DNA from: Gammaproteobacteria bacterium | GTDB taxonomy: Bacteria > Pseudomonadota > Gammaproteobacteria > BMS3Bbin11 | Reading direction: 5' to 3' | NCBI GenBank assembly: GCA_036986095.1 | Contig: BTQX01000001.1 | Span: forward strand, 1-52,459 | DNA: 52,459 nucleotides | Shown here: positions 1 to 52,459 of the stretch, piece after piece | Layout: each line of letters opens with the position of its first letter | Position numbering within the stretch: position 1 is the stretch's first letter | The notes under the pieces: model-generated | What the model saw: the letters and a program-made list of their open reading frames with translations, nothing else | Databases searched by the model: none | Told to the model about the DNA's origin: nothing | Translations under genes and position numbers: made by a program

Positions 1-36
1 GAGATTAAATCGTTTGTGAATTTTTTAAAAAAGAAA

Positions 37-55
37 GGGGGTCTTGCCTTTTGCC
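37..55. repeat. REP-like unit GGGGGTCTTGCCTTTTGCC, inverted relative to the units at 91-153
   Basis: Its reverse complement GGCAAAAGGCAAGACC matches GGCAAAAGACAAGACC at 91-106 and 124-139 with one mismatch. Read directly from the sequence. Confidence 0.6.
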
Positions 56-90
56 TTTCATTCCTTCTAATTTCCCCGCATGGTAATCCA

Positions 91-153
91 GGCAAAAGAC
101 AAGACCTGACCCTGCACTCTGCAGGCAAAAGACAAGACCTGACCCTGCACTCT
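91..153. repeat. Tandem duplication (2 x about 30-33 bp) of GGCAAAAGACAAGACCTGACCCTGCACTCT
   Basis: There are exact 30-bp copies at 91-120 and 124-153 separated by GCA. The ORF-track ORF 16..213 simply translates this repeat (GKRQDLTLHS twice). Confidence 0.9.
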
Positions 154-157
154 GACC

Positions 158-1465
158 CTAAGGGCTCAACAGCAGTACGTAAACCGGTGAATCGATGTGG
201 CGGACCAGGATAGCCAGATCGGTCGAGCCGAAACTCGCGACGCGCAAACGGCCGAATGTATGATCACGATTCACCGGGTACGACGACAGTGCTTGTGCAT
301 CTACAATCGGGTCCAGGGTGTTGTCCTGGTCGAGTAGGTTGTGCCAGCGCCATTGTCCTGCGGACAGTTCGGCAAAAGACGATCTGCCAGGGGCTGAGAT
401 TGAGTAGATGGGCGCACCGTCGGCTGCCGAGTAATAGATGAACGCATCCAGATTCGGCGCATACTCGATCGCCGAAAATGGTTTGATCAGTGGGCGTGGG
501 CTCGTGGAGCGCAGTAATAATGCGGGCCTATCGGGTCGATTCGGATCGATTGCCACCAGTTCATTGCGTGCGTGAACGGGCATGACGATGATGTCGCGCA
601 CTGGGTCGATCTGCATGGCATTGTGATCGGCCGTGCCGGGTAATTTGTTGGGATAGTGCGTGCCCCATGAACCGAATGTACCGTCGCTGTGCTCGCCGTC
701 GGGGCGAAACATCAGAAAGGCGTTGCCGTTACCGGCGTCGCCAGAATGGCCCCATATCACCCGCCGTTTCTCATCCCAGGTGGTGCAACCGCCGGAATTT
801 AGTCGGGTGACGGGGTGCTGAGGCCCGCGTCGCCAGCGACGGGTAGACAGGTGAAGCATATGCGGGATCGCAATAGCCTTGACGTCGGGACCGAGTTCGC
901 TCTGGCCCTTGAACAGGATCAAGTCATTCTCGACCGGATCGTATTGAACATATTCATAAGTGTGCGGTGGTAACGGCGATCCGTCGGGATACTCGGCATC
1001 GGCGTATACAGCACCTGCGCCATAGGCGCCCGGTTCTCCGGTCGTATATCCATCTGTAAGTCGCGACCACTTTCGTGACTGCAGGTCGAATGCATGGACA
1101 TCGGAGCCGAAATAGTCGTTGTGGCCGCCGCCAAACACGACCATGGCGCCGCAGTCGCCAACACCGGAAGCAAAAACGGCGCCATTCCAGGCCTCCGTAA
1201 TGGCGCAAAGCCCCATCCGGCCATGCCACGCCGAATGCGGTGCACGTCCGAGGCATCGTCGCAGGTATTCCTGGAATCCGCCGGCGGGATTTAGAGTGGG
1301 ATCCCGGGCCGGGTCGTTATCCGCCAAATATTGGGTGCCGGGCGCGGTTGCCGGTAGTCCGAGATCGGGGCGATGACCGGATATGCGATACCACTGACCG
1401 ACTGACATTCTATTGATCCAGCCAGGGGGTATCCGCTGGTTTGCAGGCATTGATCGATTACCCAT
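158..1465 (-). CDS. Kelch/galactose-oxidase-like beta-propeller protein of unknown function, with anomalously high GC
   Basis: This is a 435-aa ORF with an ATG at 1465. It has Gly/Trp-rich repeats typical of Kelch-type blades (VVFGGGHNDYFGSDVHAFDL..KWSRL, VIWGHSGDAGNGNAFLMF). No signal peptide is evident. GC is about 57-62% on sampled lines, against about 37-50% in neighbouring DNA. Confidence 0.55.
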   Translation of the reverse strand: MGNRSMPANQRIPPGWINRMSVGQWYRISGHRPDLGLPATAPGTQYLADNDPARDPTLNPAGGFQEYLRRCLGRAPHSAWHGRMGLCAITEAWNGAVFASGVGDCGAMVVFGGGHNDYFGSDVHAFDLQSRKWSRLTDGYTTGEPGAYGAGAVYADAEYPDGSPLPPHTYEYVQYDPVENDLILFKGQSELGPDVKAIAIPHMLHLSTRRWRRGPQHPVTRLNSGGCTTWDEKRRVIWGHSGDAGNGNAFLMFRPDGEHSDGTFGSWGTHYPNKLPGTADHNAMQIDPVRDIIVMPVHARNELVAIDPNRPDRPALLLRSTSPRPLIKPFSAIEYAPNLDAFIYYSAADGAPIYSISAPGRSSFAELSAGQWRWHNLLDQDNTLDPIVDAQALSSYPVNRDHTFGRLRVASFGSTDLAILVRHIDSPVYVLLLSP

Positions 1466-1773
1466 ATTGGGGGCACTTCTTTGTCACGGTTGCTGCGATC
1501 TAATGAGTAGCATGATACTCGGCAAAACCTGCCGGGAGTGGCCTGGAGTCCCCGGTCCGTGAGCTGGCCGGACCGTCAATCGCTGCCTCAAAGGTGGGAT
1601 TTGGGATATGCATTCAGATTGGCGCCCTTTAGCGTGAAAGTGACTTTGTATGGTGTTAATTTGTATCTAAAATTGACCCACGTGTAGCCCCTTCGTGGAC
1701 CCTGTCGAGACAAAACAGACAAAAAATAAAATCATAGAATACATTAAATTTCTCCAAAGTGAGAGCGGAGAGC

Positions 1774-1795
1774 GGGGTCAGGTCTTGCCTTTTGC
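1774..1795. repeat. REP-like unit GGGGTCAGGTCTTGCCTTTTGC, an inverted partner of the units at 91-153
   Basis: Its reverse complement GCAAAAGGCAAGACCTGACCCC matches GCAAAAGACAAGACCTGACCCT (92-113) at 20 of 22 positions. Confidence 0.75.
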
Positions 1796-1918
1796 TTATT
1801 AAGTTACTAGTAAAATATATCTTTTCAGGTCCCAGTTTTTGTATTTGTGGTCCTGGTTTACGATGTCCGTTAAATTCAGTACGCTTAAGTCTGTCTCCCT
1901 TTTTTTCGGTGAATAACT

Positions 1919-2263
1919 ATGCGAATTTCAGAATACGAATTTGGCAAGATAGCCATAGAAAATAAAACCTACACCTCCGACGTGATCATATCACCGGAGC
2001 AGGTCCTCGATTCATGGCGGCGCAAGCGAGGGCATAACCTGGCTATAGCGGACCTCGATGATATTTTGAAGGCAAAACCGGACATGCTAATTATTGGCAC
2101 TGGTTATTATGGCCGCATGCAGGTAGCGGATGAAACCAGACAATACCTGGAAGAGCAGGGCATAAAAGTCTGGCAGGCGAAGACCGGCGATGCTGTTGCT
2201 GAATTTAATGCCTTGCAGAAAGAATGGGCGAGAATTGTTGCCGCGCTTCATTTGACGTGTTGA
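1919..2263 (+). CDS. Mth938-like (DUF498 family) small protein
   Basis: The 114-aa product has the family-typical layout FGKIAIENKTYTSDVIISPE..W..KRGHNL....D....KPDMLIIGTGYYGRMQV......L...GI......T..A...FN and a C-terminal AALHLTC. Confidence 0.6.
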   Translation: MRISEYEFGKIAIENKTYTSDVIISPEQVLDSWRRKRGHNLAIADLDDILKAKPDMLIIGTGYYGRMQVADETRQYLEEQGIKVWQAKTGDAVAEFNALQKEWARIVAALHLTC

Positions 2264-2386
2264 ATAATGAGGAACAATCGGGGGCAGACCAAGTTAACCG
2301 GAGACAGACCACGATTTACGATGTAGAAATAGAGCTGAAGGCCGGGAAAATAATGTGAAATAATCGTGTCTGTCCACGATTTACGT

Positions 2387-3397
2387 TTAGTTATTCACCA
2401 TAGAGGTCGTCCTTTTTATTATATCAAGCCTGGGGAGAACGTTCCTCTCCACTGCTTGCCGTATTTCAGCAGTGATAGCTTTTTGTTTATTTTCGAAATC
2501 AGGCAAAAATTCATTTTTTCTTCCATAGGATTTTATGTCTGTCTGGGTTGTTTTCATAACTCGATCGAACTCTGACCCTTCTATACACACATCAAAAAAG
2601 GGAGCAATTTTATCTGGCATTGCATCGGGTAATGACCTGTAGTCCATTAATAGCAGAGACTGTGGTGCATTCAGTATAGACTGACAAATTTCACCAAGTA
2701 CCCGCGAGTAAAGCTCAGTGTTTGAAATATCATCAGAATAATTTACAGACAACAGCATTTTTGAAAACATATCCTTAGATACATTACTATGAATATTTTT
2801 TTTATTATGGGCTAATACCGTATTTATCAGATCTCTGCTCAACCAGGCTGGTGGTTTTCTAAGCATAGATATCATAATTTCGAATGGGTCACGATATAGA
2901 AATATACAAGGCGTAGTAGGGAATGCCATTTGAAATATCTTTACTGCCATTGCATTCCAGCTCGAAAACTTGAAAATAAGCCTTTCACCATCTTTACAAA
3001 GGGATTGCTGATACATACCAATCAGGTTTTGCAACGCTACAACATGGCTACCGTCATCTCCTCGTAATATTTGGAAAAGTTGGCCGATAACCATTGGTTC
3101 TGCAACAACTTTTACCATGGGCAAAGTTCGAAACATTTCTGAAAGTAAGGTCGACCCGCAACGGGACAAATGAAAAATAAATCCAGCTGGCATTGTACTT
3201 TGGTGCGAGAATTTATTTTCTTGCAAAAGAATATCTAGTGGGAGGCGTGCCTTTTGATTACTTCTTTCAAGATCAAACCTTATAAATGCCCCCCTCAGCT
3301 TCTTATCCTGAATATGTGCAAGCTCCAGATAAGGACTACCACTATCCTCCTGACCCATCCGGTCAGGAATCCATCCATCCTTGATTTTAAGTGTCAT
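2387..3397 (-). CDS. Sulfotransferase-family protein (putative)
   Basis: The 336-aa product has a PAPS 5'-phosphosulfate loop-like motif (FHLSRCGSTLLSEMF) and a 3'-phosphate motif-like sequence (FLYRDPFEIMISMLR). The gene is AT-rich, about 37% GC. Confidence 0.5.
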   Translation of the reverse strand: MTLKIKDGWIPDRMGQEDSGSPYLELAHIQDKKLRGAFIRFDLERSNQKARLPLDILLQENKFSHQSTMPAGFIFHLSRCGSTLLSEMFRTLPMVKVVAEPMVIGQLFQILRGDDGSHVVALQNLIGMYQQSLCKDGERLIFKFSSWNAMAVKIFQMAFPTTPCIFLYRDPFEIMISMLRKPPAWLSRDLINTVLAHNKKNIHSNVSKDMFSKMLLSVNYSDDISNTELYSRVLGEICQSILNAPQSLLLMDYRSLPDAMPDKIAPFFDVCIEGSEFDRVMKTTQTDIKSYGRKNEFLPDFENKQKAITAEIRQAVERNVLPRLDIIKRTTSMVNN

Positions 3398-3733
3398 GTA
3401 TTCAAGGAAAAAATTCTAGAAAGGGAAATAAACTTTATTTGCAGGCATATATGTGAATTTATAACACACGTCCAGACAATCTAACAGAGCCATCAAAAAC
3501 AACAAACTGAATATTCAACATAGTATTCTTATCTCTATTTATATATTGAGGCATGAGTAAACATAATGGTAAATGTAAGTCCCCAGATAGACTCACACGA
3601 ATAAAAATTATTATTGAGAATAATAATGATTTAGCGTAGCATTCCGGCCAGACTGACTATTTTTTATTATTCAGTTACCAGTAAATAAGAGCAAATCCAA
3701 CAAGTTTCACTTGAAAAAACAAAGGTATATACC

Positions 3734-4327
3734 ATGAGTAAAGATAAAACAAACGATATCGACCATCTGAATGAGAATGGATCACCCGAAGGCAAACCTG
3801 TCGAAGGGCGCCGGAAACTAGTTAAGAAACTCGCAACAGGCGGCGCAATAGCAGCCGCGGTACCTGTCATACCTAAGCAATGGGCAAAACCAGTAACCGA
3901 TTCTGTACTGCTGCCCGCTCACGCACAGACATCTACAGCACCAGCACTTTCACTATCAGCTGTGATTGAGATAGACAATGTCGATGGTGCGGGTAACGTG
4001 ATTACTACTGGCCCTGGTGTTTTTATCTCTTCTCCTGGTGTTACTAATTTTCCGAATGAAGACATCGACACCATTGAATTGGATGCCATCGCGACTATTT
4101 CTCCTGCGCAGGCAGCAAATGTCACGATGAATGTAGCCGCTCCCTTTGATTTCACCGGCGGGGGCATCAATCAGGTTGTTGCAACGAACCCTGTCACTGG
4201 GCAAGCAGTTTTTTCCAATATCACAAACCAAAATGACCATGACTTTGATTTGCCATCAACAGTCGTTGTCACTTTCGATGCACCTGGCTTCACGCAGCAA
4301 TCGTTCACTTTCAATATTTCTGCTTGA
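3734..4327 (+). CDS. Secreted protein with a Tat-like signal peptide, function unknown
   Basis: The 197-aa product has a twin-arginine region (GRRKLVKKLATGGAIAAAV) followed by an AHA-QT cleavage-like site. The mature part is Thr/Asn/Asp/Val-rich and contains no Cys and one His. Confidence 0.5.
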   Translation: MSKDKTNDIDHLNENGSPEGKPVEGRRKLVKKLATGGAIAAAVPVIPKQWAKPVTDSVLLPAHAQTSTAPALSLSAVIEIDNVDGAGNVITTGPGVFISSPGVTNFPNEDIDTIELDAIATISPAQAANVTMNVAAPFDFTGGGINQVVATNPVTGQAVFSNITNQNDHDFDLPSTVVVTFDAPGFTQQSFTFNISA

Positions 4328-4396
4328 TCGTGATAAACCGCTCCCGTCAGGGAGCGTAAAACTTCAGGTGTTGTCTGTAATGTTCCGAGGACAGGT

Positions 4397-5614
4397 ATGA
4401 GTATTTTTGGGTTAGCTGGATTACTTAGCCCACTTGATACGGATAAGTTTCTAACCCAGTTCTGGGGGAAGAAAGCTGTACTCATACCTGGCAATTCCGA
4501 GAAATTTTCCAGTATTTTCAACTGGCGCGAAGTGGAAGATGCGCTCAACCTCAGTCGTCAGAACTATAATGGTTTACGCCTGGTGCACGACAAGCAGGGG
4601 CTGCCTCCAACTGCGTTTACTGACCTTCCGGGCTGGCTTAACAAGGGCGCTACGCTAGTCCTCAATAGCGTACAGGAAACAGACCCAGTCCTCGAAAAGC
4701 TTCAGTCGACTCTTTCTCTGGACATGAACACTGCGATTAATATCAATGCCTATGTGTCATACCCGGCTAAACAGGGTTTTGACACGCATTTCGACCGTCA
4801 TGATGTCTTCATTCTACAGACTGAAGGTATAAAAAAATGGCGGGTGTTTAATACAACTGCACCCAATACCTTTCCATTACACCTACAAAGTACTGGCTGC
4901 GATACAGCACCAGCAGACATGGAACCCTATCTGGAGTGTGAAATGTCTGAGGGGGATGTGTTGTATATTCCTCGTGGCCACTGGCATGACGCTATTTCGG
5001 TTACACCATGCGTTCATCTGACAGTGGGACCTAAAACCCGCGCACCCGCTGATTTTCTCACCTGGTTGTTGCCACAAATGGTGAATCAGGATGAGTTTCT
5101 GCGTCAGGACTTTCCCACTACCCAGGCCCGCGAATTGGGGGGCAACCGCGATGAGCCATCATTAACAGACCATATTCAAGAATTCAAACGTCACCTATCT
5201 GACCTGTTTAGTCGCGATTCATTGGACGAAGCTATCATACGTTACTTTATGATATCTAATCCCCGTCGACAGACATTTCAATACCCCGAGATCTGGACAC
5301 TCAATGATATACTGACACGCAACACAAGACTGGAATTTCCTGCAGACCAAAAAGCGATTATCCGCTACGACCCTGAAACTCAGAAAGCCCAGATTTACAT
5401 ACGCGGTCTTGATTTTATATTAAACGGTATATCTGCCGATATGCTGAGCTTCATATTCGAAAACCCCGGTCAGATCTTCACAGCTACAGAGCTAATGAAA
5501 CAACAAACCGATGTAACCTGGGAAAAAACGAAGGAATACCTCCTCCTGCTACTCCAGCGTGGAGTGATCATGGTTCACCGTAACAAAGCCGCAGCGGCTG
5601 CTGCAGTATCCTAG
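4397..5614 (+). CDS. JmjC / cupin-4 family Fe(II)/2-oxoglutarate oxygenase (RoxA/YcfD-like)
   Basis: The 405-aa product has an HxD iron-binding motif in GFDTHFDRHDVFILQTEGIKKWRV and a second His in GDVLYIPRGHWHDA. The length and order match ribosomal-oxygenase-like cupin-4 proteins. Confidence 0.65.
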   Translation: MSIFGLAGLLSPLDTDKFLTQFWGKKAVLIPGNSEKFSSIFNWREVEDALNLSRQNYNGLRLVHDKQGLPPTAFTDLPGWLNKGATLVLNSVQETDPVLEKLQSTLSLDMNTAININAYVSYPAKQGFDTHFDRHDVFILQTEGIKKWRVFNTTAPNTFPLHLQSTGCDTAPADMEPYLECEMSEGDVLYIPRGHWHDAISVTPCVHLTVGPKTRAPADFLTWLLPQMVNQDEFLRQDFPTTQARELGGNRDEPSLTDHIQEFKRHLSDLFSRDSLDEAIIRYFMISNPRRQTFQYPEIWTLNDILTRNTRLEFPADQKAIIRYDPETQKAQIYIRGLDFILNGISADMLSFIFENPGQIFTATELMKQQTDVTWEKTKEYLLLLLQRGVIMVHRNKAAAAAAVS

Positions 5615-5698
5615 ATTTTAATCGATTCGCAGGGTACGCAGGGTAAGGGGTCTACCATTGAAAAAATCTACACCTCCGAGATCCCCGGGCGGGATCCC

Positions 5699-5817
5699 CG
5701 GGGTCGGACCATCACAGGCTGTTGATATTCAAGGGTGCCCTTAATACTATTTCGATGTAAAACAGTCAATATTTTGGCTTAGAAGGCCATTTTTGGTACC
5801 AAAATGGGCAGTGTAAG
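5699..5817 (+). repeat. Copy 1 of a dispersed repeat derived from an IS30-family 3' end (GGGGTCGGACCATCACAGGCTGTTGATATT...GGTACCAAAATGGGC.GTGTAAG)
   Basis: It aligns by eye with the copies at 7702, 12512 and 16703. It carries a 12-bp palindromic insert (CAAGGGTGCCCT) that the other copies lack. It contains the palindrome CCATTTTTGGTACCAAAATGG. Confidence 0.85.
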
Positions 5818-6065
5818 ATTATGTCAGATACCACGGCAAGCCTGTCGATGATGCGGTAGCGCTTTGGTGGCGACTGGATCTCGTGGTAATCCCTGTGTTT
5901 CCACTCGCCGTGATTTAGTAATTCCTGATGTATCTCACCATTTTTACTGGCAAAACGACTTGCACTGTTTCCACAGACGGCGTAGATTTAGTCGTTCATT
6001 TCAACGAAGTTTCGTTGCAGAAATATCATTCCAAACCAAAAACAGCCTATTATGTCGGGGGTGGC

Positions 6066-7673
6066 ATGAGGGAACACGGCGGGGAAAAATATAGCGATTA
6101 CGGCCTGGAAAACCATGGGCTGCATGGGCTCAATGATATTTACTGGAATCTGCCTACACCAGAACTTTACGAGCAGGCAATCAACCGCCGGGAGGGTGTA
6201 CTAGCTCATCTTGGCCCCCTGGTAGTACGTACGGGTCACCACACAGGACGTTCTGCTAACGACAAATTTGTAGTCGAAGACCAAAACACGATCGACAAAA
6301 TCAACTGGGGCCCTTTAAACCAGCCGATCACCCCTGAAAAATTTGCCGGGCTGCACGAACGCATGGCTACCTACCTGCAAATGAAAGATGTTTATGTGCA
6401 GGATTGTTTCGCTGGTGCAGATCCAAAATACTGTATGCCAGTTCGGATAATCACTGAATATGCATGGCATAGCCTGTTCGCACGCAATATGTTTATTCAG
6501 GGTGAACTGGAACAACTCGGCAGTCATGTGCCGGAATTTACTGTGATCGACCTCCCCCGTTTCCACGCAGACCCGAACATAGATGGCACTAATTCCGAAA
6601 CCTACATCATCATAAACTTTACCAAAAAGTTGGTACTCATTGGTGGCACCAGCTACGCTGGAGAAATCAAGAAATCCATTTTCTCGGTCATGAACTATCT
6701 ATTGCCTGACAAGGATGTACTGCCCATGCACTGCTCCGCCAACATCGGTGCCAACGGAGAAACCGCAATATTTTTTGGGCTCAGCGGTACCGGCAAGACC
6801 ACCTTATCAGCCGACGCGTCCCGCACCTTGATTGGTGATGATGAACATGGCTGGAGTGAAGATGGCATATTTAATTTCGAAGGTGGCTGTTATGCCAAGA
6901 TGATCGATTTGTCTCCAGAGGCCGAACCGGAGATCTACGAAACCACCAGACTCTTTGGCACGGTTCTGGAAAATGTCTCGCTCGACTCCGAGGCGCGTCG
7001 GCTGGATCTGACGGATGACTCATTAACAGAAAACACCCGTGGGGCTTACCCTATCTCACATATTCCCAATGCATCGCGCGATGGAAAGGGTGGACAACCC
7101 AGGAATGTACTGTTTCTCACGGCCGATGCCTTCGGGGTGTTGCCCCCTATATCGAAGCTGACCCCCGAACAGGCAAGTCAACACTTTCTCCTTGGTTACA
7201 CGGCCAAGCTCGCGGGTACCGAGAAAGGCATCACTGAGCCTATACCCAATTTTAGTGCCTGCTATGGCGCTCCGTTTATGCCTTTAGATCCAAGGCGCTA
7301 TTCAGAACTGCTCAATCAGAAAATCAAGAAATATGGTGTCAATGTCTGGCTGATCAACACTGGCTGGAGTGGCGGCGCTTATGGCGTCGGAGAGCGCATC
7401 AGCATCGCCCATACCCGGGCCATGGTCAACGCCGTGCTTGATAACCAACTGGACGATGTACCAACGAAGACTCATCCCATATTTGGATTACACATACCCA
7501 CCTCATGTCCGGGTGTGCCCGATGAAGTACTGGATCCCCGTAATACATGGTCAGATAAAAATGCGTATGATGAGCAAGCCAGGATGCTGGCCGCCGAATT
7601 CAGGAAAAACTTCAGGAAATATGACGAAGATACAGAGGCTAATCAGCATCAAAATAAAAAGGGTCAAGCCTAG
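6066..7673 (+). CDS. pckA: Phosphoenolpyruvate carboxykinase (ATP)
   Basis: It has the kinase-1a motif GLSGTGKTTLS plus HTGRSANDKFVV and IGDDEHGW..GIFNFEGGCYAK. I trimmed the start from the ORF-track 5928 to the ATG at 6066 (MREHGGEKYSDYGLE...), which gives a family-typical length of 535 aa and a purine-rich upstream stretch (GGGGGTGG). Confidence 0.93.
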   Translation: MREHGGEKYSDYGLENHGLHGLNDIYWNLPTPELYEQAINRREGVLAHLGPLVVRTGHHTGRSANDKFVVEDQNTIDKINWGPLNQPITPEKFAGLHERMATYLQMKDVYVQDCFAGADPKYCMPVRIITEYAWHSLFARNMFIQGELEQLGSHVPEFTVIDLPRFHADPNIDGTNSETYIIINFTKKLVLIGGTSYAGEIKKSIFSVMNYLLPDKDVLPMHCSANIGANGETAIFFGLSGTGKTTLSADASRTLIGDDEHGWSEDGIFNFEGGCYAKMIDLSPEAEPEIYETTRLFGTVLENVSLDSEARRLDLTDDSLTENTRGAYPISHIPNASRDGKGGQPRNVLFLTADAFGVLPPISKLTPEQASQHFLLGYTAKLAGTEKGITEPIPNFSACYGAPFMPLDPRRYSELLNQKIKKYGVNVWLINTGWSGGAYGVGERISIAHTRAMVNAVLDNQLDDVPTKTHPIFGLHIPTSCPGVPDEVLDPRNTWSDKNAYDEQARMLAAEFRKNFRKYDEDTEANQHQNKKGQA

Positions 7674-7701
7674 TTTACAATGTAAACCTCTGTAAACCTA
7701 T

Positions 7702-7808
7702 GGGGTCGGACCATCACTGGCTGTTGATATTTAATACTATTTAGACGTAAAACAATCAATATATTGGCTTAGAAGGCCATTTTTGGTATCAAAATGGGCG
7801 GTGTAAGC
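7702..7808 (+). repeat. Copy 2 of the dispersed repeat, continuous with the IS30-family transposase remnant
   Basis: It has the same head (GGGGTCGGACCATCAC) and tail (AAAATGGGCGGTGTAAGC) as the other copies. The remnant's stop codon lies inside it, at 7789-7791 on the minus strand. Confidence 0.85.
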
Positions 7809-8048
7809 AAACATATCCGCTCCTGGCGAATTCAGCTTCCAGGTGTACCATTAAGGCTCCAGAAAAGACTTCATGAGGCGTCAGATAATTGAGGCATTTT
7901 CCAGGTCGATTATTTAATTTTCTAACTACCAGCGCAAGCTGTCTATCACTAACAAATCTCAAGGCACTCCCTTTCAGTTAAGTATTGCCTGAGTAACCAT
8001 TTGTATTTTCGTTGGTACCCCTTTACCAGGGCGAATAGTGTTATGCTG
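7789..8048 (-). pseudogene. IS30-family transposase, C-terminal remnant with an in-frame stop and a frameshift
   Basis: My hand translation of the minus strand reads HYSPW*RGTNENTNG, then a frameshift (LLRQYL in another frame), then KGSALRFVSDRQLALVVRKLNNRPGKCLNYLTPHEVFSGALMVHLEAEFARSGYVCLHRPF*. This matches the conserved IS30 tail (PYSPWQRG.NEN.NGLLRQY.PKG.....S...L......LN.RPRK.L...TP.EVF). No N-terminal part is present. Confidence 0.8.
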
Positions 8049-8074
8049 GTCACTCAACAACGAGTTGCGCGTCT

Positions 8075-9472
8075 ATGTTTATGAAGGCAAAAATCTCTGT
8101 TGTGCTCCTGTTGCTGATGGTGACAGGAATCCTGCTGAACATGGTATCAGCCACTGGTACCGGCGGGCATGTTTTGTTGCTGACCATAGAAGGTGCAATT
8201 GGCCCCGCCACCGATGACTATATCAAACGTGCTCTGCAGACCGCTGCCCGCGACGGTGCAAAACTGGTTGTAATTCGTATGGACACACCGGGCGGGCTGG
8301 ATACGTCGATGCGCGGCATTATCAAGAATATCACTGGCTCAGCTGTGCCAGTGGCCAGCTGGGTAGCACCGACCGGATCGCGTGCTGCCAGTGCCGGCAC
8401 CTATATCCTCTATGCCAGTCATATTTCCGCGATGGCACCGGGCACCAACCTGGGTGCGGCTACACCGGTTTCCATTGGTGGGGTGCCATCCCCTGAAAAA
8501 GGTAAACCGGGCAAGCCGGACGAGGCAGGAAAAGAAGCCCCGGCGGAACAAATGGACGCCTCCAAACGCAAGTCGATCAATGATGCAGCGGCCTATATTC
8601 GTGGCCTGGCAGAGATGCGCGGACGCAATCAGGACTGGGCCGAAAAGGCGGTACGTGAAGCGGTCAGCCTGCAGGCCAGCGAGGCACTCAAGCTGAATGT
8701 CATTGATCTTATCGCAGCCGATATGGCTGAGCTGCTGCAAAAGATCAATGGCCGGGAAGTCAGTGTGCTGGATAAAAAGGTGACACTCGAGACAGAAGGA
8801 CTGCTGGTACGCGAGCTCGTACCCGACTGGCGCAACCGTCTGCTCAGCGTTATTACCAATCCCAATATTGCCTACATCCTGATGCTGGTCGGCATCTATG
8901 GTCTGATCCTTGAGTTTACTAACCCCGGTGCCATCGTACCGGGTACCATTGGCGCGATTTCCCTGCTGCTGGCCCTTTATGCCCTGCAGCTGCTACCGAT
9001 CAACTATGCCGGTGTCGCCCTTATCCTGCTTGGAATTGCACTAATGGTAGGCGAGGCCTACCAGCCCAGTTTTGGCATACTGGGTATCGGCGGTGTGGTG
9101 GCATTTGTTATCGGATCAGTTATCCTCATGGATACCGAGGCACCCGGGTTCGGCATCGATATATCTGTCATCCTGACCTTTGCTGTCAGTAGCGCACTGG
9201 TGCTCATCCTGCTGGTCGGCATGGCAATCAAGTCACGGCGAAGACCAGTGGTCAGTGGCACCGAGCAGCTGATCGGTTCCAATGGGGTTGCCCTGGATGA
9301 TTTCGACAATGCTGGCATGGTGTTCGTCCACAGCGAATCCTGGCAGGCCAGGACGGCTGCACCGGTACACAAGGATCAACGTATACGGGTGACCGGAATT
9401 GAAGGCCTGACGCTGGATGTTGAGCCGGTGCCAGAGGGTGAGCAGATAAATACTGAGGAGAAAAAATCATGA
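8075..9472 (+). CDS. nfeD: NfeD-family membrane-bound ClpP-class serine protease
   Basis: The 465-aa product has a signal/TM segment, a ClpP-like domain ([28 protein letters not shown]), four or five TM helices and a C-terminal OB-like NfeD domain. It overlaps the downstream SPFH gene by 4 bp. Confidence 0.85.
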
Positions 9473-10218
9473 CGTCCTATACAACCCTGATTGTGGCGGT
9501 GCTGGTCATCGCCTTCATTGCCAGTGCAATCCGAATCCTGCGCGAATATCAGCGCGGCGTGGTTTTCATGCTTGGTCGCTTCTGGAAGGTTAAGGGGCCT
9601 GGTTTTATCATCATCCTCCCACTGGTTCAGCAGATGGTGCGGGTGGATTTGCGCACCGTCGTCATGGATGTCCCGACCCAGGATGTCATCTCGCGTGACA
9701 ATGTTTCGGTTAAGGTCAATGCTGTGGTCTACTTCCGCGTAGTTGATTCTGAAAAGGCCATCATTCAGGTGGAGAATTTCTACGTCGCGACCTCCCAGCT
9801 TGCGCAGACCACTTTGCGTTCAGTACTCGGTCAGCACGAGCTGGATGAAATGCTGGCGGAACGCGAAAAGCTTAACATCGATATCCAGAGCATCCTTGAT
9901 AAGCAGACCGACGCCTGGGGCATCAAGGTCAGCAATGTCGAGATCAAGCACATCGATCTTGACGAGAGCATGGTTCGTGCCATCGCCAAGCAGGCTGAAG
10001 CCGAACGCACCCGGCGCGCCAAGGTGATCCATGCCGAAGGCGAAATGCAGGCCGCAGCGAAACTGCTGGAGGCTGCCAGAACGCTGTCAAAACAAAGCGA
10101 AGCCCTACAACTGAGGTATCTGCAAACACTAACCGAAATTGCCAGCGAGCGATCCAACACCATCGTGTTCCCGCTGCCGATGGAGATGGTCGAGAATTTG
10201 ATTAAAAAGTCATCGTAG
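9469..10218 (+). CDS. SPFH/Band-7 (stomatin/slipin-like) membrane protein
   Basis: The 249-aa product has an N-terminal TM segment, the SPFH core ([14 protein letters not shown]...GPGFIIILP...VDLR) and an Ala/Glu-rich coiled-coil tail. The pairing with NfeD is classic. Confidence 0.9.
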
Positions 10219-10246
10219 GGCAACCACCATGCGCCCCCGCGCCGAT

Positions 10247-10306
10247 AAAGGGGAAAGGGGAAAGGGGAAAGGAGAGTCAAAACCTTAAAACTGCCTTTCC
10301 CCTTTT
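10247..10306. terminator. Hairpin between convergent genes, built on an (AAAGGGG)n microsatellite
   Basis: AAAGGGGAAAGG (10261-10272) pairs with CCTTTCCCCTTTT (10294-10306). The left arm is part of three tandem AAAGGGG heptamers. It lies between the stop at 10218 (+) and the stop at 10322 (-). Confidence 0.45.
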
Positions 10307-10321
10307 ACCTGTTTTTCCTTT

Positions 10322-11152
10322 CTAAGGTTCAAAGTCCTGTTTCAACGACTTCATCCAGTCCGCAAGTGCCTGCTCATACCCCGGCTGACTGAGAATAAAG
10401 CCAGAATTGTGATCGCCCTTCATCTTTACAAAACGCTTTGGCTGATTGGCTGATAGATAGACTTTCTCCCCCAGTTGAAATGGCATGATCTCATCGTCCG
10501 GGCTATGCAATACCAGTACAGGGTAATTCACACGCTGTATTCTCTCTGCAGTATTGAAGTCATAACGCATGAACAGCAACCGAGACAAAAGCGGGAACAC
10601 TGATCGGGCAAAGTCTTTCGCTGAACTGAAGGTGGATTCCAGTATCAATCCTCGTGCCTGAACCCCGGATGCCTGTTGGGTGGCAACCGCACCGCCCAGG
10701 GAGCGTCCGAAGATCAGGATCTGACTGGCAGCAAAGCCTTTTTCTTCGGTGAGGAAACGCCAGGCGGCGCTTGCATCCAGATAAAGACCCTGTTCATCGG
10801 GTTTGCCCTGGCTTTTTCCATAGCCGCGGTAATCAACAATGAAGACGTTTAAACCAAGGCGATGAAATATCTCAATTGAATCACGTCGGTACGAGATATT
10901 GCCTGCATTGCCATGAAAAAAGAGCAATACGTACTCCGACTGCTTATGCGGGATATACCAACCGTGCAACAGAATATCATCCGCAGTATTGAACGTGATA
11001 TCTTCATAGGCCAGGCCCCAGTCTGCAGGTGTCTGATTTATGTCACGCATGGGATAAAAAATCATTTTTGATTGCTGCCAGTACATCCACACATTCAGCG
11101 CCAGTAAGCTCAGTGCAAAGATAATCGCGTAGTTGATGATTGTTCCTTTCAT
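10322..11152 (-). CDS. Alpha/beta hydrolase (BEM46/ABHD13-like), membrane-anchored
   Basis: The 276-aa product has an N-terminal TM segment, FFHGNAGN, the nucleophile elbow GRSLGG, and a late D...H (SPDDEIMP, GDHNS). Confidence 0.75.
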   Translation of the reverse strand: MKGTIINYAIIFALSLLALNVWMYWQQSKMIFYPMRDINQTPADWGLAYEDITFNTADDILLHGWYIPHKQSEYVLLFFHGNAGNISYRRDSIEIFHRLGLNVFIVDYRGYGKSQGKPDEQGLYLDASAAWRFLTEEKGFAASQILIFGRSLGGAVATQQASGVQARGLILESTFSSAKDFARSVFPLLSRLLFMRYDFNTAERIQRVNYPVLVLHSPDDEIMPFQLGEKVYLSANQPKRFVKMKGDHNSGFILSQPGYEQALADWMKSLKQDFEP

Positions 11153-11437
11153 GGGTTCATTGGTAACATTGAGCCGACATTATTTAAATGTCGAGTTTTT
11201 TCTTCCTTCCTTGCTTAAATATCTATTTAGCAGCATAGCAATGAATGGGGTCTCAATGAATAGGGCCTAACCCCGTAGGCCTACATCAAAATATGAAAAA
11301 TATAGTGATAATCTGCCCGACCATAAGGGACTTTAGAGAAATTGAGAAAATAAGTGTCGATAAGCAATATAGACACAATTACATATTTTATGGACAAAAC
11401 CCACGTGAATACTTGGCTGTATTTGATCCCAATAGAT

Positions 11438-12442
11438 TTATTCTCGGCACAACACTATGCGATAACGTGTTTCACCACTTCGTAATCGATCTAAGGCATT
11501 ATTAATATCACTAAATTTAAACTTCTCTATGACAGGTTTTATATTGTGCTGCACAGCGAAGTTTAACATTTTCTCTATTGTAGCTGGGCTACCGACTGGT
11601 GATCCTGATATTGATCGTTGTCCCATAATTAATGACATTGCGCTAATGTCAATGGGTTCTAGAGTTGCCCCTACAAAATGTAAACGTCCTTTAGTAGATA
11701 AAGTATTAATGAAAGCGTTCCAGTCCAGTTTTACATTAACAGTGGAGATAATGTAATCAAATCGACCAGCGGCAGATTCAAGTTCAGCTGAATCTCTGGA
11801 ATTAATCACATGATGCGCCCCCATTTCAAATAGCTCTTTTTTCTTACTATTATTTGAAGTAAATGCGGTAACTTCACAACCCCACGCATTTAAAAATTGC
11901 AATGCCATGTGACCCAAACCGCCAATACCTATTACTCCGACCTTATCGGTAGAGGAAATATTAAATTGCACCAGGGGATTAAAGACCGTAATGCCACCGC
12001 AAAAAAGTGGACCTGCAGTTTCTTTATCAATACTGTCCGGTAATTTTATAACGCTAATCGAGCTTGCACGAACCTTGTCAGCAAACGCACCATGTCGTGA
12101 AACAATAGTTCCTTGCGTTGATGCGCATAAATTGTGATCTCCAGATAAGCAGGAAGAACAAGTCAAGCAATAACCCGAATGCCATCCTAATCCAGCAGTA
12201 TCACCTACCTTAAGATGACTAACTTTTGCGCCGACAGAAGATATTGTTCCGATCGCTTCATGTCCTGCAACGAGCGGATATTCTGTAAAGCCCCACTCAT
12301 TATCTATCATGCTCAAATCACTATGACAAATTCCACAATAATCGATATCGATTTCAACATCATTTTCAGCAAGGTCCCCCGGGTCATATTCGAAGGGTTT
12401 AAGTTGTCCATTAGGTTCATCTACAGCAAAAGCTTTAATCAT
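11438..12442 (-). CDS. Zn-dependent NAD(P)-linked alcohol dehydrogenase (YahK/cinnamyl-ADH-like)
   Basis: The 334-aa product has the catalytic Zn motif GICHSDL...GHEAIG, the structural Zn cysteines CLTCSSCLSGDHNLC, and the Rossmann motif GIGGLGH. Confidence 0.9.
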   Translation of the reverse strand: MIKAFAVDEPNGQLKPFEYDPGDLAENDVEIDIDYCGICHSDLSMIDNEWGFTEYPLVAGHEAIGTISSVGAKVSHLKVGDTAGLGWHSGYCLTCSSCLSGDHNLCASTQGTIVSRHGAFADKVRASSISVIKLPDSIDKETAGPLFCGGITVFNPLVQFNISSTDKVGVIGIGGLGHMALQFLNAWGCEVTAFTSNNSKKKELFEMGAHHVINSRDSAELESAAGRFDYIISTVNVKLDWNAFINTLSTKGRLHFVGATLEPIDISAMSLIMGQRSISGSPVGSPATIEKMLNFAVQHNIKPVIEKFKFSDINNALDRLRSGETRYRIVLCRE

Positions 12443-12511
12443 ATTAACTCCTGAATTATATGTACTAGAGTAACAATGCTACCCTCCCCGGGGTCACTAC
12501 GGTACCCCCCA

Positions 12512-12670
12512 GGGTCGGACCATCACAGGCTGTTGATATTTAATACTATTTCGACGTAAAACAGTCAATATTTTGGCTTAGAAGGTCTTTTTTAGTACCA
12601 AAATGGGCGGTGTAAGCACATGTCCGTTCCTTGACCTGGTACAGGTTCGCATCATGGTGGACAGATCGTC
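12512..12670 (+). repeat. Copy 3 of the dispersed repeat, long form
   Basis: It has the same core as copies 1 and 2. It also has about 60 bp shared only with copy 4 (ACATGTC.G.TCCTTGA.CTGGTACAGGTTCGCATCATGGTGGACAGAT.GTC). The 66-aa ORF-track ORF 12546..12746 is the degenerate reading of this IS tail. Confidence 0.85.
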
Positions 12671-12900
12671 TTAAACTTTGATGCCCAATTGTTCTATTAC
12701 GTTCTCGACAAAAGTGTGGCGATTGGCTCCTGGCATAACACTTCATCCTTAAAGTTGTTATTTTTGCCAGGGGAATGGGCCTTTTAAGGCCTGAATCCGG
12801 CTAATTCTAGCCCCATTATTCAATCTTATCAATGAGTTGTCCTGATCTGGGCCCTTTGTCACTTGTCTGGATGATATCCACAGGATATCCTCTATAATCA

Positions 12901-15900
12901 ATGGATTATCCTTATCATCAAACAGGTCAAGATATAAAACCAGTCAAACGCGCTGATTTTCAACAAACGTTGCTAGTTGTCGGACATAAGGAGGTGTGCA
13001 TAGTGCAAGACGATATTTCCAGCAGGCGCAAACAGATCGAACAGGCGCTATGTGAGAATGAGGGGTTTTTTCGCCACCTGGTGGAATCTGCCAATGCCGT
13101 ACCCTGGGAAGCTGACCTGAGTACATTGCGTTTTTCCTATGTCGGCCCGAAAGTCGTCGCACTACTCGGTTACCCAGTGGAAGCCTGGTACCAGGAGAAT
13201 TTCTGGATCAGGCATCTTTACCCGGAGGATCGTGAAGCGACACTCAGTTTTTGTCAGGCGGCCATCGGTCGTGGTGAGGACCACGAATTCGAATACCGGA
13301 TGATCGCGGCAGATGGCCGGGTTGTCTGGATCCGTGACTGTGTGAACATCGTAAAAAATGACACCGACCCGGCCACCCTGCAGGGCCACATGTTCGATAT
13401 TACCTCGTATAAACTGGCTATGGAGGCACTAGCCCGCAGCAAGATCGAATTCGAGGCCATGTTCAACTCCATTCCGGATGCGGTGATGTTTGTCGACACC
13501 GAACGCCACATTGTTATGAACAACCCCGCAGTCCACACAATGTTTGGCTACAGCGATGAGGAATTGATCGGCCAGACCACGGAAATGCTGTACGCCGACA
13601 AACAGGACTTCAAGGACCATGGCCGCCGCCGTTATCGTACCGGTTCAGATACCGTGAATGCCCCCTATGAAGTCAGGTACAGGCGCAGGGACGGCACCGT
13701 GTTCTGGACTGAAACACTGGGCACCCAGGTCAAGGATGCCAATGGCACCATTCTCGGATTCATTGGCATGCTCCGCGATATCACCAAACGCAAACAGGCG
13801 GAAGCGGTGTTAGAAGATAAAGAGGTCCGCATCCGCATGATCTTCGAATCCACCCTCGATGCCCTTATCGTCATTGATGAGAAGAGTGTTATCAGTGAAT
13901 GGAACCCCCAGGCCGAGACCATCTTCGGCTGGAAAAAGTCCGAGGTTATAGGCCGGACCCTGATGGAAACGATCATCCCACCCAACTTCCGGGAGAGACA
14001 TCAACAGGGGATGAAGACCCTGTTAGCCACAGACGCTGGGCCGGTTCTCAACCGGCGCATGGAGCTAACCGCTCTGAACCGGAATGGTAGCGAATTTCCC
14101 ATCGAGCTTAGCATATCACCTCTGCGTTATGGCGAGACATGGACATTCAGTGCCTTTGTGCGAGATCTGACCGAACGTAAACGGGCGGAAGAAATGGTCA
14201 GGGGCTCGGAACAAGAACTCAGTGCCATTCTTAACAGTCTGCAGGATGCCTATTATCGAGTGGATTCTGAAGGATGCCTCATCCGTGTGTCACCCTCGGT
14301 GCAGAGGTTGCTAGGCTATACGCCGGAACAACTGCAAGGGAAGATGCTGGCTGATTTCTACGCTGACCCAAAAAGAAGGGAATTATTTCTGCGCCAACTG
14401 GAGGAACAGGGTGGGGTTATCGAGAACTTTGAGAGTAAGCTTCGGCATAAAGACGGCTCAACTGTCTGGGTATCGACTAATGCACACTATATCCGGGACA
14501 AACAGGGAAACCCTATAGGGGTCGAAGGCACCGCCCGCGATATCAGCCAGCTCAAAGCCGCAGAAGACCTCAACAGCCGCTTTGGCCGGATACTCGATAG
14601 TTCCTCCAACGAGATCTATGTATTTGATGCCGATACCCTGCACTTTACCCAGGTAAACCGTGGTGCCCGCCAGAATCTCGGCTACACCAAACAGGAACTT
14701 GAGGGGTTGACGCCGGTGGATTTGAAACCCGATTACACCTGGGAAGACTTTACCGAACTATTGCAACCGCTGTATCGGGGCGAACAGAAACAAATAGTTC
14801 TCCAGACCCGCCATCAACGCAAAGATGGAACCACCTATCCTGTTGAGGTGAGATTGCAGCTCTCACAACAAGAGTCACCACCGGTATTTGTCGCTTTCAT
14901 TCAGGACATCAGCGAGCGCATACAAAATGAAAAACAATTGCAATATCTGGCCCATTATGATGCTCTGACCAACCTGCCTAACCGAGTTCTGTTTACGGAT
15001 CGCCTGGATCAATCCCTGGCGCGTGCGCGCTGGCACGAATATGCGGTAGCCGTGCTGTTTCTGGATCTGGATCGTTTCAAGATTATTAATGATAGCCTGG
15101 GGCACAATGTCGGCGACCAGGCTTTACAGGCCCTGTCTGAACGACTGAATGGTTGTGTGCATGAGGGTGATACTGTGGCCCGCCTGGGGGGCGATGAGTT
15201 TGCAATCGTGCTTGAGGACATTGACTCGGCGGATGACGTGGCCCCCTTTGCGCGTAAGATACTGGACGTCCTGTCACAACCATTCCTGCTGGATAAATAT
15301 GAATTTATCATCACCACCAGTATCGGTATCAGCCTTTTTCCAATCGATGGCGAAAACACACAAACCCTGCTCAAACATGCTGATATCGCCATGTACCGCG
15401 CAAAAGATGAAGGTCGCAATACTTATCAGTTTTATTCGGCTGACATGAGTGTCAAGGCCTTTGAACGCCTGAATCTGGAAACCAATTTACGGCATGCCCT
15501 GGAACGCGAGGAATTTGTACTCTACTATCAGCCTCAGCAAAACCTGGCCGATGGAAGTGTTTTCGGTGTTGAGGCCCTGTTACGCTGGCAGCATCCTGAT
15601 CTAGGCCTGATTTCGCCCATGGAGTTTATCCCCATGCTGGAGGAAACGGGATTAATCATCCCCGTGGGTGAATGGGTGCTGCATACTGCCTGTTTACAGG
15701 CACGCGCATGGAACGATAGTGGTCTTGAGCCGTTGTGTATGTCAGTAAACCTTTCCGGCCGACAAACAAACAACTCAAATTTCATTACCACCGTTGAGCA
15801 GGTTCTTAAGGATAGTAAACTTGATCCGGTGCTTTTAGAATTGGAGATGACCGAAAGCATCCTGATGCACAATATGCAAACGACCATTAAGACCCTGGAA

Positions 15901-16233
15901 ACTATAAGCGAGATGGGTGTCAGGTTTGCGATTGATGATTTTGGTACCGGCTATTCTTCCCTGAGTTATCTCAAACGTTTCCCCATCGACACCCTGAAGA
16001 TCGACCGCTCTTTTATTCGCGACATCACACAGGATCCCGAAGATGCCACCCTGGTGGAAGCCATTATAGCTATGGGGCAAACACTACATCTTAACGTCAT
16101 TGCCGAAGGTGTAGAAACTGAACAGCAAGTCAAGTTTCTGCGGATGCACAATTGTGGCTGTATTCAAGGATATCTGGTCAGCCAGCCACTACCCGCGCAA
16201 GAGCTTACTACCTTGTTACACGAAAGAAAATAA
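12901..16233 (+). CDS. Multi-PAS diguanylate cyclase/phosphodiesterase (five PAS domains plus GGDEF and EAL)
   Basis: The 1110-aa product has about five PAS/PAC units, each ending in a ...DIT.RK.AE-type linker. It also has an intact GGDEF site ([13 protein letters not shown]) and an EAL domain ([25 protein letters not shown]). Confidence 0.92.
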
Positions 16234-16276
16234 GGGGATTGAACCTACCCCTGTTAATTTTAAGGAGAGTAGAACC

Positions 16277-16735
16277 ATGAATATAGACATATTCAAAATG
16301 GCCAGACAATACGCGCCCTTGATCGGTCGGCTGCTGCTGGCCAACATCTTTATCATCTCCGGCTTTCAGAAGATCTCTGGTTTTGCTGGCGTTGCGGCCT
16401 ACATGGATATGAAAGGAATACCGATGTCTGAGGTATTACTGGTGTTAACCATAATTATCGAACTGGGGGGCGGGCTGTGCATCCTGCTTGGATGGCAGGC
16501 CCGCTGGGCGGCACTGGCGATTTTTCTGTTCCTCATCCCAGTGTCGTTAATCTTTCATCCCTACTGGACCTATGCAGAGGATGAGATGCGAGCACAATTT
16601 ATTCAGTTCTATAAGAACCTGGCCATCATGGGCGGCATGCTCTATGTCATCGCATTTGGGTCTGGCCCTTTCAGCGTGAGCAAAGATAATACCGAAACCC
16701 CCGGGGTTGGACCATCACAGGCCGTTGATATTTAA
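16277..16735 (+). CDS. DoxX-family membrane protein
   Basis: I trimmed the start to the ATG at 16277, after AAGGAGAG. The four-TM DoxX pattern is present (LLLANIFIISGFQKI..F...A.YM...G.P). The last 11 codons (PGVGPSQAVDI) and the stop are supplied by repeat copy 4. Confidence 0.8.
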   Translation: MNIDIFKMARQYAPLIGRLLLANIFIISGFQKISGFAGVAAYMDMKGIPMSEVLLVLTIIIELGGGLCILLGWQARWAALAIFLFLIPVSLIFHPYWTYAEDEMRAQFIQFYKNLAIMGGMLYVIAFGSGPFSVSKDNTETPGVGPSQAVDI

Positions 16736-16862
16736 TACTATTTCGACGTAAAACAGTCAATATTTTGGCTTAGAAGGTCTTTTTTGGTACCAAAATGGGG
16801 GGTCTAAGCACATGTCAGCTCCTTGATCTGGTACAGGTTCGCATCATGGTGGACAGATTGTC
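16703..16862 (+). repeat. Copy 4 of the dispersed repeat, long form
   Basis: The head is GGGGTTGGACCATCACAGGCCGTTGATATTTAATAC and the extension is shared with copy 3. It fills the whole gap between the doxX and soxY 3' ends. Confidence 0.85.
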
Positions 16863-16909
16863 CTCTTCGTATTCGTTAAACCTGGATCCCAATCCTGTTC
16901 GTCACTGAT

Positions 16910-17383
16910 TCATCCGCCACATCCGCCGACTGTTACCTTGATCATCCTTTTTGCGCCGTAAAGCTTGCCATCAGATTGCACCACTGCATATACATCTGAA
17001 GTTGCAGACATTTTAACCCGACCGGTAATATAACCGGTAGCCCCGAAGAATCTTACGTTTAACACCAGGGGCACCCTATTCTCCTTAACAAGCACACTAA
17101 TAGTTCTTACATTTGGCAGAGTAGTGGAGACTGTAACAGGTACTGCAGCGCCATTTTCTGCATGTACGGGTGCCTTTAATTTGATCGCCTTGCTTGGAGA
17201 AAACTGGCTATTCCCATAAAGGCGTGTCAGGGCACTATCAATATCACTGGCTGCAAACGCATTTTTGGGCCATGCAGCCGCCAACACCTGTACGGGTTTT
17301 AACAAACCTGCTGATGCCGCGGACAAAATAATACCGCTCGCCAATGATTTCTTCAGAAAAGTTCTTCGCTTTGGATTAATCAA
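16910..17383 (-). CDS. soxY: Sulfur-carrier protein SoxY
   Basis: The 157-aa product has a Tat signal (KRRTFLKKSLASG) and the diagnostic C-terminal swinging-arm motif KVTVGGCGG at the very C-terminus. Confidence 0.85.
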   Translation of the reverse strand: MINPKRRTFLKKSLASGIILSAASAGLLKPVQVLAAAWPKNAFAASDIDSALTRLYGNSQFSPSKAIKLKAPVHAENGAAVPVTVSTTLPNVRTISVLVKENRVPLVLNVRFFGATGYITGRVKMSATSDVYAVVQSDGKLYGAKRMIKVTVGGCGG

Positions 17384-17532
17384 TGCCCAGTCTCCTGATA
17401 AATTTCTTCTTGAGTATTCGACAACAAAATCGCCGGATTTATTCCTGAACCCTGATACTAGATGAGAAAATAATTATAAATGTTCTACAAGTTATGTCCA
17501 TATTAGCGGTCAGGATTCCTAAAAAAATCCCC

Positions 17533-17556
17533 GGGGTCGGACCTCGCTCCGACCCC
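17533..17556. repeat. REP-like hairpin GGGGTCGGA-CCTCGC-TCCGACCCC
   Basis: It has a perfect 9-bp stem. The left arm is identical to the head of the dispersed repeat (GGGGTCGGACC). Confidence 0.7.
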
Positions 17557-17641
17557 GTCGTCCGCCAGGCCACGTCCAAATTGTAACCCAGCGGTGCCGT
17601 TTAACACCTCCATGTGCATAATGTGCAATAATCAAGATGTT

Positions 17642-17661
17642 TGGTTTGACTATACCGTCAT
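17642..17661. repeat. 20-bp motif TGGTTTGACTATACCGTCAT, identical to 22157-22176
   Basis: It is an exact 20/20 match, and the flanks are unrelated on both sides. Confidence 0.8.
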
Positions 17662-17689
17662 AGTATTCCTGTCCTGAGGCATTGTGGAC

Positions 17690-17863
17690 ATGTCAAAATT
17701 AGACCCCAAAAATAAGATTATCACCTACATGCTGCTTACGGCATTGATGGTCATTACCTTTATCGTTGCCATAGCCATTAGCAACGGCTTCTTTAGTCTG
17801 TTCGCCTGGCTAATCTTGCTAATAATGAATCTGGGTATATTGGTCTATTTATCGATGAAATAG
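17690..17863 (+). CDS. Small two-TM membrane protein (57 aa), hypothetical
   Basis: My hand translation is MSKLDPKNKIITYMLLTALMVITFIVAIAISNGFFSLFAWLILLIMNLGILVYLSMK*. It falls below the ORF-track size cut-off. No family is recognised. Confidence 0.3.
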   Translation: MSKLDPKNKIITYMLLTALMVITFIVAIAISNGFFSLFAWLILLIMNLGILVYLSMK

Positions 17864-17900
17864 CCTGACGGCTTCAGCTTCAGCCTGACCCAGGATATTT

Positions 17901-18272
17901 ATGATTGATAAACTTCAGAAAGTTGCACACGCCATACAAATCCTTCGTATACCCTCTATTGTTGTTGGAGTTGGCGGTCTGGCTGCCATAGCTATGGTTC
18001 TTTTCATCCTGGAGCCTGAGGAAGGTCAACGATACCTCATCCCGGGTATTGTCAGCCTGTTTTGGGGCGTGAGTGCGTATTCTTTTATTACAGGTTTTCG
18101 TTCAGTACCTGCAAAGGCGGATAAGTCATTTGGTTTATTCAGCAGGCTGATGCGAAATATTCATCGCGGCGGGTACTGGCTCATTGGTGTGTTTTTTCTT
18201 GGTACTACAGCTTTTGTAATCATTCTAACTGCCATCATGATTTTTATCTGGTTGAAAGACTATGCCAGTTAG
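17901..18272 (+). CDS. Hypothetical three-TM membrane protein
   Basis: This is a 123-aa ORF with three hydrophobic segments. No motif is recognised. Confidence 0.4.
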   Translation: MIDKLQKVAHAIQILRIPSIVVGVGGLAAIAMVLFILEPEEGQRYLIPGIVSLFWGVSAYSFITGFRSVPAKADKSFGLFSRLMRNIHRGGYWLIGVFFLGTTAFVIILTAIMIFIWLKDYAS

Positions 18273-18305
18273 GCCAGTCGAGACTGACCCCGCTGGTAAA
18301 AAATC

Positions 18306-19013
18306 CTAGTGCCCCCCGCTATGGCCCCCACTGTGACCACCACCAAACCCCATACTGTGTCCCCCGCTGTGTCCGAACCCGCTGCCGGAACTATGACCGA
18401 TACTGGCGGTTTTACCGTGGCCAGCACTGCGGTTGCTATGACTGATGTTGGCAGTCGTGTTGTATCCGACTCTGGTGATGTTGTACCCAGCACGTGGAAT
18501 GTGATGCACAGCACTAGTCACACCGTGCTTGTTGCCGTGCGAGACATGGGATACGTCGTGATCATTATGCACATATTGCGGTGACGTGGTGTGATGTGGC
18601 CGGTTATGATGCACTGCACCATAGTGGCGACGGCCGTATGAGGCATATGGGTATGCTGAGAAACCGAAAAATAGTGATGTCCTGGCATAGGTATTATAGT
18701 ACGGCGTGTAATAGGAGGCCGGATACGGATCCACGTAAGTGATAGCTGGGTAGGTATTAGATGGCGTGCTGGCCGTTTGCTGTAACAGATAGCGAATCAC
18801 CTCTTCACTCGCGCCCGCCTGAAGCAGTCTGTCAATATCATCGGCATCCAGGATGAAGTCGATTTTGCGGCTCTGAAGAAATACCAGAATGGTCTCGTCA
18901 GATAGGCCACGCTGGGACAGCAGCACAACATCTTCCAGACTGGCCACCATATGACTCGCCTGCGCAATTCCAGTGCCCGCGACGAAGACCAGACTTGCCA
19001 GCAGGTGTTTCAT
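18306..19013 (-). CDS. Secreted protein with an N-terminal helical domain, a Tyr/Pro-rich middle and a His/Gly-rich tail
   Basis: The 235-aa product has the signal peptide MKHLLASLVFVAGTGIAQA. Its N-terminal domain (LEDVVLLSQRGLSDETILVFL...DADDIDRLLQAGASEEVIRYLL) is shared with the next gene. The tail is ...GHSSGSGFGHSGGHSMGFGGGHSGGHSGGH. It overlaps the upstream gene by 4 bp. Confidence 0.6.
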   Translation of the reverse strand: MKHLLASLVFVAGTGIAQASHMVASLEDVVLLSQRGLSDETILVFLQSRKIDFILDADDIDRLLQAGASEEVIRYLLQQTASTPSNTYPAITYVDPYPASYYTPYYNTYARTSLFFGFSAYPYASYGRRHYGAVHHNRPHHTTSPQYVHNDHDVSHVSHGNKHGVTSAVHHIPRAGYNITRVGYNTTANISHSNRSAGHGKTASIGHSSGSGFGHSGGHSMGFGGGHSGGHSGGH

Positions 19014-19966
19014 TGTGTCACACCAGTATGCTCATCGGCGGCATCGAAGTCAGCCGGTACCGAGACAGCAAGTTTCAGCAGGTGGTCCCGTTCCTGTTTA
19101 GGCAGCGACTGAAATGCGCCGGTCATTCTGTCTACGTCATTTTTTATAGATTTATCCAGACCATCGTAAAGCTCCTGCAAGGCTTCACCTTCATGAAGTT
19201 TGGCCAGCCGATCTGGTGGCCGACCGCCAAATGCGAGCGACCAGTAGTCAGTCAACAGGTCACTCCAGTAAGCCGCTAGCAGATCCTGAGTTATTCGGCG
19301 GCCACTACGTCGTTGATAGGCATGAGCATCTAGTGCCGATACCGCAACAATCATGACTGATTGAGTGGCTCCGGTGGCTGTAAACATCACCGCATCACTG
19401 CCCGCAACATGGTCTGGATGAAACTTTCCATCCTTTGCTGAGGCGATACTGAGGCGGTCTGCTACCGCTTTGGCACGTTCGGTTAAAGATGAATAACTTC
19501 CTTCGTCCCGGAGTATAAACAGCCGGATGCCGGAAAGGGTAATGACTTGATGGTGGTGTTCTCCGGAGCCGGGCTCTTTTAGTTGTTCCAAATCAATATC
19601 GGCGCGCGGGACAAGTTCATTGGGTGTGTTGTAGGTGATAGCAGTGCCACTGTCGGGTTTGTTGTCAATGGGGTTTGAAACAAACATAACCGGAGCCGTA
19701 TCGGGTGCAGTCTCAACCGGTAGCACAGCTTTCAGCATGGCCTGAATAACCGGTTCACTGACTCCGAGCTCGGTCAGGCGCGCAACATCATCGGCCTTCA
19801 GTGCGAACGCAGAATCAGTTGCCTCGACCAGGGCAATAATATCCTTATCGCTGTAATTCTTATTACTAAGCTGGATTACGTCATACACGGTTATGGCTGA
19901 GGCCTGTGTAGTCAAAGCCAGCATCAGGAAGAATGCAACGTTGATGCGGTTGAAAGAAAAAATCAT
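19010..19966 (-). CDS. Secreted protein sharing the N-terminal helical domain, function unknown
   Basis: I trimmed the start to the ATG at 19966 (GGAG 8 nt upstream), giving the signal peptide MIFSFNRINVAFFLMLALTTQASA. The shared domain is VYDVIQLSNKNYSDKDIIALV...KADDVARLTELGVSEPVIQAMLKA. Confidence 0.55.
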   Translation of the reverse strand: MIFSFNRINVAFFLMLALTTQASAITVYDVIQLSNKNYSDKDIIALVEATDSAFALKADDVARLTELGVSEPVIQAMLKAVLPVETAPDTAPVMFVSNPIDNKPDSGTAITYNTPNELVPRADIDLEQLKEPGSGEHHHQVITLSGIRLFILRDEGSYSSLTERAKAVADRLSIASAKDGKFHPDHVAGSDAVMFTATGATQSVMIVAVSALDAHAYQRRSGRRITQDLLAAYWSDLLTDYWSLAFGGRPPDRLAKLHEGEALQELYDGLDKSIKNDVDRMTGAFQSLPKQERDHLLKLAVSVPADFDAADEHTGVTQ

Positions 19967-20061
19967 ACCGGACTCCACTCGATGTGTGCTACACATTAGC
20001 ACATTTGTCAGGTAGACAACTGTGTCGGAGCCAAGTTCAGGCGTGCGGTGAACAGATAACC

Positions 20062-20111
20062 GGGGTCAGATACCAGTTTTCTCTTCTATTAGAAAAATTG
20101 AGATCTGACCC
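20062..20111. repeat. Long REP-like hairpin (GGGGTCAGAT ... ATCTGACCC with inner TTTTCT/AGAAAA pairing)
   Basis: It has a 9-bp outer stem and a 6-bp inner stem, read directly. It lies between two minus-strand genes and could act as a terminator or attenuator. Confidence 0.6.
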
Positions 20112-20142
20112 AGGTTTTAAAAGGTTTTTTTAAAGCCTGTCT

Positions 20143-21510
20143 TCAGTTGACGACGACCATCTGGTGAGCCACGTCACGCACCTTAATCTTGCCGATCACC
20201 TTGAGTTGCTTCGCATCAACGACCCAGATAAAGGGTTTTTTCCTGCTGGATACGTAGATCTTGCCGGTGTTACCGATCACCTTGACATGATAGGGCGCTG
20301 GAGCGAGCTTCAGGGTTCGCATCTTCCCGGTTTTGACATCGAGCGCTACCAGCTTGTTGTCCTTTTTTGCACTGGCGTACAAGGTCTCGCCATCAGCCGA
20401 GATATCAATGCCATGGGGATTATTGCCAATGGTATATGTTTTCACCACCTTGAGTTTTTCCAGAGAAACCCTGGATATTGTTCCATCACGGCCATTATTG
20501 GTATAGATGAACTTCTCGTCCGGAGACATCACGATGTGCTCCGGTCCCTTGCCAACCAGTATATTCCTGCTGACGATCCAGTTTTTGGTATCGATTATAC
20601 TGAGTGTGTTATTGCCCGCATTGCTCACGTACATCTGCTCACCGTCCTGGGTCATCGCGACATAGTTCGGTTGCGGCCCAGTATAGATGTTGCGGAAAAT
20701 TTTCTTCGTGGCCAGATCAATCAAACTGATCGTTCCGTTAGTCGTGTGAGTAGATACGGCGTACTTCCCATCCGGTGTAACAAATGTGTGATGCGCCATA
20801 CCCCTGACCTTGATGAGAGATTCCAGTTTGTTATCCGCAATCCGAACCAGTGCAACTCCGCTGATGCCTACCGCGGGCAGCAATCCACCTGCCGCGGGTG
20901 CATGGTGCTTTTTGTGATCCGCATCCGACATACCTTTGGGTTTTGCCATCGTGGACTGGCCATGTTTGTCTGCGCCGCCATGGTCCTTAGTCGCAGGTTC
21001 AGCCATTGCCTTCGGCTTGCCGCCCATCATAGCTGAATGATCCTGTGTCTTTGCAGCGCCACTCGGTTGTGGATGATGTTTCGCATGATCCGCTGCTGAT
21101 ACACCGGCAGGCTTCGCCATCACGGCTGGAGCAGATTTTGGCATATCAGTTTTGGGTGGTGCCTTTCCATACCCCGCCGCGGGTGCGCCGCCATGCCCCG
21201 CCATCCCTGCTGGAGCAGATTTTTGCTTACCTATACTACCTGACATCTTTCCATGCCCCGCCATTTTCGGGCGGCCCACGAACAATTCATCGTTTGAGCC
21301 TGCAACCAGATACTCGCCATTTGGTGTCAATGACAGGCCGTGTATATTTTTAAAACCACGGATTTTGCCGATTTCCTTGTCCGTTGCCGCATCCACGATC
21401 ATTATTTCATTCGCAGTGCCAAGCGGTATATATACAGTGGGACTTGCCAGTGATGCCAGCGGAGCCAACATGGCGGCCCCACCGAGGAGCACAAATTTGA
21501 ATTTATTCAT
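20143..21510 (-). CDS. YVTN-type beta-propeller protein with a roughly 150-aa Met/His/Lys/Ala/Pro-rich insert
   Basis: The 455-aa product has a signal peptide. Repeated blades have the form P..I..SPDGK.LYV.N...N.LS.ID (for example PEHIVMSPDEKFIYTNNGRDGTISRV and PHGIDISADGETLYASAKKDNKLVALD). The insert contains MAGHGKMSG, GMAGHGG and duplicated AKPAGVSAADHAKHHP / AKPKGMSDADHKKHHAP. Confidence 0.7.
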   Translation of the reverse strand: MNKFKFVLLGGAAMLAPLASLASPTVYIPLGTANEIMIVDAATDKEIGKIRGFKNIHGLSLTPNGEYLVAGSNDELFVGRPKMAGHGKMSGSIGKQKSAPAGMAGHGGAPAAGYGKAPPKTDMPKSAPAVMAKPAGVSAADHAKHHPQPSGAAKTQDHSAMMGGKPKAMAEPATKDHGGADKHGQSTMAKPKGMSDADHKKHHAPAAGGLLPAVGISGVALVRIADNKLESLIKVRGMAHHTFVTPDGKYAVSTHTTNGTISLIDLATKKIFRNIYTGPQPNYVAMTQDGEQMYVSNAGNNTLSIIDTKNWIVSRNILVGKGPEHIVMSPDEKFIYTNNGRDGTISRVSLEKLKVVKTYTIGNNPHGIDISADGETLYASAKKDNKLVALDVKTGKMRTLKLAPAPYHVKVIGNTGKIYVSSRKKPFIWVVDAKQLKVIGKIKVRDVAHQMVVVN

Positions 21511-21719
21511 GTTTTTTCACCTTTTTGTATTAGTAAAAATAAATTAGTAAATTGTCCGTTACCGATCGGCTATTACTATTCGTGCTGGTCGATCAAAAAA
21601 CGCGTTTTTACCACTGAAGCCAAGAATAGAACCTATGTGTTACATACAGGTCAAGATATATTATCAAATTTTAGCGACTATCAGGCGAAAATCGGAACCA
21701 AATCCCGCGTTCTCTTCAA

Positions 21720-22133
21720 CTATTTGAAAAACCCTTTAGCCATGTTCGCCACACCGTCCAGTCCACCGAGAGAGTCCAGTAAGCTGCCTCCCTTGCTGCC
21801 ATTGTCCACCATTTGTGGAATTACTTTAGCCAGGGTTTCAAGCAGGGAGTCCTGATCTGTCCCCAGTTGCGCAGCGGTCTGCTGAAGACGGTCAGTATCG
21901 ATGACATCCTGCAGCTGTGAAGTGCTGATAGCAGAATTTTCACCGTCGCCAAGCCATGACTGTACAATTTCGCCAAGACCGCCACTGCCTTGCATCTTTG
22001 CGACCAGCGACCCGATATCCATACTGTCTCCGTCACCAATCAGTTTGCCAAGTACCTCCTGTAAACTGCCGGAATCGGTATCGCCGCCCAGTTGCTGAGC
22101 CATAATTTGTGCGCCCATTTGCAGTAAGTTCAT
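21720..22133 (-). CDS. YidB-like (DUF937) protein
   Basis: The 137-aa acidic, Gly-rich product has the family-typical SWLGDGENSAISTSQLQ and LLETLAKVIPQMVD segments. Confidence 0.6.
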   Translation of the reverse strand: MNLLQMGAQIMAQQLGGDTDSGSLQEVLGKLIGDGDSMDIGSLVAKMQGSGGLGEIVQSWLGDGENSAISTSQLQDVIDTDRLQQTAAQLGTDQDSLLETLAKVIPQMVDNGSKGGSLLDSLGGLDGVANMAKGFFK

Positions 22134-22156
22134 TAGACCACCTTGTTTTAAGTAAG

Positions 22157-22176
22157 TGGTTTGACTATACCGTCAT
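22157..22176. repeat. Second copy of the 20-bp motif TGGTTTGACTATACCGTCAT
   Basis: It is an exact match to 17642-17661 and lies 24 bp upstream of the yidB-like start codon on the minus strand. Confidence 0.8.
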
Positions 22177-22210
22177 GCATATCCAGGTTCAATCGCGCGG
22201 GTACTCAAAT

Positions 22211-22531
22211 TCACGAGTCAAGGGATCTTTCTTTCCATACCACAAACACGGCAGGGAACACAACCAGTACCATGAAAAGCGCCGAGATCACGCCACCTAC
22301 CATTGGCGCTGCGATGCGTTTCATCACATCGGCGCCGGTACCATCACTCCACAGGATGGGAACCAGACCCAGAAACAGCACCATGCCGGTCATTAACATC
22401 GGGCGTATACGTTGACCCGCACCCTCTGCAATCGCTTTTGATAAATCCTCCCTGTTGCGTAGCTGCCCTGTTTCTTTTCTCTGATTGTAACTTAACCCTA
22501 ATCCGGGTAGATATAAGGTCATGTTTTTCAT
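22211..22531 (-). pseudogene. Truncated 3' remnant of a second CusA/CzcA-type RND pump gene
   Basis: The 106-aa ORF matches only the last roughly 90 residues of the intact pump at 27428..30703. The stretch GQLRNREDLSKAIAEGAGQRIRPMLMTGMVLFLGLVPILWSDGTGADVMKRIAAPMVGGVISAL is identical in both. Nothing pump-like lies upstream of it. Confidence 0.85.
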
Positions 22532-22854
22532 GCCTTATTATCTCATTTTAGGCAGAATCAAGCAGCCTTGATTTACATGCTAAACACCCTTAACTTAGTG
22601 CCATTCGGTACTGACCCCTTTACTGCTTGAAAAATCATGCGCCGCTTACTGCGCTCCATCGCCAGGGGTGAAGAAATCACCCAGGATATATCCACCTTGG
22701 AAAATGAGGATATCGTCAAGTAGTTGCAGGGAAAGGAATAGATTTATTTGAAACATTCCAATGAATGATTGCTTACGGGTATAATCAAGTTCACACGCAA
22801 AAAAATGCTGCAATTTTCACTATATACAGACAATAAAATGTACAGGTAATAATA

Positions 22855-24030
22855 ATGGCACAAAGTTTCAATCCTACACCGAGAACCTTGATGGGCCCCG
22901 GTCCATCAGATGTACACCCGCGCATATTATCTGCACTGGGCCGCCCCACCATTGGTCACCTTGACCCCGAGTTTGTCTCGATGATGGACGAGGTTAAGGG
23001 TCTGTTGCAATATGCATTTCAAACTAAAAACGAATTAACCATACCTGTGTCGGCTCCGGGTTCTGCCGGTATGGAAACCTGCTTTGTCAATATGATCGAA
23101 CCGGGAGACAAAGTTGTCGTCTGCCAAAACGGGGTCTTCGGTGGACGTATGAAGGAAAATGTCGAACGACTCGGATGTATTGCGATCATGGTTGAGGACG
23201 AGTGGGGTAAACCCGTAAACCCGCAAAAAGTGGAAGACGCCCTGAAGGCTAATGCCGATGCCAGGGTTGTCGCTTTCGTTCACGCAGAAACATCTACCGG
23301 CTCTGCATCGGATGTTAAAACCCTGTGTGAAATTGCTCACAAACACAATTGCGTGACTATCGTTGATACCGTGACCTCGCTGGCAGGCAGCGAACTGCGC
23401 GTGGATGACTGGGGCGCGGATGCCGTGTATTCAGGCACTCAGAAATGCCTGTCCTGCACACCTGGCATCTCTCCTGTCACCATGAGCGAGCGGGCCGTCG
23501 AAATCATCAAGAACCGCAAAACCCGTGTGCAGAGCTGGTTTCTCGACCTGAACCTGGTCATGGGTTATTGGGGAAGCGGCAAACGCACCTATCATCACAC
23601 CGCGCCCATTAACGCCCTGTATGCCCTGCACGAATCACTAGTGATGTTGCGGCAAGAAGGCCTGGAAAAAGCATGGCAACGACATAAGGATAATCACCTG
23701 GTTTTACGCGCTGGTTTGGAGGCCATGGGTCTCGAATTTATTGTCGAGGAGAAATACCGCTTACCGCAATTGAATTCGGTCACTATTCCGCAGGGTGTTG
23801 ATGAAGCGCTGGTACGTAGCCGATTATTGAATGAGTTCAATCTGGAGATCGGTGCTGGCCTTGGCAGCCTGGCAGGCAAGGTCTGGCGTATCGGATTAAT
23901 GGGCTACAGCAGTCGAGCTGAAAACATCATGCTCTGTCTGGGGGCATTAGAGGCCATACTCAGTGATATTGGGGCAAATATTAATACGGGTATTGCCATC
24001 GCCGCCGCCCAGAAACAAATGGCGGCATAG
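22855..24030 (+). CDS. sga: Class V aminotransferase, serine-glyoxylate / alanine-glyoxylate type
   Basis: The 391-aa product has the AGXT-family pattern with the PLP lysine in YSGTQKCLSCTPGISP. It is adjacent to mtkAB and malyl-CoA lyase. Confidence 0.7.
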   Translation: MAQSFNPTPRTLMGPGPSDVHPRILSALGRPTIGHLDPEFVSMMDEVKGLLQYAFQTKNELTIPVSAPGSAGMETCFVNMIEPGDKVVVCQNGVFGGRMKENVERLGCIAIMVEDEWGKPVNPQKVEDALKANADARVVAFVHAETSTGSASDVKTLCEIAHKHNCVTIVDTVTSLAGSELRVDDWGADAVYSGTQKCLSCTPGISPVTMSERAVEIIKNRKTRVQSWFLDLNLVMGYWGSGKRTYHHTAPINALYALHESLVMLRQEGLEKAWQRHKDNHLVLRAGLEAMGLEFIVEEKYRLPQLNSVTIPQGVDEALVRSRLLNEFNLEIGAGLGSLAGKVWRIGLMGYSSRAENIMLCLGALEAILSDIGANINTGIAIAAAQKQMAA

Positions 24031-24083
24031 CTACAGAAAACGGTTTAACACTCGGTAGATTAGGCTTGACCAGGTTAGGGCGT

Positions 24084-24983
24084 TTACGCCTGTTTGACCC
24101 TTTTTGGTTTTAGTTGCGATAAGACTTTCTCAACAGTCTCGCCAATATTGGCGGGATTACGCACGACATGTATGCCGAGTTTTTCCATGCGATTCATTTT
24201 TACCTCGGCGGTGTCGGCATCACCTGAAATTAGTGCACCGGCATGACCCATTCTGCGGCCCGGTGGCGCTGAAGTACCAGCGACAAAACTGATAATCGGT
24301 TTGCTCATGTTCTCCCTGGCCCACAAAGCGGCATCCACCTCCTGAGGCCCTCCGATCTCCCCGATCATCACCACCGCATCCGTCTCCGGGTCCTTCTCGA
24401 ATGCATTCAACACGGTAATAAAATCACAACCATTAACGGGATCGCCACCAATACCAACACTGGTAGACTGCCCAAGACCTCGCTCGGTCATTTGTTCAAC
24501 CGCCTCGTAATTCAGCGTGCCCGAGCGCGACACCACGCCGATACGGCCGGGCTTATAGATGTGTGACGGCATAATGCCCACCTTGCATTCACCAGGCGTA
24601 ATAATCCCGGGGGTATTCGGGCCGATAATTATGGCCTCATGCCCAATTAGATAACGTTTTACACGCACCATGTCCTGAACCGGTATACCATCAGCAATAA
24701 CCACGATAATTTTAATATGGGCATCGATGGCCTCCATGATGGCATCGGCAGCAAATGCGGGTGGCACAAAAATAGCAGAAACATCGGCACCGGTTTCCTC
24801 TACCGCGGCCTCCACGGTATGAAATACCGGCAAGCCAAGATGGCTGCTCCCGCCCTTACCAGGCGTTACACCGCCCACCACCTGCGTCCCCCCTCTCATG
24901 GCTTCATCAGCGTGAAACGAGGCATGTTGCCCGGTAAATCCCTGGAAAATAACTTTTGAAGTTTTTCCGACAAACACGCTCAT
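24084..24983 (-). CDS. mtkB: Malate-CoA ligase (malate thiokinase) alpha subunit, SucD-like
   Basis: It has SucD-family motifs ([15 protein letters not shown] and the phosphohistidine loop MGHAGA). It overlaps the beta subunit gene by 4 bp. I assign mtk rather than suc from the linkage to malyl-CoA lyase. Confidence 0.75.
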
Positions 24984-26152
24984 TGTTTCTTCTCATTAAT
25001 CACTTCGATTATTTTTTTTGCTGCCGTATCCAGTTTCGCTGCCTTGATGTATTCCAAACCCGATTCTTCCAATATGATCCAGCCTTGTTCGACGTTAGTA
25101 CCCGCCAGCCTCACAACAACCGGCACCTTGATCTCCTGGTCGCGTATGGCCTGCACTATGCCTTTTGCAATCCAGTCACAGCGATTGATTCCAGCAAAAA
25201 TATTCAGCAGTATTCCTTTGACGTTCGGATCTTCGAGTACGATACGAAAAGCGTTGGCAATTTTCTCCGGAGATGCCCCTCCTCCCACATCAAGGAAATT
25301 TGCCGGACAACCACCATGTAATGCTATTGAATCCATTGTCGCCATGGCCAGTCCGGCGCCATTAACGATGCAACCAACGTTTCCATCCAGGGCGATATAA
25401 TTCAGGCCGTGCCCCGAAGCATCGATTTCCTTGGAGTCTTCTTCATCAAAATCACGGAGATCGGTAATGTCGGGGTGACGAAAAAGTGCGTTATCGTCAA
25501 AGGACATTTTTGCATCCAGCGCCACCAGTTCGTCGCCTTCAACCAACGCTAATGGATTAATTTCTGTCAGCAAGGCATCCTTGTCACGAAAACATCGGTA
25601 CAGGCGTTTCATTAATTTCACACCAGCCTGCATCTGTTTACCTACAAGACCGATACGTGCGCATACCTTGCGACACTGAAACTCATGTAGACCTACTGCG
25701 GGATCAATGATTTCCTTGATGACTTTTTCCGGAGTCTCGTTGGCCACTTGCTCAATATCCATGCCCCCCGATGAAGAGGCAATCAAGGTGATGCGCTGGG
25801 AAGCGCGATTAATTACAAGCCCCAGATAAAACTCTTTATTGATGTTAAGGGCTTGTTCAACCAATACACGTTGAACCAGATATCCATTATTGTCAGTCTG
25901 ATTTGTCACCAGCCTGGAACCTATCATCTGATCTGATAATTTCTGGACTTCCTCGATTGAACCAGCGATTTTTACCCCACCACCCTTGCCACGGCCGCCA
26001 GCATGAATTTGGGCTTTTACCACCCAGCGTGAGCCTCCTATTTCATCGGCAACTGAACCGGCATGACTAATGGTATGGGCAACACGTCCAGCCGGAACGG
26101 GTACGCCATAACTTTTTAGAAGTTCCTTTGTCTGATATTCGTGAATATTCAA
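24980..26152 (-). CDS. mtkA: Malate-CoA ligase beta subunit, SucC-like
   Basis: It has the ATP-grasp N-terminus MNIHEYQTKELLKSYGVPVP...VVKAQIHAGGRGKGGGVK. The operon order is mcl-mtkA-mtkB. Confidence 0.75.
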   Translation of the reverse strand: MNIHEYQTKELLKSYGVPVPAGRVAHTISHAGSVADEIGGSRWVVKAQIHAGGRGKGGGVKIAGSIEEVQKLSDQMIGSRLVTNQTDNNGYLVQRVLVEQALNINKEFYLGLVINRASQRITLIASSSGGMDIEQVANETPEKVIKEIIDPAVGLHEFQCRKVCARIGLVGKQMQAGVKLMKRLYRCFRDKDALLTEINPLALVEGDELVALDAKMSFDDNALFRHPDITDLRDFDEEDSKEIDASGHGLNYIALDGNVGCIVNGAGLAMATMDSIALHGGCPANFLDVGGGASPEKIANAFRIVLEDPNVKGILLNIFAGINRCDWIAKGIVQAIRDQEIKVPVVVRLAGTNVEQGWIILEESGLEYIKAAKLDTAAKKIIEVINEKKQ

Positions 26153-26177
26153 ACCGATCTCCTGCGTTTAGAATCGC

Positions 26178-27137
26178 CTATCTCGATGCAATATGGTCTG
26201 ACTTGTCTACAAGTACGCGCGCTTGCCGGATTGATGCGGCATCGATTAACCGACCGTCAAGTGTGACCGCTCCCTTGCCTTCTGTTGCTGCTTGCTCCAT
26301 TGCCTTTAATATACGACGTGCTCGGTCAACCTCCTGTTCTGCCGGTGTGAACACCTCATTGGCCAATGCAATCTGGGAAGGATGTATCGCCCACTTACCC
26401 TCGACTCCGAGAGCCGCCACCGACCGTGCAACCGAAAGATAACCGTCGGTATCTGTAATATCACCGAACGGACCATCGATAGGACGTAGACCATAGGCTC
26501 GACATGCTACCACCATACGTGAAAGAGCAAAGTGCCATTGATCACCCAAATGGCGTTGTCGTTCACCGTTCTCATCCGCATCACTCAAAACGGCGTAGTC
26601 GGGATTCGCACCCCCCATCTGTGTCGTGCGTGCCTGGGTAGAGGCGGCATAATCCGCCACACCGAATACCATGGCTTCCATTCTTTCCGGACAGGTTTGT
26701 GCGATTTTTTCGACATTGGCCATACCCAACGCTGTTTCAATCAGCACATGGATATTTATCGGCTTAAGATTCATTGCTGCCTCGATCTGTTCCAGCATAG
26801 TCGAGACATACAATATATCTGATGGCGTACCAACCTTGGGTATCAGAATCGTGTCCAGCTTATCGCCCGCCTGCTCAACCACATCAACGATATCCCGATA
26901 GCAATAATAAGTATCCAGGCCATTGATACGCATGGACACCGAACACTTTGACCAGTCGTAAGAATTCAGGGCGGAAATTACATTCTTCCGTGCCTGCTCC
27001 TTGTCATCGGGAGCAACTGCATCTTCCAGGTCGAGAAATACGAGATCGGCGCCAGCTGTCGGCGCTTTTTCAAGCATGCGGGGATTGCTTCCAGGTACAG
27101 CAAGTTCACTTCGATGTAACCGATTTCTGACGGCCAT
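26178..27137 (-). CDS. mcl: L-malyl-CoA/beta-methylmalyl-CoA lyase (HpcH/HpaI aldolase family)
   Basis: The N-terminal stretch LHRSELAVPGSNPRMLEKA....ADLVFLDLEDAVAPDDKEQARKN...AL......MRINGLDT.Y.YRD.VD.VE matches what I recall of methylotroph MclA. Confidence 0.85.
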   Translation of the reverse strand: MAVRNRLHRSELAVPGSNPRMLEKAPTAGADLVFLDLEDAVAPDDKEQARKNVISALNSYDWSKCSVSMRINGLDTYYCYRDIVDVVEQAGDKLDTILIPKVGTPSDILYVSTMLEQIEAAMNLKPINIHVLIETALGMANVEKIAQTCPERMEAMVFGVADYAASTQARTTQMGGANPDYAVLSDADENGERQRHLGDQWHFALSRMVVACRAYGLRPIDGPFGDITDTDGYLSVARSVAALGVEGKWAIHPSQIALANEVFTPAEQEVDRARRILKAMEQAATEGKGAVTLDGRLIDAASIRQARVLVDKSDHIASR

Positions 27138-27427
27138 AAATTGCCCTTAAAAGAAACTATGTTAAGAATAGGAAAAGAATAGGAAATCCAACGGCCTTCG
27201 CCACTGGAAGCTGATGATACACCAGCACCTCTAACCTGTCATGCAGACAAATTTTCTTGCGAACATAGCTATAGCTAAGGGGTCAGTGCCCTTAAACTCA
27301 TTTCTCCAGCTTCCCCTTGAATTTCCTGGGTCTACCACGTCGAGCTTGTCCTACTTTTACATCCAGCAATTTTTCTATTTCTTACTTGAATCGTCCCTAC
27401 CACAGTGTTCCGCTACAACCCAATTTC

Positions 27428-30400
27428 TTATTGGTTGAATTCAAGCCCCAGAAGATTCCTAGAGTCACCAGGATGTGACATCCCGCATCCTCGCCATACT
27501 GCAAACACAGCCGGGAATACCACCAGCACCATTAGTAGCGCCGAGATCACGCCGCCGACCATCGGCGCGGCGATGCGCTTCATCACATCGGCGCCGGTAC
27601 CATCACTCCAGAGGATGGGAACTAGCCCCAGAAACAGGACCATGCCGGTCATTAACATCGGTCGTATGCGCTGACCTGCACCCTCGGCAATTGCCTTTGA
27701 TAAATCTTCTCTGTTGCGCAGCTGTCCTGCTTCCTTTTTCTGGCTGTAGCTTAACCCTAAGTACAGCATCATCAGTATGCCCATCTCTGCATCCAGCCCG
27801 GCCAGCGCTATCATCCCGACCCATACCGCGACACTGAGGTTATAATCGAGGAAATACAATATCCATATTGCACCAACCAGCGAAAATGGAATGGCTATAA
27901 GTATGATGATTGCTTCCGTGATGGATTTCCGGTTAAGAAACAGCATAAAGAAAACAATAAACAGGGTCAGTGGGATGAGCACCTTGAACTTGTCCCGGGC
28001 ACGTTCAAAATACTTGAACTGTCCGGCCCAGGCGATGCGATAACCTGCCGGGATGTTGACCTTTTCATTGACGACCTGACGGGCCAGATTGACATAATCG
28101 GCGATGCCAATATCTTTTACATCGACAAATACAAAGCCGACCAGTTGGCCATCTTCATTCCTCAGCATAGGCGGGCCGGTCAGAAATTTCAGCTCGGCCA
28201 GCTGGCTGATGGGAATTTGTGCGCCACCGGGTGTCGGCACCAGTACACGTTTTAGTGCTTCCGGATTATCACGAAAATCTCGTGCATAGCGCATGTTGAT
28301 GGCGTAGCGCTCACGGCCTTCAATGGTTTCAGAGACCTTAAGGCCACCGACAGCAGCCATCAGTGCATCCTCTACATCGCCGACGGTCAGGCCATAGCGG
28401 GCTATCTGTTCGCGATCTATTTCAAAGTCCATAAAGTAGCCACCGGTCAGTCTTTCGGCGAAGGCACTGCGGGTGAAGGCTTTTGTACGGTCATCGCCCT
28501 GCAGTGCCTTTTCGATAGCCACGGCGGTGGCTTCAATGCTGGCCAGGTCGGTACCGAAGACCTTAATCCCCAGGGCTGAACGTATGCCGGTGGCCAGCAT
28601 CTCGGTACGTGTCTGAATCGGCATCCACCAGATATTCGGCATACCGGGATAGCGCATTTCTTCATCCATTTCGGCGATCAGTCCATCCCAGGTCAGTCCT
28701 TCGCGCCATTGGTCTCTGGGCTTCAGGGTGATGACAGTTTCTACCATGGATAACGGTGCGGGATCGGTGGGACTGGTCGATCGGCCGATCTTGCCAAACA
28801 CCCGTTCTACCTCCGGAAATTTCATCAATTGCCTGTCCATGGACTGTAAAACCTTGCCTGCCTCGGTAATCGACATGCCCGGCAATGCGGTTGGCATATA
28901 GAGGATGCTGCCTTCATTGAGCGGTGGCATGAATTCATTCCCCAGCCCTTTATAGGCAGGAACAATTTTTGAAAGTGGCGATAACGAACTACCGAGACCC
29001 GTTAATACGGGGATGGTAACTAGCATAGCCAGTACGGCAATAGAGATCACCAGATAGCGAAAGCGCACCGCAAAATGGACGACCGGGGTATAGAAATTTA
29101 CCAGCCATTTATTCAATGGGATTCTGTCACCGCGGATACGACCACGAATCAGTAACACGGCCAGTGCCGGGGTAAAGGTGATGGCAAGCAGGGCAGAAAA
29201 GCCCATCGAATAGGTTTTGGTGTAGGCCAGCGGCTTGAACAAGCGGCCCTCGGTGCCTTCCAGTGCAAATACCGGTAAAAAAGAGACAGTAATAATGAGC
29301 AGTGAGAAGAAGATGCTTGGTCCAACCTCCTGCATCGCCTTGATGACCACATCCCGATGTCGTTTCTTCATCAGGCCTTTGTCAGCACTGACGTCACTGC
29401 CTTCATACATCGCCTCAAGTCGTTTATGAATATTCTCGATAATCACGATGCTGGCGTCGACCATCGCTCCAATGGCCACCGCAATGCCACCTAAGGACAT
29501 GATATTGGCTGTCAGGCCTTGCGCCGACATGGGAATAAACGACAGCAAAATCGCTATCGGCAGGGTCAGTATGGCTATCAATGCCGATCGGAAATGCAGC
29601 AGAAAGACGATGATCACCAGAGACACAACAATCATCTCTTCGGTCAGGGTCGATTTAAGGGTGGCGATGGCGCGATTGATGAGATCCGAGCGATCATAGG
29701 TGATGACGACTTCTACCCCTTCAGGCAGCCCTTCTTTCACCTCTTCGAGTCGCTGCTTTACCCGTTCGATCACGGACAGCGTATCTTCCCCATAGCGCAT
29801 GATGACTATGCCGCCGACAGCCTCACCTTCACCATCCAGCTCGGCGATGCCGCGCCGCATGGCCGGGCCCAGAGTCACACTGGCAATGTCACGTACGGTT
29901 ATCGGTATGCCGCTATCACTAACGCCCAGACTAATCTTCTCAATATCTGCTCTGGACTGGATATAACCGCGACCGCGAATAAATTGTTCGTGCCCCGCGA
30001 TTTCCAGTACCCGGCCGCCGACATCATTATTGGAGCGACGAATTGCCTGTGCGACCTTTTGCAGTGAAATTCCAGTGGCCACAAGTTTATTGGGATCAAT
30101 ATTGATCTGATATTCCTTACTGAAACCGCCTATCGATGCGACCTCAGCCACCCCCTCAACTGATTCCAGCCAGTAGCGCAGGGTAAAGTCCTGCAGGCTA
30201 CGCAAGTCGGCCAGATTCTGCTTGCCAGTTTTATCCACCAGCGCATACTGGAATACCCAGCCGACACCGGTGGCGTCCGGCCCCAACGTCGGGCGGACTC
30301 CTTTGGGTAATTTGGCGACGGCCGTGTTGAGATACTCCAGTACTCGCGATCGGGCCCAGTAGATATCGGTACCGTCCTTGAAGATCACATAGACAAAACT

Positions 30401-30703
30401 AAGCCCCATAAAGCTCTGCCCGCGGACGAATTCAACATTTGGCGCCGCCAGCAATGTGGTCGTGAGCGGATAGGTGATCTGGTCTTCTACCAGATCCGGG
30501 CTGCGTCCCTGCCATTCGGTATAGATGATTACCTGCACATCTGAAAGGTCAGGGATCGCATCCAGCGGGGTGTTTGCCAGTGAACGATAACCCCAGAAGG
30601 CGGCGGCAGTAATGATCAGCAGGGTCAGTAGCGGGTTTAACGCGCAATAGCGGATCAGTCGCTCAATCGGGCCATTGTTGCGATCAGTGTTGTCATTTAC
30701 CAT
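27428..30703 (-). CDS. cusA: CusA/CzcA-family heavy-metal efflux RND transporter
   Basis: The 1091-aa product has 12-TM RND architecture with two large periplasmic loops. Heavy-metal-efflux (HME) type sequences are present throughout, and it follows the adaptor and outer membrane factor genes. Confidence 0.9.
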   Translation of the reverse strand: MVNDNTDRNNGPIERLIRYCALNPLLTLLIITAAAFWGYRSLANTPLDAIPDLSDVQVIIYTEWQGRSPDLVEDQITYPLTTTLLAAPNVEFVRGQSFMGLSFVYVIFKDGTDIYWARSRVLEYLNTAVAKLPKGVRPTLGPDATGVGWVFQYALVDKTGKQNLADLRSLQDFTLRYWLESVEGVAEVASIGGFSKEYQINIDPNKLVATGISLQKVAQAIRRSNNDVGGRVLEIAGHEQFIRGRGYIQSRADIEKISLGVSDSGIPITVRDIASVTLGPAMRRGIAELDGEGEAVGGIVIMRYGEDTLSVIERVKQRLEEVKEGLPEGVEVVITYDRSDLINRAIATLKSTLTEEMIVVSLVIIVFLLHFRSALIAILTLPIAILLSFIPMSAQGLTANIMSLGGIAVAIGAMVDASIVIIENIHKRLEAMYEGSDVSADKGLMKKRHRDVVIKAMQEVGPSIFFSLLIITVSFLPVFALEGTEGRLFKPLAYTKTYSMGFSALLAITFTPALAVLLIRGRIRGDRIPLNKWLVNFYTPVVHFAVRFRYLVISIAVLAMLVTIPVLTGLGSSLSPLSKIVPAYKGLGNEFMPPLNEGSILYMPTALPGMSITEAGKVLQSMDRQLMKFPEVERVFGKIGRSTSPTDPAPLSMVETVITLKPRDQWREGLTWDGLIAEMDEEMRYPGMPNIWWMPIQTRTEMLATGIRSALGIKVFGTDLASIEATAVAIEKALQGDDRTKAFTRSAFAERLTGGYFMDFEIDREQIARYGLTVGDVEDALMAAVGGLKVSETIEGRERYAINMRYARDFRDNPEALKRVLVPTPGGAQIPISQLAELKFLTGPPMLRNEDGQLVGFVFVDVKDIGIADYVNLARQVVNEKVNIPAGYRIAWAGQFKYFERARDKFKVLIPLTLFIVFFMLFLNRKSITEAIIILIAIPFSLVGAIWILYFLDYNLSVAVWVGMIALAGLDAEMGILMMLYLGLSYSQKKEAGQLRNREDLSKAIAEGAGQRIRPMLMTGMVLFLGLVPILWSDGTGADVMKRIAAPMVGGVISALLMVLVVFPAVFAVWRGCGMSHPGDSRNLLGLEFNQ

Positions 30704-32220
30704 TGGTCAAGTCCCGCCTTCAGTTTGCTTTCTGCCGCGATCAGGAAATTGCCGGAGGTCACCACCCGGTCACCGGGTTCCAGACCTTCCAGTACCTCTA
30801 TGACATCGTCATTCCGCCAGCCGGTTTTGATCTTACGCGGCTGCAGTCGTCCGTTACCGAGGTCAATAAACACAACGCGACTGGTACCTGCGTACAGCAC
30901 GGCACCTTCGGGAACGACCAGACGTTTGCCCAGATCAATATTCAGATGTACATGGGCATACATGTCGGGTTTCAGTAGACCTTCTTTGTTATCCAGCTCT
31001 ACGCGGATTTTTGCCGTACGGGTTCTTGCTTCCATGTAGGGATAGATATAAGCCACTTTCCCGGGCAAGTTTTTTCCTGGCAACTCGGGTAAAACAACCT
31101 CTACTTCCATGCCAACTTTAACCAGCGGTATTTCATACTCGTAGATCTCGCCTTCAACCCAGACGGTTGAGAGATCAGCAATGCGCATAAGTCTCTGGCC
31201 GACCTTGACTGCGCTACCGTCAACGATGGTTTTTTCAATAACAGTCCCACTGACCGGTGAGAGGATAGGGACATAATCCACAACGGATCCCCGTTTTTCC
31301 AGTTGGCGAATCTGCTGCCGGGTGATATCCCAGAGTGCCAGGCGCTTACGTGCCGCCTTTAGTAAGCTGTCATTTTTCCCTTTGCGATGACGCAGGGTTC
31401 CAAGATATTCCTGCTGGGCAGTGAGTAGCTCTGGGCTGTAAACAGTAAACAATGGCTGGCCGGCAGTCACCGTTACGCCGACAAAATCGGCATCCAGCTT
31501 TCCGATCCAGCCATTGAACTTGAGGGTAATATCAGTGAGTCGGGTTGCGTTGTAGGCTACGCGACCTGCAGCACGGATTGTTTGTGTCAGCACCTTTTCT
31601 TCTGCCAGACCTGTCGTGACGCCGATCAACTGGCGTCGACGGGCATCCATGCTGATACTGGCTGGATCTTTGTCTGCACTGGCTTCTCCGGTCTCCGGAA
31701 CGTCGCTTATGCTGGAGGCCGGGCGCGACATGTTGCTTGCGGTCGCGGAGCTCAGTCGAACACCGGCCCGACTTGTCGTCAGGTCGAATTCAAGTTGAGC
31801 ATTACCTGTACTGCTGGAGCTGATCCCCAGCGATAGCGGCCAGGCACCGTTCATAGGCAGTTCGAACACACCGGTATATACGCCTGTACCGGTGTGTTTC
31901 ATGGTCGCCGGGGCTGGCATCGCCTGCATGGAACCCATCGCCGGCATTTCTGCCAATGCGTTTATTTGTGCATCTGTAACCGGCTGGTTATCTTTGTCTC
32001 GTAGAGTGATTATCAGCGTGTTATCACCGACTGCCGCCTGTTCAGGGTCGAGCTCAACATATACCTTGAACGGGCCGGCATAGTGGGCTCTGCTTTCATC
32101 AGGCAGGCTGTCCTCTGTGGCAGTCTCATTCTGTGGCAGCCAGAAATAGATTGCAGAAAAGAAAGCAAGGACAACAGCAAATATTAGGATTATTCGATAT
32201 CTATTGTTTGACTGTTTCAT
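30697..32220 (-). CDS. cusB: RND periplasmic adaptor (CusB-like) with an N-terminal FixH/YtkA-like domain
   Basis: The 507-aa product has a TM anchor. A beta-sandwich segment carries a Met-rich loop (AEMPAMGSMQAMPAPATM). The remainder is an HlyD/CusB-type barrel-sandwich and beta-barrel region. It overlaps both neighbouring genes. Confidence 0.8.
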   Translation of the reverse strand: MKQSNNRYRIILIFAVVLAFFSAIYFWLPQNETATEDSLPDESRAHYAGPFKVYVELDPEQAAVGDNTLIITLRDKDNQPVTDAQINALAEMPAMGSMQAMPAPATMKHTGTGVYTGVFELPMNGAWPLSLGISSSSTGNAQLEFDLTTSRAGVRLSSATASNMSRPASSISDVPETGEASADKDPASISMDARRRQLIGVTTGLAEEKVLTQTIRAAGRVAYNATRLTDITLKFNGWIGKLDADFVGVTVTAGQPLFTVYSPELLTAQQEYLGTLRHRKGKNDSLLKAARKRLALWDITRQQIRQLEKRGSVVDYVPILSPVSGTVIEKTIVDGSAVKVGQRLMRIADLSTVWVEGEIYEYEIPLVKVGMEVEVVLPELPGKNLPGKVAYIYPYMEARTRTAKIRVELDNKEGLLKPDMYAHVHLNIDLGKRLVVPEGAVLYAGTSRVVFIDLGNGRLQPRKIKTGWRNDDVIEVLEGLEPGDRVVTSGNFLIAAESKLKAGLDQW

Positions 32221-33593
32221 TTTGATTTACTCATGTTTTGTTTTTTCATGTTTGATTCACCATTCAATCTTTCATCTCCAGGATCGGATAGCGTGAGATC
32301 ACCAGCCACCAGGCTGGGATCACCGACATGCTTACTCAACAATGCCAGCTGCTGGTGATAGTCTCTCTGTGCTTTGACATAGCTCAACCGGGTCTGGAAA
32401 AGATTTTTTTCTGCACTGACCAGATCCAGAAAACCGCCGGCTCCGGATTGATAATCTGCTTTGGCAGCCAGCAGGTTCTCCTCAGCCAGGGTGAGAAGTT
32501 TGCTTTCATACAGTTTTAAAACATGTCGACTTTCTTCAACGTTGTTATAACTGCGTTGTACGGCACCGGCGATCTCTGCCTGCTTGTCGGCGATCTGGAA
32601 TGTGTTTTGCTGGCTGCGGGCCCGTTGCTCACTGACTTTTGCGTCGCGTTTGCCCTGTAACAGTGGAATATTGATGCCTACGCCTATGGTGAATCGCTTT
32701 TCATCCTGATTCCACAGGCTGTTGTAGCCGGCGTTGACGTTAAAGTCTGGGTAGTACTCGCGTTCAGCCAGTTTTAGGCGTGCATCACTGGCCTGGTTGC
32801 GGGCAATCAGCGCTTTCAATGCAGGGTGTGTCTCAAGAGCCATTTTTCGTAACTGCTCTACATCCGGCAGCTCTCTGATTTCGGGCAAAGCGGCCGGCGG
32901 TGGAACAGGCGTATCCGGTGTCCTGTTAAGCAATGTGTTGATCTGAGCCAGTATGTTTTGTTGTTTCCGGTTCAGTACAATTGCCTGATGCTCCAGCCGG
33001 GCCTGTTCAACCTCTGCACGCAGGACATCCTGTTGACTGGCCTGACCCGTACCGTACTTAACTTCGGCGATGTCATGAAACTCCTGCCACAGATCCTGAT
33101 TAATCCGGTTGATCCACACTGCTTCATGAATTGAATACCAGTCAGCAAAATATTTCGCAGAGGTCTCAATCAATTGCAGTCGTAAAAATAAAACGTTTTC
33201 CTGACTGGCGTTGGCTTCAAGTCGTGCGCTGTCGCCTCGTAAAGCACGCTTGCCCGGCCACGGTAATTTTTGTGACAGCATCATCTTCTGACCAAAATCC
33301 AGATCATTCTGGTCGATGGTTGATGGTGCAAAGGAGTATGACAACATGGGATCATCCAGTGCAGTGGCCTGGTCAACACGGCTCTCCGCTGCCTGCCGCG
33401 CCGATTGCATGGCCTCGATAGATGGATTGCTTGCCAGCACTGCCTGAATCAGCTGCTTCTCAGCAAGCTGGTCGCCACGAAATAATGCATGCTGATTTGC
33501 TGACGCGATGGCAGTAAATAGCAGCAGGATGCATGTTATAAACAGTCCTCCGGATATTTTATTCCGAAGTCTGGTAGTTGGTTCTTGAAACAC
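32217..33593 (-). CDS. cusC: TolC-family outer membrane efflux protein (CusC-like)
   Basis: The 458-aa product has two OEP-repeat halves with coiled-coil heptads, and it is the first pump gene in the operon. Confidence 0.8.
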   Translation of the reverse strand: MFQEPTTRLRNKISGGLFITCILLLFTAIASANQHALFRGDQLAEKQLIQAVLASNPSIEAMQSARQAAESRVDQATALDDPMLSYSFAPSTIDQNDLDFGQKMMLSQKLPWPGKRALRGDSARLEANASQENVLFLRLQLIETSAKYFADWYSIHEAVWINRINQDLWQEFHDIAEVKYGTGQASQQDVLRAEVEQARLEHQAIVLNRKQQNILAQINTLLNRTPDTPVPPPAALPEIRELPDVEQLRKMALETHPALKALIARNQASDARLKLAEREYYPDFNVNAGYNSLWNQDEKRFTIGVGINIPLLQGKRDAKVSEQRARSQQNTFQIADKQAEIAGAVQRSYNNVEESRHVLKLYESKLLTLAEENLLAAKADYQSGAGGFLDLVSAEKNLFQTRLSYVKAQRDYHQQLALLSKHVGDPSLVAGDLTLSDPGDERLNGESNMKKQNMSKSK

Positions 33594-33674
33594 GGTACAC
33601 CTCTCAAATTACAATGAAACAAAAGACACAACGGAATTAACCGTTGTAATCATGTCGATGTGATCGAGTGGTGT

Positions 33675-34133
33675 TTAAATACGGAAGCGTTGAGTTACAA
33701 GATAGGTGGCAGGGCCGTATGATGGCAGGAGTGAAGAGGGGCTAACTCTGCTTAACCAGTTAGAAATGCCTGATGTGGGCGCGGGTGTCTGAATGATAGC
33801 CGTGGGTGCTGGAGGAGGTCGTGGAGCAGCCAGTAAGGCCACCTGAAGGTTCTGATACGAGTCTGCTGCTGCCAGATCCTGTATTCCGACGATGATCTGG
33901 GTACTGACTTCACAGCATCCATTAGATAACACACTGTCGTTATCTGTCATCTCGCAGCTACCTCCTACGAGGCAACCCTTGCTCATATCCGCATCGCAGC
34001 AGCATGTGGTTTGCGGGCCACTGTCCAGAAGCTCACAGGCAAACAGAACTTCTGACTGCATAATCAGGCTACCAAATAGAACAACTAGCCAGAGGTGTTT
34101 GTGCAGGAAATGTCGACGAAGTTTATTTAGCAT
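33675..34133 (-). CDS. Cys-rich small exported or membrane-anchored protein heading the cus operon, family not recognised
   Basis: The 152-aa product has an N-terminal hydrophobic segment. Ten Cys fall within about 45 residues (ACELLDSGPQTTCCCDADMSKGCLVGGSCEMTDNDSVLSNGCCEV), followed by a Pro-rich tail. It lies 81 bp upstream of the outer membrane factor gene on the same strand. Confidence 0.5.
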   Translation of the reverse strand: MLNKLRRHFLHKHLWLVVLFGSLIMQSEVLFACELLDSGPQTTCCCDADMSKGCLVGGSCEMTDNDSVLSNGCCEVSTQIIVGIQDLAAADSYQNLQVALLAAPRPPPAPTAIIQTPAPTSGISNWLSRVSPSSLLPSYGPATYLVTQRFRI

Positions 34134-34214
34134 GCCTGTAAGTGTTGTTGTGACATCAGTATGAATTATTTAGTGTTGCAATATAGCGTATAGCGGGTTA
34201 GAGCAGCACTCTAG

Positions 34215-34457
34215 TAAAAAGTTTCGTGTCGCAGAAATACAGTGCCCCTTGATGCAGTGATGCACGCCTACAGTTTTATGAGCAATCACTGTTATCTGCT
34301 TATAGAGACGCCAAAAGCTAACTTAAACCGTATCATGCAGCATATAAATGGTTTATATACACAAGGTTATAACCGAAAGTGTAAAAGAGGGGGTACGCTC
34401 TATGATGAGTTACTTTGCGTTTGCTTATCTAAGTCCTTGTTCTTATTGTATTTATAG
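34215..34457 (+). pseudogene. REP-associated tyrosine transposase (RAYT / Y1 IS200-like) fragment
   Basis: HAYSFMSNHCYLLIETPKANLNRIMQHINGLYTQGYNRKCKRGGTLY matches the RAYT core (AYCLMSNHYHLLLETP..NLS..M..LNG.YTQ.FNR...R.GHLFQGR). The HUH motif is degraded (HCY), and both the N-terminal part and the catalytic-Tyr C-terminal part are missing. Confidence 0.7.
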
Positions 34458-34474
34458 GCTATATCACCTATTCT

Positions 34475-35428
34475 GTGTACATGTCAGACCGTCTCACATG
34501 GCCTACCGAGTCAGCCACACCCGTCGCTACTGAAGCGAAGTGGTGCCATGCCGGCTCCAATCTCAGCCTGGACTTCCACGGTGACCCCATTGCCGCTAAT
34601 CTGGTGGTGTTCTCGGATGGCAACCACCATATGGCGTTGGAACCTGCCCTGCAAAGCTTTGTTGCCAGTCATCCTGAGGTGAAGGATATATTTTATGCCA
34701 CCACGCCGCCGGGTGTGCTGGTAAATTACCTCGAACAGGGGCAGCTAGCCCTGGGTAATCTGGTTTTATCACAGCAGCCACATGTGTTCATCAGCCCGCC
34801 GGGTATTTTGGACAAGTTGCAACAACTCGGACATATTCAATCGCATCTTGCGTTTATGCAAAGTCGGGGCAATGTGTTGCTGGTGCGCAAGGGCAACCCG
34901 AAGAACATTCATGACATTAAGGACCTGTTGCGTGATGATGTACGTTTATTTACATCCAATCCCGAAACTGAAACCGCCAGTTATGATGTTTATCGCCAAA
35001 CTTTACTGGGTTTTGCGGATGAGCAGGGTATTGCGCAACAGGATCTGCTAAGTCGACTTGAAGACACTGCTATGATGGTGTTTGGAGAATGCATTCACCA
35101 TCGTGAAGCACCGCAATGCTTATATGAAAACAAAGCTGATGTTACTATGTTGTACTACCACCTGGCATTACGTTACACACGCATCTTTCCTGAATCCTTT
35201 GAGATCGTTTATCTTGATGAGCTGGAGCAAGATAAACCGGCTACCTGTAATATCACAACAACTTACCATATTGGACTGATTGGGGATGGCGGGAAATGGG
35301 GGCAGGCCTTTGTTGATTTTATGCTGGGCGATCTGGTTGCGAATATTTATGCTAAACATGGTTTGGGAATTTATCGAAAAAAAAACGCCACTTGCGGGGT
35401 AACAAGTGACGTAGTAACAACAAAATAA
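34475..35428 (+). CDS. Periplasmic-binding-protein type 2 fold (ModA/sulfate-binding-like) protein without an obvious signal peptide
   Basis: The 317-aa product has the ...NLVVFSDGNHHMALEPAL..F pattern and alternating beta-alpha segments reminiscent of molybdate/anion-binding proteins. This is a weak call made by eye. Confidence 0.3.
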   Translation: MYMSDRLTWPTESATPVATEAKWCHAGSNLSLDFHGDPIAANLVVFSDGNHHMALEPALQSFVASHPEVKDIFYATTPPGVLVNYLEQGQLALGNLVLSQQPHVFISPPGILDKLQQLGHIQSHLAFMQSRGNVLLVRKGNPKNIHDIKDLLRDDVRLFTSNPETETASYDVYRQTLLGFADEQGIAQQDLLSRLEDTAMMVFGECIHHREAPQCLYENKADVTMLYYHLALRYTRIFPESFEIVYLDELEQDKPATCNITTTYHIGLIGDGGKWGQAFVDFMLGDLVANIYAKHGLGIYRKKNATCGVTSDVVTTK

Positions 35429-35440
35429 AGAGGTTTATTA

Positions 35441-37828
35441 TTATTTAAAAGTTATAAACATTGCAGATGTCCACACTTTCCCATCGTCCACTTGCCGACC
35501 TGCAAGATAAACAGGGCGAAAGCCATGCGGGCCATTTTTTGCATCAACTTCAAACGAGCCACTTACTTCACGTGGCATGGCCGTATCACTTAATCGCTCA
35601 AGCGCCAAAAACAACCCAATTCCGCCTAGTTCCCTGTGCAATGCGCCACCTTCAAGTAATTCTTTGCCGGTAATTTCCCATTCGAATGTTGGACAATGAA
35701 CAAAAGGATTTCCATCAAGCGGGTTACCTACTTTTACGTAGCCGTCAATCGTACCTTCAACTTTAATGGTGCAGTTTTCAAGATTACTGACATCGATATC
35801 GATTGCATCGGCATCACCGTATGTATCCGAGCGAAAACGAATTGCCGTTGCAGAGGCGCGGCCACAGGTTTCTTCACTGTGCTCAAAACCGTGAGCGCTG
35901 AAGCTATTTATGACGCCGTTGGTTATGGTTATGGTGCCTTTCCAGTCGGCCCATCTATAGCGATCTTTAATCCTCGCGCCGCCCCAGCGTAAACGGATGC
36001 GACGTTCGGAATGGCCCGCTTCCTGCTGTAGATTTCGTGACCAGAATGGCCCATCGTGGTCATAGGCGACAATTTCATCCCAACCCATATCACCTAAAAA
36101 GCGGTAATTAATTTTAGCTTTGCCATTATGTTTGAATTCATCGCCCTGAATATTATTGCCACAGCTGGTAAGCCCGACCAAACGTTCACCTGTGGTTGCC
36201 CAGGTATGACGTGCGCGGACCGCCTCACCGACTGTTTTACGATCCAGTTTATTCGCTAGAATCCCGGTTACACCACCTTTGGTACCAAACACAGCCGTGC
36301 CCGGGACACCGCCACCGCAGCGGCCGCGATGTTCATCACCATTGGCAGATGCACCGAGTTTATAACCGCGCTTCATGACGTCTTCATATAACCACGGGAA
36401 ATGTCCCCACGCCGATTCGATTTCAATCAGGCGTTCGAGCACCGGGTGATTCCAGTCCATAATGCAACGGCGGCCACCCACATGTGGCATTAACAAGTGG
36501 CCTTCAGGGTCATCAATATAGGTTGCCCATAATTCTTCGAGTGGCCATGTGCCGGGCTGAATCGTGTCACCTTCCATGTCTTCGTTCCACTCGAACGAAC
36601 GAACCACGTTGCCATTTTCATCGAATGGGAAGCGTGGGGTGCTGTCGCGCAAAAAGACAACATTGTGATCACCACCGGCACAGGAGTTGCCACACCATTC
36701 AGTGCCTGGATAACAGACGAATTCTCCATCTTTGTTGAGCTTACTAATTAACTCAACCGCTGTGTCCCAGCGTGCTTTGGTAATTTGAAAATCATTTGCG
36801 GTGTAGCCCAGTATATCCAGGCCGGCAATGTCGCGGCCGTAAGTCAGATTGTATACGGTGCTATTAGTGCCAACGGTGTCATCTGAATGTACGTGCAGGT
36901 CACCATAATAACTGCGCGGATAGGCCAGTGACTTATCAATAGTAATATAAAATACAGCTGCAGGAACCTGTGGATGATTTACCATTGTTGCGGTGATTAC
37001 TAACTCACCTTCGGTATCGGTAGGCAAGTCAGTCATTTTTGCGACAGCCCAGCCATCATCTGCCAGGTTTAGTGTTTTTTCATACACCTGTTTGCCATTC
37101 ATGCTGCCGACTATGTGCACCGTTTCGGCTGACATCATCCAGCAGGTATTGCCCCAGTTATCTTCTGCGCGGACACGTAGCGGTACGGCTTCACCCTGCT
37201 TAACCAGACGCGAACCGGCCATTACTAATTGTGAAGGGGCGCCGGGAACAATATCAAATTCGATATCGCCGGGTATGTCACAAAAACGAGAGGTGCCCAG
37301 TGGATCGATATAGCAACGGAAGCGAAAACCTTTTTCAACAAAGGTTTGAATACGTGTGCCGGGGCCGCCATAACGACGGTCGCCGAGGCGAATAATAATA
37401 TGGTCGCCCGGTTTCACATAACCGTCGACTGTATCGACAATAACCGCCTTTTGAAATGGCCGCTCATGACCTTTTTGATCAAATCGAACTTTTAAAGACT
37501 GTACGGTTGCCGGGCTTTGTCCATCAGCACACGGACCGGCCTGATATTCTGCTGATACATAATCCGCATTGCTTGGCTCCGTAGTCTGAAACAACGCCCA
37601 GTCCGAGTAAAATTTAAAGGTTGCCTTTAGCCATGCCCCATCGGCAATACCTGATGCACCCACTTCATAATCTAAAACTATTTCCTGCCAACTACCCGCT
37701 TCAAGTTGATCAATGTGGCAAGTCACTTTGCCGAGAAAACGCATATCTTTTGTTTTTGAATATAGACCCTCAGGTGCCGTGTATTCACCCAGTACTTTTT
37801 TTAGTTCGGCATCCGACATTTTTTTCAT
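35441..37828 (-). CDS. Large PHP-superfamily-like metal-dependent hydrolase (DUF3604 / CehA-McbA-like) with a roughly 300-aa N-terminal beta-rich extension
   Basis: The 795-aa product has no signal peptide. YYGDLHVHSDDTVGTNS is the PHP-type H-x-H metal motif. Further His/Asp/Cys-rich segments follow (GTEWCGNSCAGGDHNVVF, PHVGGRR, ANGDEHRGRCGGG). It is the last gene of the ABC transporter operon. Confidence 0.5.
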   Translation of the reverse strand: MKKMSDAELKKVLGEYTAPEGLYSKTKDMRFLGKVTCHIDQLEAGSWQEIVLDYEVGASGIADGAWLKATFKFYSDWALFQTTEPSNADYVSAEYQAGPCADGQSPATVQSLKVRFDQKGHERPFQKAVIVDTVDGYVKPGDHIIIRLGDRRYGGPGTRIQTFVEKGFRFRCYIDPLGTSRFCDIPGDIEFDIVPGAPSQLVMAGSRLVKQGEAVPLRVRAEDNWGNTCWMMSAETVHIVGSMNGKQVYEKTLNLADDGWAVAKMTDLPTDTEGELVITATMVNHPQVPAAVFYITIDKSLAYPRSYYGDLHVHSDDTVGTNSTVYNLTYGRDIAGLDILGYTANDFQITKARWDTAVELISKLNKDGEFVCYPGTEWCGNSCAGGDHNVVFLRDSTPRFPFDENGNVVRSFEWNEDMEGDTIQPGTWPLEELWATYIDDPEGHLLMPHVGGRRCIMDWNHPVLERLIEIESAWGHFPWLYEDVMKRGYKLGASANGDEHRGRCGGGVPGTAVFGTKGGVTGILANKLDRKTVGEAVRARHTWATTGERLVGLTSCGNNIQGDEFKHNGKAKINYRFLGDMGWDEIVAYDHDGPFWSRNLQQEAGHSERRIRLRWGGARIKDRYRWADWKGTITITNGVINSFSAHGFEHSEETCGRASATAIRFRSDTYGDADAIDIDVSNLENCTIKVEGTIDGYVKVGNPLDGNPFVHCPTFEWEITGKELLEGGALHRELGGIGLFLALERLSDTAMPREVSGSFEVDAKNGPHGFRPVYLAGRQVDDGKVWTSAMFITFK

Positions 37829-37896
37829 AATTACCAGCCTTTAATTTATTGTTACAGGATTTATTAATTTATTATCAAGTACATTTGAAAAGACAC

Positions 37897-38874
37897 TTAT
37901 TCCAGACGCCATACTTCATAACGTTTTTCAATCGGGCGGAACAAGGTGCGTTCAAACAAATATGAAAAGAATCCAATCAGGGTAATGCCCAGCAATACCA
38001 GACGTGAATTTCCAACTTCACCGGCGGTTTGTACCATATAACCCAGACCAACCGCTGCCCCGATCATTTCTGCGGCAACCAGTGCACGCCATGCCTGACT
38101 AAAGCCGATACGTAGTGCAGCGGTAACAAACGGTAAACTTGCCGGTAAATATACGTACAGGAATAATTGCCACCTTCTTGCACCCAGCACGCGCGCGGCG
38201 CGTACTTCCTGGCCCTGGATTTGTAGCACGCCCTCCATGATGGTCAAGAGCATTGGGTTAACAGCAGATATAAAAATTACAATAACGATCGTCGTATAAC
38301 CCAGACCAAAGATAATTACCATCAACGGTGCCCATGCAATTGGCGGTATCGCCATAAACAAACCGTTGAGTGGTACGATGTATTCTCTGAAGCCTTTAAA
38401 AAAACCTGCCAGAAAACCACCTATCACGGAGAAAATAATGGCGGCACCAAAACCGCCAACGACTTCAAGCAAGCTCCATCCTATATGTGGCCAGAGTTCA
38501 CCGCGAAATAAATGTGCAAAGGCTTTGTGCACTTCACCCTGAGACATGAATTTCCAGAAAGAGGGCCATTCGGATTCGGGGATCTGTATGATCTCACCGT
38601 CATCATTCATGTACTCAGTTACCGTCGGGAACATCATTTCATTCCAGGCTTCATCTGCCACTTCCCAGGGCTGTGGAAGAATATACGATTCAAACGGAAT
38701 AGCGACCAACATCCAGACTAAAAGCAAGGATGGCAGAGAAACCCATGACCATGATGCATTCACGCGAATAAAATTAATCCATCCCTGGAATACGGAATCT
38801 TCTGTCTCTTGATTAGTCTCTTGATTAGTCTCTTGATTAGTCTCTTGATTCATTTCCATCGCTGGCACACCCAT
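37897..38874 (-). CDS. ABC transporter permease (NitT/TauT family) with an N-terminal (NQET)4 repeat
   Basis: It has six TM helices and an EAA-like loop (ARVLGARRWQLFLYVYLPASLP). I trimmed the start to the ATG at 38874 (GGAG 8 nt upstream), because the longer ORF would run through the terminator hairpin. Confidence 0.8.
   Translation of the reverse strand: MGVPAMEMNQETNQETNQETNQETEDSVFQGWINFIRVNASWSWVSLPSLLLVWMLVAIPFESYILPQPWEVADEAWNEMMFPTVTEYMNDDGEIIQIPESEWPSFWKFMSQGEVHKAFAHLFRGELWPHIGWSLLEVVGGFGAAIIFSVIGGFLAGFFKGFREYIVPLNGLFMAIPPIAWAPLMVIIFGLGYTTIVIVIFISAVNPMLLTIMEGVLQIQGQEVRAARVLGARRWQLFLYVYLPASLPFVTAALRIGFSQAWRALVAAEMIGAAVGLGYMVQTAGEVGNSRLVLLGITLIGFFSYLFERTLFRPIEKRYEVWRLE
38804..38851. 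repeat. Four tandem 12-bp repeats (GTCTCTTGATTA) encoding NQET x4
   Basis: Three copies are perfect and the fourth differs at its last base. The array is in frame within the 5' end of the permease gene. Confidence 0.95.
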
Positions 38875-38904
38875 ACCGGAACTCCAAAATATGCTTTTTC
38901 TGTC

Positions 38905-38942
38905 AAAATAAAAAAAGGACAACCCGCAAACGGGTTGTCCTT
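38905..38942 (-). terminator. Rho-independent terminator or attenuator between the binding-protein and permease genes
   Basis: On the minus strand it reads AAGGACAACCCG-TTTG-CGGGTTGTCCTT followed by TTTTTTTATTTT. It has a 12-bp perfect stem and starts 6 nt after the stop at 38948. Confidence 0.7.
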
Positions 38943-38947
38943 ACCAC

Positions 38948-39928
38948 TTACTTCAGTGCTTCTTTCATCAAGCTGCGATCAATAACTTCATTCGCGTTGA
39001 GTTTTTTCTTGATGTAGCCCAATCTATACGAATAGTCCATCAACTTCTGGATAAACGCGACATCAAAATCTGTCAATTCATATTCCCAACCCAGACGTTC
39101 GCGAGCCTGAGACACTACTTCAGTTGCTGGATGAACTTTTCCATCTTTATCTTTGGTGTTACCCAGCTTGAAAGTTTTGGCAATAATACCGTTACCGGCA
39201 GTTGGCTTGGAATTGAGATAGTCCACCGCTTTCTTGTGCGCTTTTAATACCTTAACGATAGCCCCGCGCTTCTTCTCCAGGGTATCTGGAAGCGCCATAA
39301 TGATATACCAGGGGTATTTCGGTACGGCCTTGTTCATATCGAACACGATCTGCGTATTACCACGAATCAGTGACTTTGAAGTGAATGGTTCCCAGATAAA
39401 CGCCGCATCAACTACTTTATTCTCTACCGAAGAATCCATATTGGCGGGTGGCATGGAGATAATCTCAACATCCTCATCCGGCTTGAGTTTCGCGGCTTCA
39501 CCTAACACAAAACCGCGTAATAGCACATCCATTCCGCTACCTTTACGCACACCAGCCAGGCGCTTACCACGCAAATCGGTAATCTTGTTTACACCGGAAT
39601 CTTTACGACTGATCACCGCTGCCTGTCCATAGTTTACCTTTGCGATAATCTGGCTTTTCAAGCCGCGTGAATACCAGTGATACACTGGAGGAGAACCGAT
39701 ATAGGCCATATCTAGTTCACCTGCAGAAAGTGCCTGATGAACCAGAGGACCACTCTTAAACTCCAGAAGTTCGACATCCAGACCCTGCTCTTCAAAATAT
39801 CCTTTTTGCTTGGCGATTAACACAGGCGCATTTGCCATGGCAAATACCCATCCGATTTTAATTTTTTCCTTGGCGTGTACAGGAAGAGCAAACGCCAAAA
39901 GTAACAATGCTAAACTTAGTTTACGCAT
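38948..39928 (-). CDS. ABC transporter substrate-binding protein (NMT1/THI5-like, NitT/TauT family)
   Basis: The 326-aa product has the signal peptide MRKLSLALLLLAFALPVHA and the family-typical KIKIGW....NAPVLIA..KGYF.E.GLDVEL..F.SG.....AL..GELD. Confidence 0.8.
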   Translation of the reverse strand: MRKLSLALLLLAFALPVHAKEKIKIGWVFAMANAPVLIAKQKGYFEEQGLDVELLEFKSGPLVHQALSAGELDMAYIGSPPVYHWYSRGLKSQIIAKVNYGQAAVISRKDSGVNKITDLRGKRLAGVRKGSGMDVLLRGFVLGEAAKLKPDEDVEIISMPPANMDSSVENKVVDAAFIWEPFTSKSLIRGNTQIVFDMNKAVPKYPWYIIMALPDTLEKKRGAIVKVLKAHKKAVDYLNSKPTAGNGIIAKTFKLGNTKDKDGKVHPATEVVSQARERLGWEYELTDFDVAFIQKLMDYSYRLGYIKKKLNANEVIDRSLMKEALK

Positions 39929-39987
39929 TTTGTTTCTCCTGAATTTAAGTTATTGAACCTGTTTGACAGCATGAAATAATAGGCCTG

Positions 39988-40824
39988 TTAACCGACCTTT
40001 TTACCTAGCTCAAGCTCCGCCATTTCTGACTCGTCAAGCGGGGCCTGAGTTTGAACCTCTTGAATTAAATGATTCAGCTCTTTTTTGTATTCCCAGAACA
40101 GCTCACTACTTTTTGTTTCACGCAGGTCCCGTGGCCTGGGTAACTCATTTATCAATTCTTTATATATTCCACCAGGCGGGCGCGCCAGCACTAGTACGCG
40201 ATCAGATAGATATACGGCTTCCTCAATGCTGTGCGTGATAAATACGATGGTTTGGCCGAGTTGATCCCACAATTGCAACAACTCATCATTCATTTTGTCG
40301 CGCAGGATTTCATCAAGAGCAGAAAACGGTTCGTCCATCAACAATAGGTGCGGTTCCAGGCACAACGCACGTGCAATCGATGCGCGTTGCCGCATGCCAC
40401 CTGACAGTTTGTTGGGTAAAAAATCCTCGAAGCCTTTGAGACCTACCATTTCGAGATTTTTTATTGCGATTTTACGGCGCTCTTTAGCCGCCATACCGGT
40501 CATTCGTAACCCGAACTCAACGTTTTCAATCGTATTTAACCAGGGAAACAGGTTGGCAGCCTGGAAAATATAACCAAGGTGCGGGTCTTCCGGTGTAATG
40601 TGTTCCCCGCGAAGCAATGAAGAACCGCTATCGGGTTGATAAAAACCAGCTAACAAATTTAATAATGTCGTTTTTCCGCATCCCGAAGGCCCCAGAACTG
40701 CCAATAATTCGCCAGGTTTCACATCAATATTCAGATTTTCAAAAATTTGTAAATTGCCACCGTAGGCAAAATTAAGATTGCTGATGGACAGATTGTCTCC
40801 ACCAATATGATTATCGCCTGCCAC
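39988..40824 (-). CDS. ABC transporter ATP-binding protein (NitT/TauT family)
   Basis: It has Walker A (GPSGCGKTT), the signature LSGGMRQR and Walker B (LLLMDEPFSALD). I trimmed the start to the GTG at 40824, preceded by TAGGAGG. The longer ORF-track N-terminus (Cys/Phe-rich) looks non-coding. Confidence 0.85.
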   Translation of the reverse strand: MAGDNHIGGDNLSISNLNFAYGGNLQIFENLNIDVKPGELLAVLGPSGCGKTTLLNLLAGFYQPDSGSSLLRGEHITPEDPHLGYIFQAANLFPWLNTIENVEFGLRMTGMAAKERRKIAIKNLEMVGLKGFEDFLPNKLSGGMRQRASIARALCLEPHLLLMDEPFSALDEILRDKMNDELLQLWDQLGQTIVFITHSIEEAVYLSDRVLVLARPPGGIYKELINELPRPRDLRETKSSELFWEYKKELNHLIQEVQTQAPLDESEMAELELGKKVG

Positions 40825-41050
40825 AGAGCCTCCTAAGCTGTTGAAATAGTATGATTTTTTAGATAATGTTACGAAGCAAAAAATCACAAACTGATAGTGC
40901 TTGCAAATCAGTATGCATTGATTGCACAATAAAGAATGTCGCCTGCACGACAAACAAACTTATCGCTGTATAAATAATTGTAATAATGGTTCAGAATACA
41001 ATAATAAACTTATAAGGAACCTCTATTTTTTAAGATACGGAAAGTCAAAA

Positions 41051-41788
41051 ATGAAACTAAACGACTCGCCATTACTGTCTCATGAGGATATAGCGCGTAT
41101 TAGTGCAATTACCAGCAGCATGTACAAAAAAGGTGCCTTTGTATTCCAGGCCGGCACGCCTGGAAAAAATATTTATTTATTGAATAAAGGACGCATAAAA
41201 CTGTACCGGCTTTCACCTACCGGCAAGGAAATTACACAGTGGTTTTGCTTCCCAGGTGAAGTATTTGGCCTGGCAGAACTGCCATCAAATAAACAGCGTT
41301 CTATTTATGCGCAGTGTTGCGAAAATTGCGAGGTAACAACAATCCCGCTAAATCAATTTAAGAATCTTCTCGCAACTTCTCCTGAAATCGCCATACAAGT
41401 TATTGAACAACTATCATTACGACTAAAGATTGTCGGCAATACATTACTCAATGTGACGGCTGATGACTCCCGTTCACGCATAATCAAGCTATTAATACGA
41501 CTTAGTAAACGTTTTGGTGTTGAGTGTAATAACGGGATCTTGATTGATGTTGTGCTTACACATAAAGAACTGGCTGACATGGTTGGTACATGTCGACAAA
41601 CGGTAACAACAATGATCGGTGATTTAAAACGTGATGGGTATATAGAGTATGTCAATCACCTGATTGTAATTCACTCCATGTCAGCATTTGAAGCCCTGAC
41701 TATACCGGGACAAACTAATGCACCCATAGTTAATAAAGGACCCGTCCAGTACACCAACCCGGGGTCAGATAGGGGTCTTAACATATAA
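41051..41788 (+). CDS. Crp-family cyclic-nucleotide-binding transcriptional regulator
   Basis: I trimmed the start to the ATG at 41051. It has a cNMP-binding beta-roll (GEVFGLAEL....QRSIYAQC, with the phosphate-binding RS pair) and a C-terminal HTH (HKELADMVGTCRQTVTTMIGDLKRDGYI). There is no FNR-type N-terminal Cys cluster. The last codons run into a GGGGTCAGA REP-like sequence. Confidence 0.8.
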   Translation: MKLNDSPLLSHEDIARISAITSSMYKKGAFVFQAGTPGKNIYLLNKGRIKLYRLSPTGKEITQWFCFPGEVFGLAELPSNKQRSIYAQCCENCEVTTIPLNQFKNLLATSPEIAIQVIEQLSLRLKIVGNTLLNVTADDSRSRIIKLLIRLSKRFGVECNNGILIDVVLTHKELADMVGTCRQTVTTMIGDLKRDGYIEYVNHLIVIHSMSAFEALTIPGQTNAPIVNKGPVQYTNPGSDRGLNI

Positions 41789-41917
41789 AGTACATTACTA
41801 AAGTAGGAAACCATGTCTATTTAACGAAATGCCCACAACGGATTAAACACAAATACCTACAAAAAAGTCCGTAAAAATCTCAACAAGGCCGCATCGTATA
41901 TTACAGGTTAGGTTTTA

Positions 41918-42631
41918 ATGATTAAACAACCACTACTTCTGATTTTTCCCGTTTTAACCCTTGCCCTACTGATTCCTGTGTCAGCAGTTTTCTCCCAGCC
42001 GGTGCTGGCTGAAAATTTTACCCTGCAAGGTAGTTTGAAAATATATAAGAAAGGAGGGAAGAAGACACTAAGGCGTTTTGACAACGCGTTGGTCTATTTG
42101 GAAGGAATTTCGGCCTCAGTTCCCGAACAGCTAGCCGAAGTTGATCAACGCAAGAAGAAATTTAATCCAAGATTGTTGCCCGTCGTTCAAGGCCAGGTAG
42201 TGCGTTTTTATAATTGGGATAAGGTGGAGCATAACGTATTCAGTACTGAAGAAAAAAATAGCTTTGATCTTGGTAGATACCCAAAAGCGGACTTCCGTGA
42301 CCGGCCCTATATGGATCCGGGTTTGTACAAAATATACTGCAATATACACAAGGCGATGATTCTTGATATCCTGGTTGTTCCCAGCCGATATTATGCCGTG
42401 ACAGATAAAAAAGGTGAGTATCAGATTAAAAATGTACCTGCTGGCGAGTATACCTTGAAGGCATGGCATATATATGGCGGTTCGGCCGAGCTTCCGATAG
42501 CAGTAAAGCAGGACACAAATTTTGAAGAGATAATATTGAATAGTACCCGAGTAGTTCACGATATAAAGAATCATATGAATAAATTTGGAAAAAAATATAA
42601 AAATTCAGGCAGCCGTTATCGCGGAAAATAA
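41918..42631 (+). CDS. Secreted cupredoxin-like protein with a type-1-copper-like ligand set plus a CarboxypepD_reg-like domain
   Basis: The 237-aa product has a signal peptide. The candidate ligands are His in VEHNVFS and C-x2-H-x2-M in YCNIHKAM, which is amicyanin-type spacing. The C-terminal segment TDKKGEYQIKNVPAGEYTLKAW is typical of carboxypeptidase-regulatory-like beta-sandwiches. Confidence 0.6.
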   Translation: MIKQPLLLIFPVLTLALLIPVSAVFSQPVLAENFTLQGSLKIYKKGGKKTLRRFDNALVYLEGISASVPEQLAEVDQRKKKFNPRLLPVVQGQVVRFYNWDKVEHNVFSTEEKNSFDLGRYPKADFRDRPYMDPGLYKIYCNIHKAMILDILVVPSRYYAVTDKKGEYQIKNVPAGEYTLKAWHIYGGSAELPIAVKQDTNFEEIILNSTRVVHDIKNHMNKFGKKYKNSGSRYRGK

Positions 42632-42633
42632 AC

Positions 42634-44598
42634 ATGTTGTTCTCCTTCCGCTACAAATTGTCGTTAATAATTTTTTTGGTAGCCTTGTTGATACTTTTCA
42701 TGGCTTTTTTTGCGATTGAAAACGTTCTTGAAAAAGAATTTCGTCTGGTAATTGAACAGCGCCTGCAACAAGCACAGGATGTTGTTAATCAACTTATGGA
42801 AGATCGATTTGATCGTTTGTTAATTCAGGCAGTAACCGTAGCAGACAATAAATTAACCCAGGATATACTTACTGATAAAAACCTTAGTACGGTAACGCGG
42901 GATGACATAGCTCGCGACGAAATACTGCCAACTTTACAAGCCGACTCTATGTTGATTACTGATGGCGATGGTAAGTTACTGGCAGAAACCTTCGAGCATG
43001 ACCCTCTCTGGGGAAAATTAAAAACGCAGCCGGCTTTTGAAGACGGTATAGCTGGTGAAGAAGTAGCGGGTATCATTTTCTTTGAAGGTACATTATTACA
43101 GTGGCTATTGTTGCCAGTCTATATTGATCATTTGATGTTTGGCACGGTAATTCTGGTTAGTACTTTGGGGGCGCAGGAATTACAGACGATTAGTCAGCTG
43201 ACCGGCACAGAATTATTAATTTCCTCCGACAATGAATTCCTTGCAACAGGCTGGCAAAAGCAGAAGGCTGCCAGGAGTGTGCATAGCCCATCATCCAAAG
43301 ATCAGCTTAGCTTTAGTGATTTGGAAAAAAATACTCAAGCAGGTCTTTATAAAGGCCAGTCTACAACCGAGGTAAATCTGCTTGGTGAACGTTATTTATT
43401 GCGTTTCAACGTGCCGAAAAATGCATTTACTCCCACCTATGTGGTCGCTCAGTCACTGGATCGCGCGCTGGCTTTTGTTGAAACGATCAAACAGGTGATG
43501 CTAATTATTGGTTTGATTGCTTTGATCATCGCCGGAGGTTTAGGGTTTGTAATTGCTTGTACTGTGTCGAGACCAATACGACTATTAAGTAAAGCCAACC
43601 GTGCAGTTGCGAAGGAGGATTTTAGCCAACGAGTGGATATACAGACCCGGGATGAATTTCATGAACTGGGTGAGTCATTTAATCATATGACTGAGTCGCT
43701 GGCGGAGAAAGCGAAAATACGTCTGGCGCTGGACAAGACCGTATCCAGAGAAGTGGCAGATCATCTGATGAAGCAGGGGGTGCAGCTGGGAGGAGAGAGC
43801 CGCGAGGTGACTATTTTATTTGCAGATATAAACGATTTCACATCATTGAGTGAGCGCTTATCAGAACAACAGTTATTAAACCTTTTAAACTCATATTTCA
43901 CACGTATTAATTCCTGCATACCGCAGTATCACGGGACTATAGACAAATATATCGGCGATGCTGTCATGGTATTGTTTGGAGCTCCGGTAAATGATGCGCT
44001 GCATGCTCTCCATGCAATTCAGGCTGCTCACGCAATATGGAATACGGTGCGGAAGTTTAATGAAGAAGTCAGCGAACAATTTGGGTGTAAGCTTGATATC
44101 GGTATCGGCATTAACAGTGGACAGGTATTGTCCGGTTTGATGGGTTCGGAAGACCGAATGAGCTATACGGTGCTGGGTGATCACGTCAATATTGCTTCTC
44201 GTGTGGAAGGTTTAAGCAAGCTCTACGGTGCGCGCATAATTGTCACTGATGAAACCAGGAAATTGGCTATACAGCAGGCTGGTCGGGATTATACCTACGT
44301 GTATCGTCGTCTTGATAATGTTCAGGTAAAGGGAAAAACTGTAGGCATCAATATTTACCAACCTATATATGAAAGAGATGAGGTAGATAAAAAACTGCAA
44401 GCTTATAATAGGGCATATGATTTTATCCTGAAGCACGAATTCAGGAAGGCGATGGCTGAATTTGAAAATTACATAAATTCGTGGCCACATGACAAAGTAG
44501 TGAATCTATGGTTTGAGCGCTGTAAATTGTATGCAGAGAAAATAGAAGCATTTGAACTGGATTACCGTGATGGAGTGCGGATTCTAAATACAAAATAA
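42634..44598 (+). CDS. Membrane sensor class III adenylate cyclase (periplasmic domain, TM, HAMP, cyclase)
   Basis: The 654-aa product has two TM segments flanking a roughly 270-aa periplasmic domain. It has a HAMP domain (SRPIRLLSKANRAVAKEDFSQRV) and a cyclase core (VTILFADINDFTSLSE, GTIDKYIGDAVMVLFGAP with the adenine-specifying Lys, and YTVLGDHVNIASRVEG). Its start codon lies 2 nt after the cupredoxin stop. Confidence 0.85.
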   Translation: MLFSFRYKLSLIIFLVALLILFMAFFAIENVLEKEFRLVIEQRLQQAQDVVNQLMEDRFDRLLIQAVTVADNKLTQDILTDKNLSTVTRDDIARDEILPTLQADSMLITDGDGKLLAETFEHDPLWGKLKTQPAFEDGIAGEEVAGIIFFEGTLLQWLLLPVYIDHLMFGTVILVSTLGAQELQTISQLTGTELLISSDNEFLATGWQKQKAARSVHSPSSKDQLSFSDLEKNTQAGLYKGQSTTEVNLLGERYLLRFNVPKNAFTPTYVVAQSLDRALAFVETIKQVMLIIGLIALIIAGGLGFVIACTVSRPIRLLSKANRAVAKEDFSQRVDIQTRDEFHELGESFNHMTESLAEKAKIRLALDKTVSREVADHLMKQGVQLGGESREVTILFADINDFTSLSERLSEQQLLNLLNSYFTRINSCIPQYHGTIDKYIGDAVMVLFGAPVNDALHALHAIQAAHAIWNTVRKFNEEVSEQFGCKLDIGIGINSGQVLSGLMGSEDRMSYTVLGDHVNIASRVEGLSKLYGARIIVTDETRKLAIQQAGRDYTYVYRRLDNVQVKGKTVGINIYQPIYERDEVDKKLQAYNRAYDFILKHEFRKAMAEFENYINSWPHDKVVNLWFERCKLYAEKIEAFELDYRDGVRILNTK

Positions 44599-44616
44599 AA
44601 CAGCCATGTTTTGTAT

Positions 44617-47154
44617 TCAATCAACATGGAAATGGCGTATTACTCTATCCATTGACTCTCGGTAAGCAGCAGGTAAATTGCGGTAGAGATTTTTTTCTGT
44701 TCTTTGTGAAATATTTGTACGGATAGAGCTAAGATAGCGATGGATCTTGGAATTAATGCGGGCATGAATTACCCTGTCCTGGCTTCCGGCAAGCCAGTTA
44801 ATTGCCTGATCAATGTCACAGTCATTATCTGCCAGAGCCAGCAGGCACAGGCCGCGCAGGTGATTGGAAAGAGTACGTGATTTATGGCTATAGCCAAGTT
44901 CGGCTTCAGCCGGCTTGATGCGAAAGGCATGCTTACGAAGTATTAGCAATTCTTGCGGCAGATCAGATGAGTCCACAGCAGCGCCATCCAACGGTCTTAG
45001 ATCAGCAGAAGCATTGCTAGCGGGACCAGTCCTGATTGGGGTTGCCACACTGGTATCTCTGGTGGTTGAAAGATAACCTGCACGTAGAATATTATCATCC
45101 TCCAGCATTGCCTTACCAATAGCCGAACGTATTTCCGATTTAAGCTCACGGGCATTTCCTGTCATATACTTTTTACGTGTAAGCAGGTTCATAGCACGGG
45201 GCGAGACGATGGAAACTTCATGCGACATTTCAATACTGAGCACTTTTGTGAAATGTTCAATCAGTATCGGAATATCTTCGATACGGTCACGTAACGGTGG
45301 CAGGTAGACCCTGGCGCCTAGCCGCGCAAGTACATCACTGCGTAATTCGCCTGAACTGATGAGGCTGACAGGGTCGCGATTGGTGGCAAGGATAAATTTG
45401 ATGTTGACGGTCATGCCAGGGCCGCTGCCTATGCCGGGTTCAAACGGGCGACCTTCGAGTGGATATAGCAGCAAATCCTGAACAGAGAGCGGCAGACGAT
45501 CAAAATCGTCCAGCACCAGTGTTCCACCATCGCATTCCTGTAGCAGGCCAGGGCTTCCTTCTTTAGCAACATTTGTCAGACCGTGGCCGATGCCAATTCC
45601 AAAAATTCTTCCCAAAGCGAATGCCGGGTCAGCGTGTTCAAACTGCGCACAGCTGATTGTTTTGTAGGAATTATCATGGTTAGGCCCAAGACGATGAATG
45701 GCCCATGCAATATCTGTTTTGCCTGTTCCAGATTCGCCGACAATCATTACGGGAGTCATATTATGTGCCGCAAGTACGGTTTGTTTAAAAATCTCTTCCC
45801 ATAAAGGGCTAGCTCCCAGCAGGCGCTCTCGGCGTATATCTGTAAGTTCAGGGTAGCGATGTTCCAGTCGAGTCAGTCCGGAAGTTGTGTTGCTATCGTT
45901 AGTGACCTCACCTGATTCCTGTTGGCGATAGTCATCCAGAGAGCTACGCAGTTCAGATATCTCACTGCTCAGGGTATGAATACGCACATCCCTGTTTTTT
46001 ACCATGTTGCGCTCTCTATCAAGTTGGGCTTCCAGCAAATGCAGGCGCCCTCGGATGATGCCGCGTATACCAAGCAGTTCGTGATTGAGGATAGACATAG
46101 TCAGTGCAAGAGGTATCAACGCAATAGGGCCGAACAACCAGCTGTAGCTCGGTACCAGCGGCGTACCAGTCATCAGTATGGGTAAATTCCACAATAAAAT
46201 GTGTACAAAGGCTACCACGATGAATGCGCCTACGATCCAGCGTGTTCTTGCACGTTGCACAGGGTTTGTACTGTGATGATAAGTGCTGGCCATGAAAAAG
46301 GTGATCAGTATGAGCAGGGCTGTGTTAAGTAACAGCCTGGGTTCATAAACCGCAATTATGCGCTGAAGATTGTCACCCTGACTTGTCATCATAACTAGAA
46401 ACGGGGTACCCAGCGAAATTACGTATATAGTAGTAACTAGCCAGGGGTAGCGCAGCACCAGGGAATGTCTCTCAGGAAAGACCAGGGCGATATGCAGCAA
46501 GCTTGCCATCGCAACCTGTAACGATAAGGCCTCGGTGAAGGCGTTGAAAATAAGGGATTCGAACGCAATCCCTCGAATAAGCGGCGACATAAATATTGGC
46601 CACTGGGGATCCAGGCTGGCAAGCCAGAGTATCGCGGCAGAGAAGCACACTCCAATCAGAAAGGCCGATGCATCGCGCGACCTGGCCAGAATGATTGATA
46701 TGATAAGTATGCTAAGAAATACCAGTAGACTGAATCTGGCCCAATTGTAGTTCCAGACTTCAGCGCCATTTAATGGGCGCGACGTGATTTCCAGCTTAAT
46801 GGGCATACCGTTGCGTAGAAATTCAAATCCTGCCGGTTGTTCGCGCCATTTGGAGCGTTCTGTTACATAGCGACTTCTGTTCTCCCGGTTCAGTTTCAGC
46901 CAGTCCTCAATTTTGCGATCGTCTATTGCCAATAAAGGATCGCCTACTCTGACGCCGGCCAGTTCAGCAGGGCTTGATGGGTAGACCTCATTAACCACAG
47001 CAGATTCGCCGCTTACCTGTGTACCAAAACCAATTATGTAGGTGTTTAGCGCAGCCGGTACACGTATGAACACCAGATAAATAAAGATTAACGCCAGCAG
47101 AACTGTTAGCGCAGAGGTTGTTGCGCGTTGATTAGCCAGCGAGCCAAATTTCAC
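44617..47154 (-). CDS. Membrane-embedded PDZ-domain AAA+ regulator related to sigma-54 enhancer-binding proteins, with a degenerate GAFTGA motif
   Basis: The 845-aa product uses a GTG start. In order it has a TM segment, a PDZ domain (VVNEVYPSSPAELAGVRVGDPLLAIDDRKI), about seven TM helices and a coiled coil. The AAA+ domain has Walker A (VGESGTGKT) and Walker B (GGTLVLDDFDRL), plus ILATNRD and PPLRDRIEDIP. The C-terminal region is helical. Confidence 0.7.
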   Translation of the reverse strand: MKFGSLANQRATTSALTVLLALIFIYLVFIRVPAALNTYIIGFGTQVSGESAVVNEVYPSSPAELAGVRVGDPLLAIDDRKIEDWLKLNRENRSRYVTERSKWREQPAGFEFLRNGMPIKLEITSRPLNGAEVWNYNWARFSLLVFLSILIISIILARSRDASAFLIGVCFSAAILWLASLDPQWPIFMSPLIRGIAFESLIFNAFTEALSLQVAMASLLHIALVFPERHSLVLRYPWLVTTIYVISLGTPFLVMMTSQGDNLQRIIAVYEPRLLLNTALLILITFFMASTYHHSTNPVQRARTRWIVGAFIVVAFVHILLWNLPILMTGTPLVPSYSWLFGPIALIPLALTMSILNHELLGIRGIIRGRLHLLEAQLDRERNMVKNRDVRIHTLSSEISELRSSLDDYRQQESGEVTNDSNTTSGLTRLEHRYPELTDIRRERLLGASPLWEEIFKQTVLAAHNMTPVMIVGESGTGKTDIAWAIHRLGPNHDNSYKTISCAQFEHADPAFALGRIFGIGIGHGLTNVAKEGSPGLLQECDGGTLVLDDFDRLPLSVQDLLLYPLEGRPFEPGIGSGPGMTVNIKFILATNRDPVSLISSGELRSDVLARLGARVYLPPLRDRIEDIPILIEHFTKVLSIEMSHEVSIVSPRAMNLLTRKKYMTGNARELKSEIRSAIGKAMLEDDNILRAGYLSTTRDTSVATPIRTGPASNASADLRPLDGAAVDSSDLPQELLILRKHAFRIKPAEAELGYSHKSRTLSNHLRGLCLLALADNDCDIDQAINWLAGSQDRVIHARINSKIHRYLSSIRTNISQRTEKNLYRNLPAAYRESMDRVIRHFHVD

Positions 47155-47273
47155 ACTTCACCACACATTTATTCTCACACATTCTGCACAATATTAAACA
47201 CATACTTCACACATAAACGCAAGCGTGTTTTTGTAAGTAATTGAAATATATAACAAAAAATATTCATATTTTA

Positions 47274-47290
47274 TTGGCACGTAAATTGGA
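47274..47290 (+). promoter_or_regulatory. Candidate sigma-54 (-24/-12) promoter TTGGCACGTAAATTGGA
   Basis: It matches YTGGCACG-N4-TTGCW except that the -12 GC is GG. It lies 68 bp upstream of the ATG at 47358, in the divergent intergenic region next to the AAA+ regulator gene. It is the only intergenic TGGCAC-N5-TTG match I found by eye. Confidence 0.4.
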
Positions 47291-47357
47291 ACAAGTGAAG
47301 TGACGGTGCATAAAAGAATGTTCCTGAATGTACACGCAAAGCCAATAGGAGGTTGTT

Positions 47358-47876
47358 ATGAAAGATTCAAGTTTACGTAAGAAGATGATAAAGGGGTTAA
47401 TAGTCAGTTATGTCTCTGTACTGGGGGTCGTCCCCAGCCTGGCAGGCGCAGATGGCTCTACTCAGATGCTCCAGTTTGAACTGACTTTTGGAAATAAGAA
47501 ACCGGTCAGCAACTTCTATATGTCTGTGCGACCTACTGGAATGGCGACAGTAGATGAAGCAGACACCGATACTCAGTCCATGATTCGAATGCCTGTATTT
47601 TCTACTGACAGATCCCGGGTGACGATGTTGAATCCGTTGCCAATGTTCTATGCCAATGAGGGTGGATCTTCAACAGAAGGTGATGGAGATCGCAGTACTG
47701 CGCAAAAAACAGGCAGTGTATTGGCCGGGGCCATTTTAGTAGTCGGATCTGTAGCAGCTATTGCCTGGGCAGCCGCTGAATTTAGTCATTCTTTTGATGA
47801 TATTTGTAATGAAGGATGTGTTGGCCCCATCGATATTCCAGATCTGTCCATATTAGATCCAAATACAGGTTCATGA
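47358..47876 (+). CDS. Small secreted protein with a C-proximal TM anchor, hypothetical
   Basis: The 172-aa product follows a strong SD (AGGAGG). It has the signal peptide ...VSVLGVVPSLAGA, an acidic Gly/Ser/Thr-rich linker and the TM segment GSVLAGAILVVGSVAAIAWAAA. The tail ends ...DLSILDPNTGS. Confidence 0.5.
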   Translation: MKDSSLRKKMIKGLIVSYVSVLGVVPSLAGADGSTQMLQFELTFGNKKPVSNFYMSVRPTGMATVDEADTDTQSMIRMPVFSTDRSRVTMLNPLPMFYANEGGSSTEGDGDRSTAQKTGSVLAGAILVVGSVAAIAWAAAEFSHSFDDICNEGCVGPIDIPDLSILDPNTGS

Positions 47877-47932
47877 GTGCACGCGCTTTACCAGCGCGGT
47901 CACTTTTCATTAAGTAAGCAAAGGAGATAACC

Positions 47933-48403
47933 ATGAAACTTAGCAACAGTAAGTTAAACAGCAATAAACCAGGTATACGGACACAAATCAGAAGCGTAGT
48001 CGTGTTATTGGGCACCCTTTCGCTGCTCGGCACAGGTGTTGCGTCCGCCGGGGGTTTTACACAAGTAAAGCCGTTCGAATATTCCACCAGCAACAGCGAA
48101 TCACTGACCAGTCTGTATGGACAGTGGGAGCCACTTGAAAGTCAGCAGAAAAGTATCTCGGAAACGCTTTCGAGCAACCCATTTGTTCCATCCCTGATTC
48201 CACATCTTAGTGCGAATAGCCAGACATCACTCAAGCTGCGCACATTTTCAATGCTGGATCCGAATGGATATTACCGCGTGTCTTCACTTGAGGATGGAAT
48301 TCCATCAGATGAGAAGGAGACAGCAACTTCATTCCTCGGGGTGGTGGTTTTAGTTGGATACCTGGCCTTCGAGGCGGCAATAACAATGAGAAGCAATAAA
48401 TAG
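47933..48403 (+). CDS. Small secreted protein with a C-terminal TM anchor and basic end, hypothetical
   Basis: The 156-aa product follows the SD GGAGA. It has the signal peptide ...LLGTGVASA, a Ser-rich body containing FSMLDPNG, and a C-terminal TM segment (SFLGVVVLVGYLAFEAAI) followed by TMRSNK. Confidence 0.5.
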   Translation: MKLSNSKLNSNKPGIRTQIRSVVVLLGTLSLLGTGVASAGGFTQVKPFEYSTSNSESLTSLYGQWEPLESQQKSISETLSSNPFVPSLIPHLSANSQTSLKLRTFSMLDPNGYYRVSSLEDGIPSDEKETATSFLGVVVLVGYLAFEAAITMRSNK

Positions 48404-48521
48404 CTCCTGATATCGGTATGTTCATCTTTTTAAGGCCAGACTCCCCCCATTGGGTTTGGGGGAATCTGGATAAGGAAAAAGTCCAGGCGGCAAGGTAAAA
48501 AACATTCAGAAGGAATCCAAA

Positions 48522-49592
48522 ATGAGTATGAAAAAAATAGAAAGATTCGCGGTGTTAACCATCATATCTTTGACGATTATGGGATGTTCCACACCGGCAA
48601 CCCGTACCACAGGAACCAGTGAGCAGGATGTCGATGCTGAAACACTCAAACAGCTCGAAATTCGACTGGCTACAGACCTTCGTGAACATGACCGGGTGAT
48701 GGCGGTAGCATATCCGCTATTGAAGTCTGCTGTTCCTATTTGTGATGACGATGCTATCCCATCAATCGGTTTAACGCCTTCTAATCTGTATACCCTCAGT
48801 AAGGATGTCAGACAGGTTGCTGTCAGATTGTATGATATAGATGATCAGCTGCAAGTAATGATTGTCCACCCAGGGTCGCCAGCCGATAAAGCAGGTTTGA
48901 TGCGTGGTGATAAGTTACTATCTCTTAACGAACAGCCTGTCATCACCGGGGAGGACGCGGCTAAGAAATGGTATGAGCAACTCAAAAAGGTCCTGGAAGT
49001 CAGTAACAGCTTAACGCTGACCATCAGCCGAAATGGTGAACAGTCTCAGCTTACTCTTAATGCTGAGAAAGTATGCGGATATTCAGTCGCTGAGACCTAT
49101 AGCGACACGGTAAATGCCTTTGCTGATGGAAAGAATATTGTGTTATCAGCAGGCATGCTGCGCTTTGCACAAAATGATAATGAGCTTGCACTGGTGATCT
49201 CCCACGAGATAGCACATAACGCCATGGACCATATGGAAGCAAAAAGATCTAATTATACTTCTGGGACATTACTTGATATTGCCGCAGCACTGGCAGGCGT
49301 TAATACAGGCGGGGCATTTGGTAGAATTGCAGCAGGAGTTTATTCGAAAGGTTTTGAATCTGAAGCTGACTATGTCGGCCTTTATATCATGGCGCTGGCC
49401 GATGTTCCAATTGAAGACGCACCTAAATTCTGGCGTCGAATGGCTGCTACTCATCCGGAGAGTGCAGGCAAAGGAGGTTTTCTTGCCTCCCACCCTGCAA
49501 CTTCGGAGCGATTTGTGGCACTGGAAAATACAATTGAAGAGATACATCAAAAGCAGGCCAGTGGCGTTCTTTTGACCCCAAACATGAAATAA
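48522..49592 (+). CDS. M48-family zinc metallopeptidase lipoprotein with an inserted PDZ domain
   Basis: The 356-aa product has a lipobox-like LTIMGC and a PDZ domain (VMIVHPGSPADKAGLMRGDKLLSLNEQPV). It has the HExxH motif in VISHEIAHNAMDH, a downstream E (FESEADYVGL) and the C-terminal SHPATSERF typical of LoiP/YcaL-like M48 enzymes. Confidence 0.75.
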   Translation: MSMKKIERFAVLTIISLTIMGCSTPATRTTGTSEQDVDAETLKQLEIRLATDLREHDRVMAVAYPLLKSAVPICDDDAIPSIGLTPSNLYTLSKDVRQVAVRLYDIDDQLQVMIVHPGSPADKAGLMRGDKLLSLNEQPVITGEDAAKKWYEQLKKVLEVSNSLTLTISRNGEQSQLTLNAEKVCGYSVAETYSDTVNAFADGKNIVLSAGMLRFAQNDNELALVISHEIAHNAMDHMEAKRSNYTSGTLLDIAAALAGVNTGGAFGRIAAGVYSKGFESEADYVGLYIMALADVPIEDAPKFWRRMAATHPESAGKGGFLASHPATSERFVALENTIEEIHQKQASGVLLTPNMK

Positions 49593-49606
49593 AGGAGTAG
49601 ATCAAA

Positions 49607-51226
49607 ATGGCTATCGAAGAACTGAAGTTCAAGATTGCTAACACATGCTCTGAGATGGATGCAATACATGGCTTGAATTATCGAACGTTTGTCGAAGAGA
49701 TTCCTCAACATCAGGACAATCCACAGCAGAAACTTATTGATAAATTTCATGACGAAAACACATACATTATCTGCATGAAGGGAAAAGACATTGCAGGTAT
49801 GCTGGCTCTTCGAGATTCGCGTCCTTTTTCTCTGGACGCAAAACTCGAAAATCTTGATTCCTATCTTCCTGCATACCGATCAATTTGTGAAATAAGACTT
49901 CTTGCCGTTGAAAAAAAGTATCGCAATACAGCGATATTTATCGGCTTGTTAAACAAAGCATTTGATTTTGCCATGCAGCAGGCATATGACCTATGTGTGA
50001 TATCTGGAACTACTCGACAGATAAAGCTCTATAAACACATTGGTCTAAAACAATTTGGCCCATTGGTAGGTACTGAGAATGCAAGATATCAACCTATGTA
50101 TATATCTATTAAAGATGCCATGGCATTTAGAGACAGGTCGCACGCAATGAATATAAACAGTAAGACTATGTCAACATTAATTAACTGTCTACCGGGGCCT
50201 GTATCACTATCAGAAGGTGTCGTTAGTGCATTTGTATCGGAGCCTGTGTCACATCGTAGTGAATGTTTTATTGAAAGGTTCAACGAGGTTCGAGAAAAAC
50301 TGTGTCACCTGACAAGTGCACGAAAGGTAAACATTATGACGGGTTCCGGCACACTCGCTAATGACGTTGTTGCAAGTCAGCTCTCATCGTTGAAAGGAAA
50401 AGGTTTAATACTTGTGAATGGTGAATTTGGGAACCGGCTTGTGGAGCATGCTTCTCGTGCTGGCTTAGTCTATGATCTCCTCCAGACACCTGGTGGTAAA
50501 AGCTATAAAAGAAATGAATTGGAAAAACAAATGCAAGAACAGGGCGCATACTCCTGGCTCTGGTGCGTTCATTGTGAGACATCAACGGGTGTTATTAATG
50601 ATGCTGGTTTACTCAAAGACGTTTGTCAAAGACATAAAATAAAATTGTGCCTCGATTGTATAAGTACTGTTGGTTCATGTGAGGTCGATCTGAATGATGT
50701 TTATCTTGCATCAGCGACTAGTGGAAAGGGTATCGGGTCGTTACCCGGCCTTGCCATGATCTTTTCCGATCATTGTGCTACATCATGTAATAAGCAATTA
50801 CCACGTTATTTTGATTTGTCTTTATATGAAGGAAACCAGGGCATTCCTTTCACAATTTCATCAAATGCTGTGTATGCACTGGAAGCTGCTCTGATACAGA
50901 CGAACTGGCCAGAACGATTCAGGCTGGTGGAGAATTTATCTCGTCAGCTATACTGTCAACTTGATCTACTAGGACTGCAAATTCTCGCTGATCCAGAACA
51001 TCGTGCTTTGCATGTAACAAGCATCCTATTGCCTGATGGAGTTTCATCACTGGAGTTTGGCGATTTTCTAGCTAGTCAGGGCATATTTCTCAGTTATCGG
51101 AGCCAGTATCTTATCAGTCAGAACTGTGTGCAGATCTGTTTTATGGGCAATCTTCTGTTAGATTACAAGAATCTCTATGAGGCTTTACAACATGCTCTTG
51201 TACAAATAAGAAAAAGTGCTGCATAA
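49607..51226 (+). CDS. Fusion protein: an N-acyltransferase-like GNAT domain joined to a class V (PhnW/AGXT-like) PLP aminotransferase
   Basis: The 539-aa product has an N-terminal region of about 175 aa resembling N-acyl amino acid synthase/OlsB-type GNATs (LNYRTFVEEI...EIRLLAVEKKYRN). The C-terminal region of about 360 aa has the class V pattern (PGPVSLSE, GSGTLANDVV, HCETSTGVIND, and the PLP Lys in ASATSGKGIGSLPGLA). Confidence 0.65.
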   Translation: MAIEELKFKIANTCSEMDAIHGLNYRTFVEEIPQHQDNPQQKLIDKFHDENTYIICMKGKDIAGMLALRDSRPFSLDAKLENLDSYLPAYRSICEIRLLAVEKKYRNTAIFIGLLNKAFDFAMQQAYDLCVISGTTRQIKLYKHIGLKQFGPLVGTENARYQPMYISIKDAMAFRDRSHAMNINSKTMSTLINCLPGPVSLSEGVVSAFVSEPVSHRSECFIERFNEVREKLCHLTSARKVNIMTGSGTLANDVVASQLSSLKGKGLILVNGEFGNRLVEHASRAGLVYDLLQTPGGKSYKRNELEKQMQEQGAYSWLWCVHCETSTGVINDAGLLKDVCQRHKIKLCLDCISTVGSCEVDLNDVYLASATSGKGIGSLPGLAMIFSDHCATSCNKQLPRYFDLSLYEGNQGIPFTISSNAVYALEAALIQTNWPERFRLVENLSRQLYCQLDLLGLQILADPEHRALHVTSILLPDGVSSLEFGDFLASQGIFLSYRSQYLISQNCVQICFMGNLLLDYKNLYEALQHALVQIRKSAA

Positions 51227-51289
51227 CCCTTCAGTGCACCCTTGAATTCAAGGCCTCTATTAATTCTTGAATCATCAATGTTATAGAAT

Positions 51290-52459
51290 ATGCAAACTTA
51301 TTTATGCACTCTGAGTAAAAGAGAAAAGTGGACGATAGATAAATATCTGGCAAAATATTCCGAAATCGAATCAAAGTGGCTGGCGTCAAAGATACCTACA
51401 GAGAGTTGGGATTATGTGGTTACTATTCCTGCCTGTGGAGAAGATAAATTTCTGCCAGCGGCACTGGATTCGATTAATAGCTGCGCTATAGCTAGAAGCA
51501 ATAAAAGGGTTCTTTGTATCGTCGTTCTGAATGGCAACGAGTCACGAGAAGATGAATTCAGAACATCCAATCAGAGAATGCGCACCTGGTTCAGTGAACA
51601 CTGTAAAGTAAAAACCACCTCTCTTAATCCTGCTGAAACCTGCCCGCAGACACTTGTCTCATGGCAGAATATCGAGATCCTGATTGCTGATCGCTCAAAA
51701 GAACCATGGTTGATCCCAGCAGATCAGGGAATAGGGCTGGCTCGCAAGATTGGGGCAGATATTGCCCTGTTTTTGATCAACGCGGGTAAGATTCGCGACC
51801 CCTGGATTCATACCACTGATGCCGATGCCAGGGTACCTGATGATTATTTCCTGAGGACGAATGAACTGCCCTCCACATCAGAGGATATGCCAAAGCTGAC
51901 TAAGCCCCCAGGCTGCTTTATTTACCCATACCAACATATCCCGGATGTGGATATGGCTCAGCAGGAGCATGATCGATACTGGCCCGCGCTGGCTGAATAT
52001 GAACTATGGCTGCGTTATTATGTGGCGGGCCTGAAATGGGCAGGATCCAGCTATGCACACCCCTCAATTGGCAGCCTGCTGGCCTTTGATGCACTGGCCT
52101 ATGCGAGAACCCGTGGTTTTCCAAAGCGCAAGGCGGGAGAAGATTTTTATTTCCAGAACAAGTTATCCAAGGTGGGGGTGATGATCACACTGGAGGGAAA
52201 GCCAATAAGGCTGCTAACCCGGCCATCGACCAGGGTGCCCTTTGGTACCGGACAGGGCACAATCAGGATCGATCAACTAAATGAAGCAGGGAATATCTAC
52301 GAGGTTTATCACCCACAGGTGTTTGATTTTCTGAAAGCGTTTCTTTCCGCTGTACGATATTGGCTACAGGACTCAGGTATGGATGATGACGAAAGACGGT
52401 TGGTCTTTATTTCATCAATCGAGAAGTATTTACCTGCATCAAAGCAGAATGATTGTGAT
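51290..52459 (+). CDS. GT2-like glycosyltransferase, 3'-truncated by the window edge
   Basis: It is an open frame from the ATG at 51290 to the window end (390 codons, hand-translated, no stops). It is absent from the ORF track, presumably because it has no stop in the window. Motifs include VVTIPACGEDKFLPAALDSI, the DxD-like HTTDADARVP and KAGEDFYFQNKLSK. Confidence 0.6.
   Translation, partial: MQTYLCTLSKREKWTIDKYLAKYSEIESKWLASKIPTESWDYVVTIPACGEDKFLPAALDSINSCAIARSNKRVLCIVVLNGNESREDEFRTSNQRMRTWFSEHCKVKTTSLNPAETCPQTLVSWQNIEILIADRSKEPWLIPADQGIGLARKIGADIALFLINAGKIRDPWIHTTDADARVPDDYFLRTNELPSTSEDMPKLTKPPGCFIYPYQHIPDVDMAQQEHDRYWPALAEYELWLRYYVAGLKWAGSSYAHPSIGSLLAFDALAYARTRGFPKRKAGEDFYFQNKLSKVGVMITLEGKPIRLLTRPSTRVPFGTGQGTIRIDQLNEAGNIYEVYHPQVFDFLKAFLSAVRYWLQDSGMDDDERRLVFISSIEKYLPASKQNDCD

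Follow-up and report, generated by a model that had tools for sequence, protein, structure and literature searches.

Near its right-hand end, a 52,459-nucleotide stretch of gammaproteobacterial DNA, hereafter the window, carries a minus-strand regulator gene (REG) that diverges from a string of plus-strand genes, and this arrangement raises the question of which genes belong together and what the regulator would control. The original prediction was that six genes form one envelope module: the regulator, two small anchored proteins (SM1 and SM2), a PDZ-containing M48 peptidase, an acyl-aminotransferase fusion and a GT2-like enzyme. All six were recovered as claimed by ORF calls, Pfam and hydropathy (Table 1), and searches of NCBIfam, PADLOC and the literature matched the combination to no described system. 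The reading preferred here, to which we give a probability of about 60%, is a one-component envelope-to-transcription switch, with the two right-hand genes as passengers.

Table 1. Features of the REG locus in the window.
Feature	Coordinates	Strand	Details
REG, integral-membrane sigma-54-type enhancer-binding protein	44617-47154	minus	845 aa; GTG start
REG layout (residues)			TM1 9-36; periplasmic PDZ 43-123; 7-TM bundle 130-360; coiled coil 363-414; AAA+ ~445-690; C-terminal helical putative DNA-binding domain 734-844
CACAC array	47152-47212	plus	Four co-oriented sites (47152, 47162, 47176, 47208), read from sequence
Sigma-54-type promoter TGGCACGTAAATTGG	47275-47289	plus	-24 GG, -12 TTGG; SM1 start codon 83 bp downstream
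SM1	47358-47876	plus	172 aa
GC-rich hairpin, then T-rich stretch	47882-47898	plus	Directly 3' of the SM1 stop codon
SM2	47933-48403	plus	156 aa
Hairpin with 12-bp stem	48436-48469	plus	Between SM2 and M48; no U-tract after it
M48 lipoprotein zinc metallopeptidase	48522-49592	plus	N-terminal PDZ; HEIAH and downstream ESEAD
FeeM-like GNAT::class V aminotransferase fusion	49607-51226	plus	AAGGAG ribosome-binding site
GT-A-like protein	51290-52459	plus	ATG at 51290; runs off the window end; full length ~480-490 aa

Judged by its domain composition, REG is probably a one-component, membrane-integral enhancer-binding protein and would represent an undescribed, membrane-embedded form of sigma-54 activator. 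Pfam assigned PDZ_6/PDZ_2 to residues 41-122 and found Sigma54_activat (95 bits versus a cutoff of 20.2) together with AAA_lid_14, while HTH_8 did not match the C-terminal domain and the 7TM Pfam models did not match REG itself. AF2 models (full-length pLDDT 77.7; residues 1-420, the PDZ-7TM half, 86.3), together with hydropathy, predict an inner-membrane protein with eight TM helices whose DegS-like PDZ domain, placed after TM1 and before TM2, faces the periplasm; TM2-TM8 make up the 7-helix receptor bundle, and a coiled coil of roughly 50 residues connects it to the cytoplasmic AAA+ domain. In Foldseek comparisons the PDZ model resembled the PDZ domains of DegS, DegQ and AlgW, and the AAA+ domain resembled LuxO, NtrC1 and PspF; the IGF motif of the carboxylate-binding loop is kept in most of the REG family alignment. 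About 45 full-length homologues were found, and all those with a source name come from gammaproteobacterial MAGs. Homologues of the PDZ-7TM half alone (65 representatives) include 36 histidine kinases and four SpoIIE phosphatases, and one such homologue matches Pfam HisKA_7TM; by this homology, the half is a true sensor module that otherwise sits mostly on histidine kinases. The 7TM-receptor histidine kinases (HisKA_7TM; 7TMR-DISM type) are likewise built of an extracytoplasmic domain followed by a 7-TM bundle and an output part in the cytoplasm, and the kinases among the homologues are mostly of the HisKA_3/HATPase_c type. The output of REG, in contrast, is a sigma-54 AAA+ domain with a putative DNA-binding domain, which would make it a one-component system.

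The region between REG and SM1 contains an array of CACAC sites (consensus approximately tTCACACaTTT), the first of which overlaps the GTG start codon of REG, and downstream of it the sigma-54-like element TGGCACGTAAATTGG. The existence of such a promoter had been proposed, and the element was indeed found, at a position slightly upstream of the suggested "near 47300". The array, a putative upstream activating sequence for REG, is the sole CACAC cluster in the window; TGGCACGTAAATTGG is the single sigma-54-like match preceded by such a cluster, and the window holds exactly one array-promoter composite unit. The same composition recurs among relatives: three to six co-oriented CACAC sites adjoin nearly every REG homologue, and TGGCAC-N5-TTG follows the last site at ~40-80 bp (mostly 55-78). 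TGGCA-N7-TG was found on the divergent strand in 20 of 22 REG upstream regions, against ~0.01 expected per region and a background of 0.136 per kb. Spacings of 9 and 25 bp between CACAC sites recur in about half of the units beside REG homologues. When the window and 29 REG loci were scanned on both strands, 24 array-promoter units were detected, all of them adjoining REG and none elsewhere. Loci L086 and L088 have a second unit ahead of a GDSL lipase gene and L098 has one ahead of an SM1 homologue; the first unit of L086 lacks a matching promoter.

The genes behind this promoter are predicted to encode envelope proteins. SM1 and SM2 have no match in Pfam or NCBIfam, and hydropathy bore out the claim that both have a signal-like N-terminus and a C-terminal TM segment, with AXA-type sites closing the N-terminal segments (LAGA/D in SM1, VASA/G in SM2). 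In SM1 an acidic/Gly linker joins a conserved periplasmic domain of ~90 aa (LxQYExxFG...PLxST) to a single TM segment, after which comes a short cytoplasmic tail that contains Cys; SM2 has a conserved GGFxQVKPFEYxTxxSESLTSLY domain before its anchor. Because their C-termini are predicted to be cytoplasmic, the two proteins probably do not serve periplasmic PDZ domains as direct ligands unless cleavage comes first. The third gene product was confirmed as a lipoprotein peptidase with a PDZ domain (Peptidase_M48 at 72 bits and PDZ in Pfam; lipobox-like TIMGC). Like BepA and LoiP, it combines an M48 fold and HExxH with an accessory protein-binding domain and is periplasmic or a lipoprotein, but it has an N-terminal PDZ instead of TPR and scores far under the NCBIfam equivalog cutoffs (51.5 versus 570 for BepA; 25.6 versus 365 for LoiP). 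The intergenic gaps are 56 bp (SM1-SM2), 118 bp (SM2-M48), 14 bp (M48-fusion) and 63 bp (fusion-GT-like gene). The hairpin behind SM1 is a possible partial terminator or attenuator, and the SM2-M48 gap also holds a strong hairpin, of different sequence, in L081 and L082.

Comparison of REG loci delimits the conserved part. In the clade of the window (REG 71-91% identical; the window, L081, L082/L083 and L093), the promoter is followed in every locus by SM1 and/or SM2 and then by the PDZ-M48 lipoprotein gene. Divergent synteny of REG with SM1/SM2-M48 was found in L081, L082/L083 and L093, and of REG with SM1 in L085 and L094. BLAST detects SM1 homologues behind REG-type promoters in L082/L083, L085, L094 and L098, and SM2 homologues occur only where REG is at least 71% identical (L081, L082/L083, L093). 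Where the REG homologue is at most 51% identical, M48-PDZ is absent beside it, and the promoters of other clades drive an SM1 homologue, a GDSL lipase, a TAtT-type TRAP transporter or an FAD oxidase, SM1 being the most recurrent target across clades. By gene context, the conserved unit is REG, the sigma-54 promoter and small anchored proteins, with PDZ-M48 joining in close relatives. This much of the proposed module stands, whereas the fusion and the GT-like gene drop out of it.

The case for keeping all six genes together is one of proteolysis-coupled signalling or surface modification, in which the small proteins would be targets of the peptidase and the regulator, and a surface product would be the target of the acyl-aminotransferase and the GT. 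In its favour, the plus-strand genes follow one another at short distances, the M48-fusion gap contains a ribosome-binding site, and a strong terminator was not seen; the fusion is probably co-transcribed in the window. Moreover, in L082/L083 the interval from M48 to the GT-like gene is likewise occupied by a GNAT-like fragment and an aminotransferase, the latter from another class. However, the predicted conservation of gene order across genomes failed: a homologue of M48, SM or GT was found within 10 kb of the fusion in none of 80 fusion loci. The fusion itself (FeeM/Acetyltransf_5 GNAT plus Aminotran_5; FeeM 37.7 bits, cutoff 27, and Aminotran_5 37.2, cutoff 21.5) occurs in at least 593 species, and its conserved partner is a PlsY-like acyltransferase (59 of the 80 loci), which is missing from the window. 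Its best NCBIfam match is PhnW-AepZ, with PhnW below cutoffs (137 versus 361); each half resembles known proteins, FeeM-type N-acyl amino acid synthases and PhnW/AGXT-type aminotransferases, which are here fused in one protein. The last ORF does run off the window, but its assignment to GT2 is weak (Glyco_trans_2_3, E=0.006, 16.9 bits, under the cutoff of 27), and its family has no precomputed Pfam domain. Three distinct relatives of the GT-like gene (four loci; 64-75% identical) lie in a DsbA-like/DUF4124/NUDIX/PurT context, and M48 in L081 is followed by unrelated genes. In L082 REG is 91% identical but the GT-like copy reaches only 59-62%; the history of the right-hand part is therefore a different one. 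On these comparisons neither right-hand gene is a conserved member of the REG unit, and the six-gene module, which largely fails because its genes are not co-localised, is improbable.

Other alternatives concern the way in which REG acts. It might bind the CACAC array to regulate a sigma-70 promoter or to repress, like TyrR, VpsR and NtrX-type relatives of enhancer-binding proteins without a working GAFTGA. This motif is a conserved sigma-54 contact (PMC7057263); in alignment to ZraR and NtrC1 its position in REG reads G(H)GLTN(V)A, family-wide GHGL(P/T)NV, Walker B is DD rather than DE throughout the family, and VpsR and NtrX are among the Foldseek matches. We nevertheless consider this unlikely, given the intact Walker A, arginine fingers (LRSDVLARL) and sensor II (GNAREL), the TGGCAC-N5-TTG element at a similar array distance in 20 of 22 loci, and a sole, weak (9/12) intergenic sigma-70-like match, positions 47000-52459 containing eight such matches, fewer than the shuffled-sequence mean of 11.3. 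A doubtful but more plausible proposal is negative feedback of the Cpx/Psp type, whereby SM1 (and SM2), as products and inhibitors or co-sensors, would keep REG off via its PDZ or 7TM domain until PDZ-M48 relieves or resets the system by degradation. The recurrence of SM1 across clades, the divergent layout resembling cpxP/cpxRA and pspF/pspA, the membrane anchoring and periplasmic domains of both small proteins and their faster evolution (58% and 51% identity between the window and L082, versus 91% for REG and 86% for M48) agree with it; against it, many REG homologues driving transporters or enzymes have neither SM1 nor SM2 nearby, and M48-PDZ is restricted to one clade. Release of the cytoplasmic AAA+/DNA-binding part by regulated proteolysis, as in RseP- or ToxR/TcpP-type systems, would solve the geometry of a membrane-tethered hexamer, and residues 359-368, modelled at low confidence, form a hinge that joins TM8 to the coiled coil. 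Such release is very improbable: none of the loci links REG to a site-2 protease or to any other intramembrane protease, and the histidine kinases sharing the sensor module signal without cleavage.

In the preferred one-component switch, a periplasmic or membrane signal would cause the AAA+ domains of REG, bound through its C-terminal domain to the CACAC array, to assemble and activate the sigma-54 promoter, which would drive SM1, SM2 and the protease. The output would therefore be two small anchored envelope proteins and a periplasmic metalloprotease; in the genome of the window transcription probably continues into the fusion gene, and the hairpins after SM1 and SM2 probably reduce expression of the distal genes. 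Against this stand the altered GAFTGA and Walker B, a non-canonical -12 element (across REG loci mostly TTGA or TTGG, not TTGC) and the missing HTH_8 match, and we found no precedent for a membrane-tethered hexamer reaching both enhancer and RNA polymerase.

The closest known arrangement is PspF/pspABCDE, in which an enhancer-binding protein that lacks a receiver domain is divergent from a sigma-54 operon for small membrane-associated envelope proteins, with activator sites in the shared intergenic region; PspF is also the best NCBIfam match of the REG AAA+ domain (E=1e-34). PspF, however, is soluble and controlled by PspA, whereas REG has eight TM helices and its own PDZ-7TM sensor besides the altered motifs, and SM1 and SM2 match no PspA/B/C model. 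DegS/AlgW of the sigma-E pathway likewise tether a periplasmic HtrA-type PDZ by an N-terminal TM helix, but REG has no protease domain and no linked anti-sigma factor or RseP, and its proposed output is direct ATP-dependent transcription activation instead of a proteolytic cascade. ToxR and CadC are also inner-membrane DNA-binding regulators that link periplasmic sensing straight to a promoter; they are single-pass, OmpR-type and sigma-70-dependent with an N-terminal DNA-binding domain, in contrast to the polytopic, AAA+-based REG with its putative C-terminal one. Since regulons differ between clades, a role in envelope stress is suggested for the clade of the window only. There, with a layout like that of pspF/pspABC and a sensing logic like that of DegS, the switch may serve an envelope maintenance or remodelling response.

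ORF calls placed all six genes of the string where the original prediction had them: REG, encoding a predicted membrane-integral sigma-54-type regulator, and, read divergently from it, the genes for two small anchored proteins (SM1 and SM2), a lipoprotein peptidase of the M48 family with a PDZ domain (M48-PDZ), a fusion of a FeeM-like GNAT domain to a class V aminotransferase, and a last protein, here called GT-like. Pfam searches likewise recovered the PDZ, Sigma54_activat, Peptidase_M48, GNAT and aminotransferase domains named in that prediction. None of the string proteins corresponds to a named NCBIfam equivalog, only generic sub-threshold matches being returned, and PADLOC matched no known system, reporting generic RtcR/PspF AAA+ similarity only. 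The window spans a complete contig (52,459 bp) from a gammaproteobacterial MAG, and the rest of it carries ordinary chromosomal genes, among them those for PEPCK, NfeD, a Cus-type RND pump and a PAS-GGDEF-EAL protein. Three further genes lie next to REG. They encode a Crp-family regulator (40922-41788), a secreted CarboxypepD_reg-like protein of 237 aa (41918-42631) and, convergent with REG, a membrane HAMP-adenylate/guanylate cyclase (42634-44598) that matches CHASE4 weakly; the cyclase gene adjoins REG in loci L082/L083 too (87% identical), and the three may form a cNMP signalling trio.

Genes and promoter of the string, with the regions of the REG protein
Feature	Position	Strand	Description and basis
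REG	44617-47154	minus	845 aa; Pfam PDZ + Sigma54_activat + AAA_lid
Sigma-54-type promoter TGGCACGTAAATTGG	47275-47289	plus	4 CACAC sites upstream
SM1	47358-47876	plus	signal-peptide-like N-terminus and one C-terminal TM segment (hydropathy)
SM2	47933-48403	plus	signal-peptide-like N-terminus and one C-terminal TM segment (hydropathy)
M48 lipoprotein	48522-49592	plus	Pfam Peptidase_M48 + PDZ
Fusion	49607-51226	plus	Pfam FeeM/Acetyltransf_5 + Aminotran_5
GT-like ORF	from 51290, off window end at 52459	plus	ORF call; Glyco_trans_2_3 below cutoff
REG TM1	residues 9-36		AF2 model
REG PDZ domain	residues 43-123		AF2 model
REG seven further TM helices	residues 130-360		AF2 model
REG long helix	residues 363-414		AF2 model
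REG AAA+ domain	after long helix, before linker		AF2 model
REG disordered linker	residues 698-730		AF2 model
REG helical C-terminal domain	after linker		AF2 model; carries ELG-SHKSRTLSNHLRG

The REG family comprises about 45 full-length homologues, 42-91% identical, and all of those with a source name come from gammaproteobacterial MAGs. The AF2 model of REG, built on family alignments, reaches a pLDDT of 77.7 over the full length and 86.3 over residues 1-420. With eight TM helices in the protein, the PDZ domain is predicted to be periplasmic and the AAA+ domain cytoplasmic. Foldseek matched the former to the PDZ domains of DegS, DegQ, AlgW and CtpA. Its matches of the TM bundle to 7TM receptors were weak and GPCR-like (query-normalised TM-score of about 0.3), which we took as shared topology, and homology to these receptors was dropped.

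A search with REG residues 1-420 against 1.8 billion representative proteins yielded 443 matches; the best 145 were examined, and 86 of these cover the 7TM region. Among 65 N-terminal relatives scanned with Pfam, there were 36 histidine kinases (29 of them with HisKA_3), eight sigma-54 AAA+ proteins and four GAF-SpoIIE phosphatases. The HisKA_7TM model (PF16927) matched one of the 65 homologous N-terminal modules (E=6e-9) and did not match REG itself. Because the sensor half is common to kinases, phosphatases and AAA+ proteins, it appears to be a general sensor module, of which REG would be the enhancer-binding-protein version. In proteins P0319-P0450 of this search the PDZ-7TM module is common to many HisKA_3 histidine kinases and GAF-SpoIIE phosphatases; no Pfam model recognises the module in REG. 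The TM domain was also considered as an intramembrane protease: a screen of its conserved H, N and E residues recognised no known motif, and the homology to kinase sensor modules disfavours this role.

The output half of REG resembles that of a sigma-54 activator, with matches to Sigma54_activat (PF00158; 95 bits, cutoff 20.2) and the AAA lid (PF25601; 39 bits), and Foldseek matches of the AAA+ domain to LuxO, NtrC1, FlrC and PspF at a target-normalised TM-score of about 0.75. Walker A (GESGTGKT), the arginine fingers (in LRSDVLARL) and sensor II (GNAREL) are all kept and conserved. The canonical GAFTGA, the loop L1 motif through which region I of sigma-54 is contacted in a conserved manner (PMC7057263), is absent from REG. 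The window has G(H)GLTN(V)A at the aligned residues, and the family GHGL(P/T)NV; relative to GAFTGA, Leu replaces Phe, mostly Pro replaces Thr, and 2 residues are added to the loop. Walker B reads LVLDD, with DD invariant where enhancer-binding proteins have DE. This motif lies at 45505-45513 in the window (REG residues 548-550), L-D-D standing there versus L-D-E, and Asp takes the place of the catalytic Glu in 23 of the 23 members of alignment A2. On the C-terminal domain, HTH_8 (PF02954) gave no Pfam match; the ELG-SHKSRTLSNHLRG segment, nearly invariant in the family alignment, falls within its confidently modelled helical part. No rpoN was found among the ten largest window ORFs scanned. 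The GAFTGA and Walker B deviations throughout the REG family speak most strongly against a standard sigma-54 mechanism; the main argument for such a mechanism is a conserved element of the -24/-12 type.

In 20 of 22 REG upstream regions this element was found as a TGGCA-N7-TG match, oriented like the divergent gene, the background of the promoter pattern being 0.136 per kb in REG loci overall. Its typical form is TGGCACG-N4-TTG[A/G/C], with a -12 element that is not strictly TTGC. The match follows an array of 3-6 CACAC motifs, the last of which lies about 40-80 bp (mostly 55-78) upstream of it; the motifs are co-oriented, have a consensus of approximately tTCACACaTTT and recur at 9-bp and 25-bp spacings in about half of the units. 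When a composite unit was defined as at least three CACAC motifs within 140 nt upstream of a promoter match, and both strands of the window and of 29 REG loci were scanned, 24 units were obtained, every one of them beside a REG gene. The window has a single unit, at 47275, and its sole CACAC cluster is at 47152-47212. We read array and promoter as the phylogenetic footprint of a regulator-operator-promoter unit, in which REG would bind the CACAC array and activate the sigma-54 promoter. The upstream promoter match is missing in two REG loci, L095 and L100: in the former, a composite unit at 3517 lies on the downstream side of REG, before small ORFs, and the latter keeps a CACAC cluster.

The divergently read genes vary by clade in the 29 REG neighbourhoods examined, the targets in GC-rich loci, where plain ORF calls are unreliable, being assigned only with Pfam confirmation. 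The promoter precedes SM1, SM2 and M48-PDZ in the window and L082/L083, and SM2 and M48-PDZ in L081 and L093; it stands before an SM1 homologue in L085 and L094 (followed by a GDSL lipase in L085), a GDSL lipase in L086 and L088, a DctP/TAtT TRAP transporter in L087, L101/L102, L103 and L106, and an FAD_binding_4 oxidase in L096, L099 and L111. In L097 and L098 the position behind the promoter contains an SM1-like protein of 17-19% identity, a possible distant SM1 homologue, although homology is uncertain at this level; in L098 an unambiguous homologue of SM1 (E=1e-8), with a promoter unit of its own, is also encoded across REG from this position. Some REG loci bear two separate array-plus-promoter units, the extra one before a GDSL lipase or an SM1 homologue. 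L088 has two units (about 2950-3090 and 3500-3640), the first preceding an apparently degenerate ORF and the second the lipase, and the extra unit of L098 is at about 4930-5050. In L086, a CACAC cluster and promoter precede the lipase (about 5980-6110), and a smaller CACAC pair near REG has no matching promoter.

Neither SM1 nor SM2 matches Pfam or NCBIfam. Between the window and L082 they are 58% and 51% identical, respectively, and REG is 91% and M48 86% identical; the two small proteins diverge far more quickly, chiefly in the linker, TM segment and tail. M48 is well supported as a peptidase (PF01435, 72.4 bits, cutoff 20.3), with HExxH present as HEIAH and the downstream Glu in ESEAD; it does not reach the cutoffs of the NCBIfam equivalogs for BepA and LoiP. 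Behind SM1, at 47882-47898, lies a hairpin with a T-rich tail, and a second, with a 12-bp stem, is at 48436-48469 between SM2 and M48. The SM2-M48 gap contains a strong predicted hairpin in three lineages (window, L081, L082), with differing stem sequences and no U-tract. From these sequences, the gap hairpin is a position-conserved predicted RNA structure.

The fusion and the GT-like gene do not belong to this arrangement. The original prediction had treated the six genes as one conserved module; in the gene-order check, the fusion and GT-like genes were not co-localised with the rest in relatives. At least 593 GTDB species of many phyla (e.g. Verrucomicrobiota, Kiritimatiellota, Planctomycetota, Acidobacteriota, Chloroflexota, Desulfobacterota and Gammaproteobacteria) carry the fusion, and a BLAST comparison of all window proteins (E<0.01) with 80 fusion loci, with flanks of up to 10 kb, found no M48, SM1, SM2 or GT-like homologue nearby. 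Immediately upstream of the fusion, on the same strand, 59 of the 80 loci have a PlsY-type acyltransferase (about 226 aa; PF02660, E=6e-37), a gene absent from the window. The aminotransferase half is closest to PhnW/AepZ in NCBIfam, under cutoff, and the literature searched contained nothing relevant on a FeeM-GNAT::aminotransferase fusion. By its gene context, the fusion belongs with this PlsY-like partner and looks like one half of an uncharacterised, widespread biosynthetic pair of lipid type, pointing to an uncharacterised lipid pathway.

For the GT-like gene, the earlier GT2 label turns out to rest on a sub-threshold match (Glyco_trans_2_3, 16.9 bits, cutoff 27, E=0.006); no Pfam GT2-type model exceeds its gathering score, and homologues have no precomputed Pfam domain. 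A TDADA motif can be seen in the protein, which keeps a GT-A-like fold plausible. Its family is a separate and large one: more than 6000 matches were obtained, none of the 120 listed has a functional annotation, and close relatives measure 480-490 aa. Three distinct gammaproteobacterial relatives at four loci (L089-L092; 64-75% identical) share a different conserved neighbourhood, in which the GT-like gene always comes after a DsbA-like gene and before DUF4124, DUF4743/NUDIX and PurT, and in which REG, M48 and the fusion are all missing; the gene was accordingly dropped as an operon member. The copy after M48 in L082/L083 is only 59-62% identical, versus 91% for REG, and other genes occupy the fusion slot there, so the right-hand part of the string has its own history. 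Between M48 and GT-like, these loci (L082 518-1788, L083 577-1847) encode the N-terminal part (96 aa) of a FeeM-like GNAT and, in two ORFs of 231 aa and 91 aa, a split class I/II aminotransferase, the same split appearing in two independent metagenomes. Either the slot is a pseudogene in decay, or non-orthologous genes have replaced the window's fusion there. What stands of the original interpretation is an apparently undescribed unit centred on the regulator, with anchored small proteins, joined in this clade by M48-PDZ; fusion and GT-like are neighbours, not members, and a joint annotation of the six genes as a single system should be avoided.

Several known systems resemble the remaining unit in part. 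REG shares with sigma-54 activators the AAA+ domain with lid and the cognate -24/-12 promoter with upstream sites, but lacks GAFTGA. Its layout is like the divergent pspF and pspABC, yet no PspA, PspB or PspC homologue was found in the putatively REG-driven operon with Pfam and NCBIfam. The sensor is like DegS of the DegS/RseA/RseP pathway, but Pfam detects no protease domain in REG, neither the window region nor the REG loci contain an S2P or anti-sigma gene, and no defining component of the Psp or DegS pathway was detected with Pfam and NCBIfam. A sortase, exosortase or rhombosortase system would require sorting signals; SM1 and SM2 have no NCBIfam sorting-domain match and no sortase-type gene is consistently linked, a single rhomboid gene lying near REG in L085 only. 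Of the 65 N-terminal relatives, 36 are histidine kinases and one matches HisKA_7TM; the output of REG is AAA+. The literature searched, of incomplete coverage, contained no description of a PDZ-containing, transmembrane or membrane-anchored enhancer-binding protein. The original prediction did not recognise the combination as a described system; neither this literature nor NCBIfam or PADLOC yielded a PDZ-7TM enhancer-binding protein.

Starting from the layout of REG, its conserved cis unit and its synteny, the following mechanism can be proposed. REG would sense a periplasmic or membrane cue via the PDZ-7TM module, the signal would travel through the coiled coil, and the AAA+ domains would assemble at the CACAC array and activate the promoter. 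The resulting transcript in this genome would encode SM1, SM2 and the PDZ-M48 lipoprotein and probably continue into the fusion gene, from which M48 is separated by a 14-bp gap with an AAGGAG ribosome-binding site; the hairpins after SM1 and SM2 would set up an expression gradient, higher for the small proteins than for the distal genes. By analogy, SM1 and SM2 could act in a Cpx- or Psp-like feedback, with M48-PDZ as the reset protease. A more far-reaching reading, to which we assign a probability of about 0.35, is that REG stands for a class of integral-membrane sigma-54 activators not described before, in which a kinase-type PDZ-7TM receptor is fused to an AAA+ motor with a re-engineered GHGL(P/T)NV loop and a DD Walker B. 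Promoters whose -12 element is atypical (TTGA or TTGG) would be the targets of such activators, and the sigma-54 open complex would form at the membrane via a non-GAFTGA contact.

The analysis defines a PDZ-7TM sensor module common to histidine kinases, PP2C phosphatases and enhancer-binding proteins. The main point of the REG unit is a membrane-integral predicted activator with a non-GAFTGA loop. If REG works as proposed, a polytopic membrane protein can drive sigma-54 activation without a two-component relay, the “invariant” GAFTGA contact is replaceable, and the family would offer a natural test case for co-variation of loop L1 and the -12 region. Activation from the membrane and replacement of GAFTGA, if true, would both bear on how AAA+ rings engage sigma-54.

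Follow-up and report, generated by a model that had tools for sequence, protein, structure and literature searches.

A predicted membrane-embedded PDZ-7TM regulator of the NtrC type with a conserved non-GAFTGA loop

Bacterial enhancer-binding proteins (bEBPs) of the NtrC family are AAA+ regulators for which the GAFTGA motif is regarded as essential for the engagement of sigma-54. The PspF variant T86A does not engage the closed complex (PMC4132715), and surveys of sigma-54 regulons assume GAFTGA to be invariant and filter by it (PMC12316311). The known natural bEBPs that lack the motif all act at sigma-70 promoters, and in the sigma-70-acting NtrC homologues the L1 loop is deleted or shortened (bioRxiv 10.1101/2023.06.06.543975).

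The gene described here lies in a window of 52,459 nucleotides, the whole stretch of gammaproteobacterial DNA that was analysed in silico. It encodes an NtrC-type regulator that is itself an integral membrane protein, and in the literature we found no published description of a membrane-embedded PDZ-7TM-AAA+ regulator. With slightly better than even confidence, the protein is read as a one-component, membrane-tethered, sigma-54-dependent activator of the adjacent operon, acting via a loop other than GAFTGA.

44617..47154, (-): whole gene, 845-aa membrane-integral NtrC/bEBP-type regulator with a GTG start (ORF list and translation)

Domain order and membrane topology

The minus-strand reading frame comprises 845 open codons from a GTG, which is the earliest possible start since a stop codon stands next but one 5' of it; the start region V-K-x-G is common to the homologues. 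The domain order is TM1, a periplasmic PDZ domain, seven TM helices, a coiled coil of about 50 residues, an NtrC-type AAA+ domain and a helical C-domain, with a disordered linker between the last two. The initial annotation had proposed the same order, without the linker, and it is borne out by Pfam, hydropathy and AlphaFold2 (AF2; mean pLDDT 81 for the full protein, 86.5 with pTM 0.83 for residues 1-372). The architecture is unchanged in at least 37 homologues of 809-873 aa from JGI, ENA, NCBI and Logan assemblies. About 45 full-length homologues come from independent assemblies, which confirms the single gene initially assumed and excludes a frameshift or fusion artefact. The parts outside the AAA+ domain are the following.

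47047..47121, (-): TM1, about residues 12-36, running from inside to outside (hydropathy and AF2)
46768..47046, (-): periplasmic PDZ domain, residues 37-129 (Pfam, AF2, Foldseek, loop charge)
46075..46767, (-): seven-helix membrane bundle, residues 130-360 (AF2 helices of pLDDT 80-95, alignment)
45916..46065, (-): long helix or coiled coil between TM8 and AAA+, residues 364-413 (AF2)
44965..45060, (-): disordered linker, residues 699-730 (pLDDT 28-33; variable, gapped columns)
44620..44964, (-): helical C-domain, residues 731-845, putative DNA-binding domain (invariant residues, weak HTH_8)

Eight hydropathy peaks agree with the AF2 model, and that of TM1 reaches 2.56 at residues 18-36, within an AF2 helix at 9-36. 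The N-terminal tail before TM1 carries a mean of 2.4 Lys and Arg residues. Among 37 homologues, short loops predicted inside carry 2.1-4.1 such residues each, as compared to 0.2-1.1 for those predicted outside. These positive-inside counts place the PDZ domain in the periplasm, where it had been put at the outset, and the AAA+ domain in the cytoplasm.

Pfam recognises the PDZ domain at residues 41-122 (PDZ_6 30.5, PDZ_2 30.0 and PDZ 23.4 bits, all above the cut-off), and AF2 gives the PDZ fold at residues 43-123 with a pLDDT of about 90. The carboxylate-loop pattern x-hydrophobic-G-hydrophobic is also present; IIGF (residues 40-43) is likely the carboxylate-binding loop, and its G42 is invariant in the homologues. 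The top Foldseek matches are the PDZ domains of DegS, HtrA, DegQ, AlgW, CtpA and CtpB (E about 1e-3), and as modelled the domain is nearest to those of peptide-sensing proteases.

The seven-helix block of the window protein has no Pfam match, and its Foldseek matches are GPCR-like and weak. Its invariant polar and aromatic positions include H221, F226-P227, R305-W306, W322-N323-P325 and H358. A profile search clearly shows that the block is homologous to that of many kinases. It retrieved 790 representative clusters, most of them fused to histidine-kinase or PP2C outputs and only about 17 to a bEBP output; other carriers of the PDZ-7TM block include histidine kinases, hybrid kinases and PP2C phosphatases. 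This recurrence on kinases and phosphatases marks the block as a sensor input module. Against HisKA_7TM (PF16927), the window protein gives no match at E <= 1, and a homologous kinase (P0181) scores 19.7 bits (cut-off 28.6).

In the AF2 model, the helix at residues 364-413 is probably a signalling and dimerisation helix. The best Foldseek match of the whole model is the inactive, linker-held dimer of NtrC1 (1ny5), with 275-297 columns aligned. Helices of the C-domain span residues 734-844, and the domain contains ELGYSHKSRTLSNHLRGLC and the Fis-like stretch LALADNDCDIDQAINWLAG...ARINSKIHRY. The Pfam model HTH_8 does not match the C-domain of the window protein, and in 5 of 24 relatives it gives 13.5-20.8 bits, below the cut-off of 22. 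In a comparison by hhalign with canonical bEBP HTH_8 tails, the whole Fis-type HTH is aligned (P = 0.003, probability 10.7%), and no sequence relative of the C-domain was found in the PDB. At the sequence level, the C-domain thus weakly resembles a Fis-type HTH. Taken together, the domains, AF2 model, topology and homologues uphold the initial reading of a one-component transmembrane regulator of the bEBP type.

The AAA+ domain and its L1 loop

45070..45822, (-): AAA+ domain of the sigma-54-activator type with lid, residues 445-695 (Pfam, PDB sequence matches, Foldseek)
45715..45738, (-): Walker A, GESGTGKT, residues 473-480 (alignment)
45565..45603, (-): L1 loop, FGIGIGHGLTNVA, residues 518-530 (HMMER alignment to ZraR; 37 proteins, 29 loci)
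45499..45513, (-): Walker B, LDDFD, residues 548-552 (alignment)

Membership of the bEBP AAA+ clade is evident from both Pfam and the fold. Sigma54_activat (PF00158) matches residues 446-612 with 95 bits (cut-off 20.2) and AAA_lid_14 (PF25601) residues 622-694 with 39 bits, while ZraR, NtrC1 and PspF are PDB sequence matches at E about 1e-27 and bEBP AAA+ domains give Foldseek TM-scores of 0.8-0.88. Judged by sequence, the catalytic motif set appears intact. In Walker A, G473, E474 and G476-T480 are invariant and S475 is present in at least 90% of members; sensor I N592, R611 and sensor II R669 are invariant as well. Walker B carries an Asp in place of the usual catalytic Glu (DD, not DE) throughout the family, and PspF E108D activates like the wild type (PMC4132715). 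Two features of the domain count against an action on sigma-54. In several members Q replaces the first Arg of FRxD, and the Sigma54_activat scores of the family (95-99 bits) are far below the 177-247 bits of the five strongest matches in the window's genome. These five are further strong matches, and at least three are canonical bEBPs with a confirmed loop (GAFTGA, GSFTGA or GAYTGA), which counts for the sigma-54 reading.

The HMMER alignment to ZraR, NtrC1 and PspF sets RIFGIGIGHGLTNVA opposite ELFGHEKGAFTGA. The bEBP counterpart of the L1 stretch is FGHEKGAFTGA; here L1 is two residues longer, and its part aligned with GAFTGA reads G-H-G-L-T-N-V-A. The family motif is G-x-[GSND]-H-G-L-x-N, with the consensus G-x-G-H-G-L-[PAT]-N, and H524, G525, L526 and N528 are invariant or nearly so (37 proteins, 29 loci). 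A search for the pattern G[AS][FYW][TS]G[AG] across the entire window protein found no occurrence. The initial annotation was therefore right that L1 lacks a canonical GAFTGA, and the divergent loop is indeed kept across the relatives. Its description of the loop as degenerate does not hold, because L1 is longer and carries a strictly conserved alternative motif, nor does the weight it gave to the retained Thr, a position occupied by P, A, T, S, N or H and usually by Pro. A lengthened loop with invariant residues indicates a conserved partner. On the other side, natural variants tied to sigma-54 regulons keep G-A/S-F/Y where this family has G-L-[PAT], and this is counted against the sigma-54 reading.

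The divergent promoter region and its genome setting

47152..47212, (+): putative enhancer (UAS) of four same-strand CACAC boxes at 47152, 47162, 47176 and 47208 (sequence)
47234..47246, (+): IHF-like site TAAGTAATTGAAA, between boxes and promoter (IHF pattern)
47274..47290, (+): sigma-54-type promoter TTGGCACGTAAATTGGA, also given as 47275-47289, TGGCACGTAAATTGG (sequence; same motif in 17 loci)
47358..49592, (+): likely target genes, divergent (ORFs, Pfam, homologous loci)

A sigma-54-like promoter had been noted next to the regulator gene, and it is found at 47275-47289. It has a perfect -24 element (TGGCACG) and, at -12, TTGG in place of TTGC, and 67 nt separate the promoter from the ATG of a 172-aa ORF. 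The motif YTGGCAYG-N4-TTG-N, aimed at the divergent gene, is present in 17 of the 22 examined loci (17 non-redundant), alike in orientation and position, with C at -12 in only three. The other five loci have no recognisable promoter, and two of them (L013 and L014) are also without boxes, which counts against the sigma-54 reading.

The first CACAC box, at 47152, overlaps the GTG start codon of the regulator. Each of the 17 loci has three to six boxes on the same strand, 55-125 nt upstream of the -24 element, apart from two outliers near -180. The offsets lie mostly near -122, -110, -99 and between -55 and -77. This spacing is that of usual bEBP enhancers, about 70-150 bp (PMC3844500). Within 200 nt upstream of -24 there are 72 boxes, a 28-fold enrichment over the 0.00075 per nt elsewhere in the loci, and the strand bias is 72 to 3. 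Across family members of 40-90% protein identity the boxes are retained, though the targets differ. The cluster occurs once in the window's genome, which fits a local regulator. Between -30 and -43 from the -24 element, a relaxed IHF pattern is found in 8 of 17 loci (0.26 expected from shuffles), and the strict IHF consensus in four of the 17 (0.2 expected).

The divergent genes code for two secreted, C-terminally anchored proteins of 172 and 156 aa and then for a PDZ-M48 lipoprotein peptidase; beyond the peptidase gene lie a GNAT-aminotransferase fusion and a GT2-like gene. A terminator-like hairpin is located at 47882-47898, 3' of the first divergent ORF. In loci L010, L092, L094, L095, L099, L108 and L109, homologues of the small proteins and the PDZ-M48 peptidase come first on the divergent side. 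Between some loci the divergent genes differ completely, and the regulator and the sigma-54-type promoter stay together. Among the examined loci, neither a second bEBP gene nor any other DNA-binding regulator was found conserved in the neighbourhood. A search for rpoN, proposed initially as a check, found none in the MAG that contains the window (completeness 72%); the gene is present in 10 of 10 congeners and in all six searchable carrier genomes.

Proposed mechanism, alternatives and known systems

In the favoured reading, the periplasmic PDZ domain, held at the membrane by TM1 and the seven-helix bundle, would sense a periplasmic ligand, most likely an exposed C-terminal peptide by analogy with the PDZ domains of DegS, AlgW and Ctp. 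The signal would pass through the bundle to the long helix formed by TM8 and the coiled coil. At rest, this helix would act like the linker of NtrC1 and DctD and hold the AAA+ domains as a non-ring dimer, and activation would allow an AAA+ ring to assemble at the membrane. The Fis-like C-domains may bind the CACAC-n-TTT boxes, a direct array whose first member lies at the start codon of the regulator. RNA polymerase-sigma-54 would sit some 100 nt away at TGGCACG-N4-TTGG, and a bend at the IHF-like site would bring the ring to it. ATP hydrolysis would then drive the opening of the complex, with a re-invented L1 loop (HGL-x-N) taking the part of GAFTGA. The divergent operon would thus be turned on, which here comprises the small anchored envelope proteins and the PDZ-M48 peptidase and in relatives TRAP transporters or a putative FAD-oxidase-like gene.

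The initial annotation doubted that sigma-54 is contacted at all. The promoters and CACAC arrays of 17 loci would largely settle this doubt in favour of sigma-54, an argument from the layout of the loci. The more specific proposal, that sigma-54 RNA polymerase is activated without GAFTGA by the longer H-G-L-x-N tip of a membrane-tethered ring at promoters mostly devoid of the -12 C, is held tentatively, somewhat short of an even chance. Since 14 of the 17 promoters lack the -12 cytosine, they may be easier to unlock. A hexamer with 48 TM helices that has to reach RNA polymerase is, to our knowledge, without precedent, and this too is counted against the sigma-54 reading.

It is possible, if unlikely, that the protein is a membrane-tethered DNA-binding regulator which does not remodel sigma-54, the contact having been lost as in TyrR, NtrX, VpsR and the NtrC proteins of Rhodobacter and Caulobacter. 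From the CACAC boxes it would act as a repressor or anti-activator on the neighbouring sigma-54 promoter, regulate its own promoter or serve as a sigma-70-type activator, and another bEBP, or none, would fire the sigma-54 promoter. The absence of GAFTGA speaks for it, given that the characterised bEBPs without the motif all work at sigma-70 promoters, as do the low Sigma54_activat score, the non-consensus -12 element of most promoters and the position of the first box over the regulator's start codon, which suits autorepression. However, L1 is lengthened and invariant here rather than deleted or shortened as in the known sigma-70 cases, the full ATPase motif set appears conserved, and the boxes lie at enhancer distance upstream of -24 and not over the promoter. 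Moreover, promoter and regulator co-occur despite completely different targets, which is the pattern of a cognate activator-promoter pair, and no second bEBP gene is conserved nearby.

Two further explanations concern what the membrane part is for. PDZ-dependent proteolytic cascades such as DegS/RseP are the classic logic of envelope stress, and the PDZ similarity seen here would suit a membrane form that is only a precursor, from which regulated proteolysis near the end of TM8 frees a soluble coiled-coil-AAA+-DNA-binding activator, in the manner of site-2-protease-released factors. Such release would remove the steric problem of the 48-helix hexamer, and AF2 shows a low-confidence hinge at residues 359-365, directly after TM8. 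Few parts of the protein are nevertheless as conserved as the hinge NHELFGIRGIIRGR, and in the N-terminal model TM8 is unbroken to 371, although the full-length model has a break at 361-363. Such conservation and continuity are typical of a signalling helix and not of a cleavage linker. As the PDZ-7TM module also drives histidine kinases and phosphatases, which need no release, and no protease is conserved at the loci, proteolytic release appears improbable. It is highly improbable that the AAA+ domain is a membrane remodelling or unfolding motor with a non-transcriptional substrate, the C-domain being an adaptor and the promoter and boxes serving another regulator. Membrane-anchored AAA+ hexamers are known, for example FtsH, the new L1 tip could grip a different substrate such as PDZ-sensed envelope or membrane proteins, genes for envelope proteins and a PDZ-M48 peptidase adjoin, and the C-domain stays under the HTH_8 cut-off and without a PDB sequence relative. 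Yet this C-domain was aligned to a whole Fis-type HTH, both in sequence and in fold the nearest relatives are without exception transcription activators, and the boxes, which start at the regulator's start codon, are conserved with the family despite varying targets, with no other DNA-binding regulator conserved at the loci.

The sigma-54-dependent activator remains the preferred reading, and a conserved non-GAFTGA loop beside sigma-54-type promoters is a natural experiment on the requirement for this motif. If the reading is true, GAFTGA is a common solution and not an obligatory one, and a polytopic membrane bEBP would newly couple the envelope to sigma-54, directly from a periplasmic PDZ sensor and without a phosphorelay. 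One polypeptide would be an alternative to a sensor kinase with an NtrC-type response regulator, and to PspA/PspF, and it poses the mechanical question of how a ring with 48 TM helices reaches its promoter. The PDZ-7TM block is widespread (790 representative clusters), and with the regulator family its ligand could be sought by a simple transcriptional read-out. The compact cis layout of boxes, IHF-like site and -24/-12 promoter is a candidate for use as an orthogonal sigma-54 part.

Compared with the NtrC-family bEBPs (NtrC1, ZraR, PspF and DctD; PF00158), the protein belongs to the same AAA+ clade by sequence and fold and shares Walker A, sensor I, arginine finger, sensor II, lid, L1 insertion, the helical linker before AAA+ and, by weak resemblance, a Fis-type HTH in the C-domain, together with a gene position beside a -24/-12 promoter, repeated boxes and an IHF-like site. 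It differs in being an integral membrane protein with eight TM segments instead of a soluble one, and its input is a periplasmic PDZ and 7TM block instead of a receiver, GAF, PAS or V4R domain. It has the longer G-x-G-H-G-L-x-N loop in place of GAFTGA and Walker B as DD in place of DE, Pfam detects no HTH_8 at its threshold, and about 55 extra conserved residues follow the HTH-like region. NtrC of Rhodobacter capsulatus and Caulobacter, NtrX, VpsR and TyrR likewise lack the canonical sigma-54 contact motif in an AAA+ domain of the NtrC type; unlike in these regulators (L1 deleted or shortened, sigma-70), L1 is lengthened and invariant here and the conserved promoter next to the gene is of the sigma-54 type (bioRxiv 10.1101/2023.06.06.543975).

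The PDZ-7TM kinases and phosphatases carry a homologous TM1-PDZ-7TM input block in the same position, with the common motifs H-x-x-L-V-F-P, R-W-[IV] and a last helix ending in L-F-[GD]-I. As outputs they have GAF-HisKA_3/HATPase_c, PAS-HisKA-HATPase_c-REC or GAF-SpoIIE, and the module is unnamed, a distant relative of Pfam HisKA_7TM. ToxR, CadC and TcpP also combine sensor, membrane anchor and DNA-binding output in one polypeptide and must therefore work from the membrane. They have an N-terminal OmpR-like winged helix, one TM segment and a C-terminal periplasmic domain, no ATPase, and act at sigma-70 promoters, whereas the present protein has the opposite order, a polytopic anchor and an AAA+ motor as output; with eight TM segments, an N-terminal periplasmic PDZ and no Trans_reg_C match, it falls outside the ToxR/CadC type and resembles it only broadly, in that it signals from the membrane. 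The main text of a census of transmembrane one-component regulators (PMC10269533) gave no match for sigma-54, NtrC or PDZ, and its stored supplements none for Sigma54.

Envelope stress systems offer the last comparison. As in DegS/RseP and AlgW, a periplasmic HtrA/Ctp-type PDZ domain could read exposed C-termini, and as in these systems and that of PspF envelope proteins and a peptidase are among the likely targets. A -12 element without C is common to the psp promoters, with TTGT in pspA and pspG (PMC3844500), and to most promoters of the family. Unlike DegS/RseP and AlgW, the regulator has neither a protease domain nor an anti-sigma factor. The signal would go straight to a sigma-54 activator in the same polypeptide, whereas it passes through proteolysis for sigma-E and through PspA binding for PspF.

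Gene, architecture and predicted topology

The regulator is encoded on the minus strand by an ORF at 44617..47154, with 845 open codons counted from a GTG. A stop is the last codon but one before this GTG, which is therefore the first usable start, and an N-terminal V-K-x-G is common to the regulator and its relatives. The structural model was obtained by AlphaFold2 with a 37-sequence alignment (mean pLDDT 81 for the whole protein); residues 1-372 alone gave a pLDDT of 86.5 and a pTM of 0.83. The following parts are recognized by Pfam or predicted by the model.

Residues 9-36: first membrane helix, TM1 (AlphaFold2)
Residues 41-122: PDZ domain (Pfam, three PDZ models over their cut-offs)
Residues 43-123: PDZ fold (AlphaFold2)
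Between residues 130 and 360: seven membrane helices (AlphaFold2)
Residues 364-413: single helix, followed by the AAA+ domain (AlphaFold2)
Residues 446-612: Sigma54_activat (Pfam, 95 bits against a cut-off of 20.2)
Residues 622-694: AAA+ lid (Pfam)
Residues 699-730: disordered stretch (AlphaFold2)
Residues 734-844: helical C-domain (AlphaFold2)

In NCBIfam, the central part of the protein is nearest to PspF, NifA, AtoC, RtcR, and NtrC and stays far under every equivalog cut-off. The hydropathy profile has eight peaks, which coincide with the eight helices. Across 37 family members, the mean number of Lys and Arg residues is 2.1-4.1 in the N-tail, in loops 2-3, 4-5, and 6-7, and in the stretch after TM8, and 0.2-1.1 in loops 3-4, 5-6, and 7-8. 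By the positive-inside rule, this alternation of loop charge predicts a cytoplasmic position for both the N-terminus and the AAA+ domain and a periplasmic one for the PDZ.

Among 5.8 billion proteins searched, about 45 homologues were retrieved. Full length is reached by 37 of them (809-873 aa, 40-91% identity), all with the same Pfam architecture and drawn from JGI, ENA, NCBI, and Logan assemblies; the few that bear a name are labelled Gammaproteobacteria. Conservation is unbroken across the junction at which the membrane part meets the AAA+ part, through NHELFGIRGIIRGR. A frameshift or fusion artefact is ruled out by this length and architecture. Both the periplasmic PDZ and the single gene proposed in the initial annotation thus agree with the family data, the former through the loop charges and the latter through full-length homologues from several assembly sources and a conserved junction; the cytoplasmic placement of the PDZ, which would have spoken against that reading, is not what the charges predict.

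None of the ten other genomes of this genus (G001-G010, most of them >90% complete) has the regulator gene, and one genome of a sister genus in the same family has it, at 66% identity; the gene is therefore accessory and patchily distributed. Homologous loci were gathered by exact-protein look-ups, a genome scan, and a scan of metagenomes with the loop region as seed. The genome-contig scan with whole-protein alignment returned mostly generic Walker A matches and only four true family loci.

The PDZ-7TM sensor module

DegS, HtrA, DegQ, AlgW, CtpA, and CtpB are periplasmic proteases that read C-terminal peptides, and it is their PDZ domains that the PDZ of the N-terminal model resembles in Foldseek (E about 1e-3). 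The same search returned no solved homologue of the 7TM bundle, with GPCR-like matches that are weak and of high rmsd only. The TM1-PDZ-7TM block (46075-47121, residues 12-360; homologous proteins P0080-P0211) is without a Pfam model.

A profile of the 7TM block, run against 1.84 billion representative proteins, gave 790 clusters (136 with E <= 1e-10), and the regulator family makes up the top ~17. A recognizable output was present in 13 of 20 other clusters scanned; it follows the 7TM part, whose start is near residue 115-215 with one exception. The outputs, of kinds to which most of the 790 clusters are fused, are GAF-HisKA_3-HATPase_c kinases, GAF-PAS-HisKA-HATPase_c kinases (some with a receiver domain), and GAF-SpoIIE phosphatases. 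PDZ_2 matches occur in two relatives that carry an output, HisKA_7TM is reached in one only and under threshold, and the N-termini read among these relatives have TM1 and a PDZ-like ectodomain. The kinase and phosphatase outputs together with the PDZ-like N-termini mark PDZ-7TM as a real sensor input, widespread and apparently without a name, which in the regulator family feeds straight into an NtrC-type output.

Loop, ATPase and C-domain motifs

In HMMER alignments with ZraR, NtrC1, and PspF, RIFGIGIGHGLTNVAKEG of the regulator aligns opposite ELFGHEKGAFTGADKRREG and is two residues longer. A scan of the whole protein found no GAFTGA-like string elsewhere, and the absence of the motif from its expected place in L1, the loop that carries it in canonical bacterial enhancer-binding proteins (bEBPs), is borne out by profile alignment. 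The description of this loop as degenerate, with only the Thr retained, did not survive the comparison of 37 proteins and of 29 loci: little or no variation is seen at H524, G525, L526, and N528, whereas the position of the Thr is Pro in most family members and otherwise Ala, Ser, Asn, or His. L1 of the family has therefore not decayed; a different conserved motif has taken its place. In PspF, the T86A variant is unable to engage the closed complex (PMC4132715).

In the family alignment, Walker A is intact. No variation occurs at the Asn of sensor I, at R611 (one arginine finger), or at the Arg of sensor II, and either Arg or Gln stands at the first Arg position of FRxD. Walker B is DD, not DE, in every member, and PspF E108D matches the wild type in activation on duplex DNA (PMC4132715). 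At least three other bEBPs of the window's genome carry GAFTGA, GSFTGA, or GAYTGA.

The C-domain is strongly conserved, with ELG-x-SHKS[RK]TLS-x-HLRG-x-C followed by AL-x-x-NDWD-x-x-x-AA-x-x-L ... K-M-x-R-Y. It has no Pfam match in the regulator, and a PDB sequence search gave chance-level matches only. Sub-threshold HTH_8 matches fall on the second conserved stretch in 5 of 24 relatives, and in an hhalign comparison with ten canonical bEBPs, the alignment to their HTH_8 tails spans the helix-turn-helix over its full length, with an insertion of four residues (P = 0.003). DNA binding by this domain is likely, and the conserved boxes described below are the stronger argument for it.

The divergent promoter and proposed mechanism

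The features of the locus are as follows.

40922-44598, plus strand: Crp-like regulator, secreted cupredoxin/CarboxypepD_reg-like protein, and CHASE4-like-HAMP class III nucleotide cyclase, co-directional
47152, 47162, 47176, 47208 (window coordinates): CACAC boxes, the first overlapping the regulator GTG
47274-47290, plus strand: sigma-54-type element TTGGCACGTAAATTGGA, in the 203-nt divergent region
47358-47876 and 47933-48403, plus strand: small secreted proteins of two families, with a hydrophobic helix near the C-terminus
47882-47898, plus strand: terminator-like GC hairpin, directly 3' of the 172-aa ORF
48522-49592, plus strand: lipoprotein-like PDZ-M48 metallopeptidase with a HEIAH motif, downstream of the small proteins
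49607-51226, plus strand: FeeM/GNAT-type N-acyltransferase-class V aminotransferase fusion, a single ORF

In 17 non-redundant loci, out of 22 with upstream sequence, the divergent region holds YTGGCAYG-N4-TTG-N directed towards the divergent gene, and a recognizable promoter is missing in the other five; these counts overstate independence, as the loci are phylogenetically related. The -12 base of the 17 is A in nine, C in three, G in three, and T in two. As reference, a ChIP-based Salmonella list was used, in which 4 of 29 intergenic sigma-54 sites are without C at -12, among them the pspA and pspG promoters (PMC3844500). The difference (14/17 vs 4/29, Fisher p = 6e-6) is only indicative, the loci being related. 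Statistics of the -12 base over the window's MAG (a TTGC preference) were set aside as too few and noisy, with 62 loose matches and 8 with a plausible downstream gene. No covariation of loop and -12 base was seen: HGL-x-N is constant with TTGC, TTGA, TTGG, and TTGT promoters.

Upstream of the -24 element, each of the 17 loci has 3-6 copies of CACAC, with the extended consensus T-CACAC-n-T-T-T. Their frequency (72 copies in 3,394 nt) is 28-fold that in the rest of the loci (0.00075 per nt), 72 copies lie on one strand and 3 on the other, and offsets are conserved near -122, -110, -99, and -55 to -77. In the window's genome the box cluster occurs once, and no second one was found. In 8 of 17 loci (0.26 expected), the stretch 30-43 nt upstream of the -24 element holds a relaxed IHF-type pattern; the strict consensus is matched in 4. 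The combination of enhancer-distance boxes, a bend site, and a -24/-12 promoter is the textbook layout of a bEBP-controlled promoter.

This layout travels with the regulator, and the genes downstream differ between loci. In one type, small proteins that are secreted and anchored are accompanied by a PDZ-M48 peptidase or a GDSL lipase. The small proteins, of which neither family has a Pfam match and some have Cys-rich tails, recur as first gene behind the conserved sigma-54-type promoter (homologous loci L010, L092, L094, L095, L099, L108, and L109), and the peptidase gene is also next in the closest relatives (L092 and L095). Behind the same promoter and boxes, other loci carry a TRAP transporter operon (DctP-TAtT-DctQM; L093, L103, and L106) or a FAD-oxidase-like gene (L096, L097, and L114), the latter assigned from sequence only, with no profile check. 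Given the differing operons, the family has no fixed tie to a single physiological output. The peptidase is a second PDZ protein of the putative regulon, which hints at a ligand or substrate in common, and the hairpin at 47882-47898 may reduce read-through into the remaining divergent row, where the fusion gene is followed by a GT2-like gene that extends beyond the window. On the other side, the row from the Crp-like gene to the cyclase is convergent with the regulator and ends 18 nt from its stop codon; in L091 and L093, too, cyclase genes are at most a few kilobases away.

Sigma-54 itself (rpoN) was not found in the window's MAG (244 contigs, 72% complete) and is present in 10/10 genomes of the same genus and 6/6 searchable carrier genomes. 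The functional claims on the regulator were inferred from sequence, models, and comparative genomics. The best Foldseek match of the whole model is inactive NtrC1 (1ny5), with aligned columns exceeding the AAA+ domain alone; in NtrC1, a helical linker keeps the AAA+ domains as a dimer unable to form a ring. By analogy with this linker, the off-state would be held by the TM8-coiled-coil helix. A PDZ ligand signal would pass through the bundle and release it, after which a ring would form on the CACAC boxes and, with the promoter looped, would act on RNA polymerase-sigma-54 there.

This mechanism is considered somewhat better than an even bet. Its main rival, clearly less probable but to be taken seriously, is that the regulator binds the boxes and no longer remodels sigma-54, for which GAFTGA-less NtrC, NtrX, and VpsR are precedents; there, however, L1 has been deleted or shortened, and sigma-70 promoters are the targets (bioRxiv 10.1101/2023.06.06.543975). 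Release by proteolysis is an unlikely account of the family, and a non-transcriptional motor slightly more so.

No description of a membrane-integral or PDZ-linked bEBP was found in the full-text literature, and an older mention is possible. In a census of transmembrane transcription regulators, a term search gave no mention of sigma-54, NtrC, or PDZ; the census rests on Pfam DNA-binding matches and would thus miss the family (PMC10269533). GAFTGA has been called invariant in sigma-54-specific EBPs and used as a filter in a recent regulon survey (PMC12316311), and natural variants in Desulfovibrio all retain G-A/S-F (PMC4641369). The motif is one defining feature of bEBPs, whereas the regulator family is without it; for this reason the regulator is not called a confirmed bEBP, although on the comparative evidence it most likely works like one.
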